This document shows, piece after piece, positions 1 through 64,000 of a stretch of DNA of 64,000 nt; positions within the stretch are counted from its first letter, which is position 1, and the number at the start of each line of letters is the position of its first letter. A program made the position numbers and the translations under genes. The notes beneath the pieces are model-generated. The model ran no database searches. It saw only the letters and a program-made list of their open reading frames with translations, and was not told where the DNA came from. Source of the DNA: Escherichia coli (GTDB lineage Bacteria > Pseudomonadota > Gammaproteobacteria > Enterobacterales > Enterobacteriaceae); the NCBI RefSeq assembly GCF_003991155.1, contig NZ_CP031295.1; one strand, given 5' to 3'.

Positions 1-1
1 G

Positions 2-1282
2 CCTGTGCCGGATATGACCGGTGTGGTGGATACGACCTTTGATGACAAGGTGCGTCAGCATGCCACCACCGAGATGCAGGTGACGGCAGCGCAGATGCAG
101 AAGCAGTATGAGGAAATCCGTCGTGAGCTGGATGTTCTGAACAAACAGCGCGGTGATGACCAGCGTCGTATTGAAAAGTTGGGACAGGACAATGCCGCCC
201 TGGCAGAGCAGGTAAAAGCCCTGGGTGCTAATCCCGTCACGGCGACCGGTGAGCCTGTACCGCAGATGCCTGCCTCACCGCCCGGCCCGGAAGGCGAACC
301 ACAGCCAGGAAACACCCCCGTATCCTTCCCGCCGCAGGGCAGCGTTGCTGTTCCACCGCCGACGGCGTTTTATCCCGGGAATGGTGTCACGCCACCACCA
401 CAGGTGACGTACCAGTCTGTGCCGGTGCCTAACCGGATACAGCGTAAGGTGTTTACCCGTAATGAGGGAAAACAGGGACCATCACTGCCGTACATTCCGT
501 CAGGAAGTTTTGCGAAAGCCATGCTGATTGAAGGGGCGGATGCCAATGCCTCTGTCACCGGTAATGAATCCACGGTGCCGATGCAGCTGCGTATCACCGG
601 CCTGGTGGAAATGCCGAACAGCAAGACGTATGACGCAACGGGATGTTTTGTTGGTCTGGAAGCCTGGGGGGATGTGTCCAGTGAGCGTGCCATTGTACGT
701 ACCCGCAATATCAGCTGCCTGAAGGACGGCAAAACTATTGATATGCCGATTAAGGGGCATGTCAGCTTCCGGGGTAAAAACGGTATCAAGGGCGAAGTGG
801 TGATGCGTAACGGCAAAATCCTCGGCTGGGCATGGGGCGCGGGATTTGTTGACGGTATCGGTCAGGGAATGGAGCGCGCCTCCCAGCCGGCTGTCGGGCT
901 GGGTGCCACTGCTGCTTACGGGGCCGGCGATGTCCTTAAAATGGGTATCGGTGGCGGCGCATCGAAAGCCGCACAGACGCTCAGTGACTACTACATCAAA
1001 CGTGCCGAACAGTATCACCCGGTGATACCGATTGGTGCGGGCAACGAAGTGACCGTGGTGTTCCAGGACGGCTTCCAGCTGAAAACCGTGGAAGAGATGG
1101 CGCTGGAACGCACGCAGAGCAGAGCGGAAGAAGACAATCCGGAAAGTCCGGTTCCTGTTCCGCCATCAGCTGAAAGTCATCTTAACGGCTTTAATACTGA
1201 CCAGATGCTGAAGCAGCTGGGCAACCTGAATCCGCAGCAGTTTATGTCCGGCAGTCAGGGAGGGGGCAATGATGGCAAATAA
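2..1282 (+). CDS. traB: TraB, F-type conjugative transfer protein (N-terminus lies upstream of window)
   Basis: 425-aa ORF running from window edge, proline-rich linker, followed by traP-trbD-trbG-traV synteny typical of F tra operon. Confidence 0.85.
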   Translation, partial: PVPDMTGVVDTTFDDKVRQHATTEMQVTAAQMQKQYEEIRRELDVLNKQRGDDQRRIEKLGQDNAALAEQVKALGANPVTATGEPVPQMPASPPGPEGEPQPGNTPVSFPPQGSVAVPPPTAFYPGNGVTPPPQVTYQSVPVPNRIQRKVFTRNEGKQGPSLPYIPSGSFAKAMLIEGADANASVTGNESTVPMQLRITGLVEMPNSKTYDATGCFVGLEAWGDVSSERAIVRTRNISCLKDGKTIDMPIKGHVSFRGKNGIKGEVVMRNGKILGWAWGAGFVDGIGQGMERASQPAVGLGATAAYGAGDVLKMGIGGGASKAAQTLSDYYIKRAEQYHPVIPIGAGNEVTVVFQDGFQLKTVEEMALERTQSRAEEDNPESPVPVPPSAESHLNGFNTDQMLKQLGNLNPQQFMSGSQGGGNDGK

Positions 1283-1862
1283 TACGTCGTCCCGTCAGGC
1301 GGGCCATGCCGCCCGGTATGTTGTCGCCCGGGTTCTGCGAGGACTGTTCTGGTGTCTGAAGTACACCGTCATTCTGCCACTGGCCACAATGGCCCTGATG
1401 GCTCTGTTTGTTTTATGGAAGGACAACACCACGCCGGGGAAATTACTGGTTAAGGAGATTAACTTCGTAAGACAAACAGCACCTGCCGGACAGTTCCCGG
1501 TCAGTGAATGCTGGTTTTCTTCCTCTGATTCTTCAGGCAGATCAGAAATACAGGATATCTGCCATTACCGCGCGGCTGATGCTGCAGATTATGTCAGGGA
1601 GACTGACCGGTCACTGATGCAACTGGTCACCGCATTATGGGCAACACTGGCACTGATGTATGTCTCGCTGGCAGCGATCACCGGGAAATATCCGGTGCGA
1701 CCCGGAAAAATGAAATGTATCCGGGTGGTAACCGCAGATGAACATCTGAAGGAAGTTTATACGGAAGACGCTTCCCTGCCGGGAAAAATCAGGAAATGCC
1801 CTGTTTATCTTCCTGATGACAGAACAAACAGAAACAACGGAGATAAAAATGAACATGCGTAA
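1269..1862 (+). CDS. traP: TraP conjugal transfer protein
   Basis: 197-aa membrane protein ORF overlapping traB stop; position in F-like gene order. Confidence 0.7.
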   Translation: MMANNTSSRQAGHAARYVVARVLRGLFWCLKYTVILPLATMALMALFVLWKDNTTPGKLLVKEINFVRQTAPAGQFPVSECWFSSSDSSGRSEIQDICHYRAADAADYVRETDRSLMQLVTALWATLALMYVSLAAITGKYPVRPGKMKCIRVVTADEHLKEVYTEDASLPGKIRKCPVYLPDDRTNRNNGDKNEHA

Positions 1863-2046
1863 TATTAATGTTATTACAGCCCTCTCTGTGCCGGGTAAAA
1901 CCGTGTCAGATGATTTTATGCATGCTGTTCTCAGTAACTGCGCCACAAGAATCGTACTTCCTGCACCGGAGAAATTCGGTTCTGAGTCATTGCCGGACAA
2001 TTTTAATATGACTGCTGTCGGTGTGATGAAGAATTCAGAAATATAA
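1849..2046 (+). CDS. trbD: TrbD small tra protein (internal ATG chosen, 65 aa)
   Basis: Small ORF between traP and trbG; synteny only. Confidence 0.5.
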   Translation: MNMRNINVITALSVPGKTVSDDFMHAVLSNCATRIVLPAPEKFGSESLPDNFNMTAVGVMKNSEI

Positions 2047-2057
2047 GGAACCCTTCG

Positions 2058-2309
2058 ATGAATAAGCTGGTTTCTGATGGCAGCGTCAAAAAAATAAATT
2101 ATCCGGTGCTGTATGAGTCCGGAATAACACCTCCGTTATGTGAAGTCAGTGCACCAGAACCTGATGCGGGTGGGAAACGCATTGTGGCATATGTTTATAA
2201 ATCATCACGGAGTACGGTTTTTGAAAATCCTGACATTGTAAAAACCTGTACGGTCAGGGATTTGAAGAAGGATTTTGTGAACTGCGATGAGAAAGGTGAG
2301 GGACAATGA
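2058..2309 (+). CDS. trbG: TrbG
   Basis: 83-aa ORF in expected position upstream of traV. Confidence 0.55.
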   Translation: MNKLVSDGSVKKINYPVLYESGITPPLCEVSAPEPDAGGKRIVAYVYKSSRSTVFENPDIVKTCTVRDLKKDFVNCDEKGEGQ

Positions 2310-2821
2310 AACAGATTTCTTTCTTTATTCCTCTGCTGGGGACCTTATTACTTTCCGGCTGTGCCGGAACCAGTACGGAATTTGAGTGTAACGCCACCAC
2401 ATCCGATACCTGTATGACGATGGAGCAGGCCAATGAGAAGGCCAAAAAACTGGAGCAGTCCTCAGAAGCAAAGCCGGTTGCGGCATCACTGCCGCGCCTG
2501 GCTGAAGGGAACTTCCGGACAATGCCGGTGCAGACCGTCACCGCGACCACTCCGTCCGGCAGCAGACCTGCGGTGACAGCACATCCGGAGCAGAAACTGC
2601 TGGCACCTCGCCCGCTGTTTACCGCTGCCCGGGAAGTGAAAACGGTTGTTCCGGTCAGTTCAGTTACGCCGGTAACACCTCCTCGTCCGCTAAGAACGGG
2701 TGAGCAGACGGCAGCATTATGGATAGCGCCTTATATTGATAACCAGGATGTTTATCATCAGCCATCCAGCGTGTTTTTTGTTATTAAACCGTCTGCGTGG
2801 GGAAAACCACGTATTAATTAA
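2306..2821 (+). CDS. traV: TraV outer-membrane lipoprotein of F-type T4SS
   Basis: 171 aa, lipobox LLLSGCAG after signal peptide, start overlaps trbG stop. Confidence 0.8.
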   Translation: MKQISFFIPLLGTLLLSGCAGTSTEFECNATTSDTCMTMEQANEKAKKLEQSSEAKPVAASLPRLAEGNFRTMPVQTVTATTPSGSRPAVTAHPEQKLLAPRPLFTAAREVKTVVPVSSVTPVTPPRPLRTGEQTAALWIAPYIDNQDVYHQPSSVFFVIKPSAWGKPRIN

Positions 2822-2955
2822 CTGGCCCTGAAGTTGTATATCAGCCGGCAATGCCGGCGGGCTTTCTGTATTCAAAATCTGCCTGTAAAACGAGTGCCCT
2901 GTGCGTGAAAAGGGATGGGCGGTAGCGTGTCAGAACATGTCGGGAGGAATATTCC

Positions 2956-3177
2956 GTGAGTGATGAAGCCGATGAAGCATATTCAGTGACAGAACAACTG
3001 ACCATGACAGGAATAAACCGGATACGCCAGAAAATAAATGCTCATGGTATTCCTGTTTATCTCTGTGAAGCATGCGGAAATCCTATTCCGGAAGCCCGGC
3101 GGAAAATATTTCCCGGTGTGACGTTGTGCGTTGAATGTCAGGCGTATCAGGAAAGACAGAGAAAACATTATGCATAA
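2956..3177 (+). CDS. traR: TraR, DksA-like zinc-finger protein
   Basis: 73 aa with CxxC...CxxC (CEACGNP...CVECQ) C4 zinc finger. Confidence 0.8.
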   Translation: MSDEADEAYSVTEQLTMTGINRIRQKINAHGIPVYLCEACGNPIPEARRKIFPGVTLCVECQAYQERQRKHYA

Positions 3178-3336
3178 GTCAGTCGCAGAACATAGTGATT
3201 TAATTCCGGATGAACATGAGTGGATATTCAGAAAACAGAAATCTTTGTATATGCGCCGGGAAATGGCGCGTTAATTACAGGTATTCCCTTCATGGCTACC
3301 GCATTTCTCGCTTTATTTTTCAACTAAGGAATTCAT

Positions 3337-5964
3337 GTGAATAACCCACTTGAGGCCGTCACTCAGGCGGTTAACTCCCTCGTCACAGCACTGAAACTGC
3401 CTGACGAATCCGCAAAGGCCAATGAAGTTCTGGGCGAAATGAGCTTCCCGCAGTTCAGCCGTCTGCTGCCGTACCGTGATTACAACCAGGAATCCGGTCT
3501 GTTCATGAATGACACCACGATGGGCTTTATGCTGGAAGCCATCCCCATCAATGGGGCGAATGAGTCCATTGTGGAGGCCCTCGATCACATGCTGCGCACC
3601 AAACTGCCGCGCGGTATTCCGTTGTGTATCCATCTGATGTCCAGTCAGCTGGTTGGTGACAGGATTGAATACGGGCTGCGTGAGTTCTCCTGGTCAGGTG
3701 AACAGGCTGAACGGTTTAACGCCATTACCCGGGCCTATTATATGAAAGCGGCAGCGACACAGTTTCCGCTGCCGGAGGGGATGAATCTGCCCCTGACCCT
3801 GCGCCATTACCGGGTGTTTATCTCGTACTGTTCTCCTTCGAAGAAAAAAAGCCGGGCCGACATTCTGGAAATGGAAAACCTGGTGAAAATCATCCGGGCG
3901 TCGTTACAGGGGGCCAGTATCACCACACAGACGGTGGATGCACAGGCCTTTATCGATATTGTCGGGGAGATGATTAACCATAACCCGGACTCCCTGTATC
4001 CGAAAAGACGTCAGCTGGACCCGTATTCTGATCTGAATTATCAGTGTGTGGAGGACAGTTTTGATCTGAAAGTCCGGGCTGATTACCTGACGCTGGGCCT
4101 GCGTGAGAACGGCAGGAACAGCACGGCCCGCATCCTGAATTTCCATCTGGCCCGTAACCCGGAAATCGCCTTCCTGTGGAACATGGCCGACAACTACAGC
4201 AACCTGCTGAACCCGGAACTGTCCATCTCCTGTCCGTTCATCCTGACGCTGACTCTGGTGGTGGAAGACCAGGTGAAAACCCACAGCGAAGCCAACCTGA
4301 AGTACATGGACCTGGAGAAAAAGTCGAAGACCTCCTATGCCAAATGGTTTCCGTCCGTGGAGAAAGAGGCGAAGGAGTGGGGGGAACTGCGTCAGCGGCT
4401 GGGCTCCGGTCAGTCCTCTGTCGTGTCCTACTTCCTCAACATCACAGCATTCTGCAAGGACAATAATGAAACGGCGCTGGAAGTGGAGCAGGACATCCTG
4501 AACAGCTTCCGTAAAAACGGTTTTGAGCTGATTTCACCGCGCTTTAACCACATGCGCAATTTCCTGACCTGCCTGCCCTTTATGGCCGGGAAAGGGCTGT
4601 TTAAACAGTTGAAAGAGGCCGGAGTGGTTCAGCGCGCAGAGAGCTTTAATGTTGCCAACCTGATGCCGTTAGTGGCGGATAACCCCCTGACACCGGCAGG
4701 TCTGCTGGCACCCACCTACCGTAACCAGCTGGCGTTTATCGATATTTTCTTCCGGGGGATGAATAACACCAACTACAACATGGCGGTCTGTGGCACCTCC
4801 GGGGCCGGTAAAACCGGGCTGATACAGCCACTTATCCGCAGCGTGCTGGACTCCGGAGGCTTTGCCGTGGTGTTTGACATGGGGGATGGATACAAGTCCC
4901 TGTGTGAGAACATGGGCGGGGTGTATCTGGACGGTGAAACCCTGCGTTTTAACCCGTTTGCGAACATCACCGATATTGACCAGTCAGCGGAGCGTGTCCG
5001 TGACCAGTTGTCGGTGATGGCCAGCCCCAACGGTAACCTGGATGAAGTGCATGAAGGTCTGCTGCTGCAGGCGGTCAGGGCCTCCTGGCTGGCTAAAAAG
5101 AACAGGGCGCGCATCGATGATGTGGTGGATTTCCTGAAAAACGCCCGTGATAACGACCAGTATGTCGAGTCACCGACCATCCGCAGCCGTCTGGATGAAA
5201 TGATTGTCCTGCTGGATCAATATACCGCCGGCGGCACTTACGGCCGGTATTTTAACTCTGATGAGCCGTCCCTGCGGGATGATGCGAAAATGGTGGTGCT
5301 GGAGCTGGGCGGACTGGAAGACCGTCCGTCACTGCTGGTTGCGGTGATGTTCAGCCTCATTATTTACATCGAGAACAGGATGTACCGCACGCCGCGTAAC
5401 CTCAAAAAACTGAACGTCATTGATGAGGGATGGCGTCTGCTGGACTTCAAAAATCACAAGGTCGGTGAGTTTATTGAGAAAGGTTACCGTACCGCCCGCC
5501 GTCATACCGGTGCCTATATCACCATCACACAGAACATCGTCGACTTTGACTCTGACAAGGCCTCCAGTGCTGCCCGCGCGGCATGGGGTAACTCCTCCTA
5601 CAAAATTATCCTCAAACAGAGTGCGAAGGAGTTCGCGAAATACAACCAGCTGTATCCGGACCAGTTCCTGCCACTGCAGCGTGACATGATTGGTAAGTTC
5701 GGTGCGGCCAAAGATCAGTGGTTCAGTTCCTTCCTGCTGCAGGTGGAAAACCATTCCTCCTGGCACCGTCTGTTTGTGGACCCGTTAAGCCGCGCCATGT
5801 ACAGCTCTGACGGCCCGGATTTTGAGTTTGTGCAGCAGAAGCGTAAAGAGGGGCTGAGTATTCATGAGGCGGTATGGCAGCTGGCGTGGAAGAAGTCAGG
5901 GCCGGAGATGGCTTCGCTGGAAGCCTGGCTGGAAGAACATGAGAAATACAGGAGTGTGGCATGA
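3337..5964 (+). CDS. traC: TraC, VirB4-like T4SS ATPase (GTG start)
   Basis: 875-aa ORF, Walker A-like GTSGAGKT, size and position as in F. Confidence 0.9.
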   Translation: MNNPLEAVTQAVNSLVTALKLPDESAKANEVLGEMSFPQFSRLLPYRDYNQESGLFMNDTTMGFMLEAIPINGANESIVEALDHMLRTKLPRGIPLCIHLMSSQLVGDRIEYGLREFSWSGEQAERFNAITRAYYMKAAATQFPLPEGMNLPLTLRHYRVFISYCSPSKKKSRADILEMENLVKIIRASLQGASITTQTVDAQAFIDIVGEMINHNPDSLYPKRRQLDPYSDLNYQCVEDSFDLKVRADYLTLGLRENGRNSTARILNFHLARNPEIAFLWNMADNYSNLLNPELSISCPFILTLTLVVEDQVKTHSEANLKYMDLEKKSKTSYAKWFPSVEKEAKEWGELRQRLGSGQSSVVSYFLNITAFCKDNNETALEVEQDILNSFRKNGFELISPRFNHMRNFLTCLPFMAGKGLFKQLKEAGVVQRAESFNVANLMPLVADNPLTPAGLLAPTYRNQLAFIDIFFRGMNNTNYNMAVCGTSGAGKTGLIQPLIRSVLDSGGFAVVFDMGDGYKSLCENMGGVYLDGETLRFNPFANITDIDQSAERVRDQLSVMASPNGNLDEVHEGLLLQAVRASWLAKKNRARIDDVVDFLKNARDNDQYVESPTIRSRLDEMIVLLDQYTAGGTYGRYFNSDEPSLRDDAKMVVLELGGLEDRPSLLVAVMFSLIIYIENRMYRTPRNLKKLNVIDEGWRLLDFKNHKVGEFIEKGYRTARRHTGAYITITQNIVDFDSDKASSAARAAWGNSSYKIILKQSAKEFAKYNQLYPDQFLPLQRDMIGKFGAAKDQWFSSFLLQVENHSSWHRLFVDPLSRAMYSSDGPDFEFVQQKRKEGLSIHEAVWQLAWKKSGPEMASLEAWLEEHEKYRSVA

Positions 5965-6347
5965 GTTCAACGCAGAAACCCGCCGACGTCACGGCAGAAC
6001 AACGCATCCACTGGTGGTGGATGGTGCCGGGATGCCTGGCAATGGTGTTACTGAACGCAGCCGTCAGTTACGGCATTGTCAGACTGAACGCACCGGTGAC
6101 TGTCGCCTTCAACATGAAACAGACCGTGGATGCGTTTTTTGACAGCGCCAGTCAGAAACAACTGTCAGAAGCACAGTCAAAAGCCCTTTCAGCGCGTTTT
6201 AACACGGCACTGGAAGCCAGCCTGCAGGCGTGGCAGCAGAAACACCACGCGGTCATTCTGGTGTCGCCTGCTGTGGTACAGGGGGCACCGGATATCACCC
6301 GGGAAATCCAGCAGGATATTGCCCGGCGAATGAGGGCGGAACCATGA
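5961..6347 (+). CDS. trbI: TrbI
   Basis: 128-aa ORF with N-terminal TM helix, overlaps traC stop and traW start. Confidence 0.7.
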   Translation: MSSTQKPADVTAEQRIHWWWMVPGCLAMVLLNAAVSYGIVRLNAPVTVAFNMKQTVDAFFDSASQKQLSEAQSKALSARFNTALEASLQAWQQKHHAVILVSPAVVQGAPDITREIQQDIARRMRAEP

Positions 6348-6976
6348 GATGCCGGGGGCTGATTGCCCTGCTGATATGGGGGCAGAGTGTGGCCGCCGCC
6401 GATCTTGGTACCTGGGGCGATCTGTGGCCGGTAAAGGAGCCGGACATGCTGACGGTGATCATGCAGCGCCTGACGGCACTGGAGCAGTCCGGTGAGATGG
6501 GCCGGAAAATGGATGCCTTTAAGGAGCGGGTGATCCGCAACAGTCTGCGGCCCCCTGCCGTGCCCGGTATCGGACGCACGGAGAAATACGGCAGCCGGTT
6601 GTTTGACCCGTCCGTCAGACTGGCTGCGGATATCCGGGATAACGAAGGGCGGGTGTTTGCCCGTCAGGGTGAAGTGATGAATCCGCTGCAGTATGTTCCT
6701 TTTAACCAGACGCTGTATTTCATCAATGGCGATGATCCGGCGCAGGTGGCCTGGATGAAACGCCAGACGCCGCCCACACTGGAGAGCAAAATTATCCTCG
6801 TGCAGGGCAGTATCCCGGAGATGCAGAAAGCGCTGGACAGCCGTATTTACTTTGACCAGAACGGTGTGCTCTGCCAGCGCCTCGGCATTGATCAGGTCCC
6901 GGCACGGGTGAGCGCCGTTCCCGGCGATCGCTTCCTGAAGGTGGAATTTATTCCGGCAGAGGAGGGCAGAAAATGA
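6344..6976 (+). CDS. traW: TraW pilus assembly protein (internal ATG at 6344 used instead of the longer ORF start at 6230)
   Basis: MRCRGLIALLIWGQSVAA signal peptide; ATGA overlap with trbI stop. Confidence 0.8.
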   Translation: MRCRGLIALLIWGQSVAAADLGTWGDLWPVKEPDMLTVIMQRLTALEQSGEMGRKMDAFKERVIRNSLRPPAVPGIGRTEKYGSRLFDPSVRLAADIRDNEGRVFARQGEVMNPLQYVPFNQTLYFINGDDPAQVAWMKRQTPPTLESKIILVQGSIPEMQKALDSRIYFDQNGVLCQRLGIDQVPARVSAVPGDRFLKVEFIPAEEGRK

Positions 6977-7965
6977 AGCGAGGCCTGTGGCTGCTGATGT
7001 TCTTCCTTCTCGCCGGTCATGTCCCTGCGGCGTCTGCGGATTCTGCCTGTGAGGGGCGTTTTGTAAACCCGATCACGGATATCTGCTGGAGCTGTATTTT
7101 CCCGCTCTCGCTGGGCAGTATCAAAGTCAGTCAGGGTAAGGTCCCCGACACGGCGAACCCGTCGATGCCCATTCAGATTTGTCCGGCACCGCCGCCGCTG
7201 TTCAGGCGTATCGGGCTGGCCATTGGTTACTGGGAGCCGATGGCGCTGACGGACGTCACCCGGTCACCGGGATGCATGGTTAACCTGGGCTTCAGCCTGC
7301 CGGCTTTTGGTAAAACGGCACAGGGAACGGCGAAAAAGGATGAGAAGCAGGTGAACGGGGCGTTCTATCACGTTCACTGGTACAAATACCCGCTGACGTA
7401 CTGGCTGAACATCATCACATCGCTGGGCTGTCTGGAAGGTGGTGACCTGGATATCGCTTATCTTTCTGAAATTGACCCCACCTGGACGGACAGCAGCCTG
7501 ACCACCATTCTCAATCCGGAAGCTGTCATCTTTGCCAATCCGATAGCACAGGGGGCCTGTGCAGCAGATGCCATTGCCAGCGCCTTTAATATGCCTCTCG
7601 ATGTTCTGTTCTGGTGTGCCGGTTCGCAGGGCAGTATGTACCCGTTCAATGGCTGGGTGAGTAATGAGTCCAGTCCGTTGCAGTCCTCCCTGCTGGTCAG
7701 TGAACGCATGGCGTTCAAGCTGCACCGTCAGGGCATGATTATGGAAACCATCGGGAAAAATAACGCCGTCTGTAATGAATATCCGTCCCCAATCCTGCCC
7801 AAAGAACGCTGGCGTTACCAGATGGTGAATATGTATCCGGACAGCGGGCAGTGCCACCCGTTCGGGCGCAGCGTGACCCGCTGGGAAACCGGGAAAAATC
7901 CGCCCAACACAAAGAAAAACTTCGGCTACCTGATGTGGCGTAAACGTAACTGTGTCTTCCTGTGA
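6973..7965 (+). CDS. traU: TraU pilus assembly/DNA transfer protein
   Basis: 330-aa ORF with signal peptide, overlaps traW stop. Confidence 0.85.
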   Translation: MKRGLWLLMFFLLAGHVPAASADSACEGRFVNPITDICWSCIFPLSLGSIKVSQGKVPDTANPSMPIQICPAPPPLFRRIGLAIGYWEPMALTDVTRSPGCMVNLGFSLPAFGKTAQGTAKKDEKQVNGAFYHVHWYKYPLTYWLNIITSLGCLEGGDLDIAYLSEIDPTWTDSSLTTILNPEAVIFANPIAQGACAADAIASAFNMPLDVLFWCAGSQGSMYPFNGWVSNESSPLQSSLLVSERMAFKLHRQGMIMETIGKNNAVCNEYPSPILPKERWRYQMVNMYPDSGQCHPFGRSVTRWETGKNPPNTKKNFGYLMWRKRNCVFL

Positions 7966-7972
7966 GGTGAAT

Positions 7973-8606
7973 GATGAAGCTGAGTATGAAATCTCTGGCA
8001 GCACTGCTGATGATGCTGAACGGGGCGGTTATGGCGTCAGAAAACGTGAACACTCCTGAAAACCGCCAGTTCCTGAAGCAGCAGGAAAATTTAAGCAGAC
8101 AACTGCGTGAAAACCTGACCATCAGCTGAAAGCCGGGCGGAGAAGCAGGTGCTGGAAACCCCTTCAGCGTTCAGATAACCATTTCTGGATGAGCTGGTTC
8201 GTAAACAGCAGGCTTCGCAGGACGGGAAACCCGGCAGGGTGCTCTGTATTTTGTGTCGTTTTCCATTCCCGAAGAGGGGCTGAAACGAATGCTGGGCGAA
8301 ACCCGGCACTACGGTATACCCGCCACACTGCGGGGCATGGTGAACAATGACCTGAAGACCACCGCTGAAGCCGTGCTGTCCCTGGTGAAAGACGGCGCGA
8401 CTGATGGTGTTCAGATCGACCCGACGCTGTTTTCACAGTACGGCATTCGCAGTGTACCGGCACTGGTGGTGTTCTGCAGTCATGGATACGACATCATCCG
8501 GGGAAACCTGCGGGTCGGCCAGGCGCTGGAGAAAGTGGCCGCCACGGGTGACTGCCGGCAGGTGGCTCATGATTTACTGGCAGGGAAAGGAGATTCCGGG
8601 AAATGA
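7973..8606 (+). pseudogene. trbC: trbC, disrupted by several frameshifts (signal-peptide N-terminus 7973-8129 stops early; TrbC-like C-terminus in another frame 8253-8606)
   Basis: N-terminal MMKLSMKSLAALLMMLNGAVMA ORF ends after 52 codons; recognisable TrbC C-terminal sequence resumes in a different frame; indels sit at homopolymer runs. Confidence 0.6.
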
Positions 8607-10411
8607 AACGTATTTTACCTCTGATACTGGCTCTGGTTGCCGGCATGGCACAGGCTGACAGCAACAGTGATTACCGGGCCGGTTCTGATTTTGCTCACCA
8701 GATCAAAGGGCAGGGAAGCAGCAGTATTCAGGGCTTTAAGCCACAGGAGAGTATCCCCGGCTATAACGCGAATCCGGACGAGACAAAATATTACGGTGGC
8801 GTGACTGCCGGCGGGGATGGCGGCCTGAAAAATGACGGCACCACGGAATGGGCGACCGGTGAAACCGGAAAAACCATTACAGAGTCATTCATGAACAAGC
8901 CGAAAGACATTCTTTCACCGGATGCACCGTTTATCCAGACCGGCAGGGATGTGGTGAACCGGGCTGACAGCATTGTGGGAAACACCGGGCAGCAGTGCAG
9001 TGCGCAGGAGATTAGCAGGAGTGAATACACGAATTACACCTGTGAGCGGGATTTACAGGTGGAGCAGTACTGCACACGAACTGCCCGTATGGAGCTGCAG
9101 GGGAGTACCACATGGGAAACCCGGACGCTGGAGTATGAAATGAGTCAGCTACCTGCACGTGAAGTGAATGGTCAGTATGTTGTCTCCATTACCTCTCCCG
9201 TTACCGGTGAAATTGTCGATGCGCATTACAGCTGGAGTCGTACTTACTTGCAGAAGAGTGTACCTATGACAATTACAGTACTGGGAACCCCACTGAGCTG
9301 GAATGCCAAATACTCAGCAGATGCCTCATTTACACCAGTACAGAAAACACTGACTGCCGGTGTGGCTTTTACGTCATCTCACCCCGTCCGGGTCGGGAAT
9401 ACAAAATTCAAACGTCATACGGCAATGAAGCTGCGTCTGGTTGTCAGGGTAAAAAAAGCCTCGTACACCCCGTATGTTGTCTGGTCTGAAAGCTGCCCGT
9501 TCAGCAAGGAGCAGGGGAAACTGACAAAAACAGAATGTACGGAGGCTGGCGGGAACAGGACGCTGGTGAAAGACGGTCAGTCATACAGCATGTACCAGAG
9601 CTGCTGGGCATACCGGGACACGTATGTCACGCAGTCAGCAGACAAGGGAACCTGTCAGACCTACACCGACAATCCTGCCTGTACCCTGGTGTCACACCAG
9701 TGTGCCTTTTACTCCGAAGAAGGTGCCTGTCTGCATGAATATGCCACGTACTCCTGTGAGTCAAAAACATCCGGGAAAGTGATGGTCTGTGGGGGAGACG
9801 TATTCTGTCTCGATGGCGAATGCGATAAGGCTCAGAGCGGGCAGAGTAATGATTTTGCCGAAGCCGTTTCTCAGCTGGCGGCACTGGCCGCAGCAGGTAA
9901 GGATGTTGCGGCGCTGAACGGGGGGGATGTCCGTGCTTTCACCGGTCAGGCGAAATTTTGTAAGAAGGCTGCAGCCGGATACAGCAACTGCTGTAAGGAC
10001 AGCGGCTGGGGACAGGATATCGGGCTGGCCAAATGCAGCAGTGATGAAAAGGCCCTGGCTAAAGCAAAATCAAACAAACTGACCGTCAGCGTCGGGGAGT
10101 TCTGTTCGAAGAAAGTGCTGGGTGTCTGTCTGGAGAAAAAACGCAGCTACTGTCAGTTTGATTCGAAGCTGGCGCAGATAGTCCAGCAGCAGGGGCGCAA
10201 CGGTCAGTTGCGTATCAGTTTTGGTAGTGCGAAGCATCCTGACTGTCGGGGGATTACGGTTGATGAGCTGCAGAAAATTCAGTTCAACAGACTGGATTTC
10301 ACTAACTTCTACGAAGACCTGATGAATAACCAGAAAATCCCGGACAGTGGCGTTCTGACGCAGAAAGTGAAAGAGCAGATTGCTGACCAGCTGAAACAGG
10401 CAGGACAGTAA
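8603..10411 (+). CDS. traN: TraN mating-pair stabilisation outer-membrane protein
   Basis: 602-aa cysteine-rich secreted protein in F gene order. Confidence 0.85.
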   Translation: MKRILPLILALVAGMAQADSNSDYRAGSDFAHQIKGQGSSSIQGFKPQESIPGYNANPDETKYYGGVTAGGDGGLKNDGTTEWATGETGKTITESFMNKPKDILSPDAPFIQTGRDVVNRADSIVGNTGQQCSAQEISRSEYTNYTCERDLQVEQYCTRTARMELQGSTTWETRTLEYEMSQLPAREVNGQYVVSITSPVTGEIVDAHYSWSRTYLQKSVPMTITVLGTPLSWNAKYSADASFTPVQKTLTAGVAFTSSHPVRVGNTKFKRHTAMKLRLVVRVKKASYTPYVVWSESCPFSKEQGKLTKTECTEAGGNRTLVKDGQSYSMYQSCWAYRDTYVTQSADKGTCQTYTDNPACTLVSHQCAFYSEEGACLHEYATYSCESKTSGKVMVCGGDVFCLDGECDKAQSGQSNDFAEAVSQLAALAAAGKDVAALNGGDVRAFTGQAKFCKKAAAGYSNCCKDSGWGQDIGLAKCSSDEKALAKAKSNKLTVSVGEFCSKKVLGVCLEKKRSYCQFDSKLAQIVQQQGRNGQLRISFGSAKHPDCRGITVDELQKIQFNRLDFTNFYEDLMNNQKIPDSGVLTQKVKEQIADQLKQAGQ

Positions 10412-10434
10412 GGTATGGGAAATAACCGGGGGAA

Positions 10435-10695
10435 ATGATGAAAGTCATATTCACGTCGAACCGTTTTATTGATTTTCTTATCCGGCTTTTGATTACAGCG
10501 ATTGTCATTTCTCCGGTAATTATCTGGTCGTGGGATACGGTAAAAGAAACCACGGCAGACGGGATGCTTGCCGCTGCTTTCGTTATCCTTTACTCCGGTG
10601 TGCTCCTGTTTATTCTGTATTTTTGTTTTTCTGCCCTGACTGACCTGCAGAAACCTGATGAAAGAAAAAGTGATGAAAGGAATGAAGATGAATAA
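10435..10695 (+). CDS. trbE: TrbE
   Basis: 86-aa membrane ORF between traN and traF. Confidence 0.55.
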   Translation: MMKVIFTSNRFIDFLIRLLITAIVISPVIIWSWDTVKETTADGMLAAAFVILYSGVLLFILYFCFSALTDLQKPDERKSDERNEDE

Positions 10696-11431
10696 AGCAT
10701 TACTGCCACTGTTACTCTGCTGCTTTATTTTTCCGGCGTCAGGAAAAGATGCAGGCTGGCAGTGGTATAACGAGAAAATAAATCCGAAGGAAAAAGAAAA
10801 TAAACCTGTATCTGCAGCCCCCCGTCAGGAACCGGATATTATGCAGAAACTGGCCGCACTGCAGACGGCAACAAAGCGGGCGCTGTACGAAGCCATTCTG
10901 TATCCCGGCGTGGATAATTTTGTGAAATATTTCCGGCTGCAAAATTACTGGACTCAGCAGGCCGGGCTTTTCACCATGAGCGCCAGAAAGGCCATGCTGG
11001 CACATCCTGAACTGGACTATAACCTGCAGTACAGCCATTACAACGGCACGGTACGGAACCAGCTGGCAGCAGACCAGGCGCAGCAGCGACAGGCCATTGC
11101 GAAACTGGCTGAACACTACGGCATCATGTTTTTTTACCGGGGGCAGGACCCCATCGACGGGCAACTGGCGCAGGTCATTAATGGCTTCCGGGATACGTAT
11201 GGTCTGAGTGTTATTCCCGTTTCCGTGGATGGCGTGATTAATCCGCTGTTGCCGGATTCCCGGACTGACCAGGGGCAGGCGCAGCGCCTCGGCGTGAAAT
11301 ATTTCCCGGCCATGATGCTGGTTGACCCGAAACAGGGCAGTATTCGCCCGTTATCATACGGCTTTATTTCGCAGGACGACCTGGCAAAACAGTTCCTGAA
11401 CGTTTCTGAAGATTTTAAACCCAATTTTTAA
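10688..11431 (+). CDS. traF: TraF pilus assembly protein (thioredoxin-like fold, no CxxC)
   Basis: 247 aa from MNKALLPLLLCCFIFPASG signal peptide; overlaps trbE stop. Confidence 0.8.
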   Translation: MNKALLPLLLCCFIFPASGKDAGWQWYNEKINPKEKENKPVSAAPRQEPDIMQKLAALQTATKRALYEAILYPGVDNFVKYFRLQNYWTQQAGLFTMSARKAMLAHPELDYNLQYSHYNGTVRNQLAADQAQQRQAIAKLAEHYGIMFFYRGQDPIDGQLAQVINGFRDTYGLSVIPVSVDGVINPLLPDSRTDQGQAQRLGVKYFPAMMLVDPKQGSIRPLSYGFISQDDLAKQFLNVSEDFKPNF

Positions 11432-11446
11432 TCGCGGATTTGATTT

Positions 11447-11815
11447 ATGAGTGAAGATTATTTGAAAATGTTTACAGGTGTTGTTCTGTTAATATTTGTC
11501 ATTATTGCCGGTTATTTCTTTTCTGAGCGTAATGACAGGAAAATGTTTCTCCTGAGCTCACTGGTTTTCCTTGTTATTAATATCGCGTGTTTATATGTGC
11601 TTACCGCCAGTCTCTGGTTTCTGTGTGGTGCAATTATGAGTCAGGGCGCAGCACTGGTTGTTTCAATAGTTGCGGCCGCATTACCGGACGTTACGAGCTT
11701 CGACAGGTTCAGAAGAATATTTATCTGTATTGTGTTGTCATCGGTATGGTCCGGAGTGATGTGGTTTTTTATAAGGGGGGCTTATGACAGGCTAAGTCAT
11801 ATAAAACGGTCATAA
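11447..11815 (+). CDS. trbA: TrbA membrane protein
   Basis: 122-aa hydrophobic ORF in F position. Confidence 0.55.
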   Translation: MSEDYLKMFTGVVLLIFVIIAGYFFSERNDRKMFLLSSLVFLVINIACLYVLTASLWFLCGAIMSQGAALVVSIVAAALPDVTSFDRFRRIFICIVLSSVWSGVMWFFIRGAYDRLSHIKRS

Positions 11816-12111
11816 AAACCATACAAAATAATGAGGTTGATTACTGAAGACCATATGATAAACCATACCGCAATCCAGTGGCTTCTGAATAGCTCACAAA
11901 AATAAATATAGATAATTGAAAATAACCATAATACAACGATGCCTGCTGCGATACTTAATAAACTTATTACAAGATAGTCAGGGAAGGCATTGACCGGTAA
12001 TGAATGTGATGCTGCATATATCAGCGCAATAATTGCCGCATTTCCCGGTAACGACTCTCTTATTATGTTTCTGATTATTTCCAGTTTTTCTTTAAAAGAT
12101 CGCTTTTCCAT
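11797..12111 (-). CDS. artA: ArtA, antisense-strand ORF in tra operon
   Basis: 104-aa hydrophobic ORF on minus strand between trbA and traQ, as in F. Confidence 0.45.
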   Translation of the reverse strand: MEKRSFKEKLEIIRNIIRESLPGNAAIIALIYAASHSLPVNAFPDYLVISLLSIAAGIVVLWLFSIIYIYFCELFRSHWIAVWFIIWSSVINLIILYGFYDRFI

Positions 12112-12191
12112 TTGTACCTCTGATTAATATCACACAAACGCGAATATTACAGACATGAATACTCTCATGTAAATAATAACCGGAGTTTAAC

Positions 12192-12476
12192 ATGATAAGT
12201 AAACGCAGATTCTCTTTACCCCGGCTTGATATTACGGGAATGTGGGTATTTTCCCTGGGTGTCTGGTTTCATATCGTCGCCCGTCTTGTTTACAGCAAAC
12301 CCTGGATGGCTTTTTTTCTGGCGGAGCTGATTGCGGCCATTCTCGTACTGTTCGGCGCATACCAGGTGCTGGATGCATGGATTGCCCGTGTCAGCCGGGA
12401 AGAGCGTGAGGCACTGGAAGCCAGGCAACAGGCCATGATGGAAGGGCAGCAGGAGGGCGGACATGTCTCTCACTAA
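12192..12476 (+). CDS. traQ: TraQ pilin chaperone
   Basis: 94-aa ORF with TM helix, position. Confidence 0.7.
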   Translation: MISKRRFSLPRLDITGMWVFSLGVWFHIVARLVYSKPWMAFFLAELIAAILVLFGAYQVLDAWIARVSREEREALEARQQAMMEGQQEGGHVSH

Positions 12477-13008
12477 ATCACTGCTGTTCACCCTGTTGCT
12501 GAGCGCCGCTGCTGTGCAGGCCTCCACCCGGGATGAAATAGAGCGACTCTGGAATCCGCAGGGTATGGCTACGCAGCCTGCACAACCGGCAGCAGGCACG
12601 TCAGCCAGGACAGCAAAGCCGGCTCCCCGCTGGTTCCGCCTCAGTAATGGCAGGCAGGTTAACCTGGCCGACTGGAAGGTGGTGCTGTTTATGCAGGGGC
12701 ATTGCCCTTACTGTCACCAGTTTGACCCGGTACTGAAACAGCTGGCACAGCAGTACGGCTTTTCCGTTTTTTCCTACACCCTGGATGGTCAGGGGGATAC
12801 GGCCTTTCCTGAAGCATTACCGGTGCCACCGGAGGTGATGCAGACCTTCTTCCCGAATATCCCGGTGGCCACACCGACCACCTTCCTGGTCAACGTCAAC
12901 ACGCTTGAGGCATTACCGCTTTTACAGGGGGCAACGGATGCCGCCGGTTTTATGGCGCGGGTGGATACCGTTTTGCAGATGTACGGAGGAAAAAAAGGTG
13001 CGAAATAA
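12463..13008 (+). CDS. trbB: TrbB periplasmic thioredoxin-like disulfide isomerase
   Basis: 181 aa, signal peptide, CPYC active-site motif. Confidence 0.8.
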   Translation: MSLTKSLLFTLLLSAAAVQASTRDEIERLWNPQGMATQPAQPAAGTSARTAKPAPRWFRLSNGRQVNLADWKVVLFMQGHCPYCHQFDPVLKQLAQQYGFSVFSYTLDGQGDTAFPEALPVPPEVMQTFFPNIPVATPTTFLVNVNTLEALPLLQGATDAAGFMARVDTVLQMYGGKKGAK

Positions 13009-13279
13009 GCAGGTGGTGTTACTCATTGCCGGAATATCCGGCATCGTGACGGGAATAATCGTCAGCCTGAATATCCCCTTTATCCGTCAGGGGCTTTTTT
13101 ATCCCGCCAGCCCTGTAGAAATTGTCGTTTCGCTGAGTCTTACCTTTTCTGTTTCTGTTGTGTTTTTTGTGGGGGCAATTGTGGGATGGATTTCGGTGTC
13201 TGAAATATATTACAGCCGCATGACCGGTCTGAATGAATCATCGGAAATATCAGAGGGAACTTATAATGAGAGAAAATAA
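12998..13279 (+). CDS. trbJ: TrbJ (GTG start overlapping trbB stop)
   Basis: 93 codons from GTG at 12998 in frame with ORF 12905-13279; membrane protein; synteny. Confidence 0.45.
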   Translation: MRNKQVVLLIAGISGIVTGIIVSLNIPFIRQGLFYPASPVEIVVSLSLTFSVSVVFFVGAIVGWISVSEIYYSRMTGLNESSEISEGTYNERK

Positions 13280-13646
13280 AAGTAATCCTGAGCTCAAAAT
13301 CAGAAGTACAGAACGAGATTATAAATACATTTCCAGAATTACTGGCAGGTATGCTGGGTTGTCTCTGGTATTCCTGACTGCCGGAATTGTTTTATGGACA
13401 GTTATGGATATTATTTTTGATGCCTGTATTGATTCGTGGAAAGCGGACCCGGAATTAAATAATTCGAGTTATATGTGGAATATCCTGATATATGCCATTC
13501 CGTATGCGTTATATGCGCTTGCAGCCGGGTTTCTTGTTACATTTTTTTCTGTCCCCAATGTACGAATTAATATACGGAAATATCGAGATATTCCTGCTGA
13601 AATGTCGTATGCACCGGGAGAACACATTAAGGGAGGGCAAGAATGA
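13266..13646 (+). CDS. trbF: TrbF
   Basis: 126 codons from MRENK start, two TM helices, overlaps traH start. Confidence 0.5.
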   Translation: MRENKSNPELKIRSTERDYKYISRITGRYAGLSLVFLTAGIVLWTVMDIIFDACIDSWKADPELNNSSYMWNILIYAIPYALYALAAGFLVTFFSVPNVRINIRKYRDIPAEMSYAPGEHIKGGQE

Positions 13647-15019
13647 TGCCACGCATTAAACCTCTTCTGGTTCTTTGTGCCGCCTTACTGACGGTGACGC
13701 CTGCAGCGTCAGCGGATGTGAACAGCGACATGAATCAGTTCTTTAATAAGCTGGGATTTGCTTCCAATACCACACAGCCGGGCGTCTGGCAGGGGCAGGC
13801 CGCCGGCTATGCTTACGGTGGCTCCCTGTATGCCCGTACTCAGGTCAAAAATGTTCAGCTAATTTCCATGACGCTGCCGGATATCAATGCTGGATGTGGC
13901 GGCATCGACGCCTATCTCGGCTCGTTCAGTTTTATTAATGGTGAGCAGTTGCAGCGTTTTGTTAAGCAGATTATGAGCAATGCTGCCGGTTACTTTTTTG
14001 ACCTTGCCCTGCAGACAACGGTGCCGGAAATAAAAACCGCAAAAGACTTCGTGCAGAAAATGGCAAGCGACATTAACAGTATGAACCTCAGTTCCTGCCA
14101 GGCTGCACAGGGGATTATCGGCGGGCTTTTCCCCCGGACGCAGGTGTCCCAGCAAAAAGTCTGTCAGGACATTGCCGGTGAGAGCAATATTTTTGCTGAC
14201 TGGGCGGCTTCCCGGCAGGGATGTACCGTTGGCGGGAAATCTGACAGTGTCAGGGATAAAGCCAGCGACAAGGATAAGGAGCGGGTGACCAAAAACATCA
14301 ACATCATGTGGAATGCGCTTTCCAAAAACAGAATGTTTGACGGCAACAAAGAGCTGAAAGAATTTGTGATGACGCTGACCGGCTCACTGGTGTTTGGTCC
14401 CAACGGCGAAATCACACCGCTGTCAGCCAGAACCACTGACCGCTCAATTATCCGGGCCATGATGGAAGGCGGCACAGCAAAAATTTATCACTGCAACGAT
14501 TCTGATAAATGCCTGAAAGTGGTGGCAGACACACCGGTGACTATCAGCCGGGATAATGCACTGAAGTCTCAGATTACTAAACTTCTGGCCAGCATTCAGA
14601 ACAAGGCGGTCAGTGACACGCCTCTGGATGACAAGGAAAAAGGCTTTATTTCCAGTACCACCATCCCCGTCTTCAAATACCTGGTTGACCCGCAGATGCT
14701 CGGAGTTTCCAACAGCATGATTTACCAGCTGACGGACTATATCGGTTACGACATCCTGCTGCAGTACATTCAGGAGCTGATACAGCAGGCCCGGGCGATG
14801 GTGGCCACGGGAAATTATGACGAAGCGGTTATCGGACATATTAACGACAACATGAATGATGCCACCCGGCAGATTGCGGCGTTTCAGTCACAGGTGCAGG
14901 TACAGCAGGATGCGCTGCTGGTTGTCGATCGTCAGATGAGCTACATGCGTCAGCAGCTTTCCGCCCGCATGCTCAGTCGTTACCAAAACAACTATCACTT
15001 CGGAGGGAGCACGCGGTGA
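13643..15019 (+). CDS. traH: TraH pilus assembly protein
   Basis: 458-aa secreted protein, synteny. Confidence 0.85.
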   Translation: MMPRIKPLLVLCAALLTVTPAASADVNSDMNQFFNKLGFASNTTQPGVWQGQAAGYAYGGSLYARTQVKNVQLISMTLPDINAGCGGIDAYLGSFSFINGEQLQRFVKQIMSNAAGYFFDLALQTTVPEIKTAKDFVQKMASDINSMNLSSCQAAQGIIGGLFPRTQVSQQKVCQDIAGESNIFADWAASRQGCTVGGKSDSVRDKASDKDKERVTKNINIMWNALSKNRMFDGNKELKEFVMTLTGSLVFGPNGEITPLSARTTDRSIIRAMMEGGTAKIYHCNDSDKCLKVVADTPVTISRDNALKSQITKLLASIQNKAVSDTPLDDKEKGFISSTTIPVFKYLVDPQMLGVSNSMIYQLTDYIGYDILLQYIQELIQQARAMVATGNYDEAVIGHINDNMNDATRQIAAFQSQVQVQQDALLVVDRQMSYMRQQLSARMLSRYQNNYHFGGSTR

Positions 15020-17838
15020 ATGAAGTTTATGTGATTGCCGGTGGTGAGTGGTTGCGGAATAACCTGAACGCCATTGCCGCCTTTATGGGAACCAGGACGT
15101 GGGATTCCATTGAAAAAATTGCGCTCACATTGTCTGTTCTCGCGGTGGCCGTAATGTGGGTACAGCGGCACAACGTGATGGATTTGCTGGGCTGGGTGGC
15201 CGTATTTGTGCTTATCAGCCTGCTGGTTAATGTCCGCACATCGGTGCAGATTATTGATAACAGTGACCTGGTCAAAGTTCACCGGGTGGATAATGTGCCG
15301 GTCGGACTGGCGATGCCACTTTCACTGACGACCCGTATCGGGCATGCAATGGTGGCCAGTTACGAGATGATCTTCACGCAACCGGACAGTGTCACCTACA
15401 GCAAAACGGGGATGCTGTTTGGCGCAGAACTGGTATCAAAAAGCACCGACTTTTTGTCCCGCAATCCGGAAATCGCCAATCTTTTCCAGGATTATGTGCA
15501 GAACTGTGTTATGGGGGATATTTACCTGAACCACAAATACACGCTGGAGGAGCTGATGGCCTCCGCTGATCCCTACACGCTGATTTTTTCCCGCCCCAGC
15601 CCGCTGCGGGGCGTTTATGACAGCAATAATAATTTCGTAACCTGTAAGGACGCGTCGGTTTCGCTGAAAGACAAGCTGAATCTGGACACACAGAGTGGCG
15701 GAAAAACCTGGCATTATTATGCCCAGCAGCTATTTGGTGGACGCCCTGATCCTAACCTGCTGTTCAGTACGCTGATTGGCGACAGTTACAGTTACTTCTA
15801 TGGCTCAAGTAAATCAGCCAGCCAGATCATCCGCCAGAATGTCACCATCAATGCGCTGAAGGAGGGGATCACCAGTTATGCCGCACGTAATGGTGATTCG
15901 GCCAGCCTGGTGAATCTGGCCACCACGTCATCGATGGAGAAACAACGTCTGGCACATGTCTCCATCGGTCATGTGGCGATGCGGACACTGCCCATGACGC
16001 AGACCATCCTGACGGGGATCGCCATCGGTATTTTCCCGCTCCTGGTACTGGCGGCTGTATTCAACAAACTGACGCTGTCTGTCCTGAAAGGTTATGTGTT
16101 TGCCCTGATGTGGCTGCAGTCATGGCCACTCTTGTACGCCATTCTGAACAGTGCCATGACATTTTATGCGAAACAGAATGGTGCGCCGGTGGTGCTCTCT
16201 GAAATTTCACAGATACAACTGAAATACTCCGATCTGGCTTCCACTGCCGGGTATCTTTCCATGATGATCCCGCCATTATCCTGGATGATGGTCAGGGGGC
16301 TTGGGGCCGGATTTTCCAGTGTGTACAGCCATTTCGCTTCCTCTGCTATCAGCCCGACTGCCAGTGCGGCAGGTAGTGTGGTTGACGGTAATTACTCCTA
16401 CGGCAACATGCAGACGGAAAACGTGAACGGCTTCAGCTGGAGCACCAACAGCACCACGTCGTTTGGTCAGATGATGTACCAGACCGGCAGTGGCGCAACC
16501 GCCACACAGACCCGTGACGGTAATATGGTGATGGATGCAAGCGGAGCGATGTCCCGTTTACCGGTCGGTATCAATGCAACGCGTCAGATTGCAGTGGCAC
16601 AACAGGAAATGGCCCGGGAGGCGTCGAACAGAGCAGAAAGTGCCCTGCATGGTTTCAGCAGCAGTATTGCCAGTGCCTGGAACACGCTCAGTCAGTTTGG
16701 TTCTAACCGGGGGAGCAGTGACTCTGTCACCAGTGGTGCTGACAGTACGATGAGTGCACAGGACTCCATGATGGCCAGCCGTATGCGCAGTGCAGTGGAA
16801 AGCTATGCGAAGGCGCATAATATCAGTAATGAGCAGGCGACTCAGGAACTGGCATCCAGAAGTACGAGAGCTTCTGCCGGGATGTATGGAGATGCTCATG
16901 CTGAATGGGGGGTTAAACCTAAAATTCTTGGTGTTGGTGGAGGATTAGGCGTTAGAGGTGGTGGTCGGGCTGGCATTGACTGGAGTGATGATGATGCGCA
17001 TCAGGCCAGCAGTGGTTCACGGGCCAGCTATGATGCTCGTCATGATATTGACGCTAAAGCCAGTAAGGACTTTAAAGAGGCCAGCGATTACTTTACCAGT
17101 CGCAAAGTCAGTGAATCCGGCAGCCATACTGACAATAATGCTGATTCCCGGGTGGATCAACTGTCTGCAGCCCTGAATTCAGCGAAACAGAGTTACGACC
17201 AGTACACGACGAATATGACCCGCAGCCATGAATATGCTGAAATGGCATCCCGTACTGAAAGCATGAGTGGGCAGATGAGCGAAGATTTGTCGCAACAGTT
17301 TGCACAGTATGTGATGAAACACGCACCGCAGGATGCCGAAGCTATTCTGACAAATACCAGTTCGCCGGAGATTGCAGAACGCCGTCGGGCAATGGCCTGG
17401 TCTTTTGTGCAGGAACAGATACAGCCTGGTGTTGATAATGCCTGGCGGGAATCCCGTGGCGATATTGGTAAAGGAATGGAGAGCGTACCTTCGGGTGGAG
17501 GCAGTCAGGATATTATTGCTGACCATCAGGGACATCAGGCCATTATTGAGCAAAGAACGCAGGACAGTAATATCCGTAATGATGTAAAACATCAGGTTGA
17601 TAATATGGTCACAGAATATAAAGGGAATATAGGTGATACTCAGAACAGCATACGTGGCGAGGAAAATATTGTAAGAGGACAGTATTCTGAACTGCAGAAT
17701 CACCATAAAACAGAGGCATTATCTCAGAATAATAAATATAATGAAGAAAAGTCGGCTCAGGAAAGAATGCCCGGGGCTGACAGTCCACAGGAACTGATGA
17801 AAAGGGCAAAGGAGTATCAGGATAAGTATAAGCAATAA
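15016..17838 (+). CDS. traG: TraG mating-pair stabilisation/entry exclusion inner-membrane protein
   Basis: 940-aa ORF with polytopic N-terminus, overlaps traH stop. Confidence 0.85.
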   Translation: MNEVYVIAGGEWLRNNLNAIAAFMGTRTWDSIEKIALTLSVLAVAVMWVQRHNVMDLLGWVAVFVLISLLVNVRTSVQIIDNSDLVKVHRVDNVPVGLAMPLSLTTRIGHAMVASYEMIFTQPDSVTYSKTGMLFGAELVSKSTDFLSRNPEIANLFQDYVQNCVMGDIYLNHKYTLEELMASADPYTLIFSRPSPLRGVYDSNNNFVTCKDASVSLKDKLNLDTQSGGKTWHYYAQQLFGGRPDPNLLFSTLIGDSYSYFYGSSKSASQIIRQNVTINALKEGITSYAARNGDSASLVNLATTSSMEKQRLAHVSIGHVAMRTLPMTQTILTGIAIGIFPLLVLAAVFNKLTLSVLKGYVFALMWLQSWPLLYAILNSAMTFYAKQNGAPVVLSEISQIQLKYSDLASTAGYLSMMIPPLSWMMVRGLGAGFSSVYSHFASSAISPTASAAGSVVDGNYSYGNMQTENVNGFSWSTNSTTSFGQMMYQTGSGATATQTRDGNMVMDASGAMSRLPVGINATRQIAVAQQEMAREASNRAESALHGFSSSIASAWNTLSQFGSNRGSSDSVTSGADSTMSAQDSMMASRMRSAVESYAKAHNISNEQATQELASRSTRASAGMYGDAHAEWGVKPKILGVGGGLGVRGGGRAGIDWSDDDAHQASSGSRASYDARHDIDAKASKDFKEASDYFTSRKVSESGSHTDNNADSRVDQLSAALNSAKQSYDQYTTNMTRSHEYAEMASRTESMSGQMSEDLSQQFAQYVMKHAPQDAEAILTNTSSPEIAERRRAMAWSFVQEQIQPGVDNAWRESRGDIGKGMESVPSGGGSQDIIADHQGHQAIIEQRTQDSNIRNDVKHQVDNMVTEYKGNIGDTQNSIRGEENIVRGQYSELQNHHKTEALSQNNKYNEEKSAQERMPGADSPQELMKRAKEYQDKYKQ

Positions 17839-17853
17839 TACTGTGTTTGGGAG

Positions 17854-18351
17854 ATGATAATGAGATGTTTAGCCCATATTGCTCTGGTAACAGTGATACA
17901 GTTTATCGCCTGTTATCTGGCTGATTGGGGGAATGCCGAAACAGTTTTTATGCTGTTCTTCATAGTGCTATGGCAGGGACTGTTTATCTGGTTGTTCTCT
18001 CAAATACGAAAAAAACGGGATGTGTCGGATGAGTTTAAGTTTAGTAAAGGCGTTTGGTATATAACGATGCCAGTATCTTCCTTACTCTCTCCGTTATTAA
18101 GCCTGATGGTTTTTATCATTGGTACACTATACGAATTAAGGCAAGTTAGTGGTTGCATAAGCATAAAAAAATGGGGGCAAAATCAACTCAAAGACCAATA
18201 TGATGGGAGTGAAAAGTTAGACTTCGGGGGCATTGAACAGACCCCAACGATCTACTATAACCCTTCAACCGGATATCCTATGCATGGAGGCTTTGATTCA
18301 GCGGGAAATACTTTTGGGACTCGTTGGCAGGACTATTATGACAGGCAATAA
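17854..18351 (+). CDS. traS: TraS entry-exclusion inner-membrane protein
   Basis: 165-aa hydrophobic ORF between traG and traT. Confidence 0.55.
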
Positions 18352-18382
18352 GAAAACTGTAGTTTGTAAAAAAGGTAATTTG

Positions 18383-19114
18383 ATGAAAACAAAAAAATTG
18401 ATGATGGTTACACTGGTCAGTTCCACTCTGGCCCTTTCAGGGTGTGGTGCGATGAGCACAGCAATCAAGAAGCGTAACCTTGAGGTGAAGACTCAGATGA
18501 GTGAGACCATCTGGCTTGAACCCGCCAGCGAACGCACGGTATTTCTGCAGATCAAAAACACGTCTGATAAAGACATGAGTGGGCTGCAGGGCAAAATTGC
18601 TGATGCTGTGAAAGCAAAAGGGTATCAGGTGGTGACTTCTCCGGATAAAGCCTACTACTGGATTCAGGCGAATGTGCTGAAGGCCGATAAGATGGATCTG
18701 CGGGAGTCTCAGGGATGGCTGAACCGTGGTTATGAAGGCGCAGCAGTTGGTGCAGCGTTAGGTGCCGGTATCACCGGATATAATTCCAATTCTGCCGGTG
18801 CCACACTCGGTGTGGGCCTTGCTGCCGGTCTGGTGGGTATGGCTGCAGATGCGATGGTGGAAGATGTGAACTATACCATGATCACGGATGTGCAGATTGC
18901 AGAGCGTACTAAGGCAACGGTGACAACGGATAATGTTGCCGCCCTGCGTCAGGGCACATCAGGTGCGAAAATTCAGACCAGTACTGAAACAGGTAACCAG
19001 CATAAATACCAGACCCGTGTGGTCTCAAATGCGAACAAGGTTAACCTGAAATTTGAAGAGGCGAAGCCTGTTCTCGAAGACCAGCTGGCCAAATCAATCG
19101 CAAATATTCTCTGA
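18383..19114 (+). CDS. traT: TraT surface-exclusion/serum-resistance lipoprotein
   Basis: Internal ATG giving [21 protein letters not shown] lipoprotein signal; 243 aa. Confidence 0.8.
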
Positions 19115-19177
19115 TTATCTTCCGGAGGCTGGTCTGACCGGCCTCCTGACTGACGCCTCGCTTTGCTCGTTGTCCAA

Positions 19178-19215
19178 CCCCGGGGAGAAATAAAATAAAT
19201 TTTATTTCTCCCCGG
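19178..19215 (+). terminator. Hairpin downstream of traT (ccggggagaaataaaat/attttatttctccccgg)
   Basis: Near-perfect inverted repeat seen directly; a second GC hairpin lies at 19122-19146. Confidence 0.4.
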
Positions 19216-19366
19216 CGTTTCCGAAATAAATATGAAAACACTGAGCGGTTGTGCAAATTCTTTGTGCGACCGTGAAGTGTTGCCGGCGAAGCCGGAATTT
19301 AACGGTTATTAATCTTTTCATCATTAATAATCAGTCCGACTGACTTTCTTTCTTCAGAATATCATC

Positions 19367-21507
19367 ATGAGTTTTAACGCAAAGGATATGACCCAGGGCG
19401 GTCAGATTGCGTCCATGCGTATCCGCATGTTCAGTCAGATCGCCAATATCATACTTTACTGCCTGTTTATTTTTTTCTGGATCCTAGTTGGTCTGGTTTT
19501 ATGGGTAAAAATAAGCTGGCAGACGTTTGTGAATGGCTGCATTTACTGGTGGTGCACCACGCTGGAAGGCATGCGGGATTTAATCAGGTCCCAGCCGGTC
19601 TATGAGATCCAGTATTACGGCAAAACCTTCCGGATGAACGCGGCTCAGGTACTGCATGATAAATATATGATCTGGTGCGGAGAGCAGCTATGGTCCGCAT
19701 TCGTTCTGGCCACAGTTGTGGCACTGGTTATTGCCTGATTACCTTCTTTGTTGTCTCACGGATTCTGGGGCGTCAGGGTAAACAACAGAGCGAAAATGAA
19801 GTCACAGGTGGTCGTCAGCTGACAGACAATCCGAAAGACGTTGCCCGGATGCTGAAAAAGACGGCAAGGACTCCGATATACGGATTGGCGACCTGCCGAT
19901 TATCCGGGATTCCGAAATCAGAACTTCTGTCTGCACGGCACGGTCGGGGCCGGTAAGTCGGAAGTTATCCGTCGTCTGGCCAACTACGCCCGTCAGCGTG
20001 GAGATATGGTGGTGATTTATGACCGTTCAGGGAATTTGTTAAAAGTTACTATGATCCCTCCATCGATAAAATCCTGAATCCGCTGGATGCCCGCTGTGCC
20101 GCACGGGATTTGTGGAAGAGTGCCTGACACAGCCAGATTTTGATAATACCGCAAATACTCTGATCCCGATGGGGACAAAAGAGGACCCGTTCTGGCAGGG
20201 TTCAGGACGTACCATTTTTGCGGAAGCGGCATACCTGATGCGTAATGACCCCAACCGCAGCTACAGCAAACTGGTGGACACACTGCTTTCCATCAAAATT
20301 GAAAAGCTGCGTACCTTCCTGCGTAATTCACCGGCGGCCAACCTGGTGGAAGAGAAAATCGAGAAAACGGCCATATCCATCCGTGCTGTGCTGACCAACT
20401 ACGTGAAAGCCATCCGTTACCTGCAGGGGATTGAGCATAACGGTGAGTCTTTACCATCCGTGACTGGATGCGTGGTGTCCGGAAGATCAGAAAAACGGCT
20501 GGCTGTTTATCTCGTCGAATGCCGACACCCATGCCTCCCTGAAGCCGGTGATCTCCATGTGGCTGTCCATTGCCATTCGTGGTCTGCTGGCAATGGGAGA
20601 AAACCGTAACCGTCGTGTGTGGTTTTCTGTGATGAGCTACCCACGTTACACAAACTGCCGGACTGGTGGAGATCCTGCCGGAAGCCCGTAAGTTCGGTGG
20701 CTGTTATGTGTTTGGTATCCAGTCTATGCCCAGCTGGAAGATATCTACGGTGAAAGCGGCTGCCACGCTGTTTGACGTCATGAACACCCGTGCCTTTTTC
20801 GTTCTCCCAGCCATAAGATTGCAGAGTTCGCTGCCGGTGAGATTGGTGAGAAAGAGCACCTGAAAGCCAGCGAGCAGTATTCCTACGGTGCTGATCCGGT
20901 ACGTGACGGGGTATCGACCGGTAAGGATATGGAGCGTCAGACGCTGGTCAGTTATTCCGACATTCAGTCTCTGCCGGATCTGACCTGTTATGTCACCCTG
21001 CCCGGACCGTATCCGGCAGTAAAACTCTCCCTGAAATATCAGACACGACCGAAGGTCGCTCCGGAGTTTATTCCGCGTGACATCAACCCGGAAATGGAGA
21101 ACCGTCTGAGTGCCGTACTTGCCGCAAGGGAAGCAGAAGGTCGTCAGATGGCCAGCCTCTTCGAACCGGATGTCCCGGAGGTTGTTTCCGGAGAAGACGT
21201 GACTCAGGCTGAACAGCCGCAACAGCCGGTGTCTCCTGCCATCAACGATAAGAAGTCAGATGCAGGTGTGAATGTTCCGGCAGGGGGGATCGAGCAGGAG
21301 CTGAAAATGAAACCGGAAGAAGAGATGGAACAGCAACTGCCACCCGGGATCAGTGAATCCGGTGAAGTGGTGGATATGGCCGTTTATGAGGCATGGCAAC
21401 GGGAGCAGAATCCGGATATCCAGCAGAAGATGCAGCGTCGTGAAGAGGTGAACATCAATGTGCACCGGGAGCGCGGGGAGGATGTTGAGCCGGGAGATGA
21501 TTTCTGA
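19367..21507 (+). pseudogene. traD: traD coupling protein, fragmented into at least 5 frames by small indels
   Basis: TraD N-terminus ([12 protein letters not shown]...), middle and QQP-rich C-terminus (...EPGDDF) are all present but in different frames (ORFs 19367-19738, 19675-19956, 20112-20609, 20666-20863, 20929-21507). Confidence 0.7.
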
Positions 21508-21515
21508 TGAACAGG

Positions 21516-21914
21516 TCAGCTCCAGTCTTCAATTCTCAGACCGTCCACACGTTCAAATTCCCGGGTGTTATTAGTCACAATAATCAGTCCCCGACTGCGG
21601 GCATGACCTGCGATCATTTGATCAAATGGCCCGACAGGGCGTCCCTGACGGGCAAGTTCTGCTCTTATCTGGCCGCTGTGTGTGGCTGCGGCAGCGTCGT
21701 AATCCAGAACATCAATGCGGGAAACAAATCCCTCGATCACAGCGAGATTACGTTCAGGCATCTGGCTTTTTTCTGCACCATATATCAGCTCCATCAGGGT
21801 GACCGAACTGATACACATTCTCCCCTGGTTCAGGTTAAAACGCTCCCTGACGCTGGCGGGTTTGTTCTTTATCGTGAAAATGCAGATGTTGGTATCGAGC
21901 ATAAACTTCAGCAT
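21516..21914 (-). CDS. vapC: VapC PIN-domain toxin
   Basis: 132 aa, N-terminal MLKFMLDTNICIF typical of PIN domains; overlaps upstream antitoxin gene. Confidence 0.8.
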   Translation of the reverse strand: MLKFMLDTNICIFTIKNKPASVRERFNLNQGRMCISSVTLMELIYGAEKSQMPERNLAVIEGFVSRIDVLDYDAAAATHSGQIRAELARQGRPVGPFDQMIAGHARSRGLIIVTNNTREFERVDGLRIEDWS

Positions 21915-22141
21915 CAGAATGACTCCCTTTCCTGCATGCCGGGCTGTTCCCTGTTATCCATAAAATCGGCGCTGACGTTGTGTCCGTCGAACCATTCGTC
22001 CCATGTCTCTCCGGCTGGCGTAATGATTCTGGTTCGTCCGACAGCAATCACTTCAACGCGTTTTACGTTTTCCGGCAATGCAACCGCTTTTGGCAGTCTG
22101 ACCGCCTGGCTGCGGTTGCTGAAAAATACGGTGGTTTCCAT
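21914..22141 (-). CDS. vapB: VapB antitoxin (AbrB/SpoVT-like)
   Basis: 75-aa ORF immediately upstream of and overlapping vapC. Confidence 0.75.
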   Translation of the reverse strand: METTVFFSNRSQAVRLPKAVALPENVKRVEVIAVGRTRIITPAGETWDEWFDGHNVSADFMDNREQPGMQERESF

Positions 22142-22222
22142 TATTTGCCTCCTTATGTGGATATGTCTTGTGTATATCCATTGTGGGATTGATACCGGGA
22201 TATGTCAAAGGGATATACGTTT

Positions 22223-25200
22223 ATGATGAGTATCGCGCAGGTCAGATCGGCCGGAAGTGCCGGTAACTATTATACCGACAAGGATAATTACTATGTGCTG
22301 GGCAGCATGGGAGAACGCTGGGCCGGCAGGGGGGCTGAACAGCTGGGGCTGCAGGGCAGCGTCGATAAGGATGTTTTTACCCGTCTTCTGGAGGGGAAGC
22401 TGCCGGACGGAGCGGATTTAAGCCGCATGCAGGATGGCAGTAATAAGCATCGTCCCGGCTACGACCTGACCTTCTCCGCCCCCAAAAGTGTCTCCGTGAT
22501 GGCCATGTTAGGCGGTGATAAACGTCTTATTGATGCACATAACCAGGCCGTGGATTTTGCTGTCCGTCAGGTGGAGGCGCTGGCTTCCACACGGGTTATG
22601 ACGGACGGACAGTCAGAAACGGTGCTGACCGGTAATCTGGTGATGGCACTGTTTAACCACGACACCAGTCGCGATCAGGAACCACAGTTACACACACATG
22701 CGGTAGTGGCCAATGTCACGCAGCATAACGGCGAGTGGAAGACATTGAGCAGTGACAAAGTGGGGAAAACGGGGTTCATTGAGAATGTGTACGCTAATCA
22801 GATTGCCTTCGGCAGGCTCTACCGGGAAAAACTGAAAGAGCAGGTTGAGGCGCTAGGCTATGAAACGGAAGTGGTTGGTAAGCACGGTATGTGGGAGATG
22901 CCGGGCGTACCGGTGGAGGCCTTCTCCGGACGCTCACAGGCTATCCGGGAGGCCGTCGGGGAAGACGCCTCGCTGAAATCCCGGGATGTGGCGGCACTGG
23001 ATACGCGAAAATCCAAACAGCACGTCGATCCTGAAGTCAGAATGGCTGAATGGATGCAGACGCTGAAGGAAACCGGGTTCGACATCCGGGCGTATCGTGA
23101 CGCGGCGGACCAACGGGCGGAGACCCGCACGCAGACGCCCGGACCCGCTTCACAGGACGGGCCGGATGTGCAGCAGGCGGTGACACAGGCCATTGCCGGA
23201 TTAAGTGAACGCAAAGTGCAGTTTACGTACACGGACGTGCTGGCCAGAACGGTCGGCATACTGCCGCCGGAAAATGGTGTGATTGAACGGGCACGCGCCG
23301 GTATCGATGAGGCCATCAGCCGTGAGCAGCTTATCCCCCTCGATCGTGAGAAGGGGCTGTTCACGTCCGGGATTCATGTGCTCGATGAGCTGTCAGTCCG
23401 GGCACTCAGTCGTGACATCATGAAACAGAACCGGGTGACCGTACATCCGGAGAAAAGTGTCCCCCGGACGGCCGGTTACAGCGATGCGGTCAGTGTTCTG
23501 GCACAGGATCGCCCGTCGCTGGCTATTGTGTCCGGGCAGGGCGGTGCAGCCGGGCAGCGTGAGCGGGTGGCGGAGCTGGTCATGATGGCCCGGGAGCAGG
23601 GGCGGGAGGTGCAGATTATCGCCGCTGACCGTCGCTCGCAGATGAACCTGAAGCAGGATGAACGGCTGTCCGGTGAGCTGATAACCGGACGTCGTCAGCT
23701 GCAGGAGGGCATGGCCTTCACGCCGGGCAATACTGTTATCGTTGACCAGGGCGAAAAACTCTCCCTGAAAGAGACGTTAACCCTGCTGGACGGTGCCGCA
23801 CGTCATAACGTACAGGTCCTGATAACCGACAGCGGGCAGCGAACCGGTACAGGCAGTGCACTGATGGCCATGAAAGATGCCGGGGTGAACACATATCGCT
23901 GGCAGGGGGGAGAACAGCGGCCGGCCACCATCATCAGTGAACCGGACCGTAATGTCCGCTATGCCCGGCTGGCAGGAGATTTTGCTGCCAGCGTGAAAGC
24001 CGGAGAAGAGAGCGTGGCACAGGTCAGCGGGGTACGGGAACAGGCCATACTGACACAGGCCATTCGCAGTGAGCTGAAAACACAGGGCGTGCTCGGACGC
24101 CCGGAGGTAACCATGACCGCCCTGTCGCCGGTCTGGCTGGACAGCCGGAGCCGTTATCTGCGGGATATGTACCGTCCGGGGATGGTGATGGAGCAGTGGA
24201 ACCCGGAGACACGCAGTCATGACCGCTATGTTATCGACCGGGTGACGGCGCAGAGTAACAGCCTGACCCTGCGGGATGCGCAGGATGAAACGCAGGTGGT
24301 GCGTATTTCCTCCCTGGACAGCAGCTGGTCGCTGTTCCGGCCGGAAAAAATGCCGGTGGCAGACGGCGAGCGACTGAGGGTGACAGGGAAAATTCCCGGA
24401 CTCCGCGTCTCCGGCGGTGACCGCCTGCAGGTGGCATCCGTCAGTGAAGATGCGATGACGGTTGTTGTGCCGGGGCGGGCTGAACCGGCCTCCCTGCCTG
24501 TGAGCGATTCACCATTCATGGCACTGAAGCTGGAGAACGGCTGGGTGGAAACGCCCGGGCATTCCGTCAGCGACAGTGCGAAGGTTTTTGCCTCCGTCAC
24601 ACAGATGGCAATGGACAACGCCACCCTGAACGGTCTGGCCCGCAGCGGTCGTGATGTCCGGCTGTATTCCTCACTGGATGAAACCCGTACTGCGGAAAAA
24701 CTTGCCCGCCATCCCTCCTTTACGGTGGTTTCTGAGCAGATAAAGGCGCGTGCCGGTGAGACATTGCTGGAAACCGCTATCAGTCTGCAGAAAACCGGGC
24801 TTCACACGCCGGCACAGCAGGCTATTCATCTGGCGCTTCCTGTGGTGGAAAGTAAAAACCTGGCCTTCAGCATGGTGGACCTGCTGACAGAGGCGAAGTC
24901 GTTTGCTGCAGAAGGAACCAGTTTTACTGAACTGGGAGGGGAAATCAATGCGCAGATAAAACGCGGTGATTTACTGTATGTGGATGTGGCAAAAGGCTAT
25001 GGCACAGGCCTGCTGGTTTCCCGTGCGTCGTATGAGGCAGAAAAGAGCATTCTTCGCCATATTCTCGAAGGTAAGGAGGCGGTCACGCCACTGATGGAGA
25101 GAGTACCTGGCGAACTCATGGAGAAACTGACATCAGGACAGCGTGCCGCTACCCGCATGATACTGGAAACGTCCGACCGTTTCACGGTGGTGCAGGGCTA

Positions 25201-27493
25201 TGCCGGTGTGGGTAAGACCACACAGTTCCGGGCGGTGATGTCAGCCGTGAACATGCTGCCGGAGAGTGAACGTCCCCGTGTCGTGGGGCTGGGGCCCACG
25301 CACCGTGCGGTCGGTGAGATGCGCAGCGCCGGCGTGGATGCACAGACGCTGGCGTCCTTTCTGCATGACACGCAGCTGCTGCAGCGCAGCGGAGAAACGC
25401 CGAATTTCAGCAACACGCTGTTCCTGCTCGATGAGAGCTCTATGGTGGGCAATACCGACATGGCACGGGCATACGCCCTGATTGCGGCCGGTGGCGGTCG
25501 TGCCGTGGCCAGTGGTGACACGGACCAGTTGCAGGCCATCGCGCCCGGTCAGCCTTTCCGTCTCCAGCAGACGCGCAGTGCTGCCGATGTGGTCATCATG
25601 AAGGAGATTGTGCGTCAGACGCCGGAACTGCGGGAGGCGGTATACAGCCTGATTAACCGGGATGTGGAAAGGGCACTGTCCGGGCTTGAGAGTGTGAAAC
25701 CGTCTCAGGTTCCCCGTCAGGAGGGCGCATGGGCACCGGAGCACTCCGTGACGGAGTTCAGTCACAGCCAGGAAGCGAAACTGGCAGAAGCGCAGCAGAA
25801 GGCGATGCTGAAAGGCGAGGCTTTCCCGGATATCCCCATGACACTGTATGAAGCCATTGTCCGCGACTATACCGGCAGGACACCGGAAGCACGGGAGCAG
25901 ACGCTGATTGTCACACACCTGAATGAGGACCGGCGCGTACTGAACAGCATGATTCATGATGCACGGGAAAAGGCCGGTGAGCTGGGCAAAGAGCAGGTCA
26001 TGGTGCCTGTCCTGAACACAGCGAATATACGTGACGGAGAACTGCGTCGTCTCTCCACCTGGGAGAATAACCCGGATGCCCTTGCCCTGGTGGATAGTGT
26101 GTATCACCGGATTGCCGGTATCAGCAAGGATGACGGGCTGATAACCCTGGAGGATGCGGAAGGTAACACGCGGCTGATTTCGCCCCGGGAGGCGGTGGCT
26201 GAAGGCGTCACACTGTACACCCCGGACACCATCCGGGTGGGAACCGGTGACCGGATGCGCTTCACGAAGAGTGACCGGGAGCGAGGTTATGTGGCCAACA
26301 GCGTCTGGACGGTGACAGCGGTTTCCGGTGACAGTGTCACGCTGTCGGACGGACAGCAGATCCGGGTGATTCGCCCAGGTCAGGAGCGGGCAGAGCAACA
26401 TATTGACCTGGCTTATGCCATCACCGCCCACGGTGCGCAGGGGGCAAGTGAAACCTTTGCCATCGCGCTTGAAGGCACGGAAGGTAACCGGAAACTGATG
26501 GCCGGCTTTGAGTCAGCCTACGTGGCCCTGTCGCGTATGAAGCAGCATGTGCAGGTGTACACCGATAACCGTCAGGGCTGGACGGATGCCATCAACAATG
26601 CCGTACAGAAAGGAACTGCCCACGATGTGCTAGAGCCGAAATCGGACCGGGAGGTCATGAATGCAGAGCGGCTGTTCAGTACGGCGCGGGAGCTGCGGGA
26701 CGTGGTGGCCGGCCGTGCCGTTCTCCGTCAGGCAGGGCTGGCCGGGGGAGACAGTCCTGCACGGTTTATTGCACCCGGGCGCAAATATCCGCAGCCGTAT
26801 GTGGCACTGCCGGCTTTTGACCGTAACGGCAAGTCAGCTGGTATCTGGCTGAACCCGCTGACCACGGATGACGGAAACGGGCTGCGGGGCTTCAGTGGTG
26901 AAGGCCGGGTGAAAGGCAGCGGGGATGCGCAGTTCGTGGCCCTGCAGGGCAGCCGTAACGGAGAGAGCCTGCTGGCTGATAATATGCAGGATGGTGTCCG
27001 GATTGCCCGTGATAATCCTGACAGCGGTGTGGTGGTAAGAATCGCCGGTGAAGGTCGTCCGTGGAATCCCAGAACCATCACCGGTGGTCGCGTGTGGGGG
27101 GATATCCCGGACAACAGCGTTCAGCCGGGAGCCGGAAATGGCGAACCGGTCACGGCAGAGGTACTGGCACAGCGGCAGGCTGAAGAGGCCATCCGCCGTG
27201 AAACGGAACGCCGTGCGGATGAAATTGTCCGTAAAATGGCAGAGAACAAACCTGACCTGCCGGACGGCAAAACAGAGCAGGCTGTCAGGGATATTGCCGG
27301 GCTGGAGCGTGACCGGTCTGCCATATCTGAACGGGAAGCCGCGCTGCCGGAGAGTGTACTGCGTGAACCACAACGGGTGCGGGAAGCGGTCCGGGAGGTT
27401 GCCCGGGAAAATCTGCTGCAGGAGCGACTGCAGCAGATGGAGCGGGATATGGTTCGTGACCTGCAGAAAGAGAAAACCCTGGGCGGAGACTGA
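22223..27493 (+). CDS. traI: TraI relaxase/helicase (start set at MMSIAQVRSAGS)
   Basis: 1756 codons; N-terminal relaxase motif region, helicase Walker A GYAGVGKT. Confidence 0.9.
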   Translation: MMSIAQVRSAGSAGNYYTDKDNYYVLGSMGERWAGRGAEQLGLQGSVDKDVFTRLLEGKLPDGADLSRMQDGSNKHRPGYDLTFSAPKSVSVMAMLGGDKRLIDAHNQAVDFAVRQVEALASTRVMTDGQSETVLTGNLVMALFNHDTSRDQEPQLHTHAVVANVTQHNGEWKTLSSDKVGKTGFIENVYANQIAFGRLYREKLKEQVEALGYETEVVGKHGMWEMPGVPVEAFSGRSQAIREAVGEDASLKSRDVAALDTRKSKQHVDPEVRMAEWMQTLKETGFDIRAYRDAADQRAETRTQTPGPASQDGPDVQQAVTQAIAGLSERKVQFTYTDVLARTVGILPPENGVIERARAGIDEAISREQLIPLDREKGLFTSGIHVLDELSVRALSRDIMKQNRVTVHPEKSVPRTAGYSDAVSVLAQDRPSLAIVSGQGGAAGQRERVAELVMMAREQGREVQIIAADRRSQMNLKQDERLSGELITGRRQLQEGMAFTPGNTVIVDQGEKLSLKETLTLLDGAARHNVQVLITDSGQRTGTGSALMAMKDAGVNTYRWQGGEQRPATIISEPDRNVRYARLAGDFAASVKAGEESVAQVSGVREQAILTQAIRSELKTQGVLGRPEVTMTALSPVWLDSRSRYLRDMYRPGMVMEQWNPETRSHDRYVIDRVTAQSNSLTLRDAQDETQVVRISSLDSSWSLFRPEKMPVADGERLRVTGKIPGLRVSGGDRLQVASVSEDAMTVVVPGRAEPASLPVSDSPFMALKLENGWVETPGHSVSDSAKVFASVTQMAMDNATLNGLARSGRDVRLYSSLDETRTAEKLARHPSFTVVSEQIKARAGETLLETAISLQKTGLHTPAQQAIHLALPVVESKNLAFSMVDLLTEAKSFAAEGTSFTELGGEINAQIKRGDLLYVDVAKGYGTGLLVSRASYEAEKSILRHILEGKEAVTPLMERVPGELMEKLTSGQRAATRMILETSDRFTVVQGYAGVGKTTQFRAVMSAVNMLPESERPRVVGLGPTHRAVGEMRSAGVDAQTLASFLHDTQLLQRSGETPNFSNTLFLLDESSMVGNTDMARAYALIAAGGGRAVASGDTDQLQAIAPGQPFRLQQTRSAADVVIMKEIVRQTPELREAVYSLINRDVERALSGLESVKPSQVPRQEGAWAPEHSVTEFSHSQEAKLAEAQQKAMLKGEAFPDIPMTLYEAIVRDYTGRTPEAREQTLIVTHLNEDRRVLNSMIHDAREKAGELGKEQVMVPVLNTANIRDGELRRLSTWENNPDALALVDSVYHRIAGISKDDGLITLEDAEGNTRLISPREAVAEGVTLYTPDTIRVGTGDRMRFTKSDRERGYVANSVWTVTAVSGDSVTLSDGQQIRVIRPGQERAEQHIDLAYAITAHGAQGASETFAIALEGTEGNRKLMAGFESAYVALSRMKQHVQVYTDNRQGWTDAINNAVQKGTAHDVLEPKSDREVMNAERLFSTARELRDVVAGRAVLRQAGLAGGDSPARFIAPGRKYPQPYVALPAFDRNGKSAGIWLNPLTTDDGNGLRGFSGEGRVKGSGDAQFVALQGSRNGESLLADNMQDGVRIARDNPDSGVVVRIAGEGRPWNPRTITGGRVWGDIPDNSVQPGAGNGEPVTAEVLAQRQAEEAIRRETERRADEIVRKMAENKPDLPDGKTEQAVRDIAGLERDRSAISEREAALPESVLREPQRVREAVREVARENLLQERLQQMERDMVRDLQKEKTLGGD

Positions 27494-27512
27494 CACAGGA
27501 AGATAAACGCTG

Positions 27513-28259
27513 ATGACAACGGATAACACGAACACAACACGTAATGATTCACTGGCTGCCCGGACCGATACCTGGTTGCAGTCGTTGCTGGTCTGGTCAC
27601 CCGGACAGCGGGATATCATCAAAACGGTGGCACTGGTGCTGATGGTTCTGGACCATGCAAACCGCATTCTGCATCTGGACCAGTCGTGGATGTTTCTGGT
27701 CGGGCGTGGGGCCTTTCCGCTGTTTGCCCTGGTGTGGGGGCTGAATCTGTCCCGTCATACGCATATCCGGCAGGAGGCCATTAACCGGCTGTGGGGATGG
27801 GCGGTGATTGCCCAGTTCGCATATTATCTGGCCGGCTTTCCTTGGTATGAGGGGAATATCCTGTTTGCCTTTGCAGTTGCGGCACAGGTGCTGACATGGT
27901 GTGAAACGCGCACCTGGTGGCGTTCCGCAGAGACCATGTTGCTTCTGGCAATGTGGTTGCCTTTCTCCGGCACCAGTTACGGCATTGCCGGGCTGCTGAT
28001 GCTGGCAGTCAGCCACAGGCTGTACCGGGCGGAAGACAGAATGGAACGTCTGGCGCTGGTCGCCTGCCTGCTGGCTGTTATTCCGGCGCTTAACCTTGCC
28101 ACCAGTGATGCAGCGGCGGTGGCCGGCCTTGTGATGACGGTGCTGACTGTTGGTCTGGTGTCCTGTACAGGGAAATCACTACCCCGTTTCTGGTACGGGG
28201 ATTTTTTCCCGACGTTCTATGCCTGTCATCTTACTGTGCTGGGCGTTCTGGCTGTGTGA
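27513..28259 (+). CDS. traX: TraX pilin acetylase
   Basis: 248-aa polytopic membrane ORF after traI. Confidence 0.8.
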   Translation: MTTDNTNTTRNDSLAARTDTWLQSLLVWSPGQRDIIKTVALVLMVLDHANRILHLDQSWMFLVGRGAFPLFALVWGLNLSRHTHIRQEAINRLWGWAVIAQFAYYLAGFPWYEGNILFAFAVAAQVLTWCETRTWWRSAETMLLLAMWLPFSGTSYGIAGLLMLAVSHRLYRAEDRMERLALVACLLAVIPALNLATSDAAAVAGLVMTVLTVGLVSCTGKSLPRFWYGDFFPTFYACHLTVLGVLAV

Positions 28260-28317
28260 CTGGTATGATGCTGGCGCTGATTCTGCTTATTAATAAACAA
28301 CATAACACAGGATATTT

Positions 28318-29178
28318 ATGAAAATTACGGATCACAAACTCCCTGAAGGTATTGCCCTGACATTTCGTGTCCCGGAAGGAAATATAAAACATCCTTTGAT
28401 TCTCTTATGCCATGGATTTTGCGGTATCCGGAATGTTCTGCTGCCTTCCTTTGCGAATGCGTTTACAGAAGCCGGGTTTGCAACGATTACTTTTGATTAT
28501 CGTGGATTCGGTGAGAGTGAAGGGGAACGAGGTCGTCTGGTTCCGGCAATGCAGACCGAAGATATTATTTCAGTTATCAATTGGGCAGAAAAGCAGGTAT
28601 GTATTGATAATCAGCGTATAGGATTATGGGGAACATCGCTGGGTGGGTGTCATGTATTCAATGCAGCTGCGCAGGATAAAAGAGTGAAAAGTATTGTCAG
28701 CCAGCTGGCTTTTGCTGACGGTGAGGTTCTGGTTACCGGAGAAATGAATGAACTGGAGAAAGCTTCTTTTCTGTCCACGCTGAATAAAATGGCAGAAAAG
28801 AAGAAAAATACCGGGAAAGAGATGTTTGTGGGGGTTACCCGGGTACTGAGTGATAATGAATCAAAGGTATTCTTCGAGAAGGTAAAAGGTCAGTATCCTG
28901 AAATGGATATAAAAATACCTTTCCTTACGGTTATGGAGACGTTGCAATATAAACCGGCAGAGAGCGCAGCCAAAGTACAGTGCCCAGTTTTGGTTGTTAT
29001 TGCCGGCCAGGATAGTGTTAATCCACCAGAACAGGGAAGAGCCTTATATGATGCTGTTGCTTCTGGTACTAAGGAATTATACGAGGAAGCTGACGCATGC
29101 CATTATGATATTTATAAAGGCGCGTTTTTTGAACGTGTGGCGGCAGTACAGACGCAATGGTTTAAAAAACATCTTTAA
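28318..29178 (+). CDS. alpha/beta-fold hydrolase
   Basis: 286 aa with GTSLGG nucleophile elbow (GxSxG); sits between traX and finO. Confidence 0.6.
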   Translation: MKITDHKLPEGIALTFRVPEGNIKHPLILLCHGFCGIRNVLLPSFANAFTEAGFATITFDYRGFGESEGERGRLVPAMQTEDIISVINWAEKQVCIDNQRIGLWGTSLGGCHVFNAAAQDKRVKSIVSQLAFADGEVLVTGEMNELEKASFLSTLNKMAEKKKNTGKEMFVGVTRVLSDNESKVFFEKVKGQYPEMDIKIPFLTVMETLQYKPAESAAKVQCPVLVVIAGQDSVNPPEQGRALYDAVASGTKELYEEADACHYDIYKGAFFERVAAVQTQWFKKHL

Positions 29179-29280
29179 TTGTCGGTATTAATATGTCAGA
29201 GGTCGTTGAGGTCAGCTTAATATCATAGTGAGTAGTTTCAACGACCTGGAGGACATATTTTCACAAAGGTCAGGGCAATC

Positions 29281-29841
29281 ATGACAGAGCAGAAACGACC
29301 GGTACTGACACTGAAACGGAAAACGGAAGGGGAAACACCGACCCGGAGCCGGAAAACCATCATCAATGTCACCACGCCACCAAAATGGAAGGTGAAAAAG
29401 CAGAAACTGGCGGAGAAGGCTGCCCGGGAAGCAGAGCTGGCGGCGAAGAAAGCACAGGCCAGACAGGCGCTGTCCATTTATCTGACGCTGCCCTCGCTGG
29501 ATGAGGCGGTGAACACTCTGAAACCTTGGTGGCCGGGATTGTTTGACGGTAACACGCCCCGGCTTCTGGCCTGCGGTATCCGGGACGTGTTACTGGAAGA
29601 CGTGGCGCAGCGGAATATCCCGCTCTCGCATAAAAAACTGCGCCGGGCGCTGAAGGCCATCACCCGTTCAGAAAGCTATCTGTGTGCCATGAAAGCCGGT
29701 GCCTGCCGGTATGACACGGAAGGGTATGTGACGGAGCATATTTCTCAGGAGGAGGAAGCGTATGCGGCAGGGCGTTTGGAGAAAATTCGCCGCCAGAACC
29801 GGACAAAGGCAGAACTTCAGGCCGTGCTTGATGGGAAATAA
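29281..29841 (+). CDS. finO: FinO fertility-inhibition RNA chaperone
   Basis: 186 aa, basic N-terminus and FinO/ProQ-type C-terminal domain; terminal gene of tra region. Confidence 0.85.
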
Positions 29842-29845
29842 AAAA

Positions 29846-29870
29846 AGCCTCCCCGGAAACCGGGGAGGCT
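29846..29870 (+). terminator. Hairpin after finO (agcctccccgg aaa ccggggaggct)
   Basis: Perfect inverted repeat immediately after the finO stop. Confidence 0.45.
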
Positions 29871-30812
29871 GAAACAATAAGGCTTAAAAGGAAATAACTT
29901 CCGTACCCGAAAGGAAGCCAGTCCACTGAATTATTTACCACAATAATACTGACGACTAAAAGGGAGGAGCAGAAAAATGAATGGATTCAGAAACAGTTCA
30001 CGGAACGGTCAGGTCTGGCGTTACCAGCGTGCCGGCGGGCGGGCCGTTATTCTGGAGGTCAGTGGACGCTGGATGGAAGCGGCAGAAGCATGGCGACGGG
30101 CTGCCTGCATAGCTCCCCGGACAGACTGGCAACAGTTTGCCCGGAAAAGGGCTGAACACTGCCACCGGCGCTGCCGGGGAAGGGTGTAACGAAAAAAGCA
30201 GCCTTCATTACTCCAGGAGTCAGAAGGCTGAAAGGAGTTTATGAGATTTGCTTTTTTTAATATCCGGTCGGGCAGTATGACCGGCCAGTTCTGAGTAGCA
30301 CAGAGTTTTTTCCGTATTAAGTCGCGATTTTATATTTTGTGATTAATTTCACAAAATAAGGTCTTATTCAATGTGTGCTGCGATATTCAGGGGGGCTGAA
30401 ATACAGGTGCCATTTATCTGATATGGAGAATAACATGAGGAAATATATTCCACTGGTATTATTTATCTTTTCATGGCCGGTATTGTCTGCAGATGTTCAC
30501 GGGCAGATTTATGCACCAGACAGAATGAATGTTAATTAGTTTATGAATACAACAGGGGCTGATCAGCAATCACCGGAACATCGTAGCTGACGCGTTCGCA
30601 ATGCTCAGTTGTCCCCCCCGGAAACGGGAAAAAGTAAGTTTTCCCCCGCTCCCGGCGTTTTTGTAACAAAAACAGGCAAATGGGGGTAATAGTCAGCAAC
30701 AGGGAATGTGGTATTATCGCGGCGGGTGTTTGAGCCTTTCTGGTTCAGGCAAGACGCAGGTACCAGAAATGCGAAGACCCCACTCGTTAATCCATTAACT
30801 CGTGAGGTCTGC

Positions 30813-31019
30813 ATGAAGTACCTTAACACTACTGATTGTAGCCTCTTCTTTGCTGAGAGGTCAAAGTTTATGACGAAATATGCCCTTATCGGGTTGCTCG
30901 CCGTGTGCGCCACGGTGTTGTGTTTTTCACTGATATTCAGGGAACGGTTATGTGAGCTGAATATTCACAGAGGAAATACAGTGGTGCAGGTAACTCTGGC
31001 CTACGAAGCACGGAAGTAA
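30813..31019 (+). CDS. srnB: Hok/Gef-family type I toxin reading frame (SrnB-like); toxin core 30870-31019 with overlapping leader ORF
   Basis: C-terminal ...LIGLLAVCATVLCFSLIFRERLCELNIHRGNTVVQVTLAYEARK matches Hok-family pattern (TM helix, LCEL, AYE). Confidence 0.7.
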   Translation: MKYLNTTDCSLFFAERSKFMTKYALIGLLAVCATVLCFSLIFRERLCELNIHRGNTVVQVTLAYEARK

Positions 31020-31302
31020 GCTGCCGGGCGGGGACGGAAGTCCCCGCTTTCCGGAAGTGTGAGGTATTTCAGGGGCAGACACCCTATATACCAGAAACAG
31101 CCGGTCCCGCCCGGGGCCGGCACCCTGGCTAAGGCATTTCCAGCTTTTCAGTCATTTCATTATCAAAATCACATTAAACGGTCGTAATCAGACATGATTT
31201 GTGCGCCAACACAGATCATCGTCACAACTTTCAAGTCGCTGATTTCAAAAAACTGTAGTATTCTCTGCGAAACGATCCCTGTTTGAGAATTGAGGAGGCG
31301 AG

Positions 31303-31560
31303 ATGTCGCAGACAGAAAATGCAGTGACTTCCTCATCAGGCACCAAGCGTACATACCGGAAAGGTAACCCTGTTCCGGCCAGAGAGAGGCAAAGAGCTTC
31401 TCTGGCTCGCAGAAGCAACACTCATAAGGCTTTTCATGCGGTTATTCAGGCCCGGTTAAAAGACAGGCTGAGTGAACTGGCGGATGAGGAAGGTATTACT
31501 CAGGCGCAGATGCTTGAAAAACTGATTGAATCAGAGCTGAAACGCAGAGCGACTTCGTAA
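31303..31560 (+). CDS. copB: CopB/RepA2 copy-number repressor of RepFIIA replicon
   Basis: 85 aa beginning [11 protein letters not shown] and ending ...[18 protein letters not shown], upstream of tap/repA1. Confidence 0.8.
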
Positions 31561-31694
31561 ATATTCACATTCTTGCTTATCTCAGGAGTGAGTGGTAGAT
31601 TGCTGATCGTTTAAGGAATTTTGTGGCTGGCCACGCCGTAAGGTGGCAGGGAACTGGTTCTGATGTGGATTTACAGGAGCCAGAAAAGCGAAAA

Positions 31695-31778
31695 CCCCGA
31701 TAATCTTCTTCAAGTTTGGCGACTAGAAAGATTACCGGGGCCCCATAAAACCGCATAGCCAACAATTCAGCTATGCGG
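31695..31778 (-). ncRNA. copA: Putative CopA antisense RNA / CopT target region (two stem-loops)
   Basis: Long imperfect inverted repeat 31695-31740 plus hairpin 31751-31778 just upstream of tap; strand and ends inferred from RepFIIA organisation. Confidence 0.35.
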
Positions 31779-31791
31779 GGAGTATAGTTAT

Positions 31792-31866
31792 ATGCCCGGA
31801 AAAGTTCAAGACTTCTTTCTGTGCTCACTCCTTCTGTGCATTGTAAGTGCAGGATGGTGTGGCTAA
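31792..31866 (+). CDS. tap: Tap (RepA6) leader peptide, 24 aa
   Basis: [24 protein letters not shown] read directly from sequence. Confidence 0.75.
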
Positions 31867-32333
31867 TCATGAAACACATTCAGTAATAGCGGGTGGGATT
31901 GAATCAGATCTTCACATTGATTCCAGCAAGTATCCTCACCCGTTTTGCAGCCTTCTCCAGAAAAGGGCTCATTTTGACTCCTTCAAGCATCTGATCTTCA
32001 TCAGAGGTTTGCTTGCAATAGCGCATGGCAAACGTAAAAATAAAATCAGCGCGTCGATGGTTAGTTTTTATGTTTCCCTCGTACAAGTAATGTGCGCACA
32101 CTACATCCCTGATACGAACAAAGTTAACTTATCTGTTAAAGAGCTTTCAGTTTGTAGTGGAGGTTCATACACTCGTGTTTGGAGAGCCCTCAAAACTCTT
32201 GATAATGATCTTCATCTCATCGCTTTTGATGGAGGAACCATCTGGTTCAGACCAGATATGTTCGAAACTTTACGTGTCGGCCCAGACGAGCTAGTTACCG
32301 CCCGTAGGAGGGGGAATAGTGTTGGAGGGGGAC

Positions 32334-33191
32334 ATGGCTGATCTCCTTCAAAAATACTATTCACAGGTTAAAAATCCGAATCCGGTGTTCACACCCCGTG
32401 AAGGTGCCGGAACGCTGAAGTTCTGCGAAAAACTGATGGAAAAGGCGGTGGGCTTCACCTCCCGTTTTGATTTCGCCATTCATGTGGCACATGCCCGTTC
32501 GAAGGGACTGCGTCGGCGCATGCCACCGGTACTGCGTCGCCGGGCTATTGATGCGCTGCTGCAGGGGCTGTGTTTTCACTATGACCCGCTGGCCAACCGC
32601 GTCCAGTGCTCCATCACTACGCTGGCCATTGAGTGCGGACTGGCGACGGAGTCTGCTGCCGGAAAACTCTCCATCACCCGGGCCTCCCGAGCCTTGACGT
32701 TCCTTGCAGAGCTGGGACTGATTACCTACCAGACGGAATATGATCCGCTTATCGGGTGCTACATTCCGACCGATATCACGTTCACACCGGCGTTATTTGC
32801 CGCCCTTGATGTGTCTGAGGATGCAGTGGTTGCTGCGCGCCGCAGTCGTGTTGAATGGGAAAACAGACAGCGCAAAAAGCAGGGGCTGGATACCCTGGGT
32901 ATGGATGAACTGATAGCGAAAGCCTGGCGTTTTGTGCGTGAGCGTTTCCGCAGTTACCAGACAGAGCTTAAGTCCCGTGGAATAAAGCGTGCCCGTGCGC
33001 GTCGTGATGCGAACAGGGAACGTCAGGATATCGTCACCCTGGTGAAACGGCAGCTGACGCGTGAAATCTCGGAAGGGCGCTTCACTGCCAATCGTGAGGC
33101 GGTAAAACGCGAAGTGGAGCGTCGTGTGAAAGAGCGCATGATTCTGTCACGTAACCGTAATTACAGCCGGCTGGCCACAGCTTCCCCCTGA
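32334..33191 (+). CDS. repA1: RepA1 replication initiator of RepFIIA-type replicon
   Basis: 285 codons from [27 protein letters not shown]...; C-terminus ...[12 protein letters not shown]. Confidence 0.85.
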
Positions 33192-33199
33192 AAGTGACC

Positions 33200-33500
33200 T
33201 CTTCTGAATAATCCGGCCCGCACCGGAGGCATTCGCACGCCTGAAGCCTGCCAGCGAACAAAAAAGCAGCACCTCATACAAAAAACAACCTCATCATCCA
33301 CCTTCTGGTGCATCTGGCCCCCCCTGTTTTTGATACAAAACACGCCTCACAGACGGGGAATTTTGCTTATCCACATTTAACTGCAATGGACTTCCCCATA
33401 AGGTTACAACCGTTCATGTCATAAAGCGCCAGGCGCCAGCCTTACAGGGTGCAATGTATCTTTTAAACACCTGTTTATATCTCCTTTAAACTACTTAATT
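33200..33500 (+). other. Putative oriR region with DnaA box TTATCCACA at 33367-33375
   Basis: Consensus DnaA box downstream of repA1 in AT-rich sequence. Confidence 0.4.
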
Positions 33501-34129
33501 ACATTCATTTAAAAAGAAAACCTATTCACTGCCTGTCCTGTGGACAGACAGATATGCACCTCCCACCGTAAACGGCGGGCCCCAACCGGAGCCACTTTAG
33601 TTACAACACACAAAACCAACCTCCAGAAAAACCCCGAACCAGCGCAGAACTGAAACCACAAAGCCCCTCCCTCATAACTGAAAAGCGGCCCCGCCCCGGC
33701 CCTTCGGGCCGGAACAGAGTCGCTTTTAATTATGAATGTTGTAACTACATCTTCATCGCTGTCAGTCTTCTCGCTGGAAGTTCTCAGTACACGCTCGTAA
33801 GCGGCCCTCACGGCCCGCTAACGCGGAGATACGCCCCGACTTCGGGTAAACCCTCGTCGGGACCACTCCGACCGCGCACAGAAGCTCTCTCATGGCTGAA
33901 AGCGGGTATGGTCTGGCAGGGCTGGGGATGGGTAAGGTGAAATCTATCAATCAGTACCGGCTTACGCCGGGCTTCGGCGGTTTTACTCCTGTATCATATG
34001 AAACAACAGAGTGCCGCCTTCCATGCCGCTGATGCGGCATATCCTGGTAACGATATCTGAATTGTTATACATGTGTATATACGTGGTAATGACAAAAATA
34101 GGACAAGTTAAAAATTTACAGGCGATGCA

Positions 34130-34780
34130 ATGATTCAAACACGTAATCAATATCTGCAGTTTATGCTGGTTATGCTGGCTGCATGGGGCATTAGTTGGGG
34201 AGCCAGATTTGTCATGGAGCAGGCCGTTCTGCTTTATGGATCAGGAAAAAACTATTTGTTCTTCAGTCATGGTACTGTTCTGATGTACCTGCTGTGTGTT
34301 TTCCTGGTATACCGCCGTTGGATAGCTCCGCTACCGGTCGTTGGTCAGCTGCGCAACGTTGGCGTACCGTGGCTGGTCGGTGCGATGGCCGTGGTGTATG
34401 TCGGTGTATTTCTGCTCGGTAAGGCGCTGGCTCTGCCTGCTGAGCCATTTATGACGAAACTTTTTGCCGATAAGTCCATACCTGACGTGATCCTGACGTT
34501 GCTGACCATCTTTATCCTTGCCCCGTTGAATGAGGAAACGCTGTTCCGGGGGATTATGCTGAACGTCTTCCGTTCACGGTACTGCTGGACGATGTGGCTG
34601 GGGGCGCTGATAACGTCGTTGTTGTTCGTCGCCGCGCACAGCCAGTATCAGAACCTGCTGACACTGGCAGAACTGTTCGGTGGGTTGATTACATCAGTGG
34701 CCAGGATCAGAAGTGGTGGCCTGCTGCTGCCGGTATTGCTGCATATGGAAGCAACCACGCTGGGTTTACTGTTTGGTTGA
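34130..34780 (+). CDS. CPBP-family intramembrane protease (tir-like)
   Basis: 216-aa polytopic protein with EExxxR-like (NEETLFRG) and HxxxH-like motifs. Confidence 0.65.
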   Translation: MIQTRNQYLQFMLVMLAAWGISWGARFVMEQAVLLYGSGKNYLFFSHGTVLMYLLCVFLVYRRWIAPLPVVGQLRNVGVPWLVGAMAVVYVGVFLLGKALALPAEPFMTKLFADKSIPDVILTLLTIFILAPLNEETLFRGIMLNVFRSRYCWTMWLGALITSLLFVAAHSQYQNLLTLAELFGGLITSVARIRSGGLLLPVLLHMEATTLGLLFG

Positions 34781-34872
34781 AAGTTATATTTTTATTAAAC
34801 ATTGTGCGTTAAAGCCTGGTGTGTTTTTTTAGTGGATGTTATATTTAAATATAACTTTTATGGAGGTGAAGA

Positions 34873-35130
34873 ATGCATACCACCCGACTGAAGAGGGTTG
34901 GCGGCTCAGTTATGCTGACCGTCCCACCGGCACTGCTGAATGCGCTGTCTCTGGGCACAGATAATGAAGTTGGCATGGTCATTGATAATGGCCGGCTGAT
35001 TGTTGAGCCGTACAGACGCCCGCAATATTCACTGGCTGAGCTACTGGCACAGTGTGATCCGAATGCTGAAATATCAGCTGAAGAACGAGAATGGCTGGAT
35101 GCACCGGCGACTGGTCAGGAGGAAATCTGA
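34873..35130 (+). CDS. pemI: PemI antitoxin (MazE-like)
   Basis: 85-aa ORF directly upstream of pemK. Confidence 0.8.
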   Translation: MHTTRLKRVGGSVMLTVPPALLNALSLGTDNEVGMVIDNGRLIVEPYRRPQYSLAELLAQCDPNAEISAEEREWLDAPATGQEEI

Positions 35131-35131
35131 C

Positions 35132-35464
35132 ATGGAAAGAGGGGAAATCTGGCTTGTCTCGCTTGATCCTACCGCAGGTCATGAGCAGCAGGGAACGCGG
35201 CCGGTGCTGATTGTCACACCGGCGGCCTTTAATCGCGTGACCCGCCTGCCTGTTGTTGTGCCCGTAACCAGCGGAGGCAATTTTGCCCGCACTGCCGGCT
35301 TTGCGGTGTCGTTGGATGGTGTTGGCATACGTACCACAGGTGTTGTACGTTGCGATCAACCCCGGACAATTGATATGAAAGCACGGGGCGGAAAACGACT
35401 CGAACGGGTTCCGGAGACTATCATGAACGAAGTTCTTGGCCGCCTGTCCACTATTCTGACTTGA
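35132..35464 (+). CDS. pemK: PemK toxin (MazF/Kid endoribonuclease)
   Basis: 110 aa from MERGEIWLVSLDPTAGHEQQGTRPVLIV. Confidence 0.85.
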   Translation: MERGEIWLVSLDPTAGHEQQGTRPVLIVTPAAFNRVTRLPVVVPVTSGGNFARTAGFAVSLDGVGIRTTGVVRCDQPRTIDMKARGGKRLERVPETIMNEVLGRLSTILT

Positions 35465-35657
35465 ACATGGGGTTTGAGGGGCAACTGGATGAAAACGTAC
35501 GATTTAGGGCACTAAAACCGCTGTTGTCCCACCATTCTGGTGATTCCCAAACGTTATTTGGCTAAAAAGTAGTTTTGATGTGGTTTATTTTCCGAATTCC
35601 AAGCGCAGCCCTACTTTCTTGTGCGTATTTGCGTGTTTTGCGCAGTTTTGAAGTTCC

Positions 35658-36127
35658 GGTGATGCTGCCAACTTACTGATTTAGTGTATGATGGTGTTTT
35701 TGAGGTGCTCCAGTGGCTTCTGTTTCTATCAGCTGTCCCTCCTGTTCAGCTACTGACGGGGTGGTGCGTAACGGCAAAAGCACCGCCGGACATCAGCGCT
35801 ATCTCTGCTCTCACTGCCGTAAAACATGGCAACTGCAGTTCACTTACACCGCTTCTCAACCCGGTACGCACCAGAAAATCATTGATATGGCCATGAATGG
35901 CGTTGGATGCCGGGCAACCGCCCGCATTATGGGCGTTGGCCTCAACACGATTTTCCGCCATTTAAAAAACTCAGGCCGCAGTCGGTAACCTCGCGCATAC
36001 AGCCGGGCAGTGACGTCATCGTCTGCGCGGAAATGGACGAACAGTGGGGATACGTCGGGGCTAAATCGCGCCAGCGCTGGCTGTTTTACGCGTATGACAG
36101 GCTCCGGAAGACGGTTGTTGCGCACGT
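35658..36127 (+). mobile_element. insA: Truncated IS1 (left IR, insA intact at 35713-35988, insB truncated)
   Basis: IS1 terminal sequence GGTGATGCTGCCAACTTACTGAT; InsA zinc-finger protein; insB breaks off at ~36127. Confidence 0.8.
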
Positions 36128-36722
36128 ATTGGGGTCTGACGCTCAGTGGAACGAAAACTCACGTTAAGCAACGTTTTCTGCCTCTGACGCCTCTTTTAAT
36201 GGTCTCAGATGTCCTTTGGTCACCAGTTCTGCCAGCGTGAAGGAATAATGGCCGAGCATATTGATATGTCCGTGGCAAAGCGGGGAGAGGCGTGCGATAT
36301 CTTCATCATTCAGTGTTTCACCCTGCGCCCGGAGATGATCCAGGGCTGCCTGCATATAAATAGTGTTCCATAACACGACGGCGTTAGTGACCAGCCCCAG
36401 TGCGCCCAGTTGATCTTCCTGACCGTCGGTATATCGTTTTCTTATCTCACCTTTTTGACCGTGACAGATGGCTCTGGCAACGGCATGGCGACTTTCTCCC
36501 CGATTAAGCTGGGTCAGAATGCGCCGGCGGTAATCTTCATCATCAATATAATTAAGCAGATACAGCGTTTTGTTGATGCGCCCCACTTCAATGATTGCCT
36601 GAGTCAGTCCGGAAGGACGTTCACTTTTCAGCAATGAACGGACCAGCACTGAAGCCTGTACTTTGCCCAGCTTCAGGGAGCCAGCGGTCCGGATCATTTC
36701 GTCCCACTGAAGGACTATTTTT
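36128..36722 (-). mobile_element. Tn3-family (Tn3/Tn2-like) 38-bp IR plus tnpA 3' fragment, truncated by IS26
   Basis: GGGGTCTGACGCTCAGTGGAACGAAAACTCACGTTAAG at 36128-36165; minus-strand ORF encodes a Tn3-type transposase C-terminus. Confidence 0.7.
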
Positions 36723-37542
36723 GGCACTGTTGCAAAGTTAGCGATGAGGCAGCCTTTTGTCTTATTCAAAGGCCTTACATTTCAAAAACTCTGCTTACCA
36801 GGCGCATTTCGCCCAGGGGATCACCATAATAAAATGCTGAGGCCTGGCCTTTGCGTAGTGCACGCATCACCTCAATACCTTTGATGGTGGCGTAAGCCGT
36901 CTTCATGGATTTAAATCCCAGCGTGGCGCCGATTATCCGTTTCAGTTTGCCATGATCGCATTCAATCACGTTGTTCCGGTACTTAATCTGTCGGTGTTCA
37001 ACGTCAGACGGGCACCGGCCTTCGCGTTTGAGCAGAGCAAGCGCGCGACCATAGGCGGGCGCTTTATCCGTGTTGATGAATCGCGGGATCTGCCACTTCT
37101 TCACGTTGTTGAGGATTTTACCCAGAAACCGGTATGCAGCTTTGCTGTTACGACGGGAGGAGAGATAAAAATCGACAGTGCGGCCCCGGCTGTCGACGGC
37201 CCGGTACAGATACGCCCAGCGGCCATTGACCTTCACGTAGGTTTCATCCATGTGCCACGGGCAAAGATCGGAAGGGTTACGCCAGTACCAGCGCAGCCGT
37301 TTTTCCATTTCAGGCGCATAACGCTGAACCCAGCGGTAAATCGTGGAGTGATCGACATTCACTCCGCGTTCAGCCAGCATCTCCTGCAGCTCACGGTAAC
37401 TGATGCCGTATTTGCAGTACCAGCGTACGGCCCACAGAATGATGTCACGCTGAAAATGCCGGCCTTTGAATGGGTTCATGTGCAGCTCCATCAGCAAAAG
37501 GGGATGATAAGTTTATCACCACCGACTATTTGCAACAGTGCC
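36723..37542 (-). mobile_element. tnp26: IS26 copy 1 (820 bp; tnp26 36775-37479, minus strand)
   Basis: 14-bp terminal inverted repeats GGCACTGTTGCAAA at both ends; intact 234-aa transposase from MNPFKGRHF. Confidence 0.9.
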
Positions 37543-39043
37543 ACTTCGACGACTACCTGCTGCCGGCCGAGAAGTTCGCCGCACTCAAGCGCGAGCAGGC
37601 CCTGCCCCTGGCGATCAACCCGAACAGCGACCAGTACCTGGAAGAGCGTTTGCAGCTGCTGGACGAGCAGTTGGCCACCGTCACCCGCCTGGCCAAGGAC
37701 AACGAGCTGCCCGATGCCATCCTCACCGAGTCAGGGCTGAAAATCACCCCGCTGGATGCGGCGGTGCCGGATCGGGCGCAGGCGCTGATCGACCAAACCA
37801 GCCAGTTACTGCCGCGCATCAAGATCACCGAACTGCTGATGGACGTGGACGACTGGACGGGCTTCAGCCGCCACTTCACCCACTTGAAGGACGGGGCCGA
37901 GGCCAAAGACAGGACGTTGCTGCTGTCCGCAATCCTCGGTGATGCGATCAACCTCGGGCTGACCAAGATGGCCGAGTCGAGCCCCGGCCTGACCTACGCC
38001 AAGCTGTCCTGGCTGCAAGCCTGGCACATCCGCGACGAAACCTATTCGGCGGCCTTGGCCGAGCTGGTCAACCACCAGTATCGCCACGCCTTTGCCGCCC
38101 ACTGGGGCGACGGCACGACCTCATCCTCCGATGGCCAGCGCTTCCGCGCGGGTGGCCGGGGCGAGAGCACCGGGCACGTCAACCAAGTACGGTAGCGAGC
38201 GGGACGGCTGTTCTATACCCATATCTCCGACCAGTACGCGCCGTTCAGCACCCGCGTGGTGAATGTCGGCGTCCGCGATTCCACCTATGTGCTCGACGGC
38301 CTGCTGTACCACGAGTCCGACCTGCGGATCGAGGCACTACACCGACACGGCCGGCTTCACCGATCACGTCTTTGCCCTGATGCACCTGCTAGGCTTCCGC
38401 TTCGCGCCGCGCATCCGCGACCTCGGCGAAACCAAGCTGTACGTGCCGCAGGGCGTGCAAGCTACCCGACGTTGCGCCCGCTGATCGGCGGCACCCTGAA
38501 CATCAAGCACGTGCGTGCCCACTGGGACGACATCCTGCGCGGCCAGCTCGATCAAGCAGGGCACCGTCACCGCCTCGCTGATGCTGCGCAAGCTCGGCAG
38601 CTACCCGCGCCAGAACGGACTGGCCGTGGCCCTGCGCGAGCTGGGCCGGATCGAGCGCACGCTGTTCATCCTGGACTGGCTGCAAAGTGTTGAACTGCGC
38701 CGCCGCGTGCATGCCGGCCTGAACAAAGGTGAGGCGCGCAACTCGCTGGCGAGGCGGTGTTCTTCAACCGCCTTGGGGAAATCAGGATCGGAGCTTCGAG
38801 CAGCAGCGCTACGGCCAGCGGCCTCAACACGGTGACGGCGGCTATCGTGCTGTGGAACACGGGTACACGGAACGCCACCCGGGGTTGGTCGAGGCCGGCA
38901 AGCCGGTGGACGGCGAGCTGCTGCAATTCCTGTCGCCGCTGGGCTGGGAGCACATCAACCTAACCGGCGATTACGTCTGGCGGCAGAGCCGCAGACTGGA
39001 AGACGGGAAGTTTCGGCCCTTACGGATGCCCGGAAAACCTTAG
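37543..39043 (+). pseudogene. tnpA: Tn1721/Tn21-subgroup tnpA 3' fragment (copy A), 5'-truncated by IS26, with several frameshifts
   Basis: Tn3-family transposase sequence spread over at least 4 frames; ends at the Tn1721 IR. Confidence 0.75.
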
Positions 39044-39076
39044 CGTACGATTTTTTCCGAATTCTGCGGGCTCCCC
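39039..39076 (+). repeat. Tn1721 38-bp terminal inverted repeat
   Basis: Reverse complement of GGGGAGCCCGCAGAATTCGGAAAAAATCGTACGCTAAG. Confidence 0.7.
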
Positions 39077-39374
39077 TATCTCATCTGCGCAAGGCAGAAC
39101 GTGAAGACGGCCGCCCTGGACCTCGCCCGCGAGCGCCAGGCGCACGAGGCCGGCGCGCGGACCCGCGCCACGGCCCACGAGCGGACGCCGCAGCAGGAGC
39201 GCCAGAAGGCCGCCAGAGAGGCCGAGCGCGGCCGTGAGGCTTGGACGCTAGGGCAGGGCATGAAAAAGCCCGTAGCGGGCTGCTACGGGCGTCTGACGCG
39301 GTGGAAAGGGGGAGGGGATGTTGTCTACATGGCTCTGCTGTAGTGAGTGGGTTGCGCTCCGGCAGCGGTCCTGA

Positions 39375-40025
39375 TCAATCGTCACCCTTTCTCGGTCCTT
39401 CAACGTTCCTGACAACGAGCCTCCTTTTCGCCAATCCATCGACAATCACCGCGAGTCCCTGCTCGAACGCTGCGTCCGGATCGGCTTCGTCGAAGGCGTC
39501 TATCGCGGCCCGCAACAGCGGCGAGAGCGGAGCCTGTTCAACGGTGCCGCCGCGCTCGCCGGCATCGCTGTCGCCGGCCTGCTCCTCAAGCACGGCCCCA
39601 ACAGTGAAGTAGCTGATTGTCATCAGCGCATTGACGGCGTCCCCGGCCGAAAAACCCGCCTCGCAGAGGAAGCGAAGCTGCGCGTCGGCCGTTTCCATCT
39701 GCGGTGCGCCCGGTCGCGTGCCGGCATGGATGCGCGCGCCATCGCGGTAGGCGAGCAGCGCCTGCCTGAAGCTGCGGGCATTCCCGATCAGAAATGAGCG
39801 CCAGTCGTCGTCGGCTCTCGGCACCGAATGCGTATGATTCTCCGCCAGCATGGCTTCGGCCAGTGCGTCGAGCAGCGCCCGCTTGTTCCTGAAGTGCCAG
39901 TAAAGCGCCGGCTGCTGAACCCCCAACCGTTCCGCCAGTTTGCGTGTCGTCAGACCGTCTACGCCGACCTCGTTCAACAGGTCCAGGGCGGCACGGATCA
40001 CTGTATTCGGCTGCAACTTTGTCAT
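39375..40025 (-). CDS. tetR: TetR(A) tetracycline repressor
   Basis: 216 aa from MTKLQPNTVIRAALDLLNEVG; divergent from tetA. Confidence 0.9.
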   Translation of the reverse strand: MTKLQPNTVIRAALDLLNEVGVDGLTTRKLAERLGVQQPALYWHFRNKRALLDALAEAMLAENHTHSVPRADDDWRSFLIGNARSFRQALLAYRDGARIHAGTRPGAPQMETADAQLRFLCEAGFSAGDAVNALMTISYFTVGAVLEEQAGDSDAGERGGTVEQAPLSPLLRAAIDAFDEADPDAAFEQGLAVIVDGLAKRRLVVRNVEGPRKGDD

Positions 40026-40029
40026 GCTT

Positions 40030-40085
40030 GACACTTTATCACTGATAAACATAATATGTCCACCAACTTATCAGTGATAAAGAAT
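40030..40085 (+). promoter_or_regulatory. tet operator palindromes in tetR-tetA intergenic region
   Basis: ttatcactgataa and cttatcagtgataaaga palindromic half-sites between divergent tetR and tetA. Confidence 0.55.
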
Positions 40086-40130
40086 CCGCGCGTTCAATCG
40101 GACCAGCGGAGGCTGGTCCGGAGGCCAGAC

Positions 40131-41330
40131 GTGAAACCCAACAGACCCCTGATCGTAATTCTGAGCACTGTCGCGCTCGACGCTGTCGGCATCGGCCTGA
40201 TTATGCCGGTGCTGCCGGGCCTCCTGCGCGATCTGGTTCACTCGAACGACGTCACCGCCCACTATGGCATTCTGCTGGCGCTGTATGCGTTGATGCAATT
40301 TGCCTGCGCACCTGTGCTGGGCGCGCTGTCGGATCGTTTCGGGCGGCGGCCGGTCTTGCTCGTCTCGCTGGCCGGCGCTGCTGTCGACTACGCCATCATG
40401 GCGACGACGCCTTTCCTTTGGGTTCTCTATATCGGGCGGATCGTGGCCGGCATCACCGGGGCGACTGGGGCGGTAGCCGGCGCTTATATTGCCGATATCA
40501 CTGATGGCGATGAGCGCGCGCGGCACTTCGGCTTCATGAGCGCCTGTTTCGGGTTCGGGATGGTCGCGGGACCTGTGCTCGGTGGGCTGATGGGCGGTTT
40601 CTCCCCCCACGCTCCGTTCTTCGCCGCGGCAGCCTTGAACGGCCTCAATTTCCTGACGGGCTGTTTCCTTTTGCCGGAGTCGCACAAAGGCGAACGCCGG
40701 CCGTTACGCCGGGAGGCTCTCAACCCGCTCGCTTCGTTCCGGTGGGCCCGGGGCATGACCGTCGTCGCCGCCCTGATGGCGGTCTTCTTCATCATGCAAC
40801 TTGTCGGACAGGTGCCGGCCGCGCTTTGGGTCATTTTCGGCGAGGATCGCTTTCACTGGGACGCGACCACGATCGGCATTTCGCTTGCCGCATTTGGCAT
40901 TCTGCATTCACTCGCCCAGGCAATGATCACCGGCCCTGTAGCCGCCCGGCTCGGCGAAAGGCGGGCACTCATGCTCGGAATGATTGCCGACGGCACAGGC
41001 TACATCCTGCTTGCCTTCGCGACACGGGGATGGATGGCGTTCCCGATCATGGTCCTGCTTGCTTCGGGTGGCATCGGAATGCCGGCGCTGCAAGCAATGT
41101 TGTCCAGGCAGGTGGATGAGGAACGTCAGGGGCAGCTGCAAGGCTCACTGGCGGCGCTCACCAGCCTGACCTCGATCGTCGGACCCCTCCTCTTCACGGC
41201 GATCTATGCGGCTTCTATAACAACGTGGAACGGGTGGGCATGGATTGCAGGCGCTGCCCTCTACTTGCTCTGCCTGCCGGCGCTGCGTCGCGGGCTTTGG
41301 AGCGGCGCAGGGCAACGAGCCGATCGCTGA
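40131..41330 (+). CDS. tetA: TetA(A) tetracycline efflux MFS transporter (GTG start)
   Basis: 399 aa from (M)KPNRPLIVILSTVALDAVGIG; 12-TM MFS. Confidence 0.9.
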   Translation: MKPNRPLIVILSTVALDAVGIGLIMPVLPGLLRDLVHSNDVTAHYGILLALYALMQFACAPVLGALSDRFGRRPVLLVSLAGAAVDYAIMATTPFLWVLYIGRIVAGITGATGAVAGAYIADITDGDERARHFGFMSACFGFGMVAGPVLGGLMGGFSPHAPFFAAAALNGLNFLTGCFLLPESHKGERRPLRREALNPLASFRWARGMTVVAALMAVFFIMQLVGQVPAALWVIFGEDRFHWDATTIGISLAAFGILHSLAQAMITGPVAARLGERRALMLGMIADGTGYILLAFATRGWMAFPIMVLLASGGIGMPALQAMLSRQVDEERQGQLQGSLAALTSLTSIVGPLLFTAIYAASITTWNGWAWIAGAALYLLCLPALRRGLWSGAGQRADR

Positions 41331-41468
41331 TCGTGGAAACGATAGGCCTATGCCATGCGGGTCAAGGCGACTTCCGGCAAGCTATACGCGCCCTAGGAGT
41401 GCGGTTGGAACGTTGGCCCAGCCAGATACTCCCGATCACGAGCAGGACGCCGATGATTTGAAGCGCAC

Positions 41469-42245
41469 TCAGCGTCTGATCAAGAACAACCATCCTAGCA
41501 ACACGGCGGTCCCCGGGCTGAGAAAGCCCAGTAAGGAAACAACTGTAGGTTCGAGTCGCGAGATCCCCCGGAACCAAAGGAAGTAGGTTAAACCCGCTCC
41601 GATCAGGCCGAGCCACGCCAGGCCGAGAACATTGGTTCCTGTAGGCATCGGGATTGGCGGATCAAACACTAAAGCTACTGGAACGAGCAGAAGTCCTCCG
41701 GCCGCCAGTTGCCAGGCGGTAAAGGTGAGCAGAGGCACGGGAGGTTGCCACTTGCGGGTCAGCACGGTTCCGAACGCCATGGAAACCGCCCCCGCCAGGC
41801 CCGCTGCGACGCCGACAGGATCTAGCGCTGCGTTTGGTGTCAACACCAACAGCGCCACGCCCGCAGTTCCGCAAATAGCCCCCAGGACCGCCATCAATCG
41901 TATCGGGCTACCTAGCAGAGCGGCAGAGATGAACACGACCATCAGCGGCTGCACAGCGCCTACCGTCGCCGCGACCCCGCCCGGCAGGCGGTAGACCGAA
42001 ATAAACAACAAGCTCCAGAATAGCGAAATATTAAGTGCGCCGAGGATGAAGATGCGCATCCACCAGATTCCCGTTGGAATCTGTCGGACGATCATCACGA
42101 GCAATAAACCCGCCGGCAACGCCCGCAGCATCGCGACCGTCATCGGTGAGAAGTTCGGCAGGTATTGGGTGGTGACAATGTAGGTGCTGCCCCAAATGGC
42201 AGGTGCTATCGCTGTGAACAATAAATCGGGCGTGCGTAATGACAT
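41469..42245 (-). CDS. pecM: PecM-like EamA/DMT-family transporter
   Basis: 258-aa polytopic protein convergent with tetA, as in Tn1721. Confidence 0.7.
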   Translation of the reverse strand: MSLRTPDLLFTAIAPAIWGSTYIVTTQYLPNFSPMTVAMLRALPAGLLLVMIVRQIPTGIWWMRIFILGALNISLFWSLLFISVYRLPGGVAATVGAVQPLMVVFISAALLGSPIRLMAVLGAICGTAGVALLVLTPNAALDPVGVAAGLAGAVSMAFGTVLTRKWQPPVPLLTFTAWQLAAGGLLLVPVALVFDPPIPMPTGTNVLGLAWLGLIGAGLTYFLWFRGISRLEPTVVSLLGFLSPGTAVLLGWLFLIRR

Positions 42246-42382
42246 GCGATTACAAGACCTCCGCTACGGCGATGGGTTTTTGAGAGTTGCAGGCGCCGCG
42301 ATGACCGCACCCTGACTTGGACTGGCCCTGCCTCGCACCAATCCACCTGCGGCTATGGCCGCGATCATGCGAGGCCCGAAAA

Positions 42383-42720
42383 TTACACGACCTGTACACG
42401 TCCGCCGAACCCGGAACGCAACAGAGCTTCGTGGGCATCCCGATCCGGGTCGTAGCAGCAGTCCTGGACCAAACGCACGTCGTAGTCCGCATCACTAGCC
42501 CAGGCGACGCTTGAAAGAACAACGCCGGTGGTGCTTATCCCGGCCATGACAAGCGTGCTTACGCCGCGCGTCCGAAGGTCGGCGTCGAGCGCCGTGCCAT
42601 AAAAGACGCTGGCTCGCGGACATGCATAGAAAAGGTCGCCCCGTTCGATCGCAAGCCCTTCGACGGGCAGACCGGTGCGAAATCGTCCGCTCGGGAGATA
42701 CGGTGAGATTTGGCGATTCG
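42383..42720 (-). pseudogene. Isochorismatase-family (cysteine hydrolase) C-terminal fragment
   Basis: C-terminus ...STLVMAGISTTGVVLSSVAWASDADYDV... resembles isochorismatase family; no N-terminus; upper boundary approximate. Confidence 0.35.
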
Positions 42721-42739
42721 TCGCCGGCGGCGCATGTTC

Positions 42740-44320
42740 ATACTCTTCGCCGAGCGAAAAGTTGGGGAACAGCACGGGCCGGCCGCGCAAGGCGTGCTGG
42801 CAGCCGTGCAGACCCTGCGTGAGATGAACGCCGACAACCTGCGCAAGGTGCCGGCCGATGCACCCACGGCCTTCATCAAGCCGCGCTGGAAGCCGCTGGT
42901 GATCACCCCGGAAGGCCTCGACCGGAAATTCTACGAAATCTGCGCCCTGTCCGAGCTGAAGAACGCCCTGCGCTCCGGCGACATCTGGGTCAAGGCTCGC
43001 GGCAGTTCCGCGACTTCGACGACTACCTGCTGCCGGCCGAGAAGTTCGCCGCACTCAAGCGCGAGCAGGCCTGCGGCGATCAACCCGAACAGCGACCAGT
43101 ACACGGAAGAGCGTTTGCAGCTGCTGGACGAGCAGTTGGCCACCGTCACCCGCGGCCAGGACGGCAAGCTGCCCGATGCCATCCTCACCGAGTCAGGGCT
43201 GAAAATCACCCCGCTGGATGCGTGCCGGATCGGCGCAGGCGCTGATCGACCAAACCAGCCAGGTTACTGCCGCGCATCAAGATCACCGAACTGCTGATGG
43301 ACGTGGACGACTGGACGGGCTTCAGCCGCCACTTCACCCACTTGAAGGACGGGCCGAGGCCAAAGACAGGACGTTGCTGCTGTCCGCAATCCTCGGTGAT
43401 GCGATCAGCCCGGGCTGACCAAGATGGCCGAGCCGAGCCCGGCCTGACTGCCAAGCTGTCGTCGCGGCAAGCACGGCACATCCGCGACGAAACCTATTCG
43501 GCGGCCTTGGCCGAGCTGGTCAACCACCAGTATCGCCACGCCTTTGCCGCCCACTGGGGCGACGGCGACCTCATCCTCCGATGGCCAGCGCTTCCGCGCG
43601 GGTGGCCGGGCGAGAGCACCGGCACGTCAACCCGAATACGGTAGCGAGCCGGGACGGCTGTTCTACCCATATCTCCGACCAGTACGCGCCGTTCAGCACC
43701 CGCGTGGTGAATGTCGGCGTCCGCGATTCCACCTATGTGCTCGACGGCCTGCTGTACCACGGTCCGACCTGCGGATCGAGGAGCACTACACCGACACGGC
43801 CGGCCCGCGATCACGTCTTTTGCCCTGATGCACCTGCTGGGCTTCCGCTTCGCGCCGCGCATCCGCGACCTCGGCGAAACCAAGCTGTACGTGCCGCAGG
43901 GCGTGCAAGCCTACCCGACGTTGCGCCCGCTGATCGGCGGCACCCTGAACATCAAGCACGTGCGTGCCCACTGGGACGACATCCTGCGCCTGGCCAGCTC
44001 GATCAAGCAGGGCACCGTCACCGCCTCGCTGATGCTGCGCAAGCTCGGCAGCTACCCGCCAGAACGGACTGGCCGTGGCCCTGCGCGAGCTGGGCGGATC
44101 GAGCACGCTGTTCATCTGGACTGGCTGCAAAGTGTTGAACTGCGCCGCCGCGTGCATGCCGGCCTGAACAAAGGTGAGGCGCGCAACTCGCTGGCGGGGG
44201 TGTTCTTCAACCGCCTTGGGGAAATCAGGGATCGGAGCTTCGAGCAGCAGCGCTACCGGGCCAGCGGCCTCAACCTGGTGACGGCGGCTATCGTGCTGTG
44301 GAACACGGTGTACCTGGAAC
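42740..44320 (+). pseudogene. tnpA: Second copy (copy B) of Tn1721-type tnpA 3' segment, heavily affected by indels/substitutions, 3'-truncated by IS26
   Basis: Same transposase sequence as 37543-39043 but extends further 5' and is broken into many frames; 5' boundary approximate. Confidence 0.65.
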
Positions 44321-45140
44321 GGCACTGTTGCAAAGTTAGCGATGAGGCAGCCTTTTGTCTTATTCAAAGGCCTTACATTTCAAAAACTCTGCTTACCAGG
44401 CGCATTTCGCCCAGGGGATCACCATAATAAAATGCTGAGGCCTGGCCTTTTGCGTAGTGCACGCATCACCTCAATACCTTTGATGGTGGCGTAAGCCGTC
44501 TTCATGGATTTAAATCCCAGCGTGGCGCCGATTATCCGTTTCAGTTTGCCATGATCGCATTCAATCACGTTGTTCCGGTACTTAATCTGTCGGTGTTCAA
44601 CGTCAGACGGCACACGGCCTTCGCGTTTGAGCAGAGCAAGCGCGCGACCATAGGCGGGCGCTTTATCCGTGTTGATGAATCGCGGGATCTGCCACTTCTT
44701 CACGTTGTTGAGGATTTTACCCAGAAACCGGTATGCAGCTTTGCTGTTACGACGGGAGGAGAGATAAAATCGACAGTGCGGCCCCGGCTGTCGACGGCCC
44801 GGTACAGATACGCCCAGCGGCCATTGACCTTCACGTAGGTTTCATCCATGTGCCACGGGCAAAGATCGGAAGGGTTACGCCAGTACCAGCGCAGCCGTTT
44901 TTCCATTTCAGGCGCATAACGCTGAACCCAGCGGTAAATCGTGGAGTGATCGACATTCACTCCGCGTTCAGCCAGCATCTCCTGCAGCTCACGGTAACTG
45001 ATGCCGTATTTGCAGTACCAGCGTACGGCCCACAGAATGATGTCACGCTGAAAATGCCGGCCTTTGAATGGGTTCATGTGCAGCTCCATCAGCAAAAGGG
45101 GATGATAAGTTTATCACCACCGACTATTTGCAACAGTGCC
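44321..45140 (-). mobile_element. tnp26: IS26 copy 2 with frameshifted transposase
   Basis: Terminal IRs present; tnp26 split into ORFs 44419-44703 and 44700-45095 by single-base indels relative to copies 1 and 3. Confidence 0.8.
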
Positions 45141-45479
45141 CGCCCGCCTATGGTCGCGCGCTTGCTCTGCTCAAACGCGAAGGCCGGTGCCCGTCTGACG
45201 TTGAACACCGACAGATTAAGTACCGGAACAACGTGATTGAATGCGATCATGGCAAACTGAAACGGATAATCGGCGCCACGCTGGGATTTAAATCCATGAA
45301 GACGGCTTACGCCACCATCAAAGGTATTGAGGTGATGCGTGCACTACGCAAAGGCCAGGCCTCAGCATTTTATTATGGTGATCCCCTGGGCGAAATGCGC
45401 CTGGTAAGCAGAGTTTTTGAAATGTAAGGCCTTTGAATAAGACAAAAGGCTGCCTCATCGCTAACTTTGCAACAGTGCC
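45141..45479 (+). mobile_element. Partial IS26 (3' 339 bp with IRR), inverted relative to copy 2
   Basis: tnp26 C-terminal coding sequence plus terminal IR TTTGCAACAGTGCC at 45466-45479. Confidence 0.75.
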
Positions 45480-45616
45480 AATTTATGAGTAAAGGATTAT
45501 GTCCACGATAAGCACCTGGGTCGATTCCTGGGAGGCGGCCATGAGGGTAGGGAAGCGCCGTCCCGTCAAGTCAGCGTAATGCTCTGCCAGTGTTACAACC
45601 AATTAACCAATTCTGA

Positions 45617-46432
45617 TTAGAAAAACTCATCGAGCATCAAATGAAACTGCAATTTATTCATATCAGGATTATCAATACCATATTTTTGAAAAAGCCGTTT
45701 CTGTAATGAAGGAGAAAACTCACCGAGGCAGTTCCATAGGATGGCAAGATCCTGGTATCGGTCTGCGATTCCGACTCGTCCAACATCAATACAACCTATT
45801 AATTTCCCCTCGTCAAAAATAAGGTTATCAAGTGAGAAATCACCATGAGTGACGACTGAATCCGGTGAGAATGGCAAAAGCTTATGCATTTCTTTCCAGA
45901 CTTGTTCAACAGGCCAGCCATTACGCTCGTCATCAAAATCACTCGCATCAACCAAACCGTTATTCATTCGTGATTGCGCCTGAGCGAGACGAAATACGCG
46001 ATCGCTGTTAAAAGGACAATTACAAACAGGAATCGAATGCAACCGGCGCAGGAACACTGCCAGCGCATCAACAATATTTTCACCTGAATCAGGATATTCT
46101 TCTAATACCTGGAATGCTGTTTTCCCGGGGATCGCAGTGGTGAGTAACCATGCATCATCAGGAGTACGGATAAAATGCTTGATGGTCGGAAGAGGCATAA
46201 ATTCCGTCAGCCAGTTTAGTCTGACCATCTCATCTGTAACATCATTGGCAACGCTACCTTTGCCATGTTTCAGAAACAACTCTGGCGCATCGGGCTTCCC
46301 ATACAATCGATAGATTGTCGCACCTGATTGCCCGACATTATCGCGAGCCCATTTATACCCATATAAATCAGCATCCATGTTGGAATTTAATCGCGGCCTC
46401 GAGCAAGACGTTTCCCGTTGAATATGGCTCAT
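45617..46432 (-). CDS. aph(3')-Ia: APH(3')-Ia aminoglycoside phosphotransferase (kanamycin/neomycin resistance)
   Basis: 271 aa MSHIQRETSCSRPRLNSNMDADLYGYKWARDNVGQSG...; flanked by IS26 as in Tn4352-like structures. Confidence 0.9.
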   Translation of the reverse strand: MSHIQRETSCSRPRLNSNMDADLYGYKWARDNVGQSGATIYRLYGKPDAPELFLKHGKGSVANDVTDEMVRLNWLTEFMPLPTIKHFIRTPDDAWLLTTAIPGKTAFQVLEEYPDSGENIVDALAVFLRRLHSIPVCNCPFNSDRVFRLAQAQSRMNNGLVDASDFDDERNGWPVEQVWKEMHKLLPFSPDSVVTHGDFSLDNLIFDEGKLIGCIDVGRVGIADRYQDLAILWNCLGEFSPSLQKRLFQKYGIDNPDMNKLQFHLMLDEFF

Positions 46433-46519
46433 AACACCCCTTGTATTACTGTTTATGTAAGCAGACAGTTTTATTGTTCATGATGATATATTTTTATCTT
46501 GTGCAATGTAACATCAGAG

Positions 46520-47339
46520 GGCACTGTTGCAAATAGTCGGTGGTGATAAACTTATCATCCCCTTTTGCTGATGGAGCTGCACATGAACCCATTCAAAGGC
46601 CGGCATTTTCAGCGTGACATCATTCTGTGGGCCGTACGCTGGTACTGCAAATACGGCATCAGTTACCGTGAGCTGCAGGAGATGCTGGCTGAACGCGGAG
46701 TGAATGTCGATCACTCCACGATTTACCGCTGGGTTCAGCGTTATGCGCCTGAAATGGAAAAACGGCTGCGCTGGTACTGGCGTAACCCTTCCGATCTTTG
46801 CCCGTGGCACATGGATGAAACCTACGTGAAGGTCAATGGCCGCTGGGCGTATCTGTACCGGGCCGTCGACAGCCGGGGCCGCACTGTCGATTTTTATATC
46901 TCCTCCCGTCGTAACAGCAAAGCTGCATACCGGTTTCTGGGTAAAATCCTCAACAACGTGAAGAAGTGGCAGATCCCGCGATTCATCAACACGGATAAAG
47001 CGCCCGCCTATGGTCGCGCGCTTGCTCTGCTCAAACGCGAAGGCCGGTGCCCGTCTGACGTTGAACACCGACAGATTAAGTACCGGAACAACGTGATTGA
47101 ATGCGATCATGGCAAACTGAAACGGATAATCGGCGCCACGCTGGGATTTAAATCCATGAAGACGGCTTACGCCACCATCAAAGGTATTGAGGTGATGCGT
47201 GCACTACGCAAAGGCCAGGCCTCAGCATTTTATTATGGTGATCCCCTGGGCGAAATGCGCCTGGTAAGCAGAGTTTTTGAAATGTAAGGCCTTTGAATAA
47301 GACAAAAGGCTGCCTCATCGCTAACTTTGCAACAGTGCC
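46520..47339 (+). mobile_element. tnp26: IS26 copy 3 (tnp26 46583-47287)
   Basis: 14-bp IRs at both ends, intact transposase. Confidence 0.9.
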
Positions 47340-47660
47340 ACGAACAGCACCTTCAGATAATGGTATCCAGTCAATTTGTGCCTTCATAATACCAGTCATC
47401 GCTCCATGTCGTTCCGGAGAGCACCACACCATTCCTTCAGACCAGCGAACCAGTTCACGCAACTCCATAACTTTTGGATGTGATTCCGGTGCATCATCAG
47501 GAAGTGGAAGGCCAGATGGATTAAAAATGCGGACGTCTGCGCCCATTGCAGTTAACAAACGGCCTGCTTCCTCTGTCGCCAGTCGACTGTATGAGCGCTC
47601 ACGAACTGAGCCATAAAGCATTAGAATACGAGGTGGGTGAGATATTGCCGGTATCCCCAT
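47340..47660 (-). pseudogene. arsH: arsH (NADPH-dependent FMN reductase) 5' fragment truncated by IS26
   Basis: N-terminal ~107 codons with ...[13 protein letters not shown]...[24 protein letters not shown] then IS26 boundary. Confidence 0.6.
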
Positions 47661-47820
47661 TTTTTGCTCAGTTATTGCAGTATCAGATAAATCAGGAACT
47701 ATATTATTTAACCTATTAATTTTTATGATTTTCTCTATATATTCTTGGCTTAATTAGGTGTGCTTCGCACGGGTAGATACAGCATTCGTCAATCATGACA
47801 GTTATGAGTTTTCCGGTTAC

Positions 47821-48144
47821 TTACCCATTTTTGCCAGCGGGTTCCGCAACATCTGTTTTACTGTTTACACAGCACTCTTCACGTAAGAATTCGATGATAG
47901 CTTCCAGTATTTCATATTGAGAGACGCACATGAGCGTTCGACTCTCCCGGTTTTGTGTGACGAGTCCTACTGATACCAGGGCTGAAATATGATGACTTAA
48001 CGTTGATGAAGGAATGCCAAGCTGCTTTTGCAATTCACCTACAGGTAAACCTTGTTCTCCAGCTTTTACAAGATGTTTGAATATGAACAAACGGGTCGGG
48101 TGACCCAGTTCTTTTAGAGCTTTAGCTACTTCTTCCAGTTGCAT
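47821..48144 (-). CDS. arsR: ArsR/SmtB-family metalloregulator
   Basis: 107 aa with HTH (PTRLFIFKHL...LPVGELQKQLGIPSSTLSHHISAL) and C-terminal cysteine pair. Confidence 0.65.
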   Translation of the reverse strand: MQLEEVAKALKELGHPTRLFIFKHLVKAGEQGLPVGELQKQLGIPSSTLSHHISALVSVGLVTQNRESRTLMCVSQYEILEAIIEFLREECCVNSKTDVAEPAGKNG

Positions 48145-48248
48145 GTGACAACCCTCTGCCTGATGATATTTCGATAATACCAGAAATATCTTGACTATAA
48201 TTATATTTCGATTATTCTAGAATAATAGATTCTGTCAAGAGGTTTAGT

Positions 48249-49328
48249 ATGAATAGTTGGATTCCTATGTTGCAAGATGCCGCAGAGATGTTTGTTTTTC
48301 TGGCTGTTGAGCTTTCATTGCTGTTTATTGTCATTAGTGCCGGTGTGAGCCTGATAAGGCAAAAAGTCCCGGATCATAAAATTCAGCAGATGATGGGGGC
48401 GAGAAAAGGTAAGGGGTATCTGTTGGCCTCGTTGCTGGGAGCCGTTACCCCTTTCTGTAGTTGCTCAACAATTCCAATGTTGCGAGGATTGTTGTCTGCG
48501 AAAGCGGGGTTTGGTCCGACACTCACTTTTTTGTTTGTTTCACCGTTGCTTAATCCCATTATCGTGGGACTAATGTGGGTTACCTTTGGCTGGAAAGTAA
48601 CTTTGCTGTATGCGATCATCGCTGCCGGTGTTTCAGTTCTTTCCAGTATTATACTGGATTATTTAGGGTTTGAACGTCATATTGTTGAATACAAAAATTC
48701 AGTATCAGGTAGTTGCGCCACCAAGTGCGGTGATTCTGAAGCTTCGGTAAAAACGAATTGCTGTACTTCATCAGCAAAAACCATAATTAACTTAAAGACA
48801 GTAAAGAAAGAGCAAAATATATCGGCGTGTTGTCCCTCAATTCTATCAGAAAAATCTTCTGAAAGTTGTTGCAGCAGCGAGAGTCAGGGCAACAGAAATC
48901 TCACAATGAATGCCACCTCTGGTCTAATAAAATTAGCAATGAAAGATGCCTTACAACAGTTTAAGGATGTTCTGCCTTATCTTTTGTTAGCTATATTAAT
49001 AGGTTCATTTATTTATGGTTTTATCCCTTCAGAGTGGATTGCAGCTCATGCCGGTGCAGATAATCCATTAGCCATACCGCTCAGTGCTGTTGTTGGTATT
49101 CCGCTGTATATTCGTGCTGAGGCCGTAATACCACTTGCATCAGTTCTGATGACTAAAGGTATGGGCCTCGGAGCTTTAATGGCCTTGATAATCGGTAGTG
49201 CTGGAGCGAGTCTGACAGAAGTAATATTGCTTAAATCAATGTTCAGAATGCCCATGATAATCGCATTTCTGACGGTTATCTTAGGTATGGCAATCCTTAT
49301 GGGATATTTAACGCAATTTTTGTTTTAA
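48249..49328 (+). CDS. arsP: ArsP-like permease (putative organoarsenical efflux)
   Basis: 359-aa polytopic protein with TPFCSCS motif; divergent from arsR. Confidence 0.6.
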   Translation: MNSWIPMLQDAAEMFVFLAVELSLLFIVISAGVSLIRQKVPDHKIQQMMGARKGKGYLLASLLGAVTPFCSCSTIPMLRGLLSAKAGFGPTLTFLFVSPLLNPIIVGLMWVTFGWKVTLLYAIIAAGVSVLSSIILDYLGFERHIVEYKNSVSGSCATKCGDSEASVKTNCCTSSAKTIINLKTVKKEQNISACCPSILSEKSSESCCSSESQGNRNLTMNATSGLIKLAMKDALQQFKDVLPYLLLAILIGSFIYGFIPSEWIAAHAGADNPLAIPLSAVVGIPLYIRAEAVIPLASVLMTKGMGLGALMALIIGSAGASLTEVILLKSMFRMPMIIAFLTVILGMAILMGYLTQFLF

Positions 49329-49620
49329 TCCTTATGAGAAGGGATTTTTGCGTCAATATGAAAATCCCTTCAGTCTTACGGCGCGGTTCTAACGGTGTAG
49401 CCCTTTTATTGTTATCCCTAAACCACCTCCTAGGGAGGTGGTGATTGATCCTGTAAGGCTATAGCCTGAAGAATGCCCATGTCGGAATATCTCTGCTTAC
49501 TGACCACAAGTAAAAGCAACTGTTCTACCAGCAGCCTGCAAAAAACATATAAGCTGATCTGAAAGGAATACTTCACAATGAATATTATTGTGTTTGTAAC
49601 CTGCTGTTATCGCGATGAAA

Positions 49621-50238
49621 TTACCGTTCAGTTTTTTCGGTTGACGCGGACTGTTCCTGCATGGTTTTCATCTTTAGCTTCTGTTGTTCCCTTACTGCCA
49701 GCCAGCGTCTGGCATTCAGCGCATCGCATTCTGATACCTGACCTGCTGGTAGTCCATCCAGTCCATAACGAGGGATACCTGCGACAGCAGTACGCTGCAG
49801 ATATACCTGTCGGGTGGTGATGCAGGATATTGCACAGGACCATTCATCCAGTGTCAGTTCTGTCTCAGGGTGTTCTGTCAGGAATGCGGCAAAATCATTG
49901 GTTATGCCAATTTTCAGTGGAAGAAATCCTCCGCCTTCTGCGCGAAGATGGGGAAACAGAGACTTCACTTTTTCCACGCAATCGTGAGTAAATTCATGAG
50001 TCCAATGAGGCTGGCGTGGAAAACGGCGTCTTTTCTTTTTTTTCTTACAGGCAGGAGCATCAGGGGTATGAGTATCGACGGCAGGCGAACTGATCCCCTC
50101 AGAGACTGATTCTTCCATCTTTTCTGTCTCTGAACGTGCGATAACACCTGTTTTTTCAGATAAGGAAGGGGGTAAAAGAGTGCGACGTTTTTTCACCATA
50201 ATGATGGGTGTTTTCTTTTCTTCCTGATATTTCCCCAT
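49621..50238 (-). CDS. FinO/ProQ-domain RNA-binding protein (second FinO-family gene in window)
   Basis: Lys/Arg-rich N-terminus followed by FP..PLKIGI...YL...A.RYGLDG pattern shared with FinO/ProQ domain. Confidence 0.55.
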   Translation of the reverse strand: MGKYQEEKKTPIIMVKKRRTLLPPSLSEKTGVIARSETEKMEESVSEGISSPAVDTHTPDAPACKKKKKRRRFPRQPHWTHEFTHDCVEKVKSLFPHLRAEGGGFLPLKIGITNDFAAFLTEHPETELTLDEWSCAISCITTRQVYLQRTAVAGIPRYGLDGLPAGQVSECDALNARRWLAVREQQKLKMKTMQEQSASTEKTER

Positions 50239-50525
50239 AAAAACCTCTACGATGTGTTCTTATATAATAATATATATCATATTTTCACGATTAACATAAT
50301 ATCTTCGTTAAGAAAACAACAGAGCAAAATTTGTTTTTTTTTGACAGGCATGAAATGAGCCAGCATAATTATATTAATTATTATCCCAAATGAGTTTTTG
50401 TATTTGCTCATTCGGGATGGTTGGATATTTTAAGTTATATCTACTGTATCATTCTCAGGTAATCGTTCCATTAAATCAGAAACTACGGGCTGTAACCAGT
50501 CAGTGACTTCACTCACATACTGATG

Positions 50526-51992
50526 TCATTCGGGATGCCTGGAGGCCAGATCCATCACTCGTGTTAACCCGGACGGACGATCAATGCCCAATTTAGTTAA
50601 AATATTCGAGATATAATTATGAGCATCAAGTTCAACTCTGATATCCCTTGCTGCTTCGATTATTTCTAAATATTCGCCACCCAATCCGTCCAGTGGGACA
50701 TTTGTAATAAGATAATGAATGTATTGTTCAGGCTTAACCCCATTTGGGAGATTAAATTGTTTTACTTTTCCTTCCGCTGCCGCTTTTAACTCATAAGTTC
50801 GTGATTCTGTGCCGGTGAAAACTTTATCACGAGCAGTTTTCTTTTCATTTTCTGTGGAATATTTATCGCCATCAAGAATATAAAGTTTACCAGATAGATT
50901 GTCACCACGAATAAGGGTACTGGCAAGTAGAGTGAATGCGTTTGAAGCTGCGCCAAATTTAAATATTTTTACATATTTGCTGGCCTTAAGTGAAGAACAT
51001 ATTTTATTTATTATGGCAACAGCTAAGTCATCTTCTACATATATTTCAATAGGCGTCGTTGATTCACCTGTTAATCTGTTTATAGCATCAGGTTTTGTTT
51101 CTTCAAATGAATAACTACGGCCTTGAATGTTTACGACGTGTCTTATATTTATCTTGTCTGATAAAGTGGTTATCATTTCTCTATGGGTAGTAAAGATGAT
51201 TTGTTTGTTTTTATCTTTGGCATGAGATGATATGACTTCTATTAACTTTTTCAATGCTTCGTCATGCAACAATAAATCTAATTCATCAATTAATATTAAG
51301 GCGTTCTTGTCCGCTTTCAATATTGTTTCCAGAATTAAAAATATCTTTTGCTCTCCTGCGCTCATACTCAATGATGAGTAGGCCAGTCCCCCTGACTCAA
51401 CTCCAATCAATATTTTTCCATTGGGTTGTTGATGCTGATTGAAACTTGTGTATGGTTTATTAAGTATATAGGAGGCGTAATGAAGAATGTTTGTTATTAA
51501 ATCATTACTGACACTGCTGGTTTCATACTGAATATTATTCTTTTTTTCTGATTCTATTATAGGAACACATTTATCAATGCCAAGATAGTAAACTTCTCTT
51601 AAAGGACGACGAGCATAAATCTGAATCCATCGTGAGCCTCGAATATCTGCTTTTCCATAATTTTTCAATTCATTTTCAATCATTACCCCATCTTTACGAT
51701 AAGTTAAATTTACAATGAAGTCACTGCCGTTCCATTCAGCATGTGGGCTGCGTGGAAAAAAATGCATTAACCGATGGTCTTCACCGGGGAAACCTTCTTC
51801 AGGCATGTATATGCTTGCTATAGCATGGAGTATTGTTGATTTTCCGCTTCCATTTGGACCTAAAATTGCGGTTAACGCATGAGGTTTAAAAATAATCTCG
51901 TTTAATCCATTTATACATTTTAGTTTGTTAATTTTAATGGAGTTCAAGACTTGACCAGTAATGGTTTTTTTATTTTTTTCTGCCATTTTCAA
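50526..51992 (-). CDS. ABC-type ATPase fused to TOPRIM/DUF4435-like domain (OLD-family or fused PARIS-like candidate)
   Basis: Walker A GPNGSGKST, signature-like LSMSAGEQK, Walker B LILIDELDLLLHDE, H-loop TTH; C-terminal VEDD ... LYILDGDK consistent with TOPRIM E and DxD. Confidence 0.6.
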   Translation of the reverse strand: MKMAEKNKKTITGQVLNSIKINKLKCINGLNEIIFKPHALTAILGPNGSGKSTILHAIASIYMPEEGFPGEDHRLMHFFPRSPHAEWNGSDFIVNLTYRKDGVMIENELKNYGKADIRGSRWIQIYARRPLREVYYLGIDKCVPIIESEKKNNIQYETSSVSNDLITNILHYASYILNKPYTSFNQHQQPNGKILIGVESGGLAYSSLSMSAGEQKIFLILETILKADKNALILIDELDLLLHDEALKKLIEVISSHAKDKNKQIIFTTHREMITTLSDKINIRHVVNIQGRSYSFEETKPDAINRLTGESTTPIEIYVEDDLAVAIINKICSSLKASKYVKIFKFGAASNAFTLLASTLIRGDNLSGKLYILDGDKYSTENEKKTARDKVFTGTESRTYELKAAAEGKVKQFNLPNGVKPEQYIHYLITNVPLDGLGGEYLEIIEAARDIRVELDAHNYISNILTKLGIDRPSGLTRVMDLASRHPE

Positions 51993-52248
51993 ATCCTAGC
52001 ATTATGTTGGGGGGATTCACCATGTAATTCAGAAACATATAACTGTGAACAGGGGATATATCAAATCCTTTTAATATTCTATTTGGCACAGTATTCTACA
52101 TCAGGCCTCTTTTATGCTACAGACTTTTTGAGATGTCTGTAATTTTAGACTTAATGTTATGACTGATCATATCTCCTATCCACTGGTGGCGCAGGAAAGT
52201 TAACCAGCTGCCACCATGGGATGATGTGTAAACCGTGCTGGTATGTTT

Positions 52249-52839
52249 TTACGGGGTGACGCTTTCATTAACCTGTACACGAACCTCCATTCCGGCATCG
52301 TGACAGGCCTGCAGCCACTGCGCCACTTCCAGCGGATCGCCCTCCAGGCGTACCACCCTGCCTTCTTTATTCCATAACTGCAGACAGGTGCTGCCGTCGA
52401 GACGTACCACAAAATCCCCACGGCAGGCCTGATACGTTATGCCGTTCAGCTGCACCGCCAGATCAGTGGCAGAAGTGCCGTCTGCGGGCAGACCTGCTGC
52501 CGGGACCAGCGGCAGTACGACGACTTCTGCCGCACGCTGTTCTGCCCGGAGGCGGTCCTGTTCTGCCAGCAGCAGAGGCTGTGCCACGGCCCGGCCGGCG
52601 TCCGTCAGCTCGACAGCCAGCTGCAGATTCGGGGCGCGCAGGGTACGCAGCCAGCCGGCATCCTCCAGACGACGGCAGGAGGCGCGCAGGTTTGGCCCGT
52701 AGACCGGGGCTTCCCCGCTTCGCTCCAGCACCCGTTCCAGGTCCCGCGTCAGCACGGGGCCCGGCCGTTTTTCATCAAGCGCAGCCAGCACAATCAGCAC
52801 TCTCCGCTGCAGTGGCGACGGTCGGCGGCTCTGGGTCAT
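52249..52839 (-). CDS. Hypothetical protein with possible N-terminal winged-helix domain (GC-rich)
   Basis: 196-aa ORF; start overlaps upstream gene stop (TAATG); family not recognised. Confidence 0.35.
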   Translation of the reverse strand: MTQSRRPSPLQRRVLIVLAALDEKRPGPVLTRDLERVLERSGEAPVYGPNLRASCRRLEDAGWLRTLRAPNLQLAVELTDAGRAVAQPLLLAEQDRLRAEQRAAEVVVLPLVPAAGLPADGTSATDLAVQLNGITYQACRGDFVVRLDGSTCLQLWNKEGRVVRLEGDPLEVAQWLQACHDAGMEVRVQVNESVTP

Positions 52840-53096
52840 TACCTGTCATCCTCCGGCCAGATGAGGTTTCTGAGGCGCTGAAAGTCGGCGTCAATGAGCT
52901 CCTGTCTCTTTATGGCATTCATTGAGGCATAGCCATTTATGGCCAGTTCATGCCAGAAGATCAGCACGGCTCCGGCTTTGGCTGACTCGCAGAGATAAAT
53001 CGCGCCCTGGCTGTCCAGATTGCATTCCCGGATGCGTTTTTCCGCAAACCGGGTCAGTTGTTCATAGCTGAGTGAAAACACCCTTTCTTCATCCAT
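52839..53096 (-). CDS. Hypothetical small protein, first gene of two-gene cassette
   Basis: 85-aa ORF translationally coupled to 52249-52839. Confidence 0.3.
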   Translation of the reverse strand: MDEERVFSLSYEQLTRFAEKRIRECNLDSQGAIYLCESAKAGAVLIFWHELAINGYASMNAIKRQELIDADFQRLRNLIWPEDDR

Positions 53097-53449
53097 CCTG
53101 CACGCTCCATCTGATAATGTACTGACAGGTAAAAATAATATCCTGCATGATTTGTGTGCTCATGATTTCTGATAATATCAGATATTGTTTTATCATCAAT
53201 GATGAAAACCATATCTGATATGATTTTATATATATTTCTTAATTATCATATCATTTGCGTCTTTTCTGCCGCGCAGATCCAGTTTCCGGCTAAGTCGGAT
53301 CGACCTAATCTTTGTTTCTGATATGAACACCTCGGAGAGGTGTAAGCAATGGTATAAACGAAATGTATTATGTATCTGCATCACAGCATGCGGGCACATT
53401 TTGCGGAAGGATATGAATCCCCCCGGAATAACTGGCAAAGGACAGATAA

Positions 53450-55588
53450 ATGGACATTGAAATACGCCACTGCAATAACATCGTACGAGCACATATCACC
53501 CTCACTGCCGATAAACTGAACATTAAGTTTGCGCCAAATGGTACTGGAAAAAGTACGCTGTCACGGGCCATAAGCTGTGCGGCGCGGGACGACATTCAGG
53601 GACTACAGGCACTGATGCCCTTCCGGCTGCGCGGAGAAAACCCCGATAGCACCGGGCCCATTGTCATCGGTGCTGACGGGATTGGGGACGTGATGTGCTT
53701 CAACGAGGAGTACGTCAGTCAGTTTACGTTCCAACCGGACGAGCTCATCAGTGATAGCTTTAATATTCTTATCCGCAATCAAGCCCATGCGGAAAGAGAG
53801 CGTGAAATAGAAGAAATGACGCAAAAGATCCGGGCTGTTTTCACGGATCACACTGAGCTGAACTCTCTGATAGACCATCTACAGGAACTCAGTAATGCTT
53901 TCAGATCAACCAGTTCCGGGATTTCACGTTCTTCAACCGGCATGAGAGGTCTGTCAGGCGGAAATAAAATACACCACATTCCGGCTGGTCTTGAGAACTA
54001 TCAACCCTACATCCGCAGTGAACGCCGCGTGGAATGGATTGACTGGCAGACAAAGGGACTCGAGTTTTCGCCCCTTTCGGATGGCTGCTGTCCGTTCTGT
54101 ACCGGTGATATCACGGGAAAGGAAGCACAAATTCGCCAAGTCAGAGAGGAATACGATAAATCCACCATTAAAAACCTGACCGCTATCATCAGACTGGTGG
54201 AAAACCTCGGTAATTACCTGACGGAGAGCGCCAGAGAACGCCTTCTGGCCATTACTATGCTTCAGAACGGTCCGGAAGCCGAACATATCGAGTACCTAGT
54301 GGCGTTGAAACGCCAGACCGATACGCTGACAGAGAAACTCACTGCGCTGAGAGGCCTGAATGTTTTCAGCCTGCAGGAACAGCAGAACGTTCGGGAGGTG
54401 CTCACTGCCAGGTTGATTGACCTGCAGTTCTTCCCTGATCTGCAATCCGAACTCATGCAGGGGATCACCGACAGACTGAACGCGGCCCTTATGGACCTGA
54501 TAAACCTTGCCGGACCGCTGCAGGGAAAAATTAACCGGCACCGGGACAGCATGATCCGGCTGATCGCACAGCACAAAACAAACATCAATAATTTCCTCAC
54601 TTATGCAGGCTATAAATACAGGGTGGATATAGCCGGCGAGGGAGAGCAGAGAAAACTCAGGCTACGACACATAGATTTTGACGGGTACGTCAGCGGCGGT
54701 AGCCAGCATCTCAGCTATGGAGAACGGAACGCCTTTGCGATTGTGTTATTCATGTATGAATGCCTGTCAAAAAACCCGGGACTGATTATCCTTGATGATC
54801 CCATATCTTCTTTTGATAAAAACAAGAAGTTTGCCATTCTTGAAATGCTGTTCAGACGTGCAAGTGGTGAATGCCTGAAGAACCGGACTGTACTTATGCT
54901 GACGCATGACGTGGAGCCTGTGATTGACACGCTGAAGTCAGTCAGAAGGTTGTTCAGTAATCAGGTGACCGCCTCCTGCCTGCGCCTGTCTGCTGGAGTC
55001 ATAGAAGAATTACCTGTTAACGACGGCGATATCATGACATTCATGCAGATCTGCAAATCCATCACCGCGTCAGCAGACTGTGAGGAGATCATTAAGCTCA
55101 TCTATCTTCGTCGCTACTTTGAAATCGTTGACGAACGTGGTGATGCTTATCAGCTTCTATCCAATCTATTCCATCGACGCGTCGTCCCGCTGGATTATCG
55201 CGAGCCTGCCGCTGCGGGCTCGGGCTATCCCAAAATGGCTCCTGAGAAAATTCAGCAGGCCTTGCGGGATATCCGGGAGTATGTGGACAGTTTTGATTAC
55301 CCGCGACTTCAGGCTCTCGTCAGCAGCCCAGATGAAATAAAAAACCTGTACCGTCGCTGTCGTAACGGCTATGAAAAACTGCAGGTATTCCGTTTACTGG
55401 AACTGGATCAGGACCATCCGGTAATACGAAAATTCGTTAACGAAACGTACCACATTGAAAATGAGTTCATCTGTCAACTAGATCCGTCCAGATTCGATCT
55501 CATCCCGGAGTACGTGATTATGGAATGTGACAAGCTCATCGCCCTGCCACCGGCAGCAAACCAGAGCTCGGTTGCCCGTATCGCTTGA
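53450..55588 (+). CDS. Rad50/SMC-like ABC ATPase with CxxC hook and C-terminal extension (RloC/PrrC-like anticodon-nuclease candidate)
   Basis: Walker A APNGTGKST at N-terminus, CCPFC ~200 aa in, signature LSYGERNAF, Walker B LIILDDP, H-loop LMLTHD ~430-480, then ~230 aa C-terminal region. Confidence 0.5.
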   Translation: MDIEIRHCNNIVRAHITLTADKLNIKFAPNGTGKSTLSRAISCAARDDIQGLQALMPFRLRGENPDSTGPIVIGADGIGDVMCFNEEYVSQFTFQPDELISDSFNILIRNQAHAEREREIEEMTQKIRAVFTDHTELNSLIDHLQELSNAFRSTSSGISRSSTGMRGLSGGNKIHHIPAGLENYQPYIRSERRVEWIDWQTKGLEFSPLSDGCCPFCTGDITGKEAQIRQVREEYDKSTIKNLTAIIRLVENLGNYLTESARERLLAITMLQNGPEAEHIEYLVALKRQTDTLTEKLTALRGLNVFSLQEQQNVREVLTARLIDLQFFPDLQSELMQGITDRLNAALMDLINLAGPLQGKINRHRDSMIRLIAQHKTNINNFLTYAGYKYRVDIAGEGEQRKLRLRHIDFDGYVSGGSQHLSYGERNAFAIVLFMYECLSKNPGLIILDDPISSFDKNKKFAILEMLFRRASGECLKNRTVLMLTHDVEPVIDTLKSVRRLFSNQVTASCLRLSAGVIEELPVNDGDIMTFMQICKSITASADCEEIIKLIYLRRYFEIVDERGDAYQLLSNLFHRRVVPLDYREPAAAGSGYPKMAPEKIQQALRDIREYVDSFDYPRLQALVSSPDEIKNLYRRCRNGYEKLQVFRLLELDQDHPVIRKFVNETYHIENEFICQLDPSRFDLIPEYVIMECDKLIALPPAANQSSVARIA

Positions 55589-55749
55589 GCCACTGTTTTT
55601 GCCGCCGGAAGATAGGCTTTAGCTCCCTGATAGTCTGATCTTCGAAGATACCCTACAGTTTAGGACCGCTTACTGTAGATATCTGTTAAAACAGCCCGTA
55701 TACGGGCTGTTTCTTGGTGCCCTTATCTCCTGACTTTGAAAAGAGTGTC

Positions 55750-56166
55750 TTACTTCACCCAGTCTTCCAGCACCAGGTCAGGCACTCGCTCAAATTCTCT
55801 TGTATTATTCGTTACCAGTATCGCCCCGGCGGCGATGGCGTGCCCGGCAATCGCCGTGTCGTTCGGGCCGATCGGCGTCCCGGCCAGCCGCAGTGCCACT
55901 TTAATCTTCGTGGTGGCGTCTACTGCGGCGCGATCCCAGGGCAGGATGGCATCGAGGCGGGCGCAGAATTCATCGACCAGTTGGACGTGACGTGGTGAGG
56001 CCTTTGGGCCGGTAGCCCCGAAGCGCATTTCAGAGTAGGTGATGGCCGAGACCACTATACGGTGGCCGCGTAGCACCGCCTGCTCCAGACGCTTCAGGAC
56101 GGCTTCTGGCTGTTCACGCATGATGAACGAGCAGATACAGGTATCAAGCATATAAGTCTTGTTCAC
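55750..56166 (-). CDS. vapC: VapC/VagD PIN-domain toxin
   Basis: 138 aa MNKTYMLDTCICSFIMREQ...; overlaps antitoxin gene. Confidence 0.85.
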   Translation of the reverse strand: MNKTYMLDTCICSFIMREQPEAVLKRLEQAVLRGHRIVVSAITYSEMRFGATGPKASPRHVQLVDEFCARLDAILPWDRAAVDATTKIKVALRLAGTPIGPNDTAIAGHAIAAGAILVTNNTREFERVPDLVLEDWVK

Positions 56167-56393
56167 AGGTTAAATCGCCCTTCGTCGCTGACAACATCCT
56201 CGCGCTCCGCCATAAAATCTGGATCGGCTTTTTCGTACTCTAGGAATGATCCCCAGGTTGGCCGGACGGGGCGCAGGATGATGCTGTCCCCTTCCCGGAC
56301 GATCTCGAGCTCGCTCACCCCCTCAAAATCCAGATCACGAGGCAGACGGATGGCGCGGTTGTTGCCATTTTTGAATATCGATACGGTTCTCAT
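56163..56393 (-). CDS. vapB: VapB/VagC antitoxin
   Basis: 76-aa ORF upstream of PIN toxin with 4-nt overlap. Confidence 0.8.
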   Translation of the reverse strand: MRTVSIFKNGNNRAIRLPRDLDFEGVSELEIVREGDSIILRPVRPTWGSFLEYEKADPDFMAEREDVVSDEGRFNL

Positions 56394-56409
56394 GTTTTTT
56401 CTCTCCCGA

Positions 56410-56545
56410 GCATATGGATATGTGAAACATATCCGGAATATTCAAAGCACCGGGTGTGTGCATATGTTTAGTATAGGCAGATGTGTGGCATATGTATAGC
56501 GGTAGCATATGTAGATGCCAGGCATATGTTTAGCATATCTCTATT
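56410..56545 (+). repeat. Array of 5-6 direct repeats with CATATG core in the divergent vapB / 56689-gene promoter region
   Basis: gcatatgg, catatcc, gcatatgtttag, gcatatgtatag, gcatatgtagat, gcatatgtttag seen at ~17-28 bp spacing. Confidence 0.45.
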
Positions 56546-56688
56546 TCTTTCTTTTTTATCGGAGATCCGAAAAAAGGTTAAGTCTGATCTTAATGAAATT
56601 ACATGGAATTTGAGTGATATCCCTTACCCCACATCTCCAACGTGCTATCTATAAAGGTTGATACATCTCACTTAGTCCGGAGGTTGTT

Positions 56689-56979
56689 ATGAGCGTCAAA
56701 ATCACAGGTTTAGACAAAATGCAGAAACAGCTAAAAGAGGTTGAGAGAGCAACAGAGGCATTAAACGGAAGTTATGATGTCCACTTCGATGCTAACGATC
56801 CTGTCAGCATTGAGAACGCGATTCAGGAAGCCTATTCCATGGTGTACGAACGCGCTTCTGGTTATGCCACTAATCCGATGGTCAGCCCATTAATCGAACA
56901 CATGAAAGAAAATCTGCGCCAACAGATTCTGGACAGAGCAGAACAACAAAGACAGGAGAGCGGGCAGGATGGCAATTGA
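56689..56979 (+). CDS. Hypothetical small protein (96 aa), first gene of operon with TIR-like protein
   Basis: ORF with 11-nt overlap onto downstream gene start; no recognised motif. Confidence 0.35.
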   Translation: MSVKITGLDKMQKQLKEVERATEALNGSYDVHFDANDPVSIENAIQEAYSMVYERASGYATNPMVSPLIEHMKENLRQQILDRAEQQRQESGQDGN

Positions 56980-57868
56980 TATCTTTCAGTCACTTAAAAA
57001 TTGCGTATTCGACCTTCAGCGCGCTGACGTTCAGAACTATCAGCAACCTCTTAAGCAATTGGCCCGGCTCTTGAACTCAGAGAATCTGCAGTCAGTTAAT
57101 GCACATCTGACCCGCAATGTTGAACTTGATACCTTTCTGGCCAGGAGTGAAGATACTGAATCCAGCATGGCTGGTTCCGCTGTTCTACAGTGGCCTGATG
57201 AGCCCGCTGATATTTTGGGCCTGAAGTTGCTGCTGATCGAGAAAATGGCAGACGATAACAATTTTTCCTTTAATTTCTGTCATACATTTTTCTATGATCG
57301 AAACATTATTGAATCCATTCGAAAATTCACGTCGTCATTAGTTGCCCCGTTCGTGCGCGATTACCAGTTGTATGTGGAAAACCAACACGATCCTGAGCCT
57401 GCAGTGTTTCGGCCGGTTTCCCGAAAAATTTTTATTGTTCATGGCCATGATAATGATGCCCTTCAGTCTGTTGCCCGTTTTATATCCCGGATAGGTCTTG
57501 AGGAAATCATTCTTTCAGAACGTCCTGACGGCTCCAGGACGATTATCGAGAAATTTGAAGCAGAGTCAGGGGATGTCAGTTTTGCCATCGTGCTGATGAC
57601 GCCCGACGATAGCGGCAGTGCTCTGGCATCTGAAAGCACACGTCTCCGCGCACGCCAGAATGTCCTGTATGAGCTCGGATATTTCGCCGGGAAGCTTGGA
57701 CGCGGGAAAGTACTTGTACTCAGGAAGGGAGATATCGAAATCCCTTCAGATCTTGCCGGGGTTCTCTATACCGAGCTTGATGAGCATGGTGGATGGAAAC
57801 GCAAACTGCTGAGTGAGCTTGCGTATGCCGGTGTTCCTTTTGACAAGGATAAAGCATTAAGCGCCTGA
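56969..57868 (+). CDS. Protein with C-terminal TIR-like nucleotide-binding domain
   Basis: C-terminal ~140 aa with KIFIVHGHD ... FAIVLMTPDD ... NVLYELGYFAGKLGRGKV pattern resembling bacterial TIR-like domains; N-terminal ~150 aa unrecognised; RBS aggagag upstream. Confidence 0.5.
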   Translation: MAIDIFQSLKNCVFDLQRADVQNYQQPLKQLARLLNSENLQSVNAHLTRNVELDTFLARSEDTESSMAGSAVLQWPDEPADILGLKLLLIEKMADDNNFSFNFCHTFFYDRNIIESIRKFTSSLVAPFVRDYQLYVENQHDPEPAVFRPVSRKIFIVHGHDNDALQSVARFISRIGLEEIILSERPDGSRTIIEKFEAESGDVSFAIVLMTPDDSGSALASESTRLRARQNVLYELGYFAGKLGRGKVLVLRKGDIEIPSDLAGVLYTELDEHGGWKRKLLSELAYAGVPFDKDKALSA

Positions 57869-57885
57869 TCTCCTTCATTTAGTAA

Positions 57886-57915
57886 GAAAAAGGCCGCTAA
57901 GCGGCCTTAATTTTT
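57886..57915. terminator. Bidirectional rho-independent terminator between convergent genes
   Basis: aaaaaggccgc taa gcggccttaattttt: GC stem flanked by A-run and T-run. Confidence 0.6.
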
Positions 57916-57917
57916 GG

Positions 57918-60143
57918 TCAGTCGTCATTTTCCAGCGCTGTTTTGAGCGCTTCCTGCTCCGGAGTCAGCTCGTTGCCGGACAGCATAACCTTCAACTTCT
58001 CTTCGACTGCTGGCCAGTCATCAAAGAACGGACTGACCTGGTCACGCGCAATCCGGCGATATGCCCCTCGGTGGGAGCTGAAGACACTGGTCTGTAATCG
58101 TATCAACAGGTTAACAAGGCCTTCATCAGTGGTAGTAACTTCTCTGACCCATTGCTTCACGGTTTCACCTGAACTCATGTCTCTCCAGGCGTAGAGATAC
58201 CCGAGAAGAGACTTGCGCAGGAGAAGCTGTTGCTGAAGTTCTGGTTGATTCATACGTTCCGCAAACCTGTCACGCAACCGTTCCGTAATATCGCGACTGA
58301 AAAGAGCGTCTGAAGGCGAAGGTACTGCATTCTGAGCAAGTCCATGTTCCCAGATAAGATCCCGCATAAAATCGGCTATCCAGAACGGCGAAGCACCCGT
58401 AACGATCAGTTTTTCCATAAGCGTGATCGTTCTGGTCTCATCAATATCCTGCATATGCTTCAGCAGATGCCGTACAACCTCATTAATGGCCATTTCACGC
58501 AGGGAAAACCATGGGTTACGGATACTGAAGCGAGTGCTCACCTCATCGGTGTGATCGAAGAAAAAATGAACCAGTCCTGCGCACTCTTCGAAATTACGTT
58601 CTCTTATCAGGCCTGGAGTCAGTCTGCTCAGTATATGTTCAAACCAGGTTCCGGACAGACTGCCCACACTGTTGATTTTTGAGAGCAGCAATTCAGAAAG
58701 CTGCTGCTGTTTTTCCGATACGCCAGCCTGTTCAAAAAGCTGTCTGAAGAATTCAGGTGGCAGAACATTCTGTGGTGAGGAGAAGGCAAAATAATATCGC
58801 CAGTGCGTCAGGCTGCTGAGTCGTTTACCGGTCGTCTGGATATGACGAAAATCCTCACTGACGGGCTCAAAAAGATTCAGATATTCATCATTATGTCCAC
58901 TGATACCTGGGATCCAGTCTGCAAGTGTCAGAAACGAGTCTGCATTTGATGCCCTGAACGTCTTCATACATCTGATAAGCCCCTCCCGGAAGTCTGCTTT
59001 CTCTCCGTCAGAAAGCATACCCTGACCGGTTTCAATCACGGACCGTTCTGTCAGGTAATGCTCTGTCCAGTCATACAGAGCCGGGTTTGTCACCCGTATA
59101 AGCTGAAGCAGGCACAAATCAGGGAAATAAACAAAATCCCGCATCCCCGGATAAAGAAAAATCAGGGAATTAATGGCCTGATGGATTTCCCGTGGCGTCG
59201 AAAGTGCGGCACCATAGGTATCAGTCACCGCGATGAGATCCCTTACCATTCCAGAGTCTGGCGGTTGATTATTAATTTGCTGATATAGAGCCTCAGCCCG
59301 CTGGCGAAATTCATTACGTAAATCAAAGGCTTCAGGTCGGGGTAATTTAAAACTAAGCTGAATGATTTTCTGGAGATAACGGCTGCCATCTTCGATATTC
59401 AGCGCATGTTCAACGGCATGAGTGATAATCTGCCTGTCATAACAGAGAATATGGGTAAAGCGGGGCAGATCGGCTACTGCACGCACAAGCCTGAACACTT
59501 CCGCCACCTGGGATGGCTCCAGTCGGTCCAGATCATCCATGACAACAATGAACTTCAGATCCAGACTCACCAGTTGTCCTGCAATTTCAGCCCGAAGCTT
59601 TGTCGTGGTTTTCTGATCAACAGCCAGACGGCTGTCTGAAAATACCTTTATTCCGCCTGCTATCCAGTTAATAATGCTGGAAAACTGTCCGATATATTGA
59701 ACCAGTGGAAGGACGCGCGATGAAGTATCCTGAGCATACTCAATCACTTTTTGAGCTTCCGGTGACAACAGATATTTACGCCAGAGCTTTTTGAAGCCCT
59801 TCGGGGGATAGCGTATTTCCATTTCCTGCTGGATAACCGTGGCAACCGGAAGAAAGAGCGCTTCAACCGGACTGCCGCCACTCAGCCAGGGAGAAATATG
59901 CAGCACATGCGTGTGAGCATCTTTTTTCAGGGCAAGGTTTCTCAGGATCAGATTAAGGAGGCTTGTTTTACCCGATCCCCATGCACCTTCTATTCCGACA
60001 ACATTTGAAGCCTCCAGAGGAAGAGTAAGGATGGAACGGGATATATTTTCTGCGATATTACCGAAACCGTATCGATCCTCAGGTACATCTTCAACTGCCG
60101 CATCAAGCCCTTTCTGGTTCCACAGCTGCCTCAGTATCTTCAT
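57918..60143 (-). CDS. KAP-family P-loop NTPase
   Basis: 741 aa; Walker A GIEGAWGSGKTSLLNLI, Walker B FIVVMDDLDRLEP, large helical C-terminal region. Confidence 0.7.
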   Translation of the reverse strand: MKILRQLWNQKGLDAAVEDVPEDRYGFGNIAENISRSILTLPLEASNVVGIEGAWGSGKTSLLNLILRNLALKKDAHTHVLHISPWLSGGSPVEALFLPVATVIQQEMEIRYPPKGFKKLWRKYLLSPEAQKVIEYAQDTSSRVLPLVQYIGQFSSIINWIAGGIKVFSDSRLAVDQKTTTKLRAEIAGQLVSLDLKFIVVMDDLDRLEPSQVAEVFRLVRAVADLPRFTHILCYDRQIITHAVEHALNIEDGSRYLQKIIQLSFKLPRPEAFDLRNEFRQRAEALYQQINNQPPDSGMVRDLIAVTDTYGAALSTPREIHQAINSLIFLYPGMRDFVYFPDLCLLQLIRVTNPALYDWTEHYLTERSVIETGQGMLSDGEKADFREGLIRCMKTFRASNADSFLTLADWIPGISGHNDEYLNLFEPVSEDFRHIQTTGKRLSSLTHWRYYFAFSSPQNVLPPEFFRQLFEQAGVSEKQQQLSELLLSKINSVGSLSGTWFEHILSRLTPGLIRERNFEECAGLVHFFFDHTDEVSTRFSIRNPWFSLREMAINEVVRHLLKHMQDIDETRTITLMEKLIVTGASPFWIADFMRDLIWEHGLAQNAVPSPSDALFSRDITERLRDRFAERMNQPELQQQLLLRKSLLGYLYAWRDMSSGETVKQWVREVTTTDEGLVNLLIRLQTSVFSSHRGAYRRIARDQVSPFFDDWPAVEEKLKVMLSGNELTPEQEALKTALENDD

Positions 60144-60144
60144 A

Positions 60145-61236
60145 TTACAGATCTCCGTACAGGCAGCGCAGCCCGGTCAGGGCCTCCGCCAGCGGGCCTT
60201 CTTGACACCGCGTGGCGAGCTCCCGGACCAGCGTCTCAAAGGCCTCCGCCGGCATAAAAATCCGCAGGCCGTCTATCCCGAAGAAGCCCTCCGGCGTGAC
60301 GTTTCCGGGCGGGGAGAACATCACTCGCTCCCCCTGGTGACCGTGCGTCAGGGCTTCCGGATGCCGGGCATACAGCGTGAACAGGCCCAGCAGTTCGGAT
60401 AACGCTTCCCAGCCGTACGGCACCACGAAGTCCTGGCCGGTGATCAGCAGGTGCAGACGGGGTGTGGTGTACCAGGCCCCCGGGCGTTCTCCGGGGTGCT
60501 GGCCGTCAACGCGGATCTCCAGGCGCAGCGTGCCGGCCTCAATGGTTTCCGTGACGGCAGAAATAACCGGGCGCAGCTCCTGTGCCAGCGTTCTTGCCTG
60601 TTCTGTGTTCCAGTCCAGGCCGCGCAGCATCAACGGGAAAACAGCTTTCAGCCGCGGCAGGGTGAAGATTTCTGCCAGCACCGCGTCCGGCACCTCCGCC
60701 AGGCCAAAACAGTCGCTCTCGAGCGGACGCAGGAGGTGTTCGGCATACATCTGATCCACCACGGGGCGCAGCGCTGCCCGGAAGGCTTCAAACTCTTCCG
60801 TCCAGTTTTTCCCGGCCAGGCGGAAAATCCCCTTCAGGTAGTGACCGTCCACAGGGCGATCGTGCTCCACCTGCCAGGCCAGCAGGTTGCCAGTGATGTC
60901 CAGCAGCGTGTCCAGGGCCGGGAGTGTGGCCAGCCTATTATGCCCGCGCAGGAAGGCCTCCCTGACGTGAACCAGGACAAAGCGCAGTTCGTCGCGGGAG
61001 AGCGCTGACGTGCCGAAGGTCTGGCCCAGAATGATATGCCGGTACAGCTGCCGGACCGTGGCCTCCGGATCGGCAATGAGCTGAAAATACCCGTCACCGG
61101 GCGCGACCGTTTTCAGGCCGTCATCGAGGAAGCGTTCGGCTAGGGCGTTGACCGAAGTATTTTCCCGACCGGCACGCGTTTTCAGCGCCTCGATAAGTTT
61201 TTTGTGAAAACGCAGGTTAAGCTGGCTTAGCATCAT
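60145..61236 (-). CDS. Protein with N-terminal ribbon-helix-helix (RHH) motif and large unknown C-terminal domain
   Basis: 363 aa; N-terminal LNLRFHKKLIEALKTRAGRENTSVNALAERFL resembles Arc/MetJ/CopG RHH; stop is 1 nt from KAP NTPase start. Confidence 0.5.
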   Translation of the reverse strand: MMLSQLNLRFHKKLIEALKTRAGRENTSVNALAERFLDDGLKTVAPGDGYFQLIADPEATVRQLYRHIILGQTFGTSALSRDELRFVLVHVREAFLRGHNRLATLPALDTLLDITGNLLAWQVEHDRPVDGHYLKGIFRLAGKNWTEEFEAFRAALRPVVDQMYAEHLLRPLESDCFGLAEVPDAVLAEIFTLPRLKAVFPLMLRGLDWNTEQARTLAQELRPVISAVTETIEAGTLRLEIRVDGQHPGERPGAWYTTPRLHLLITGQDFVVPYGWEALSELLGLFTLYARHPEALTHGHQGERVMFSPPGNVTPEGFFGIDGLRIFMPAEAFETLVRELATRCQEGPLAEALTGLRCLYGDL

Positions 61237-61777
61237 CGATCCTTTAATGTTTGTTTTGTTCTTAATGCTAACCTAGCATTTTATTATTAGCTATTAATCA
61301 GTTTTTTAGTTTTTGAAAATTGTGATGCTTCTAAAATTGAGGATTTTAATGCTACAACAATGCCTGCCTCTTCTTATTTCTCCGGAGATCCGAAAACCCC
61401 AGGTTACGGATCTTCCTCTCCCCCCACACAACGCCACCTCCTGTCAGCACAACATGTGGTATCTCATTCAGCTGCTCATGACACTATATGTTGTGTCATC
61501 TCCCTGACCTGTGATGCGCCGCGCAGGGGCGGAAAACAGCGATATGATTATTTTCTCAGCGTGGTACACTTCCGGAAAGTTGTGATATTCCGGAAAGTCG
61601 GATCTGACGGAAACGGCTCTCCGGTAATTTAACTGCGTTTCTATATGGCTACTTATTATTTCAGTATGTGAAATTCATTTTTTGTGAAAGTCACTGTTCT
61701 CAACAGAGTGGCACTCATCTGGCGATGATTGAGGTGTGGTAAAATTGCACGGCTAACTATTCAACTGAGGAAAGGAC

Positions 61778-62128
61778 ATGTTTACTGCATTCAATGAGAG
61801 AAATGATTTCAGTTATGCTTTTGAAAAAATCCGTAATGCGATTTCCGCGCCAGGAGAAAATAATCTTTATGCTGCAACAGAATTAGGTCTTGGCATTCTG
61901 CTCCGTAAATACGAGCAGTTTCGCCAGGAACTGGATGCGGCCGGTGAGCTGGGAAACTGGGAATATGATCTCGATACCTACAATCACTGTATTGCGGTGC
62001 TGCAACGTTACTTCACCGGCAATCCATCCGGGCTCACAGAACGTGATGCCCGGATTTACAGCCATTACCTGCAGACTGAGCACAAAGGCTTTGTGAAGCT
62101 GGCTGAAGAACTGGCTGCCGACCGCTGA
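61778..62128 (+). CDS. Hypothetical protein (116 aa)
   Basis: ORF with upstream promoter-like AT-rich region; no recognised motif. Confidence 0.3.
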   Translation: MFTAFNERNDFSYAFEKIRNAISAPGENNLYAATELGLGILLRKYEQFRQELDAAGELGNWEYDLDTYNHCIAVLQRYFTGNPSGLTERDARIYSHYLQTEHKGFVKLAEELAADR

Positions 62129-62171
62129 ATACATACAGAAGGCGGGATTTCTCAACAATAAAGGAATAAAC

Positions 62172-62861
62172 ATGGCTGACTGGTTTATTGCGACCGAAGG
62201 CGTGAAGGTGGTGAAGGACAGCGCCAGTCTGGGGCCGCAGATAATTACAGCTGTATCGACCATCGCATCTGCTGTCGGAGCGGTGTTCCTTACTCACCAC
62301 TTCACACTCAGACGTGAGGAGAGAACTGCAGCAGCGAAGCTGGCCAGCGAGCGTCTTTACATTAGTACAGAGCTGGTTTTTTTACTTGAGCGATTTGCGC
62401 AGCGTTGCGCTCCAGCAGCAACAGCAACTGTGGAGCACGATCAGGATGGCAGAGGAGAAGCTGAGTTCTTATTACCGGAAATCGATTATTCCCCGGTATC
62501 TGGTAACTGGCGCTCCCTTCCTTCTGGCCTGATGTATAGGCTCAGCGAACTCTCTGTTCTCAGCTACGAAGCTGTCGTGTGTGTAGATAATGTGTTTGTT
62601 GAAGATACTCCTTATGGTGGAGCGGGTGAATATAGTTTGCATAAAAACGCAGCTATGTTGGGAGTAAAAGCACTGCGGTTATCACGAGAACTGAGAATGT
62701 TATGTGGCCTCCCTCTGCACGGCCTTTCCGATACACTATCGCCAACGAGGTTGGTATTGTTGAAAGCCAGAGGTAAAACACTCCAAAAGGAGTACGAAAT
62801 GGTAAAGAAGTCTAAAAAGACCGAGCAAGAGATTGAGGATTTCATAAAGGGGACATCATGA
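62172..62861 (+). CDS. Hypothetical protein with N-terminal TM helix (229 aa)
   Basis: Hydrophobic segment QIITAVSTIASAVGAVFL; stop overlaps resD start. Confidence 0.3.
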   Translation: MADWFIATEGVKVVKDSASLGPQIITAVSTIASAVGAVFLTHHFTLRREERTAAAKLASERLYISTELVFLLERFAQRCAPAATATVEHDQDGRGEAEFLLPEIDYSPVSGNWRSLPSGLMYRLSELSVLSYEAVVCVDNVFVEDTPYGGAGEYSLHKNAAMLGVKALRLSRELRMLCGLPLHGLSDTLSPTRLVLLKARGKTLQKEYEMVKKSKKTEQEIEDFIKGTS

Positions 62862-63649
62862 GTGGCCCACAATTGCTTTCCCTGCCAGGTTCTTTTTTAA
62901 CGCCTCCGGCAACATTACCTGTTGCCATTGATTACCCGGCTGCGCTGGCACTACGTCAGATGGCACTTGTGCAGGACGAATTACCAAAATATCTGTTGGC
63001 GCCGGAGATCAGCGCCCTGCTCCACTATGTACCGGATCTGCACCGCAAAATGTTGCTGGCCACCCTGTGGAACACGGGCGCACGTATAAACGAAGCGCTG
63101 GCGCTGACGCGGGGAGATTTTTCTCTGGCGCCGCCATATCCGTTCGTACAGCTGGCCACGCTCAAACAACGGACTGAAAAAGCGACCAGAACGGCAGGCC
63201 GTGTCCCTGCTGGCAGTCAGGTGCATCGCCTGGTTCCCCTGTCCGATACACAATACGTCAGCCAACTGCAGATGATGGTGGCCACGCTGAAAATCCCACT
63301 GGAGCGCAGAAACAAACGAACCGGAAGAATGGAGAAGGCGCGCATCTGGGGAATCACCGACCGCACAGTTCGCACCTGGCTGAATGAAGCTGTAGAGGCC
63401 GCTGCGGCCGACGGCGTGACGTTCTCTGTTCCGGTTACCCCACATACTTTCCGCCATTCCTACGCGATGCATATGCTGTATGCTGGTATTCCGCTGAAGG
63501 TGCTGCAGAGCCTGATGGGGCACAAGTCGATTAGTTCGACAGAGGTGTACACGAAGGTGTTTGCGCTGGATGTGGCTGCACGGCACCGGGTGCAGTTTTC
63601 GATGCCTGAGTCCGATGCTGTCACAATGCTGAAAAACAGACACGCATAA
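62858..63649 (+). CDS. resD: ResD-like tyrosine site-specific recombinase (plasmid multimer resolvase)
   Basis: 263 aa with catalytic-domain HTFRHSYAMHMLYAGIPLKVLQSLMGHKSISSTEVYTKV (R..H..Y). Confidence 0.8.
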   Translation: MSGPQLLSLPGSFLTPPATLPVAIDYPAALALRQMALVQDELPKYLLAPEISALLHYVPDLHRKMLLATLWNTGARINEALALTRGDFSLAPPYPFVQLATLKQRTEKATRTAGRVPAGSQVHRLVPLSDTQYVSQLQMMVATLKIPLERRNKRTGRMEKARIWGITDRTVRTWLNEAVEAAAADGVTFSVPVTPHTFRHSYAMHMLYAGIPLKVLQSLMGHKSISSTEVYTKVFALDVAARHRVQFSMPESDAVTMLKNRHA

Positions 63650-63826
63650 GTCACAAATCATAATTATGAATTGTGATTTATTCTATAAAAGAAGAGACCA
63701 CTGCAATATGTGATCTCTTGTATTATTTCATAATTGTTAAAGCCACTTCACAGTATGCTCACATTGTACGGATATATTCGTAATGTTTTTTTATATCGAA
63801 TGAACGACAGAAGTTGTGGAGATTTT

Positions 63827-64000
63827 ATGAAAGTAATTAGCATGAAATTTATTTTTATTTTAACGATTATTGCTCTTGCTGCTGTTTTTTTCTGGTCTGA
63901 AGATAAAGGTCCGGCATGCTATCAGGTCAGCGATGAACAGGCCAGAACGTTTGTAAAAAATGATTACCTGCAAAGAATGAAACGCTGGGACAACGATGTA
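63827..64000 (+). CDS. Hypothetical membrane protein (partial, continues beyond window)
   Basis: ATG at 63827 with N-terminal TM helix MKVISMKFIFILTIIALAAVFF; no stop before window end. Confidence 0.3.
   Translation, partial: MKVISMKFIFILTIIALAAVFFWSEDKGPACYQVSDEQARTFVKNDYLQRMKRWDNDV

Follow-up and report, generated by a model that had tools for sequence, protein, structure and literature searches.

IS26-joined remnants of Tn1721 and Tn4352 carrying tet(A) and aph(3')-Ia on an Escherichia coli F-type conjugative plasmid

Introduction

The closest described relatives of the region analysed here are Tn1721 (Allmeier et al. 1992, as cited in PMC3817090) and Tn4352, in which aphA1a is carried between two copies of IS26 (IS26-aphA1a-IS26; PMC4676283). 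The stability of Tn4352 versus Tn4352B, the movement of translocatable units and the targeted conservative reaction have all been described as mechanisms of IS26 (PMC4196232, PMC4676283, PMC4894685). At the level of whole plasmids, pRHB02-C02_2 (CP058079), pTK3887_2, p10B and backbones of the pMR0516mcr lineage are known carriers or backbones of a block of the structure IS26-ΔTn1721[tet(A)]-IS26-ΔIS26-aph(3')-Ia-IS26, and pMR0516mcr itself has been typed F18:A-:B1 (PMC4914657). In the literature we found descriptions of the components and of the lineage only, and no name for the block as a whole.

Here we analyse a patchwork of tet(A) and aph(3')-Ia segments joined by IS26 within a window of 64,000 nucleotides, the whole stretch of DNA studied, from an E. 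coli F-type conjugative plasmid. The whole is best explained, with high confidence, as a multiresistance region built through the action of IS26 and carried by a conjugative E. coli plasmid of the IncFII/IncFIB type (F18:A-:B1-like).

Results

Gene identities were assigned by profile searches in which the NCBIfam and Pfam curated cut-offs were passed or approached. The region reads, from left to right, ΔIS1, a Tn3-type end, IS26-1, the 3' end of a Tn1721 tnpA, tetR-tet(A)-pecM, a second tnpA fragment, IS26-2, a partial IS26, aph(3')-Ia, IS26-3, ΔarsH, arsR and an ArsP-type permease. This gene order, proposed in an earlier note made from the sequence alone, is borne out to the base, each element that it named being found at the position given.

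The left flank begins with the left 473 bp of an IS1 (35658-36130, plus strand) that retains an exact left inverted repeat (35658-35680) and an intact insA but a cut insB; the ORFs at 35713-35988 and 35907-36167, corresponding to InsA and partial InsB, match the NCBIfam IS1 transposase profiles. The IS1 stops at 36130, where it abuts the end of a Tn3/Tn2-type transposon (36131-36722, minus strand) consisting of an exact Tn3-type 38-bp inverted repeat (36131-36168) and a tnpA of which IS26-1 has left only the 3' end. The ORF at 36164-36769 represents the C-terminus of the Tn3 transposase (NCBIfam profile positions 791-954 of 954).

The 14-bp terminal inverted repeat of IS26 occurs seven times, compared to 0.06 occurrences expected by chance, and delimits three copies of 820 bp and a partial copy of 339 bp that has IRR only. 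IS26-1 (36723-37542, minus strand) has both terminal repeats and an intact IS6-family transposase gene, and is flanked by CTATTTTT and ACTTCGAC. IS26-2 (44321-45140, minus strand) also has its terminal repeats, but its tnp26 is broken by four single-base indels. The partial copy (45141-45479, plus strand) comprises the last 339 bp up to the IRR end and is identical to 47001-47339, within IS26-3 (46520-47339, plus strand), whose tnp26 is intact and which carries one SNP at 46898. The DDE transposase Tnp26 of copies 1 and 3 scores 275 bits against an IS6 transposase cut-off of 125. The orientations previously ascribed to IS26-1, IS26-2 and the partial copy are confirmed: IS26-1 and IS26-2 lie in the same orientation, and the partial copy abutting IS26-2 lies in the opposite one. 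IS26-3 is oriented like the partial copy. IS26-1 and IS26-2 are thus direct repeats, 7,598 bp apart, that flank the tet segment in the manner of a pseudo-compound transposon.

Between these two copies, the 3' part of a Tn1721 tnpA (37543-39076, plus strand), which contains a Tn3 DDE domain (Pfam) and is annotated in relatives as a TnAs1-family transposase fragment, ends in an exact internal 38-bp Tn1721 inverted repeat at 39039-39076, the sole Tn1721 repeat within the window. It is followed by tetR(A) (39375-40052, minus strand; NCBIfam TetR, 304 bits, cut-off 265), whose product differs from that of relatives by one substitution, G182D, and by the efflux pump gene tet(A) (40131-41330, plus strand; 399 codons from the annotated start at 40131; NCBIfam Tet(A), 891 bits, cut-off 840), whose product carries A93T relative to the Tn1721-type protein in L007 and L002. 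Downstream lie pecM (41362-42245, minus strand), which matches EamA/DMT-family transporters and has an apparent frameshift at 41480, and a second tnpA fragment (42740-44320, plus strand; left boundary approximate) that is a direct repeat of the first and likewise contains the Tn3 DDE domain. IS26-2 cuts this second fragment 205 bp short of the outer inverted repeat: in L007, a pO111-CRL115-like plasmid, collinearity with the fragment runs to 21159 and the repeat is found at 21327-21364. Over 39076-44321 the window runs collinear with the truncated Tn1721 carried by L007, and in clean reference copies the two tnpA fragments form direct repeats of 99.93% identity, like those of Tn1721. Both findings uphold the view that the two fragments mirror the Tn1721 structure. 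An origin of the second fragment from a different, related transposon was also considered and was rejected in view of the single mismatch between the repeats in plasmid p1446b and of the error signature described below.

The second resistance module consists of the 1,040-bp central segment of Tn4352 (45480-46519, minus strand), with aph(3')-Ia at 45617-46432 (NCBIfam APH(3')-Ia, 650 bits, cut-off 625). This segment is identical to that of the complete Tn4352 in L007, which substantiates its description as Tn4352-like, and a single G adjoins the IS26 IRL, as in the stable type of Tn4352 (PMC4676283). Two IS26 copies plus the central segment amount here to 2,680 bp, against the published 2,681 bp. 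The partial IS26 at 45141-45479 is what remains of Tn4352's left IS26, so that two complete, directly oriented copies are no longer present. The earlier statement that the neighbour is truncated at every IS26 boundary goes a little too far, since it does not hold for the two junctions flanking the 1,040-bp aphA1 segment, which are those of canonical Tn4352.

On the right, IS26-3 borders a truncated arsH of which only the N-terminal half is left (47340-47660, minus strand; NCBIfam ArsH profile positions 23-124 of 219) and which is annotated in relatives as an incomplete NAD(P)H oxidoreductase. The ars remnant reported earlier is therefore correct as to the truncated arsH, to which an intact ArsR/SmtB-family regulator supported by profile matches (47821-48144, minus strand) and an intact ArsP-type permease of the plasmid backbone (ArsP_1; 48249-49328, plus strand; Pfam PF03773, 181 bits) must be added. 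The arsenic detoxification genes arsB/acr3 and arsC were not found in 47340-49328, so these genes do not make up an ars operon, and in a relative the neighbours of the ars cluster are unrelated backbone genes.

Several of these genes appear damaged. The indels of IS26-2 are located at 44448, 44608-44610, 44614 and 44765, the corresponding copy being intact in relatives; pecM is identical to the reference for 255 aa before a 1-nt deletion; and the two tnpA fragments of the window differ from each other by approximately 4%. Of 86 differences from p1446b, 81 fall within IS26-2 or one of the tnpA repeats; deletions account for 58. The error-like differences are mostly deletions of 1-2 nt of G or C, with a recurrent change of CCTGG to CACGG, and 16 of 53 events are found no more than 3 nt from a CCWGG, compared to 3.8% of bases, which represents an approximately 8-fold enrichment at Dcm sites. 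Similar error-like patches affect traD and a CCTGG at 34678. The earlier note says nothing of such patches in IS26-2, in either tnpA fragment or at the 3' end of pecM. These changes stand in the sequence as given and could be taken at face value, as a broken IS26-2, a truncated pecM and tnpA repeats diverged by real mutational decay. We regard such decay as very improbable: short G/C deletions clustered in repeated DNA and enriched at Dcm sites argue against it, as do the clean copies in dozens of relatives and the occurrence of the same kind of patch outside the resistance region. The frameshifts of IS26-2, the truncation of pecM and the divergence of the tnpA fragments are almost certainly long-read basecalling errors.

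To examine the history of the IS26 insertions, the six 8-bp IS26 flanks (CTATTTTT, ACTTCGAC, CCTGGAAC, AATTTATG, CATCAGAG and ACGAACAG) were compared in all pairs. The check for 8-bp target-site duplications that had been suggested gave a negative result, with none, direct or inverted, among the six flanks in the 64-kb window; matching sequences could sit at IS26 copies elsewhere on the plasmid. No duplication is to be expected where IS26 has acted conservatively, where homologous recombination has taken place or where adjacent DNA was deleted, and the absence hence is no argument against the identity of the IS26 copies; it fits conservative or homologous IS26 events accompanied by adjacent deletions and does not by itself fix the order of events. 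A perfect inverted repeat of 828 nt, extending 8 bp past IS26-1 and IS26-3 and resembling an inverted flank signature, proved to be an extension artefact and was rejected because only 5 of the 8 flank bases match and one SNP separates the two copies.

The signature junction (tnpA fragment-IS26-partial IS26-aph) is present in at least 86 PLSDB plasmids, and the whole 10.6-kb IS26-bounded block (window 36707-47340) is found unbroken in dozens of E. coli IncFII/IncFIB plasmids. Its occurrence as a single piece in many plasmids, with IS26 at both sides, would be compatible with arrival as one compound transposon by copy-in into the site. However, the outer IS26 copies are inverted, whereas a pseudo-compound transposon requires directly oriented copies (PMC4196232, PMC4894685); CTATTTTT and ACGAACAG, which flank the block on the outside, show no duplication; and Tn3 tnpA and arsH, both truncated, are unrelated genes and not two halves of one target. 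Arrival in this form is effectively refuted.

The relatives differ from the window in IS26-bounded segments that were lost or gained and in inversions between copies of IS26, which supports the history of successive IS26 events proposed earlier. Exactly the tet unit is absent from pDETEC88, which reads ΔarsH-IS26-ΔIS26-aph; pRHB02-C02_2 and pTK3887_2 carry the block in the other orientation and, in addition, an aac(3)-IIe unit bordered by IS26 copies in direct orientation; and pMB6980_1 shares with the window the order aph-IS26-ΔarsH. The orientation of the block in the window could in principle have been created during assembly across the IS26 repeats, given that short reads cannot span 820-bp inverted repeats and that most relatives have the other orientation. 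This is very unlikely, as the error profile indicates long reads, which span IS26, the independent assembly of p1446b is arranged identically over the two junctions, and each junction is found in other records. Very unlikely, too, is an inversion by intramolecular replicative (copy-in) transposition of IS26 instead of recombination between existing copies. Inversions of this kind are known for IS26, and one of the outer copies could be the product of the event, but it predicts an inverted 8-bp duplication, one inside and one outside the segment, and no pair of inner and outer flanks is reverse-complementary. Furthermore, all four IS-end junctions are the same as in non-inverted relatives, as for an exchange between pre-existing copies. 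We infer homologous or Tnp26-conservative events rather than copy-in, and the direction and order of these events are likewise a matter of inference.

Discussion

Taken together, these results describe a mosaic that is already known and widespread, with nothing new hidden in its structure. The resistance region lies between the pemIK/IS1 region, downstream of repA, and the backbone arsH-arsR-arsP cluster, and comprises two modules: a Tn1721 remnant predicted to provide TetR-regulated tetracycline efflux by Tet(A), and a Tn4352 remnant predicted to provide phosphorylation of kanamycin and neomycin by APH(3')-Ia. Judged from gene content, neither parent transposon should be self-mobile, Tn1721 being without the tnpR-res-IRL side and the outer inverted repeat and Tn4352 without most of one IS26, and mobility and rearrangement would now rest on IS26. 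IS26-1 and IS26-2 may act as a pseudo-compound transposon or translocatable unit, of which one IS26 and 6.8 kb would be lost or gained together, and recombination between the outer, inverted IS26-1 and IS26-3 would flip the whole block. If its indels were real, IS26-2 would be transposase-defective, yet could still be acted upon in trans or by RecA.

The value of the region is epidemiological only: it marks the plasmid as belonging to a globally spread E. coli IncF lineage with tet(A) and aph(3')-Ia and reveals the IS26-bounded units that this lineage gains, loses and flips, and it opens no new biological question. Its apparent pseudogenes (tnp26 of IS26-2 and pecM) and the seemingly diverged tnpA repeats call for a recheck of sequence quality before any interpretation.

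Compared to Tn1721, the region shares the exact 38-bp inverted repeat and the order tnpA 3' end-IR-tetR-tetA-pecM-partial tnpA repeat. It lacks the Tn1722 left part (IRL, the mcp-like orf, res, tnpR and the 5' half of tnpA) and the last 205 bp including the outer repeat, both of which IS26 has removed. With tnpA cut at 37543 and the outer repeat deleted, it does not have the two outer repeats, tnpR, res and full tnpA of a complete element, and on its sequence Tn1721 here is a remnant and not a functional member. The likeness to Tn4352 extends to the identical central 1,040 bp, the complete right IS26 and the single-G stable form, whereas of the left IS26 only the last 339 bp remain, cut by the oppositely oriented IS26-2. 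Because this copy is so reduced, Tnp26 cannot excise the aphA1 unit from a complete left copy.

Comparison with known IS26-flanked tet(A)/aphA1 configurations, which had been recommended, recovered the same block across relatives. The closest match in arrangement is p1446b (E. coli GPEC1446, chicken, USA), collinear with window 34299-49414 (15.1 kb) in a single alignment and sharing both outer junctions and the block orientation. It differs in its IncI1-type backbone (IncI1 tra/pil genes), in blaTEM-1 upstream and in ISEcp1-blaCTX-M-55 after the permease. Relative to the common relatives, the block of the window is inverted with respect to arsH and pemIK, between outer, inversely oriented IS26 copies, and has neither the aac(3)-IIe segment with its flanking IS26 nor an insertion of ISEcp1-blaCTX-M-55. 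On a reading that we consider improbable, the window shows a rare state of the F18:A-:B1-type region, both flipped and minimal, in which the aac(3)-IIe unit is missing and the ISEcp1-blaCTX-M-55 site is empty, and which could be ancestral to the widespread CTX-M-55 plasmids; IS26-2 might then also be truly inactivated, an inactivation that would stabilise the tet module. As a multiresistance region of the IncF lineage, the locus finds its counterpart in the block of the IncFII/IncFIB plasmids, which aligns with the window in a single alignment at 99.1-99.2%, the differences being the error-like indels of the window, and has the same ΔarsH and ΔTn3 tnpA boundaries and the same backbone on both sides.

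Structure of the IS26 mosaic

The 14-bp terminal repeat of IS26 was found seven times in the window (0.06 expected by chance), each time within the region 35658-49328. These repeats define three complete 820-bp copies, called here IS26-1 (36723-37542), IS26-2 (44321-45140) and IS26-3 (46520-47339), and a partial copy (45141-45479) corresponding to the last 339 bp of IS26. IS26-1 and IS26-2 share the same orientation, opposite to that of IS26-3 and the partial copy. A SNP at 46898 in IS26-3, changing FYLSS to FYISS in Tnp26, is absent from IS26-1 and from p1446b (NZ_JBUBJM010000003.1), a plasmid of the chicken E. coli GPEC1446 used as a clean reference, and is either a private variant or an error.

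At the left edge, a truncated IS1 with an exact left end at 35658 retains 473 bp. It stops at 36130, where it is cut by a Tn3-type inverted repeat of 38 bp (36131-36168, an exact match). This repeat is followed by 554 bp of minus-strand sequence from the 3' end of a Tn3-family tnpA, which covers positions 791-954 of a 954-position profile. The interval from IS26-1 to IS26-2 is occupied by a Tn1721 remnant, which opens with the 3' part of tnpA, closing in the exact 38-bp Tn1721 inverted repeat at 39039-39076, and continues with tetR(A), tet(A) and pecM, identified by NCBIfam scores, and a second tnpA fragment. The substitutions A93T in Tet(A) and G182D in TetR may be real variants or errors. 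Positions 39076-44321 are collinear with a truncated Tn1721 carried by a pO111-CRL115-like plasmid (published relative, PMC3817090), the final 205 bp of Tn1721, including its outer inverted repeat, having been deleted in the window by IS26-2. In p1446b, the corresponding pair of tnpA fragments aligns without gaps over 1,348 bp at 99.93% identity. The pair is the Tn1721-type partial duplication, in line with the earlier note's proposal that the fragments flanking the tet module mirror Tn1721.

The partial copy and IS26-3 enclose a 1,040-bp segment with aph(3')-Ia (45480-46519). This segment is identical to the central segment of the complete Tn4352 found on the same pO111-CRL115-like plasmid. 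A single G adjoins the left end of IS26 in this segment, a type described as stable Tn4352 as opposed to the unstable Tn4352B (PMC4676283), and the window's Tn4352 is assigned to the stable form. It should be noted that two IS26 copies and this segment amount to 2,680 bp whereas Tn4352 is given as 2,681 bp (PMC4676283); the segment is identical across the relatives examined. To the right of IS26-3 are the N-terminal half of arsH (profile positions 23-124 of 219), an ArsR-family regulator and an ArsP_1-type permease. Every element previously listed was recovered in the same order through terminal repeats, inverted-repeat matches and profile matches. The reading as an IS26-mediated mosaic with a Tn1721 tet(A) module and a Tn4352-like aph is supported, the two modules by collinearity and identity with the pO111-CRL115-like plasmid.

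Target-site duplications

The earlier note had also proposed a search for 8-bp duplications at the IS26 ends. The flanks are CTATTTTT (left) and ACTTCGAC (right) for IS26-1, CCTGGAAC (left) for IS26-2, AATTTATG (right) for the partial copy, and CATCAGAG (left) and ACGAACAG (right) for IS26-3; IS26-2 and the partial copy adjoin each other. Pairwise comparison of these six flanks, direct and reverse-complemented, yielded no matching pair, a result that rules out arrival of the whole 10.6-kb block (IS26-1 to IS26-3) as a single unit. According to the IS26 literature, duplication-free junctions would be left by homologous exchange of one copy with another, by adjacent deletions or by targeted conservative reactions (PMC4196232, PMC4894685).

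An 828-nt inverted repeat running 8 bp into the outer flanks was rejected as an extension artefact, the flank bases being alike at only 5 of 8 positions. The sequences outside IS26-1 (36707-36722, Tn3 tnpA side) and IS26-3 (47340-47356, arsH side) have CTGAAGG and several more bases in common, one side being reverse-complemented. This likeness over 16-17 bp, probably due to chance, is enough for BLAST and repeat search to extend alignments beyond the IS ends.

Sequence quality

A comparison with p1446b over 14.5 kb gave 86 differing positions, 81 of them in IS26-2 or one of the two tnpA repeats. Of the 86, 58 are bases deleted from the window, chiefly C or G. Counted as events, the differences number 53, and 16 of these are no more than 3 nt from a Dcm CCWGG site, an approximately 8-fold enrichment given that 3.8% of bases are that near; the change from CCTGG to CACGG is recurrent. 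Compared with clean relatives, dense 1-2 nt deletions and such changes occur at 38184-38880, 41480, 42993-44198 and 44448-44765, confined to repeated DNA. We attribute this pattern to basecalling errors left over from long-read sequencing, both in repeats and at methylated sites; the window probably derives from a long-read assembly whose repeats were not polished. The frameshifts in pecM and in tnp26 of IS26-2 would then be false; the broken tnp26, the truncated pecM and the ~96% identity between the tnpA fragments are therefore best read as artefacts.

Elsewhere, a similar patch, 1.2 kb of traD (19681-20841), shows about 50 substitutions and single-base deletions relative to plasmid pDETEC88, including two CCTGG-to-CACGG changes, whereas the backbone outside this patch is nearly identical; a CPBP-family gene has lost 3 nt at a CCTGG (34678-34681). 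These differences may mix a real traD allele difference with basecalling or polishing errors.

Proposed mechanism

From curated family models and established knowledge of both genes, tetracycline resistance would result from Tet(A) efflux under TetR control and a second resistance from APH(3')-Ia. Since both parent transposons are crippled, movement would rely on IS26. The tet segment with one IS26, lying between direct repeats, could form a translocatable unit; the aphA1 segment, with one complete IS26 only, could be lost solely through the 339-bp repeat; and the inverted outer copies would permit flipping of the block. We infer these IS26-driven steps from the anatomy and from relatives differing by exactly those units.

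Comparison with related plasmids

The window belongs to a conjugative IncFII/IncFIB plasmid, with tra genes, finO, repA and pemIK to the left of the region and backbone genes as far as pifC and a colicin M immunity gene to the right. The right flank matches, among other plasmids, pMR0516mcr, whose type is F18:A-:B1 (PMC4914657). Many relatives carry ISEcp1-blaCTX-M-55-ΔwbuC just past the permease, where the 5 bp 49410-49414 are duplicated; in the window this site is empty and the ESBL unit ISEcp1-blaCTX-M-55 is absent there. On the chromosome of the pig E. coli PEC403 (NZ_CM168009.1), 91% of an IS26-tet-aph-IS26-ΔarsH-arsR-permease query is covered in three pieces, which suggests integration of the block with part of a plasmid backbone.

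One record, p1446b, has a single collinear alignment spanning window 34299-49414. Its backbone is IncI1-like (traE-J, pil, shufflon), unlike the IncF backbone of the window, and its 15-kb F-plasmid piece comprises part of the CPBP gene, pemIK, ΔIS1 and the whole mosaic up to arsP; this likeness indicates that the resistance region moved along with F backbone between plasmid types.

In dozens of E. coli plasmids the 10.6-kb block is recovered as a single alignment. Its signature junction, tnpA fragment-IS26-partial IS26-aph, is present in at least 86 PLSDB records (2-kb probe across the junction, coverage of at least 80%), and the ΔTn3-IS26-ΔTn1721 junction in about a dozen PLSDB plasmids. The tet unit bounded by IS26-1 and IS26-2 is exactly what plasmid pDETEC88 lacks, and pMB6980_1 has the same aph-IS26-ΔarsH junction as the window. 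The common arrangement, as in pRHB02-C02_2 and pTK3887_2, reads arsP-arsR-ΔarsH-IS26-Tn1721 part-IS26-ΔIS26-aph-IS26-aac(3)-IIe segment-IS26-ΔTn3-ΔIS1-pemK. By contrast, the window has no aac(3)-IIe segment, which in the common arrangement lies between IS26 copies in direct orientation, and its block is flipped between the two outer copies, which are inversely oriented. Both forms share all four IS-end junctions, the outcome expected from exchange between pre-existing IS26 copies. This is a known and common structure, of which the block orientation seen in the window is a minor variant.

Follow-up and report, generated by a model that had tools for sequence, protein, structure and literature searches.

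The tet region of Tn1721 is reportedly flanked by a direct duplication of the 3' end of tnpA, an arrangement attributed to 1992 work by Allmeier et al. The 64,000-nucleotide stretch of Escherichia coli DNA analyzed here (the window) contains a Tn1721-derived module in which tetR, tetA, and pecM likewise lie between a direct duplication of the tnpA 3' part. It resembles Tn1721 in its order (tnpA end, inverted repeat, tetR, tetA, pecM, second tnpA fragment), in the exact 38-bp inverted repeat at the end of the first tnpA fragment (copy A), and in the near-identity of the two tnpA copies in the window's relatives. The repeat was located at 39039-39076 on the minus strand as an exact match (0 expected by chance) to the 38-bp Tn1721 terminal inverted repeat. 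Unlike Tn1721, the module is cut by IS26 at both ends and is devoid of tnpR, res, orfI, and the 5' part of tnpA, and its second tnpA fragment (copy B) lacks the last ∼190 nt together with the outer inverted repeat. A complete transposition module (tnpA, tnpR, res, and outer inverted repeats) is absent from the window. Since IS26 truncates copy A at 37542/37543 and copy B at 44320, and since a single inverted repeat was found, the module is a remnant rather than an intact transposon. The window comes from an F-type E. coli plasmid of the IncFIB/FIC kind, on which IS26 bounds an island composed of this truncated tet(A) module and a segment with aph(3')-Ia. This island (IS26, truncated Tn1721, IS26, aph(3')-Ia, IS26) is like that of pSMS35_130-type IncFIB/FIC plasmids, and the same gene order and junctions occur in 354 PLSDB records covering at least 80% of the island; unlike in pSMS35_130, the IS26 boundary in copy A lies 654 nt further out, and the flanking backbone differs from those of L001 and L002 (pSMS35_130).

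Two further described systems concern errors of assembly. Polishers that keep one alignment per read align reads preferentially to the less erroneous instance of a repeat (Wick & Holt 2022, Polypolish, PMC8812927), and Oxford Nanopore (ONT) consensus sequences carry errors at a rate of roughly 0.4-1%, about 70% of them in Dcm motifs, followed by errors of homopolymer length (Wick, Judd & Holt 2019, PMC6591954). We propose, from the sequence, that the divergent repeat copies and patches in the window (Table 1) are very probably residual nanopore errors in stretches that short-read polishing failed to correct. In the plasmid itself, the two tnpA fragments would repeat 1,348 bp almost perfectly in direct orientation, and all copies of IS26 would be identical or nearly so. 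A draft would have been built from long reads, presumably ONT reads of native Dcm-methylated DNA to judge by the error type, and accurate short reads would then have corrected most of it. Where short reads were missing or not uniquely placeable, namely in the duplicated tnpA segment, in the adjoining part of IS26 copy 2, and in patches of trbC and traD, raw long-read consensus with its typical errors would have been kept. Both the platform and the polishing route are inferred. Incomplete long-read polishing, which the preliminary description had put forward as the cause, is supported by the private nature of the differences, the type of error, the edges of the patches, and the recurrence of one of the frameshifts elsewhere.

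Table 1. Features of the window relevant to the divergent patches
Feature	Position	Strand	Basis or detail
trbC divergent patch	8109..8229	+	five private deletions (6 bases) at homopolymers/Dcm sites
traD divergent patch	19731..20799	+	twelve private deletions; gene over three frames
CPBP protease gene, isolated in-frame loss	34678..34681	+	Dcm site and G run, CCTGGTGGGG to CGGTGGG
IS26 copy 1, intact, Tnp26 234 aa (37479 to 36778)	36723..37542	-	100% identical to reference-plasmid IS26
tnpA copy A, 5' part, Tn1721-type, error-free	37543..38183	+	zero differences vs L001, L003
tnpA copy A, 3' part of duplicated segment, divergent patch	38184..38888	+	identical private differences vs three references
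tnpA copy A, unique tail (stop codon at 39043) and 38-bp terminal inverted repeat, clean	38889..39076	+	no reference differences
tetR(A), intact, 216 aa	39378..40025	-	full-length tblastn; region identical to NZ_CP041112
tet(A), intact, 399 aa	40131..41330	+	tblastn; region identical to NZ_CP041112
pecM / EamA-family transporter gene, 1-nt deletion at 41480, 258-aa product	41469..42245	-	tblastn
Isochorismatase-family cysteine hydrolase gene, intact	42386..42790	-	100% identity over 135 aa
tnpA copy B, 5' part without copy A counterpart, clean	42775..42992	+	homology to longer tnpA in L012
tnpA copy B, duplicated segment, divergent patch	42993..44320	+	reference comparison
IS26 copy 2, split transposase gene	44321..45140	-	four single-base indels; clean from 44766 on
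Partial IS26, 341 nt, inverted, adjoining copy 2	45141..45481	+	real; conserved in relatives
aph(3')-Ia, intact, 271 aa	45620..46432	-	100% identity
IS26 copy 3, intact, one substitution at 46898 (Tnp26 L105I)	46520..47339	+	

The independent related plasmids L001, L002, and L003 agree with one another, and the window departs from each of them by the same ∼75 events. In the relatives, a single position of 1348 separates tnpA copy A from copy B (99.93% identity, zero gaps), and the IS26 copies are 100% identical to each other. The window's own versions of these copies occur in none of the 72,556 plasmids (PLSDB) or 5,426 complete E. coli genomes that were searched: copy B reached a best identity of 96.4% (2,699 E. 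coli records holding copy B, of the 5,426 genomes), copy A one of 98.6% (PLSDB), and the traD patch one of 98.0% (PLSDB). The surroundings are essentially identical to the relatives, both in the 4.1-kb tet region alongside and across 28 kb of the backbone (about 100.0% identity at 25001-36720 and 47348-64000); the unique tet region equals that of NZ_CP041112 save for position 41480, and 41481-42992 has zero differences from the references. Further, inherited pseudogenes would be common to related plasmids or would turn up in short-read assemblies, and no change in tnpA, trbC, or traD is shared in this way; pecM 41480, IS26 L105I, and trbA +G, by contrast, are.

Relative to the nearest references, the whole window carries 58 indel events. 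Indeed, as had been claimed, these are concentrated in multi-copy segments: 38 of them fall in 5.5 kb (IS26 copy 2 and both tnpA copies, multi-copy being judged within the window), that is, in 8.6% of the window (binomial p about 1e-26). A comparison of copy A (37540-38878) with copy B (43010-44325) gave 94.7% identity, with 23 mismatches and 35 gap openings, which bears out the many short deletions and substitutions that had been noticed between them. These had been described as changes of copy B relative to copy A, but copy A is damaged too: its patch holds 11 private indel events and 6 substitutions, with 5 Dcm sites corrupted, and the 1.33-kb patch of copy B has 23 private indel events, as many substitutions, and 7 corrupted Dcm sites. 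The earlier span for copy B, 42740-44320, likewise needs trimming, as the segment shared with copy A begins at 43010; tnpA homology does reach back to ∼42775, where the sequence is clean.

In copies A and B, the edges of the damage agree with those of the repeat within 8-17 nt, the errors of copy B beginning at 42993, 17 nt ahead of the boundary, and the final error of copy A lying at 38880, close to the repeat end at ∼38888. The clean part of copy A corresponds to the most heavily damaged part of copy B, the 3' half of the repeat is damaged in both, and errors sit at different positions in the two copies, with two shared hot spots carrying differing miscalls. In these respects, the locus is like the polishing residues described for repeats, where errors persist in a single instance, the second instance and the flanking unique sequence being clean; patch edges follow repeat edges, and homopolymer-length errors are prominent (PMC8812927). 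It is unlike them in that (i) both tnpA instances are damaged in the 3' half, (ii) the trbC and traD patches are unrepeated within the window, and (iii) the error density is unusually high, at 3-5% (about 3.5-5% of positions in copy B). The damaged 3' half in both copies is not predicted by a picture of one clean and one starved instance, unless a third copy exists elsewhere in the genome. Moreover, the density in copy B lies above the rate published for ONT consensus sequences and requires a consensus of low depth or a single-read bridge to account for it; many deletions of 2-5 nt outside homopolymers, unlike in the profile of PMC6591954, are also what is expected of a low-depth or single-read consensus, not a deep one.

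These features raise the question of whether gaps or dead ends in short-read coverage, arising for example from library bias and filled by low-depth long-read consensus, were the proximate cause, with multi-mapping secondary. The error density, the 3' half damaged in both tnpA copies, the short trbC patch (about 120 nt), and the single-copy state of trbC and traD in the window all speak for this. However, the close fit of the copy A and copy B patch edges to the repeat boundaries and the largely complementary damage of the two copies speak against it, as does GC content, which does not separate clean from damaged segments, because tetR/tetA at 62-63% GC are clean and the trbC/traD patches at 52-53% are damaged. 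We regard coverage gaps as a rather unlikely main cause.

The preliminary description had confined the errors to repeats, but single-copy sequence is also affected: trbC has 5 indels, traD 12, and the CPBP gene one (34678), each of these genes being single-copy within the window. The caution that it urged over the trbC and traD pseudogene calls was well placed. The trbC deletions were not found in L004, L005, L008, or 4 further relatives; traD is intact, at 717 aa, in L026, L027, and L030-L032; and none of the 17 trbC/traD deletions appeared in seven more relatives, both genes being intact in every relative examined. In the traD patch, CCTGG is changed to CACGG at 19757 and 20102. The CPBP variant product had no match on record, and the loss is probably a lone residual error.

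Both the trbC and the traD patch are single-copy in the window and so give no proof of multi-mapping. Of the routes by which they could have escaped correction, the likeliest are that the cell harbored another replicon with tra genes or that short-read coverage failed locally. The first route would entail a second F-like plasmid with a different tra allele, leaving the tra assembly a partly mixed or mis-polished consensus and thereby giving rise to a mosaic of alleles as well as to the patches. The tra region does alternate between two known alleles, the L004 type and the NZ_CP037904 type, and the damaged trbC and traD patches sit within allele-2 blocks; no PLSDB record matches this mosaic (best identities 99.6% and 98.0%), and seven relatives that carry the window's trbA allele lack it. 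Nevertheless, the largest allele-2 block (5013-7632, 71 informative sites) contains zero indels, no second replicon is visible within the window, and the tra mosaic could be real, because F-plasmid tra regions recombine naturally. We consider a second F-like plasmid possible, though on balance doubtful.

The type of error is distinctive. Deletions outnumber insertions by 54 to 4, and 27 of the 54 lie in homopolymer runs two or more bases long (16 in runs of three or more). Corruption affects 18 of 26 Dcm sites (CCWGG; 69%) within the patches; elsewhere it affects 2 of 146 (Fisher p 2e-16), and of 58 control-motif sites within the patches it affects 3 (p 2e-9 against the Dcm sites). The change of CCTGG to CACGG occurs at six independent sites, and CTWGG, the product of 5mC deamination, was seen at none of the corrupted CCWGG sites. 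A mutagenic process aimed at repeated DNA in this isolate, making the deletions real and their Dcm bias a matter of methylation-dependent repair, is barely credible; a candidate would be error-prone repair synthesis during recombination or gene conversion among the tnpA repeats, the IS26 copies, and a second tra region. Errors from PacBio CLR, 454, or Ion Torrent reads are also highly unlikely: homopolymer-length deletions are common to several platforms, but we know of no platform other than nanopore that miscalls Dcm sites. Nanopore basecalling, being sensitive to methylation, fits both the extent of CCWGG corruption and the repeated change from CCTGG to CACGG, and the corrupted Dcm sites, the dominance of deletions, and the half of deletions that shorten homopolymers are like the ONT errors of Enterobacteriaceae (PMC6591954). 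Unlike in that profile, Dcm motifs account here for about 40% of difference events (an estimate), versus about 70% there.

Relative to copy 1, IS26 copy 2 has zero substitutions and four indels of one base each (+T at 44448, -G and +A at 44611-44614, and -A at 44765), which spread its transposase over three frames; copies 1 and 3 are intact, in keeping with the earlier observation that copy 2 alone is frameshifted. Its 125-aa frameshift product was found in 316 collection blocks; contigs 50 kb or longer account for 80% of these, versus 18% for wild-type Tnp26 (Fisher p 5e-126), and at the example loci inspected, adjacent housekeeping genes are broken into short ORFs. The Tnp26 L105I product of copy 3 is found in 7,059 collection blocks on contigs of all sizes and is a common natural allele.

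Genuine decay, in which unselected tnpA fragments and one redundant IS26 copy gained small deletions and substitutions in this lineage, is extremely unlikely. The tnpA fragments were already truncated by IS26 and non-functional, and thus mutations would be tolerable, and some private-looking changes did prove to be natural alleles. However, (i) about 5% divergence in 1.3 kb stands beside a near-identical tet flank and backbone; (ii) the changes are present in no other record among thousands; (iii) the same type of damage affects trbC and traD, which the relatives keep intact; (iv) the deletion bias, the CT to AC change at Dcm sites, and the homopolymers characterize basecalling errors, not mutation spectra; and (v) the identical IS26 frameshift recurs mainly on long contigs. 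Since sequencing errors are almost certainly behind them, the broken genes should not be read as real.

Not every private-looking change is an artifact, because three such changes, at first counted as errors, turned out to be natural alleles, each being present in other records: IS26 copy 3 46898, trbA 11775 (+G), and, probably, pecM 41480. While tetR, tetA, and aph(3')-Ia are full length, as had been stated, pecM is not, contrary to the same statement; the deletion at 41480 shifts the frame after residue 255 and yields 258 aa instead of 294 aa. The exact 258-aa product, ungapped, is found in GCA_900480395.1 and Logan ERR1100512 (contigs of ∼4 kb each), and because these are two short-read records with the same product, this form is probably natural.

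In summary, the biological weight of these differences is small, as the island is of a very common IS26 / truncated Tn1721 / aph(3')-Ia type on an F-type plasmid. For annotation, it matters that neither the IS26 transposase frameshift nor the garbling of trbC and fragmentation of traD is evidence for lost transposition or conjugation, and the apparent 5% divergence of the tnpA repeat is unfit for dating the duplication or for arguing that recombination between the copies is blocked. Comparison with relatives, together with the Dcm-motif and contig-size tests, can diagnose unpolished patches without reads, and through the same tests the 258-aa pecM product, Tnp26 L105I, and trbA +G can be recognized as genuine alleles instead of being written off as errors.

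The patches dense in indels private to this assembly are very probably residual long-read errors, most likely of nanopore origin, rather than biology. The preliminary description had read them as incomplete polishing of a long-read assembly, and this is backed by (i) their privacy to the assembly, (ii) a nanopore signature, (iii) the geometry of the patches, and (iv) the recurrence of a frameshift elsewhere. Aligning the whole window to its nearest reference records (L004, L006, L001, and L007), we counted 58 indel events, namely 54 deletions in the window and four insertions; 38 of the 58 fall within the 5.5 kb that are multi-copy in the window (binomial p about 1e-26). Per kb, the 3' half of copy A has 15.6 indels and copy B 17.3 (copies A and B being the two Tn1721-type tnpA fragments), as compared with 0.2 for the unique tet region and 0-0.1 across 32 kb of backbone. 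The proposed concentration of indels in multi-copy segments holds for these 38 events, but not for trbC (8109-8229) and traD (19731-20799), which together carry 17 deletions, nor for a CPBP-family protease gene, all of which are single-copy in the window. The last shows a lone in-frame loss at 34678-34681 (CCTGGTGGGG to CGGTGGG) in otherwise error-free backbone, probably an isolated residual error where a Dcm site (CCWGG) adjoins a G run. Exact-product look-ups of its 216-aa variant product and of a 123-aa traD fragment gave no match on record.

Copies A and B align over ~1.35 kb with 94.7% identity, 23 mismatches, and 35 gap openings, which bears out the numerous deletions and substitutions ascribed to copy B. 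The preliminary description needs amending in that copy B is not alone in its divergence; copy A, error-free at 37543-38183, is itself error-dense at 38184-38880. IS26 copy 2 is indeed frameshifted: relative to copy 1, it has four single-base indels but no substitution, and its transposase reading frame is broken into three. Among the genes said to be intact, tetR, tetA, and aph(3')-Ia have their full length, whereas the pecM product has 258 aa in place of 294 aa.

Layout of the IS26-bounded resistance island of the window.
Feature	Coordinates	Context
IS26-bounded resistance island	36723-47339	Backbone: IncFIB/FIC F-type plasmid
IS26 copy 1		First element of the island
Tn1721-type tnpA fragment, copy A	37543-39043	After IS26 copy 1
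Tn1721 inverted repeat, 38-bp, exact	39039-39076	At the end of copy A
tetR(A), tet(A), pecM		In that order after the Tn1721 inverted repeat
Cysteine hydrolase gene		Between pecM and copy B
tnpA fragment, copy B	about 42775-44320	After the cysteine hydrolase gene
IS26 copy 2		After copy B
IS26 remnant, inverted, 341-nt	45141-45481	Directly adjoins IS26 copy 2
aph(3')-Ia, then IS26 copy 3		Last elements of the island

At least 80% of the island is present in 354 records of the plasmid database PLSDB; its comparison with references rests on an alignment of the island alone, leaving aside the 500-nt flanks (unrelated backbone). The inverted IS26 remnant, which relatives share without a base change, is a true scar of rearrangement. 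Three independent plasmids, namely pRHB02-C06_2, pMUB-MIN12-1, and pSMS35_130, are concordant with one another, and the same ~75 events separate each of them from the window; between their own copies A and B, 1 of 1348 positions differs with no gaps, and their IS26 copies are all identical. The best identity found for copy B was 96.4% (among 2,699 records with at least 80% of the query, from 5,426 complete E. coli genomes), while the best PLSDB identities for copy A and the traD patch were 98.6% and 98.0%, respectively. Elsewhere, the window is essentially identical to its relatives at 25001-36720 and 47348-64000, and the unique tet region is the NZ_CP041112 sequence, with a sole difference at position 41480. 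Because the lineage is so near its relatives, it cannot have gained 5% of real divergence within one 1.3-kb segment. Furthermore, the 17 trbC/traD deletions are absent from all seven further assemblies with the window's trbA allele, and trbC and traD are intact in every one of these that covers them.

Homopolymer shortening accounts for 27 of the 54 deletions, and nine touch a Dcm motif. Inside the error-dense patches, 18 of 26 CCWGG sites are corrupted, as compared with 2 of 146 outside (Fisher p 2e-16) and with 3 of 58 control-motif sites inside (Fisher p 2e-9), and at six independent sites a CCTGG of the relatives reads CACGG in the window. This resembles the errors of an Oxford Nanopore (ONT) consensus, about 70% of which, in an enterobacterial genome, lay in Dcm motifs, homopolymer-length errors coming next (Wick et al. 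2019, PMC6591954). Deamination of 5mC was ruled out as a source of the Dcm-site changes, CTWGG occurring at no altered site. High GC content was likewise ruled out as the cause of the patches, since tetR/tetA have a GC content close to that of the tnpA fragments yet are clean, and the tra patches have about 52% GC. The error density of copy B (about 3.5-5%) is above that typical of a deep ONT consensus, suggesting that this stretch came from a low-depth consensus or was bridged by a single read. In the backbone, comparison with CP090276 shows three substitutions, at 61926-61930 and 62887, by which CCWGG sites arise or change (CCGGG to CCAGG and CCTGG to CCAGG); these are either alleles or Dcm-site miscalls.

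The edges of the patches follow the repeats. The unique 5' part of copy B (42775-42992) is error-free; its errors begin at 42993, 17 nt ahead of the A/B repeat boundary, and extend unbroken 445 nt into IS26 copy 2. The last error of copy A lies at 38880, close to the end of the repeat (about 38888). Over repeat positions 1-645, copy A is error-free, while copy B is at its densest. This geometry fits a polishing failure in repeats, in which polishing with one alignment per read draws reads to the less erroneous instance and leaves the other uncovered (Wick and Holt 2022, PMC8812927). Downstream of 38184, both copies are error-dense, for which a third tnpA copy at another site of the genome would be an explanation. 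Error positions differ between copies A and B, and their two shared hot spots show unlike miscalls, which indicates independent noise rather than inherited changes. The reference plasmid pSMS35_130 lacks the window's 37544-38197 (654 nt), with its IS26 sitting deeper in copy A; that junction (38197/38198) lies 14 nt from the clean-to-dirty switch of copy A, a nearness that may be coincidence.

In IS26 copy 2, an A5-to-A4 frameshift yields a 125-aa product that recurs in 316 blocks of a public gene collection. Contigs of at least 50 kb hold 80% of these blocks but 18% of the 73,074 wild-type Tnp26 blocks (Fisher p 5e-126). Being recurrent and mainly on long contigs, the frameshift is a systematic error and not an allele. 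At example loci of the 125-aa product, adjacent housekeeping genes lie in many short ORFs, and contigs bear names like tig00000001. In a related plasmid contig (GCA_019431005.1, JABTXQ010000002.1, 112.9 kb), the entire tra region is in dozens of short ORFs; this, too, looks like a public assembly from long reads in which frameshifts went uncorrected.

Three further changes were rejected as errors and are probably all real variants. The shortened pecM (41469-42245, minus strand) results from a 1-nt deletion (delC) at 41480, and two short-read records (GCA_900480395.1 and Logan ERR1100512) carry the exact 258-aa product, with an ungapped DNA alignment, on ~4-kb contigs; the truncated form of this tet(A)-linked transporter gene is probably a naturally occurring frameshift allele, neither intact nor an artefact. 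The substitution at 46898 in IS26 copy 3 (Tnp26 L105I) occurs in 7,059 blocks, about one tenth of the wild-type number, on contigs of every size; with Leu at this residue in copies 1 and 2 and Ile in copy 3, the island has two IS26 alleles. In trbA, a +G at 11775 (G6 to G7) alters the last TrbA residues and lengthens the protein from 115 aa to 122 aa. Its product is present on 15 contigs, mostly of 10-50 kb, and it is probably a natural allele marking a sub-lineage of these plasmids.

The trbC and traD patches have a setting of their own. At 3999-8483 and 19681-20841, two F-type tra alleles (L004-type and NZ_CP037904-type) form a mosaic in the window, and both patches fall inside blocks switched from the former to the latter. 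Mixing of the assembly with a second, co-resident F-like plasmid would account for the mosaic as well as the patches; the patches could also stem from local gaps in short-read coverage. No PLSDB record and none of the seven trbA-allele relatives matches this mosaic, and a reference with the mosaic but without the deletions was found in neither set. The largest NZ_CP037904-type block (5013-7632) is wholly clean, which speaks against a second plasmid. The mosaic itself may reflect real tra recombination.

The pseudogene calls in IS26 copy 2, trbC, and traD are thus to be treated as artefacts pending read evidence, and so is the divergence that the tnpA repeats seem to show.

Follow-up and report, generated by a model that had tools for sequence, protein, structure and literature searches.

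An IS26-truncated ars segment in Escherichia coli: a divergent arsR2-permease pair as the probable surviving end of an arsenical-detoxification cluster

Introduction

In the 64,000-nucleotide stretch of Escherichia coli DNA analysed here (the window), an IS26 element abuts a short run of genes with an apparent connection to arsenic, raising the question of what these genes once belonged to and which of their functions could persist. An earlier note had described the segment as an arsenic-related remnant made of a truncated arsH, an arsR and an ArsP-like permease gene, and all three were found in place, each with profile matches. Our analysis indicates that it is probably the surviving end of an arsenical-detoxification cluster whose core is an ArsR2 sensor and an ArsP-family exporter; with the 3' part of arsH and the downstream genes deleted, only sensing and efflux can remain.

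Results

An arsH gene cut by IS26

The left part of the segment and its three genes are arranged as follows:

46520-47339, plus strand: IS26, 820 bp, with 14-bp inverted terminal repeats ggcactgttgcaaa / tttgcaacagtgcc; truncates arsH
47340-47720, minus strand: truncated arsH; ATG at 47660 is the annotated-type start, and the ancestral start position, 47720, reads ATT
47821-48144, minus strand: arsR2, ArsR/SmtB repressor of 107 aa with Cys73, Cys91 and Cys92
48249-49328, plus strand: ArsP-family permease gene (PF03773 / TC 2.A.119), 359 aa

The IS26 transposase matched the IS6-family model NF033587 with 274 bits. That IS26 had cut arsH, as the earlier note stated, was confirmed, since the fragment stops at 47340, the first base past the element, and the arsH frame runs on into IS26 to form a 160-aa fusion ORF (47178-47660). 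The ATG-initiated part of arsH (47340-47660, minus strand) encodes 107 aa, which aligned to positions 23-124 of the 219 in TIGR02690 (ArsH, organoarsenical oxidase / NADPH-FMN reductase) with 183 bits, under the equivalog cut-off of 292 bits because half of the protein is gone. The intact ArsH of pESI reached 400.6 bits with the same model, and the N-terminal part of the FMN_red domain was recognised in the fragment (PF03358, 78 bits, profile positions 1-98 of 152). The low score is that of a truncated gene and not of a member of another family. Alignment with the Salmonella island copy revealed that the ancestral start codon had changed from ATG to ATT and that, of the island-type arsH with its 236 codons, 127 are kept; no other piece of arsH was present anywhere in the 64-kb window. 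The 8-mers flanking IS26 are unlike (CATCAGAG / ACGAACAG) and there is no target-site duplication, which means that the junction arose by IS26-mediated deletion or recombination and not by simple insertion. IS26 deleted the 3' 46% of arsH together with all that lay beyond it, which in pESI is sigma-arsD-arsA.

Fuller relatives and distribution of the pair

The original operon had been called incomplete, and fuller copies in pESI and in a Salmonella island showed which genes were lost. Positions 47340-51000 of the window are 96.4% identical to pESI, and the ars cluster of the pESI-like megaplasmids of Salmonella Infantis shares their gene order and palindrome, the difference being that in the window everything past arsH codon 107 has been replaced by IS26. 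pESI keeps the permease gene divergent from arsR2-arsH-sigma-arsD-arsA, with a full-length arsH, a SigZ-like ECF sigma factor, arsD and arsA; its permease allele, of 345 aa, is 88% identical to the 359-aa protein of the window. The Salmonella island carries arsRDABC plus arsH-arsR2 divergent from the permease gene, and such fuller clusters lie beside arsRBC, arsRDABC or acr3 operons in this island, a Proteus plasmid, E. fergusonii, Citrobacter, Buttiauxella and Aeromonas. Both the Salmonella island and pESI also have TauE-type genes close to the module. A pairing of ArsA with PF03773 permeases in Aeromonas was also considered and rejected, given the Acr3 gene in that operon.

In PLSDB, 726 plasmids carry related copies of the segment and at least 145 an identical one. 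The same IS26/arsH junction recurred in at least 87, pSMS35_130 among them, and arsR2 and the permease gene are intact, with identical sequences, in at least 88-145. It is therefore an ordinary segment, shared by hundreds of plasmids sequenced from E. coli and Salmonella, and its description as unusual cargo could not be maintained. Nor is it cargo of the resistance region: the cluster is accessory DNA of IncFIB/FIC-type and pESI-like plasmids, older than the IS26-bounded resistance region that removed its edge.

In a wider sample, the ArsR2-permease pairing was kept in 60 of 80 gammaproteobacterial species. Recognisable ars genes occurred within 10 kb in only 6 of the 80 species loci, so that the ancestral substrate may not be arsenic; none of ArsA, B, C, D, H or Acr3 was detected within that distance in the other 74, and unbiased ORF clustering of the neighbourhoods returned no other conserved neighbour. 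Together, arsR2 and the permease gene form a self-contained divergent pair. The loci devoid of ars neighbours belong to Vibrio, Shewanella, Aliivibrio, Photobacterium, Pseudoalteromonas and others. A eukaryotic-type glutathione synthase adjoins the pair in five loci.

The ArsR2 repressor and its cysteines

ArsR2 matched HTH_20 (55 bits), HTH_5 and NF033788 (63.2 bits, cut-off 55), and dN/dS values of 0.02-0.05 indicated strong purifying selection on its gene. Its best solved relative was AfArsR of Acidithiobacillus ferrooxidans (PDB 6J05, E 1.8e-11), followed by YgaV (3CUO, E 3.8e-8) and BigR (3PQJ, E 4.2e-7). Cys91-Cys92 aligned to Cys95-Cys96 of AfArsR, but the position of AfArsR Cys102 is taken by Asp98 and no later cysteine follows, leaving the three-cysteine (type 2) As(III) site of AfArsR incomplete. 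About one third of the clade members carry an added cysteine at position 97, which again produces an AfArsR-like triad. In missing the third C-terminal cysteine, ArsR2 resembles, as far as a comparison with the published description goes, the Shewanella putrefaciens repressor SpArsR, which controls arsP. SpArsR ('ArsR4') is a two-cysteine, AfArsR-like repressor, selective for MAs(III), that induces arsP (PMC11868830; PMC13236881; PMC9213503). A search with a Shewanella homologue of ArsR2 returned only generically named proteins. Cys73, Cys91 and Cys92 were unvaried in the ArsR2 homologues of 60 species, even though Cys73, located in the beta-hairpin, has no counterpart in AfArsR. This invariance means that reading ArsR2 as a two-cysteine, MAs(III)-selective sensor may be wrong; Cys73 together with Cys91-Cys92, possibly across the dimer, may fit none of the ArsR site types in the cited ArsR papers.

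The divergent control region

The features between the two genes are:

48145-48248: divergent control region of arsR2 and the permease gene, 104 bp, with two 20-bp dyads ATTTC-N10-GAAAT
48168-48187: dyad 1, ATTTCGATAATACCAGAAAT, intact
48205-48224: dyad 2, ATTTCGATTATTCTAGAATA, with two mismatches in this lineage (GAATA where the consensus reads GAAAT)
48191-48196 (-35) and 48213-48218 (-10), plus strand: permease promoter-like hexamers, from matches to the promoter consensus
48238-48233 (-35) and 48216-48211 (-10), minus strand: arsR promoter-like hexamers, from matches to the promoter consensus

The dyads overlap promoter-like hexamers of both arsR2 and the permease gene, and two blocks of the control region were unvaried across six genera. 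Of 77 species loci, 75 had at least one dyad, and usually two, upstream of the permease gene; the background rate is 0.024 per 360 nt. The two mismatches in dyad 2 suggest that regulation may be leaky here. A search upstream of arsH turned up no further operator dyad, and only from this absence are arsH and arsR2 taken to be co-transcribed.

The permease

Two parts of the permease gene deserve separate mention:

48447-48467, plus strand: TPFCSCS motif, permease residues 67-73
48669-48953, plus strand: hydrophilic, cysteine-rich central loop, permease residues ~141-235, from hydropathy and cysteine positions

The protein matched PF03773 (ArsP_1) with 181.5 bits (cut-off 32.3) over residues 10-357 and profile positions 4-294 of 294. 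Homologues of ArsP in ars operons have C(S/T)C in common, preceded by tPF in cluster 2 (PMC4435449), and this 'tPF-C(S/T)C' signature of cluster 2 lies within a membrane segment of the permease, which upholds its earlier designation as ArsP-like. TPFCSCS was unvaried in all 44 aligned homologues, including paralogues of 30% identity, and in an AF2 model (pLDDT 82, pTM 0.77) it falls at the break between helices 55-66 and 71-83. The motif is no marker of organoarsenical specificity: CSC occurs throughout the family and is the most conserved feature common to the SO_0444 Cu/Zn and SaoE families (bioRxiv 10.1101/2022.07.06.499078). These families belong to the same superfamily; the whole ArsR2-linked clade stays under both cut-offs. 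The nearest NCBIfam model, SO_0444 (NF033936), gave the permease 112 bits against a cut-off of 300, and SaoE (NF040736) 88 bits against 325; seven clade homologues obtained 101-130 bits with SO_0444 and a paralogue 84.

In members of the ArsP family, a hydrophilic loop whose size varies lies between two membrane halves, and the authors of TCDB assign ArsP to the TOG superfamily (PMC7176098). The permease has this architecture, hydropathy and the AF2 model placing its membrane parts at residues 1-140 and 222-359 and a disordered stretch (pLDDT <50) at 145-221. The central loop, of ~95 aa, contains C156, C160, C171-172, C194-195 and C207-208, that is, three CC pairs; its length varies between alleles of 337, 345, 359 and 377 aa, and it evolves under relaxed constraint (dN/dS ~0.3) in comparison with the membrane parts (0.03-0.09, strong purifying selection). 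The C. jejuni ArsP (TC 2.A.119.1.1), which effluxes methylarsenite and trivalent roxarsone, was compared by its description: both proteins share PF03773 and C(S/T)C, and the permease also lies beside an arsR, plus other ars genes in the fuller copies, but it differs in being divergent from its regulator and in its cysteine-rich loop with CC pairs. At ~315 aa, the C. jejuni protein is too short for such a loop. A tblastn search of the permease against plasmids gave no match in Campylobacter, and the PDB, searched by sequence, yielded no match to it. Its sequence identity to ArsB and DASS-type structures was 7-11% and Foldseek reported nothing significant, so that any resemblance in fold is a lead only. 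The permease is a plausible candidate for an ArsP-type organoarsenical exporter.

The right edge and the palindrome

Two inverted repeats lie past the permease gene:

49338-49371, plus strand: hairpin right after the permease stop codon, with 11-nt arms and a 12-nt loop, from a repeat search
49422-49442: palindrome of 21 nt, ACCACCTCC-TAG-GGAGGTGGT, with arms at 49422-49430 and 49434-49442

The existence of a perfect palindrome downstream of the module, claimed earlier, was verified; its extent had to be corrected, from 49422-49441 with a loop 'ta' to 49422-49442 with a loop TAG. It occurs once in the window and its fold has a z of about -2. Perfect hairpins with stems of at least 9 bp numbered ~11 distinct cases in the 64 kb, versus ~2.65 expected from Markov-1 random sequences, and the palindrome, as one among several, does not stand out on its own. 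Its perfect, GC-rich 9-bp stem and its location 94 nt past the stop codon of the permease gene would suit a terminator or regulatory site of the ars module, a role that we nonetheless consider very unlikely. Homology with chromosomal and island copies stops at 49329-49351 (at 49351 for the Salmonella island), and the palindrome, present in the IncF and pESI loci (L001, L002, L003 and L093), is missing from every chromosomal or island locus. Moreover, no U-tract follows it on either strand (the plus strand continues with GATTGATC, the minus strand with TTAGGGAT), the terminator scan did not report it, and Rfam gave no match over 47300-50400. The other hairpin, directly past the stop codon (fold energy -16.8 kcal/mol, z -1.3), is possibly a weak terminator that closes the module on the right. 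The conservation boundaries rule out the palindrome as a part of the ars module and identify it as unrelated plasmid DNA.

Discussion

If the segment is the remaining end of an arsenical-detoxification cluster, as we consider probable, its working can be outlined from the features above. ArsR2 dimers would sit on the dyads and repress both promoters until a thiol-reactive trivalent arsenical binds Cys91-Cys92 and takes the repressor off the DNA. Methylarsenite or aromatic As(III) would be the likeliest ligands, because the third C-terminal cysteine that coordinates As(III) in AfArsR is absent, though Cys73 could still provide a third ligand. The permease would then export the arsenical via Cys70-Ser-Cys72 at the broken transmembrane helix, and arsH, downstream of arsR2 and probably co-transcribed with it, would have oxidised trivalent organoarsenicals.

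The substrate is where this account is most exposed. The pair might be a general soft-metal or thiol-stress exporter (for Cu, Zn, Cd, Hg or another thiophilic toxicant) that came only secondarily to lie beside enteric ars operons, in which case 'arsenic-related' would fit arsH and not the pair. The 74 species loci with no ars neighbour, the lack of any other conserved neighbour, SO_0444 Cu/Zn efflux as best NCBIfam match, the CSC motif held in common with the Cu/Zn and SaoE families and the glutathione synthase adjoining five loci all agree with such a role. We regard it as unlikely, however, in view of the low scores of all clade members with SO_0444 (100-130 bits against a cut-off of 300), of a sensor that has an As(III) repressor as its nearest solved relative and keeps the metalloid-binding CC pair, and of the independent recruitment of the pair into five or more distinct ars contexts. 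Sea water commonly contains methylated arsenicals, which makes the stand-alone marine copies compatible with an arsenical substrate. Furthermore, pESI-like isolates with arsA, arsD, arsH and arsR2 resist As(III) and phenylarsine oxide in spite of carrying neither arsB nor acr3 (PMC9219668), making the adjacent permease the obvious membrane component. Alternatively, ArsR2 could sense redox state or persulfide in the manner of BigR/YgaV, with the permease moving a sulfur compound: YgaV and BigR are the next PDB matches, the C-terminal cysteine of YgaV aligned to Cys92, and TauE-type genes accompany the module in the Salmonella island and pESI. This appears highly improbable, considering that AfArsR is the better match and that the NCBIfam BigR model gave 37.8 bits against a cut-off of 155. 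In BigR-type sensors, moreover, the partner cysteine lies in the N-terminal helix, which in ArsR2 has none, C73, C91 and C92 being its only cysteines.

A different objection is that the remnant may do nothing, being an inert hitch-hiker kept only because the IS26-bounded resistance region flanks it on one side and backbone or defence genes on the other. Of the operon, arsH is broken and the remaining genes are missing; this lineage has a degenerate proximal dyad; and the recurrence of one identical junction in 87 plasmids or more reflects descent and not selection. Against this, arsR2 and the permease gene are unbroken and have the same sequence in at least 88-145 plasmids, the promoters and dyad 1 are intact, and long-term dN/dS is very low, although the latter reflects history before plasmid capture; on balance we think inertness distinctly improbable.

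Beyond arsenical sensing and efflux in the remnant itself, we propose only tentatively, and with more doubt than confidence, that the ArsR2-permease pair represents an uncharacterised, self-contained arsenical sensor-exporter clade that is widespread in Vibrionaceae, Shewanellaceae, Aeromonas and enteric mobile elements, a proposal drawn from comparative sequence data. The dual ATTTC-N10-GAAAT operator, the combination of Cys73 with Cys91-Cys92 and the cysteine-rich permease loop with its CC pairs may be the features that set this clade apart.

For the window itself the remnant matters little: it is a common inherited landmark of the place where an older arsenic cluster of IncF and pESI-type plasmids was eroded by the IS26-mediated assembly of the resistance region. 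Its wider relevance is one of annotation. The pESI literature puzzles over resistance to arsenite and phenylarsine oxide that is found without arsB or acr3, and in the part of it that we examined the permease gene adjoining arsR2 was passed over, yet this protein could be the unrecognised membrane component of that resistance. Were it a working exporter of organoarsenicals or arsenite on poultry-associated plasmids, co-selection with CTX-M and other resistance genes would be possible.

Conservation of the arsR2-permease pair

The earlier note had read this region as the remnant of an arsenic cluster in which arsH is cut at IS26 beside an intact arsR and an ArsP-like permease with a TPFCSCS motif. 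The remnant reading holds, gene content and positions were confirmed, and fuller clusters occur in pESI-like plasmids and genomic islands:

46520-47339, IS26, 820 bp, with 14-bp terminal inverted repeats and an IS6-family transposase
47660 (start) to 47340 (end), minus strand, arsH remnant, 107 residues, directly abutting IS26
47821-48144, minus strand, arsR (arsR2), 107 aa, intact
48249-49328, plus strand, permease gene, 359 aa, intact

Scanning a single genome for each species yielded 80 loci. An ArsR2 homologue (≥50% identity) was found in 60, mostly in divergent orientation some 400 bp upstream of the permease, and only 6 of the 80 had ArsA, B, C, D, H or Acr3 within 10 kb. Unbiased clustering of all ORFs flanking these loci revealed no other widely conserved neighbour, and arsR2 and the permease therefore constitute a self-contained module. 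In marine Gammaproteobacteria the pair mostly stands by itself; in Aeromonas and Enterobacterales it has been brought into ars islands repeatedly: it directly follows arsRBC in E. fergusonii, comes after arsRDABC in Citrobacter, lies inside a larger ars island on a Proteus plasmid, and has ars operons beside it in three Aeromonas species and Buttiauxella. A Salmonella genomic island carries arsRDABC and then arsH-arsR2, divergent from a permease of 377 aa.

A eukaryotic-type glutathione synthase gene (PF03917/PF03199) adjoins the pair or its paralogue at comparison loci from Aeromonas, Shewanella and Psychromonas (L016 3039-4478, L013, L027, L036 and L046), a hint of some connection with thiol chemistry. 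The paralogue, a second PF03773 protein about 30% identical to the permease, has a small thioredoxin-like protein as its partner (Thioredoxin_3; L011 1913-3159, L016 1675-2959); it occurs in the same arsenic islands, which therefore contain two distinct permeases of the ArsP family.

Control region

When the intergenic regions of six genera were aligned, two blocks proved invariant, both of them 20-bp dyads of the form ATTTC-N10-GAAAT:

48168-48187, dyad 1, perfect
48205-48224, dyad 2, two mismatches in the right half in the window and the pESI lineage
48191 (TTGACT) and 48213 (TATTCT), plus strand, permease promoter-like hexamers, overlapping dyad 2
48238-48233 (TTGACA) and 48216-48211 (AATAAT), minus strand, arsR promoter-like hexamers, overlapping dyad 2

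With one mismatch allowed, 75 of the 77 species loci had the dyad in the 350 nt preceding the permease, usually as two copies, against a background of 0.024 per 360 nt. To judge from this phylogenetic footprint, the layout appears to be that of a classical autoregulated divergent repressor and its target. No dyad was found upstream of arsH, which was thus probably transcribed together with arsR2. Dyad 2, the promoter-proximal one, reads GAATAAT in the window and the pESI lineage versus the conserved GAAATAT (alignment A1, loci L004, L008, L011 and L012), a change that weakens one half-site, generates a new, perfect palindrome of 16 bp, ATTATTCTAGAATAAT, and might make the permease promoter leaky.

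Sensor and permease

The closest solved relative of ArsR2 is AfArsR, the Acidithiobacillus ferrooxidans repressor (PDB 6J05, E 1.8e-11); YgaV and BigR were weaker PDB matches, and ArsR2 scored far below the cut-off of the BigR model. Cys91-Cys92 of ArsR2 align exactly with Cys95-Cys96 of AfArsR, whereas the third ligand, Cys102, is replaced by Asp, and ArsR2 has no later cysteine. SpArsR ('ArsR4') of Shewanella putrefaciens, an AfArsR-like repressor also lacking the third cysteine, responds to methylarsenite but fails to respond to arsenite; it induces arsP (PMC11868830; PMC13236881; PMC9213503). In ArsR2, Cys73, located in the beta-hairpin, is invariant across all 60 homologues and could supply a third ligand, perhaps to the partner subunit of the dimer; an additional cysteine, Cys97, is present in about a third of the clade and restores a C-terminal triad, and the ligand selectivity of ArsR2 is therefore not fixed by its cysteine pattern. 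Repressors of the SpArsR type reportedly control arsP and arsH, the same gene set as at this locus.

The permease matched PF03773 (ArsP_1) at 181.5 bits, so that the name ArsP-like holds in the family sense. Hydropathy and an AlphaFold2 model (pLDDT 82, pTM 0.77) placed its membrane halves at residues 1-140 and 222-359, separated by a disordered hydrophilic loop with eight cysteines, including three CC pairs. This loop differs in length among alleles of 337, 345, 359 and 377 aa and evolves faster (dN/dS about 0.3 versus 0.03-0.09 in the membrane parts). TPFCSCS occupies residues 67-73, its TPFC lying in a modelled helix break between 55-66 and 71-83, with a matching break, GIPLY-IRAE, in the second half. 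All ArsP homologues of ars operons carry C(S/T)C, preceded by tPF in 'cluster 2' (PMC4435449), and CSC was invariant in 44 homologues, the 30% paralogues included. The same hallmark is shared by the SO_0444 Cu/Zn exporters and SaoE, so that the motif is a marker of the family and of thiophilic substrates, and not of organoarsenicals in particular. With the SO_0444 model, the permease of the window and seven homologues from the clade scored 101-130 bits and the paralogue 84, and the tested permeases reached 86-111 bits with the SaoE model; these values are under the respective cut-offs of 300 and 325 bits, and the clade belongs to neither family.

The arsH junction

The arsH remnant matched positions 23-124 of the 219 in the ArsH equivalog model TIGR02690 at 183 bits, below the 292-bit cut-off, as expected of half a gene; the intact allele of a pESI-like plasmid reached 400.6 bits. 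The arsH frame continues into IS26 as a 160-aa fusion ORF. Alignment with the Salmonella island copy located the ancestral start 20 codons upstream, at 47720, where the window's lineage has ATT, so that 127 of 236 ancestral codons are left. A simple IS26 insertion into arsH was ruled out, since the 8-mers flanking the element differ (CATCAGAG / ACGAACAG) and no second arsH fragment was found elsewhere within the 64-kb window. From these observations and three further IS26 copies or pieces it follows that IS26 generated the junction through deletion or recombination on the margin of a resistance region:

36723-37542, IS26 copy or piece
44321-45140, IS26 copy or piece
45141-45479, IS26 copy or piece

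The aph(3')-Ia gene (45617-46432, minus strand; NF051474, 650 bits) is flanked on both sides by IS26 sequences (44321-45140, 45141-45479 and 46520-47339), a 339-bp partial IS26 adjoining a full copy; the arsH junction is the right edge of the IS26-built resistance region that holds it.

Region downstream of the permease

Two hairpins follow the permease gene:

49338-49371, hairpin directly 3' of the permease gene
49422-49442, the palindrome reported earlier, with a TAG loop

The palindrome is real, if one base off as first described, and proved unrelated to the ars module. Homology of the window to every island or chromosomal copy stops at 49329-49351, just past the permease stop codon, and among the loci compared the palindrome was confined to IncF and pESI ones. 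No U-tract was found after it and no Rfam match; the 64-kb window holds about 11 perfect hairpins with stems ≥9 bp, this one included, versus 2.65 expected by chance. The palindrome is part of the plasmid spacer preceding a ProQ/FinO-family gene (49621-50238, minus strand; PF04352, 47 bits), whose product contains a lysine/arginine run. In the pESI-like plasmid (L003 9497-10113) two ORFs, 118 and 90 aa long, take the place of this gene, which is thus apparently frameshifted there. Downstream lies an AAA/ABC-type ATPase gene (50526-51992, minus strand; RefSeq product longer, 518 aa), which matched the PADLOC candidate defence family HEC-04 (E 4e-42) and, more weakly, ATPase-Toprim, AriA, AbiLi and GajA, and may have an anti-phage role on the plasmid backbone.

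Distribution and arsenical resistance

The earlier note had considered the arsenic genes an unusual cargo, a view that the plasmid records do not bear out: 726 PLSDB plasmids matched the 2.3-kb stretch, 380 at ≥80% query coverage and 145 at ≥99% identity, mostly from E. coli and Salmonella and with IncFIB/FIC replicons among them. For a junction-spanning probe (45 nt of IS26 and 155 nt of arsH), at least 87 records gave coverage, pSMS35_130 (NC_010488) among them. The remnant is inherited, well-sampled DNA, already known as sequence and annotation; RefSeq names the products 'metalloregulator ArsR/SmtB family transcription factor' and 'permease'.

In S. Infantis, the pESI-like plasmid CP148781 showed 96.4% identity over window positions 47340-51000 and a longer gene order: the permease, divergent from arsR2, then arsH (216 aa), a SigZ-like ECF sigma factor, arsD and arsA. 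In the pESI-like record arsA (L003 4159-5915) appears as two ORFs that overlap, one of 494 and one of 91 aa, which suggests a frameshift near its 3' end or a sequencing error. The sigma factor, whose pESI copy between arsH and arsD has a Cys-rich C-terminal tail, CQIQVDDTSHVCCHKKMN, recurs beside ArsR2 or PF03773 permeases (L003 6374-6931, L011 3357-3899, L016 4710-5258) and adjoins ArsR2 in about 10 Vibrio loci.

S. Infantis isolates whose pESI-like plasmids carried arsA, arsD, arsH and arsR2 were resistant to arsenite and phenylarsine oxide; the authors pointed out that arsB and acr3 are both absent, and the permease went unmentioned (PMC9219668). The adjacent permease is the obvious candidate for the membrane component of this resistance. 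Organoarsenical efflux by the permease, although not implied by the motif, is plausible, being favoured by the cysteine pattern of the sensor and the enteric gene neighbours. The interest of the locus lies in whether this ignored permease accounts for the arsenical resistance of pESI-type plasmids.

Follow-up and report, generated by a model that had tools for sequence, protein, structure and literature searches.

Between a resistance mosaic and the tyrosine recombinase gene resD, the window analyzed here (a 64,000-nt stretch of Escherichia coli contig NZ_CP031295.1) carries a run of genes reminiscent of a defense island, which raises the question of where this block begins and ends and how it was assembled. 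A sequence-only reading had treated 49621-62861 as one accessory island, a mosaic of independently acquired modules rather than plasmid backbone. The observation behind it is confirmed: all the open reading frames it named were found in the window and agree with the annotation of identical plasmids, the strand switches follow from the list of reading frames, and the GC content jumps from 65% in ydeA to 35% in the neighboring ibfA and reaches 63% in pifC, against a window mean of 52%. The DNA is also accessory rather than universal backbone: among at least 5000 PLSDB records with a match, only 150 reach 80% coverage. The interpretation given in that reading is partly supported.

Comparison with related plasmids moved both edges. 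From 47340 to 61659 the window forms a single alignment with the IncI1 plasmid R64 (14,385 columns, 98.8% identity), in which 49500-61000 differs by only three mismatches and one 2-bp indel; proQ to pifC is nearly the same in both, and nine protein accessions are shared exactly. The alignment identifies 47340-61401, with the same genes in the same order, as the variable “Delta” gene set of R64, which in this case resides on a ColBM-type IncFIB/FIC plasmid. Sampei et al. reportedly placed this set between repZ and rfsF in 2010. It has been known in that position for decades, and IncI1 gene sets switch at rfsF, R64 holding the phage inhibition genes ibfA and pifA (PMC8004404). On the left, IS26 copies in comparison locus L006 match up to 47339/47340, and homology to R64 begins at 47340, which corresponds to position 4510 of the R64 locus (L007), within arsH (4180-4830); an IS26 transposase gene is annotated at the equivalent position of an identical plasmid. 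Relative to R64, the permease region accounts for 81 mismatches (48500-49499 bins) and lacks 54 bp at 48744-48748. On the right, R64 and the window are identical as far as 61401, and from 61402 to 61864 the identity is with p40EC-1, which indicates a crossover between R64-like and ColBM-IncF-like DNA at 61401/61402, in the center of the rfsF spacer beside resD, so that the right half of rfsF and all DNA rightward of it are those of the IncF host. The accessory character of 49621-62861 stands, whereas its limits do not: the same foreign block extends leftward to 47340, and the genes at 61778-62861 make up a different unit, namely the resD operon leader. Besides the IS26 cut, the copy here departs from R64 in an ibfA stop codon (W487*) and in an intact pifC, as opposed to a 2-bp frameshift in the R64 reference sequence.

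Table. Features of the accessory block and its flanks in window coordinates.
Feature	Position	Strand	Remarks
Accessory block	47340-61401		Gene order: arsR, permease, proQ/fopA-like, ibfA, ydeA, ydfA, PDC-S06, vapBC, 96-aa/PDC-S35 pair, pifA, pifC
IS26	46520..47339	+	Truncates R64-like block on the left; 46520 inferred from 820-bp IS26 length, 47339 supported by alignment
arsH 5' remnant	47340..47660	-	Cut by IS26; first R64-like DNA; assigned by coordinate mapping
ArsR/SmtB-family regulator	47821..48144	-	WP_001175594.1, same accession as in R64
Permease, 359 aa	48249..49328	+	Sole strongly diverged patch relative to R64
ProQ/FinO-domain RNA-binding protein gene	49621..50238	-	Last in ydfA-ydeA-ibfA-proQ operon; accession identical to R64
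ibfA, ABC-ATPase-TOPRIM, HEC-04 family	50526..51986	-	PADLOC HEC-04 E = 4e-42; ATPase-Toprim E = 4e-21
ydeA (196 aa, 65% GC) and ydfA (85 aa)	52249..53096	-	Conserved left anchor of cassette array
rfsF-like site 1	53275..53301	+	AGATCCA GTTTCCGGCTAAGT CGGATC; pattern search; left boundary of cassette 2
PDC-S06 candidate defense ATPase, 712 aa, “CR006” family	53450..55588	+	PADLOC E = 5e-286; Pfam AAA_13 as two split halves
vapBC (vagCD-type) toxin-antitoxin pair	55750..56393	-	From annotation; genes overlap by 4 bp
rfsF-like site 2	56563..56589	+	AGATCCG AAAAAAGGTTAAGT CTGATC; pattern search; boundary of cassettes 2 and 3
96-aa gene overlapping 299-aa PDC-S35 gene	56689..57868	+	PADLOC PDC-S35 E = 2e-65
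pifC-pifA operon	57918..61236	-	pifA 57918-60143, pifC 60145-61236; PADLOC PifA E = 3e-290
Conserved noncoding segment (rfsF and upstream region of resD operon)	61381..61659	+	Common to IncF, IncI, and Klebsiella plasmids
Canonical rfsF core	61386..61412	+	AGATCCG AAAACCCCAGGTTA CGGATC; spacer contains the 61401/61402 crossover
116-aa and 229-aa genes	61778..62861	+	Variable leader slot of resD operon; 229-aa protein PADLOC PDC-S67 E = 1e-17
resD, tyrosine recombinase acting at rfsF	62858..63649	+	91% amino acid identity to F ResD; annotated as site-specific integrase

The organizing principle of the locus, missed by the sequence-only reading, is the presence of rfsF-like recombination sites at the module boundaries. 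A pattern built from canonical rfsF alone (AGATCCG-N14-CGGATC, one mismatch allowed) occurs at exactly three loci in the 64 kb, against 0.01 expected, and these coincide with breakpoints derived independently by plasmid comparison. The rightmost starts at 61386, to which R64 nt 43,620 maps, a position called rfsF in PMC8004404. At site 1, alignments with other plasmids lose homology at 53290-53293, and an empty counterpart (L009) fuses the left arm and half-spacer of site 1 to the canonical right arm, with ydfA directly abutting rfsF. In site 2, BLAST detected the rfsF left arm as an exact 14-bp copy, and homology to plasmid F starts at 56563; in its empty counterpart (L010) vapBC directly abuts rfsF, and L013 versus F provides a further empty/occupied pair.

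These comparisons delineate two cargo units, each flanked by rfsF-like sites that point the same way: PDC-S06 with vapBC, and the 96-aa/PDC-S35 pair with pifA and pifC. In a small, nonrandom sample of 18 loci picked from BLAST hit lists, the alignments show that both units recur in other plasmids behind different neighbors, with homology breaking inside the 14-nt spacer, and that unoccupied sites exist. The PDC-S06/vapBC cassette follows ydfA in the window, in R64, and in a pESI-like plasmid (L016), or a CBASS cassette in L018, where the match covers exactly 53293-56582. The pif cassette is preceded by vapBC (window and R64), by a RepFIB-side gene (F), or by a DUF3800 cassette (pK2044), and a cassette running from an HEC-04-like gene to CBASS lies after DUF3800 (L015) or vapBC (L016). 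Further cargo left of rfsF in other plasmids includes Tmn, a ThsB-like TIR protein with PDC-M50A, and a CBASS cyclase with a 4TM effector. The modules are also distributed independently, with at least 80% of modules 1 to 4 covered in 681, 657, 869, and 323 PLSDB records, respectively. The notion of independently acquired modules holds for this distribution, but not for a one-by-one arrival in this plasmid, since 47340-61401 came as one R64-like block. Nor does the GC-rich cassette mark foreign DNA: ydeA/ydfA is the anchor with the widest conservation at this locus, and 52176-53290 matches IncI-gamma/K1 plasmids with different cargo at 95.5% and 89.7% identity.

The comparison extends to a classic locus. 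The DNA holding the 96-aa/299-aa pair, pifA, and pifC is F plasmid DNA, 98.1% identical over 56563-61645 and likewise immediately left of rfsF; the PifA and PifC accessions are identical to those of F, and the 299-aa protein is identical in F and R64. The unit follows the RepFIB region in F but vapBC here, and to its right F has ccdAB-resD-repE, whereas the 116- and 229-aa genes replace ccdAB here. Judged from its flanking sites, the pif locus of F is itself an rfsF-bounded cassette, and as far as we found, the literature searched holds no earlier mention of the site pair. On the resD side, the segment 61381-61659 is 81 to 96% identical in all 13 compared loci carrying rfsF; module 4 (61381-62917) matches 4765 PLSDB records in part, many among those listed being limited to this 279-bp segment. 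The leader slot beyond it is taken by ccdAB in F; IncI plasmids have a 137-aa gene there, and L006 has one of 168 aa. Here, the 229-aa gene overlaps the start of resD by 4 bp; neither leader protein has a Pfam match, and an N-terminal hydrophobic segment of the 229-aa protein is a possible transmembrane helix.

The best explanation of these data, and in our judgment a probable one, is a cassette array built by ResD/rfsF recombination, together with a layered defense function. ResD-catalyzed recombination between rfsF-type sites would insert, excise, and swap cargo units, so that, over time, an array resembling those of integron cassettes or of Acinetobacter pdif modules may grow beside resD. 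Such recombination between an R64-like and an IncF plasmid could also have brought the whole array here; indeed, rfsF-ResD has been proposed as a route of DNA acquisition between IncI1, IncF, and IncR plasmids (PMC9412624).

Alternatively, the mosaic might stem from ordinary homologous recombination and random indels, with the AGATCCG-N14-CGGATC repeats serving as ResD operators of the flanking divergent promoters. The miniF D protein (ResD) acts at rfsF as a transcriptional repressor as well as in dimer resolution (1986 miniF literature), and all three sites sit in promoter regions between divergently transcribed genes, so they could partly be operators. The right arms of internal sites, moreover, deviate from the canonical one (CTGATC at site 2, CGGAAC in F), and these degenerate sites could thus be inactive relics. 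However, the sequence shared between sites is confined to the two arms (7 bp and 6 bp) and some of the spacer, which is too short for efficient RecA-dependent exchange; at least seven independent comparisons place the breakpoints within a few bases of one spacer position, and every occupied site has an exact empty counterpart. We regard this alternative as unlikely. It is very improbable that IS26 or another transposition event brought the block and that the rfsF junction is coincidental. An IS26 terminus does form the left end, and the resistance mosaic upstream of it is rich in IS26 (the same 27-mers from inside IS26 recur at 37065, 44664, and 46971), but neither the right junction nor the intervals between modules show an insertion sequence or transposon end, this junction falls in the center of a recombinase core site, and unrelated cargo in 12 other loci uses the same one. 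While ResD/rfsF recombination remains the favored route for the array, no circular form of a cassette was seen, and rfsF-like sites are absent from the resD leader slot and from the variable slot to the left of ydeA, which holds ibfA or other genes, so some of the variation here arises otherwise.

What, then, does the array do? Defense annotation bore out the island-like content, with strong PADLOC matches for four block proteins (HEC-04, PDC-S06, PDC-S35, and PifA) and a more modest one, to PDC-S67, for the 229-aa protein outside the block. Experimental support exists for PifA/PifC and IbfA (HEC-04 family); PDC-S06, PDC-S35 (TIR), and PDC-S67 are only computational candidates. Both ABC ATPases had been credited with nuclease-like extensions, which the TOPRIM-type residues E318 and D372-x-D374 and the ATPase-Toprim match support for the 486-aa IbfA; its Walker A motif lies at 43-50. 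By comparison of translations, this copy lacks 32 residues of the 518-aa R64 IbfA and carries L386R. In contrast, the C-terminal domain of the 712-aa PDC-S06 has no relative among solved structures and no detectable nuclease relative. PDC-S06, for which 3643 homologues were found, combines a Rad50/SMC-like ABC head (the AF2 model, pLDDT 81, matches SMC and Rad50 heads) with a coiled-coil insert bearing an invariant C214-P-x-C217 and this family-specific, all-helical domain. VapC, a PIN-domain RNase, matches solved tRNA(fMet)-specific VapC structures (E = 3e-27). The C-terminal domain of the 299-aa protein is a CAP12/Pycsar-type TIR, a predicted NADase effector (Pfam CAP12-PCTIR_TIR at residues 153-271, E = 8e-37; solved Cap12, E = 5e-5). 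Of the proposed RHH and KAP NTPase operon, the KAP-type NTPase PifA stood, whereas an RHH fold of PifC found no confirmation in Pfam (sole match DUF6364, E = 0.0015). PifA excludes phage T7, and PifC is its repressor and also a fertility inhibitor of rival plasmids (PMC5696584, PMC12632615, PMC8004404). The ProQ/FinO protein, 70% identical to its IncI-gamma/K1 homologue and with a weak NCBIfam ProQ match, probably corresponds to FopA, the RNA chaperone of IncI1 plasmids; its operon was demonstrated by RT-PCR in pUA1135 (PMC12111858, the source of the ydeA and ydfA names). YdeA and YdfA have no family match in Pfam, NCBIfam, or PADLOC, and for these three proteins there is no evidence of a defense role.

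Taken together, the array may give layered protection to the host-plasmid pair, partly as shown elsewhere: PifA would abort T7-type infections, PifC would also block conjugation of rival IncP and IncW plasmids, and IbfA would interfere with T5/BF23- and P22-type phages, its copy here being truncated. Among the candidates, the Rad50-like PDC-S06, which bears a zinc-hook motif, and the TIR protein PDC-S35 are probably abortive-infection sensor-effectors, and VapBC may stabilize the region or add an abortive response. One could instead view the block as mainly a plasmid maintenance and competition region, combining addiction (vapBC, a stability toxin-antitoxin pair, and the 116/229-aa pair in the slot occupied by ccdAB in F), replication control (by the FopA-like protein, as FopA binds the Inc replication-control RNA; bioRxiv 10.1101/2020.06.22.164913), and fertility inhibition (PifC inhibits IncP and IncW conjugation; PMC5696584), with phage exclusion as a side effect; phage restriction is possibly not the primary function of PifA (PMC12632615). 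Yet deletion of IbfA restores phage growth (PMC12111858), and HEC-04 defense depends on ATPase and TOPRIM residues (bioRxiv 10.1101/2024.01.29.577857). Given also the PADLOC matches and the bona fide defense systems Tmn and CBASS, plus the ThsB-like TIR protein, as alternative cargo at rfsF, we hold a maintenance role with incidental phage exclusion to be quite unlikely.

The island itself is ordinary, long known from R64 and not new; what seems undescribed in the searchable literature is its cassette architecture, whose rfsF core bears, to our knowledge, no resemblance to the dif or cer consensus. As in integrons, a tyrosine recombinase gene adjoins the primary site, cassettes ending in related sites are stacked with a common orientation, a given cassette turns up in different orders, and the cargo is enriched in defense genes, which chromosomal integrons also store (bioRxiv 10.1101/2024.07.02.601686). 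In contrast to integrons, however, the recombinase is ResD, not IntI, and has its primary role in plasmid dimer resolution; in place of folded single-stranded attC there are short inverted repeats in double-stranded form; and the cassettes are large (3 to 6 kb where measured), with two convergent transcription units and their own promoters. In Acinetobacter pdif (XerC/XerD site) modules (PMC7399989), a dimer resolution system likewise appears co-opted to shuffle modules bounded by resolution sites, often carrying toxin-antitoxin or adaptive genes, but recombinase family member and site differ, orientation is alternating rather than direct, and the cargo is resistance rather than defense. P2/P4 prophage and satellite hotspots (PMC9122126) and chromosomal defense islands (PMC10121019) share the conserved flanks around highly variable defense systems, whereas the rfsF hotspot resides on conjugative plasmids and displays a site-specific recombination signature at its module boundaries.

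The stretch from 47340 to 61659 is 98.8% identical to the IncI1 plasmid R64 (NC_005014.1) in one 14.4-kb alignment, and between 49500 and 61000 the two differ by three mismatches and one 2-bp indel, no more; nine of the encoded proteins carry the same RefSeq accession as in R64. The portion encoding the 96-aa protein, the 299-aa protein, PifA, and PifC shares 98.1% identity with plasmid F as well, and the 299-aa, PifA, and PifC proteins are the same in both (reference records, NC_002483 for F and NC_005014 for R64). In the IncI1 literature, the region from repZ to rfsF is the “Delta” gene set, whose recognized phage-inhibition genes are ibfA and pifA, and which is swapped for the “Col” set of ColIb-P9 “at the rfsF site” (PMC8004404). 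Because it is nearly identical to the R64 Delta set, and in its pif part to F, the island is a long-known accessory and defense-rich block that was not assembled piecemeal in this plasmid. It was already part of R64 when that plasmid was originally isolated, and it includes two genes classically known as determinants of phage exclusion.

The sequence-only reading had proposed a defense island of independently acquired modules at 49621 to 62861. Every gene that it listed was found where it had been placed, in concordance with the RefSeq annotation of 100%-identical plasmids, and five PADLOC-recognized units, in addition to vapBC, lie within the 13 kb. Its view of the island as accessory, defense-like, and modular in origin holds, whereas its boundaries, the piecemeal acquisition in this plasmid (where the block is the long-known R64 region in one segment), and the meaning that it gave to the GC shifts do not. 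Conserved IncF backbone as the identity of the block was rejected after plasmid comparison in PLSDB.

On the left, position 49621 is no boundary: R64 homology continues to 47340, where it ends flush with an IS26 terminus and arsH is truncated. The resistance mosaic on this side of the island contains three IS26 copies, each marked by the same 27-mer (37065-37091, 44664-44690, and 46971-46997); two of them have minus-strand and one has plus-strand orientation. On the right, identity to R64 extends up to 61401 and gives way over 61402-61864 to identity with p40EC-1, an IncFIB/FIC colicin-BM plasmid with another cargo gene at the same place. This switch falls in the center of the inverted repeat AGATCCG-N14-CGGATC, and R64 coordinate 43,620, given for rfsF in PMC8004404, corresponds to window position 61386. 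The 116-aa and 229-aa genes at 61778-62861, which had been counted as part of the island, lie outside the R64-like block: they occupy the resD-operon leader, on the right side of rfsF, a slot taken up by ccdAB in F and by different small genes in IncI plasmids. The tyrosine recombinase encoded by resD, 1.4 kb to the right of rfsF, is 91% identical to ResD of F. The GC contrasts are genuine (ibfA 35%, ydeA 65%, and pifC 63%, versus 52% for the whole window), but the GC-rich ydeA/ydfA pair, read as a sign of foreign origin, is the conserved left anchor. Of the 108 mismatches between the block and R64, 81 fall in the permease gene, at 48500-49500, which also has a 54-bp deletion; the rest of the 14 kb is almost identical, and this patch looks like local recombination or gene conversion from a diverged allele. 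Upstream of pifC, in the pif operator region, the window is 9 bp shorter than both R64 and F at 61331, about 55 bp from rfsF on its left side.

A BLAST search of the rfsF segment against the island returned an exact 14-bp copy of the rfsF left arm at 56560-56573, where F homology starts. When we searched with a pattern derived from canonical rfsF alone, allowing one mismatch, three loci were found in the 64-kb window, compared with 0.01 expected by chance.

Canonical rfsF and the two rfsF-like sites of the window
Site	Window coordinates	Strand	Left arm	Spacer	Right arm
Site 1	53275-53301	+	AGATCCA	GTTTCCGGCTAAGT	CGGATC
Site 2	56563-56589	+	AGATCCG	AAAAAAGGTTAAGT	CTGATC
Canonical rfsF	61386-61412	+	AGATCCG	AAAACCCCAGGTTA	CGGATC

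All three sites share one orientation, with resD to their right, and they match the module boundaries derived earlier from plasmid comparison (53290-53293, 56563-56582, and 61401/2). The order is thus ydfA, site 1, the PDC-S06 gene (PDC-S denoting PADLOC candidate families) with vapBC, site 2, the 96-aa/PDC-S35 pair with pifA/pifC, rfsF, and the resD operon, with each cargo unit made up of two convergent transcription units. Within two mismatches, no further rfsF-like sites were found in the ibfA slot or the resD-leader slot. Two inverted repeats were also observed: a perfect 24-bp palindrome between the stop codons of the convergent PDC-S06 and vapC genes (55689-55712, an inverted BLAST self-match), which is probably a bidirectional terminator, and an inverted-repeat match upstream of ydfA just left of site 1 (53172-53224), conserved in IncI plasmids (comparison loci L004 and L009), which may serve the ydfA operon as an operator or promoter element.

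A primary site adjacent to the recombinase gene, together with site-bounded cargo units, is also present in F and in comparison loci L004, L005, L012, and L015 to L018. Excision and insertion of the cassettes by the recombinase would be reflected here in sequence footprints, namely, unoccupied sites and the recurrence of one cassette beside various neighbors. Empty sites were found for every occupied site: the right half of rfsF is directly fused to ydfA in pEC488-KPC-2 (CAGATCCGGTTTCCGGC/GGTTCAGGATCTTCC), to vapBC in the plasmid of E. coli 97-3250, and to the F left flank in p2017C-4173W12, where the junction reads AAGATCCGAAAAAAGGTA/GTCACGGATC as opposed to AAGATCCGAAAAAAGGTA/AAACCGGAAC in F. 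The left neighbor of the pif cassette is vapBC in the window and R64, a RepFIB-side gene in F, and a DUF3800 cassette in Klebsiella pneumoniae pK2044. Similarly, the PDC-S06/vapBC cassette lies behind ydfA in the window, R64, and the S. Infantis pESI-like plasmid and behind a CBASS cassette in NZ_CP020496.1, whose BLAST match covers exactly 53293-56582, while the cassette that begins with a HEC-04-like ATPase and extends to CBASS is found behind either DUF3800 or vapBC. In all cases, the left arm and about 9 to 10 nt of the spacer are kept by the left neighbor and the remainder by the cassette. Beyond the left arm, on its outer side, the sequence is variable; past the canonical right arm (CGGATCTTCCTCTCCCC...), on the other side, it is conserved in each of the 13 site-carrying loci. 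Since the stretches that the sites have in common are too short to support ordinary homologous recombination, we infer from these junctions that the exchange would be site specific and mediated by ResD at rfsF-like sites.

It has been suggested before that rfsF-ResD helps IncR and IncF plasmids acquire IncI1 DNA (PMC9412624). Our literature search, which had most subscription journals outside its reach, found no paper describing arrays of rfsF-bounded cassettes, and for an IncF/IncI defense hotspot or rfsF cassettes it returned partial precedents alone. Species-representative genomes scanned for canonical rfsF and its right flank yielded just three loci, of which one is clearly a fragment of an enterobacterial plasmid. 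Outside Enterobacterales, exact matches to AGATCCG-N14-CGGATCTTCCTC occur in Trinickia mobilis (L020, 6496-6522) and in a Bacteroidales metagenome-assembled genome (L021, 974-1000), the latter with a right flank (ttcctccctccgcc) similar to that of F; the site may have distant relatives there, or the matches may be due to chance or to mis-binned plasmid contigs.

The locus behaves as a defense hotspot, in that unrelated systems lie between conserved flanks and other systems occupy the same place in related replicons. Left of rfsF, and between conserved anchors where ydeA/ydfA is present, the alternative cargo comprises Tmn (PADLOC E = 0), a ThsB-like TIR protein with PDC-M50A, a CBASS cyclase with a 4TM effector, DUF4238 with an Abi protein, a RES-domain protein, DUF3800, and a 1039-aa protein; some plasmids are empty there, without any cargo. 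Tmn is the 1271-aa gene linked to a change of phage type in PMC8004404 and has been characterized in PMC13001434. The modules are independently distributed, with 681, 657, 869, and 323 PLSDB records covering at least 80% of modules 1, 2, 3, and 4, respectively, and the whole 15 kb is covered to at least 80% by 150 of the best-scoring 5000 records. For 61381-62917, 4765 records match, 323 of them over at least 80% of its length, and many of the listed matches comprise just the first ~280 bp, which is the rfsF segment.

The hypervirulence plasmid pK2044 (NZ_CP026012.1, 4982-11703) carries the same type of array, with vapBC, a DUF3800 cassette, and then a 96-aa/TIR/PifA cassette of about 86% identity; it has a perfect-armed rfsF-like site at 8124, and no pifC CDS is annotated. 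In the S. Infantis pESI-like megaplasmid (CP052834.1, 6275-15827), ydfA and PDC-S06/vapBC are followed by a 6.2-kb unit before rfsF, which contains a HEC-04-like ATPase, a PifC-like regulator with a 289-aa partner, and CBASS. This PifC-like/PDC-S64-like pair looks like a PifC/PifA analogue with another effector.

PifA (741 aa) matches the PADLOC PifA model over its full length (E = 3e-290), is the same protein as in F (WP_000698737.1), and is a KAP-type P-loop NTPase with a Walker A motif, GAWGSGKT, visible in the sequence. pifC (60145-61236) ends 1 bp before pifA in the same operon, and its product is again that of F (WP_000952217.1); for the ribbon-helix-helix fold attributed to it, Pfam offered a weak DUF6364 match and nothing else. 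According to literature cited in PMC12632615, T7 exclusion by PifA is set off by gp1.2 or gp10; PifC also inhibits conjugation of IncP and IncW plasmids (PMC5696584). In the R64 reference, two extra bases in pifC (L007 ~17828; window 60604) shift the frame, which is why PLSDB shows no pifC CDS for R64, while pifC of the window is intact and the same as in F.

The ibfA product matches HEC-04 (PADLOC E = 4e-42) and, over residues 210-403, the PADLOC model ATPase-Toprim_I-B. It contains the ABC ATPase motifs GPNGSGKS (43-50) and SAGEQK (at 209), in line with Pfam matches to AAA_21, AAA_23, and SMC_N. Pfam finds no TOPRIM domain; E318 and D372-G-D374 occupy positions matching E319, D375, and D377 of HEC-04. 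IbfA is not full length, as W487 (window 50526-50528) is replaced by a stop, with loss of the last 32 residues compared with the 518 aa in R64 and pUA1135; RefSeq lists a 486-aa product in identical plasmids, and the protein further differs from R64 by L386R. In pUA1135, a ydfA-ydeA-ibfA-proQ operon was shown by RT-PCR, and deletion of ibfA restores plating of a P22-like phage (PMC12111858). HEC-04, the family to which IbfA belongs, protects against T4 and T5, for which its Walker A and TOPRIM metal residues are required (bioRxiv 10.1101/2024.01.29.577857).

VapC is a PIN-domain toxin that matches solved tRNA(fMet)-specific VapC chains (E = 3e-27), and its gene overlaps the upstream antitoxin gene vapB by 4 bp; the RefSeq annotation is in agreement. 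The 712-aa ATPase next to this pair is PDC-S06 (PADLOC E = 5e-286), with Pfam AAA_13 matching both halves, and its family is both very large and highly conserved (3643 homologs at E <= 1e-10, about 55% identity across phyla). UniProt names the family “CR006 P-loop domain-containing protein.” As this name refers to CR006 of staphylococcal SCCmec type IVc, a recombinase-mobilized cassette element of Gram-positive bacteria, the same candidate gene is found on another cassette element. Whether the C-terminal domain of PDC-S06 could be a nuclease, of the RloC/PrrC type or another, was assessed with an alignment of 37 homologs, two AlphaFold models, and three fold searches. The model (pLDDT 81) shows a coiled-coil insert in a Rad50/SMC-like head, and it matches the heads of Rad50 and SMC with coiled coil; C214-P-x-C217, invariant in the 37 homologs, lies in a loop between its long helices. 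PDC-S06 resembles RloC in its ABC head of the AAA_13 type, its coiled-coil insert, and its CxxC zinc hook, but it does not fit the RloC/PrrC C-terminal catalytic triad Arg-x3-Glu-x36-52-His (PMC2610378). Membership in RloC was rejected on the misfit in triad spacing and on a C-terminal fold that matches nothing solved.

The 299-aa protein contains a TIR domain of the CAP12/Pycsar type (Pfam PF10137, E = 8e-37, residues 153-271) that matches solved Cap12 (E = 5e-5), and PADLOC assigns it to PDC-S35 (E = 2e-65). Its cassette encodes no CD-NTase or pyrimidine cyclase, the sole partner being the 96-aa protein, itself without a family match; because a cyclase partner is absent, we file the unit as PDC-S35 and not as CBASS or Pycsar. 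The 229-aa protein is PDC-S67-like (PADLOC E = 1e-17) with no other match, and its N-terminal hydrophobic segment is possibly a transmembrane helix; for this protein and ydeA, Pfam, NCBIfam, and PADLOC gave nothing usable. The literature search found no phage data for PDC-S06, PDC-S35, or the 229-aa protein. PDC-S06, PDC-S35 (present in F itself), and the 116/229-aa pair are flagged here as three widespread candidates.

While the island is already known, its apparent construction from rfsF-bounded cassettes is the main new point. We see an even chance that enterobacterial IncF, IncI, and Klebsiella virulence plasmids share an integron-like platform in which ResD, the recombinase of dimer resolution, captures, stacks, and exchanges self-contained defense cassettes at rfsF, the textbook pif locus of F included. 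If ResD/rfsF does move these cassettes, F, R64, pESI-like plasmids, and pK2044, all very common resistance or virulence plasmids, would share a dedicated route for swapping antiphage genes, and this would go some way toward explaining the variation of phage type and phage susceptibility with plasmid content. It would also provide a simple rule for finding new defense genes, namely, whatever sits between two rfsF-like sites. The architecture is plausibly a new variant of the integron or pdif theme. In keeping with an integron-like or pdif-like array, the recombinase gene lies beside the primary site, and each of the cargo units is bounded by a related site in the same orientation.
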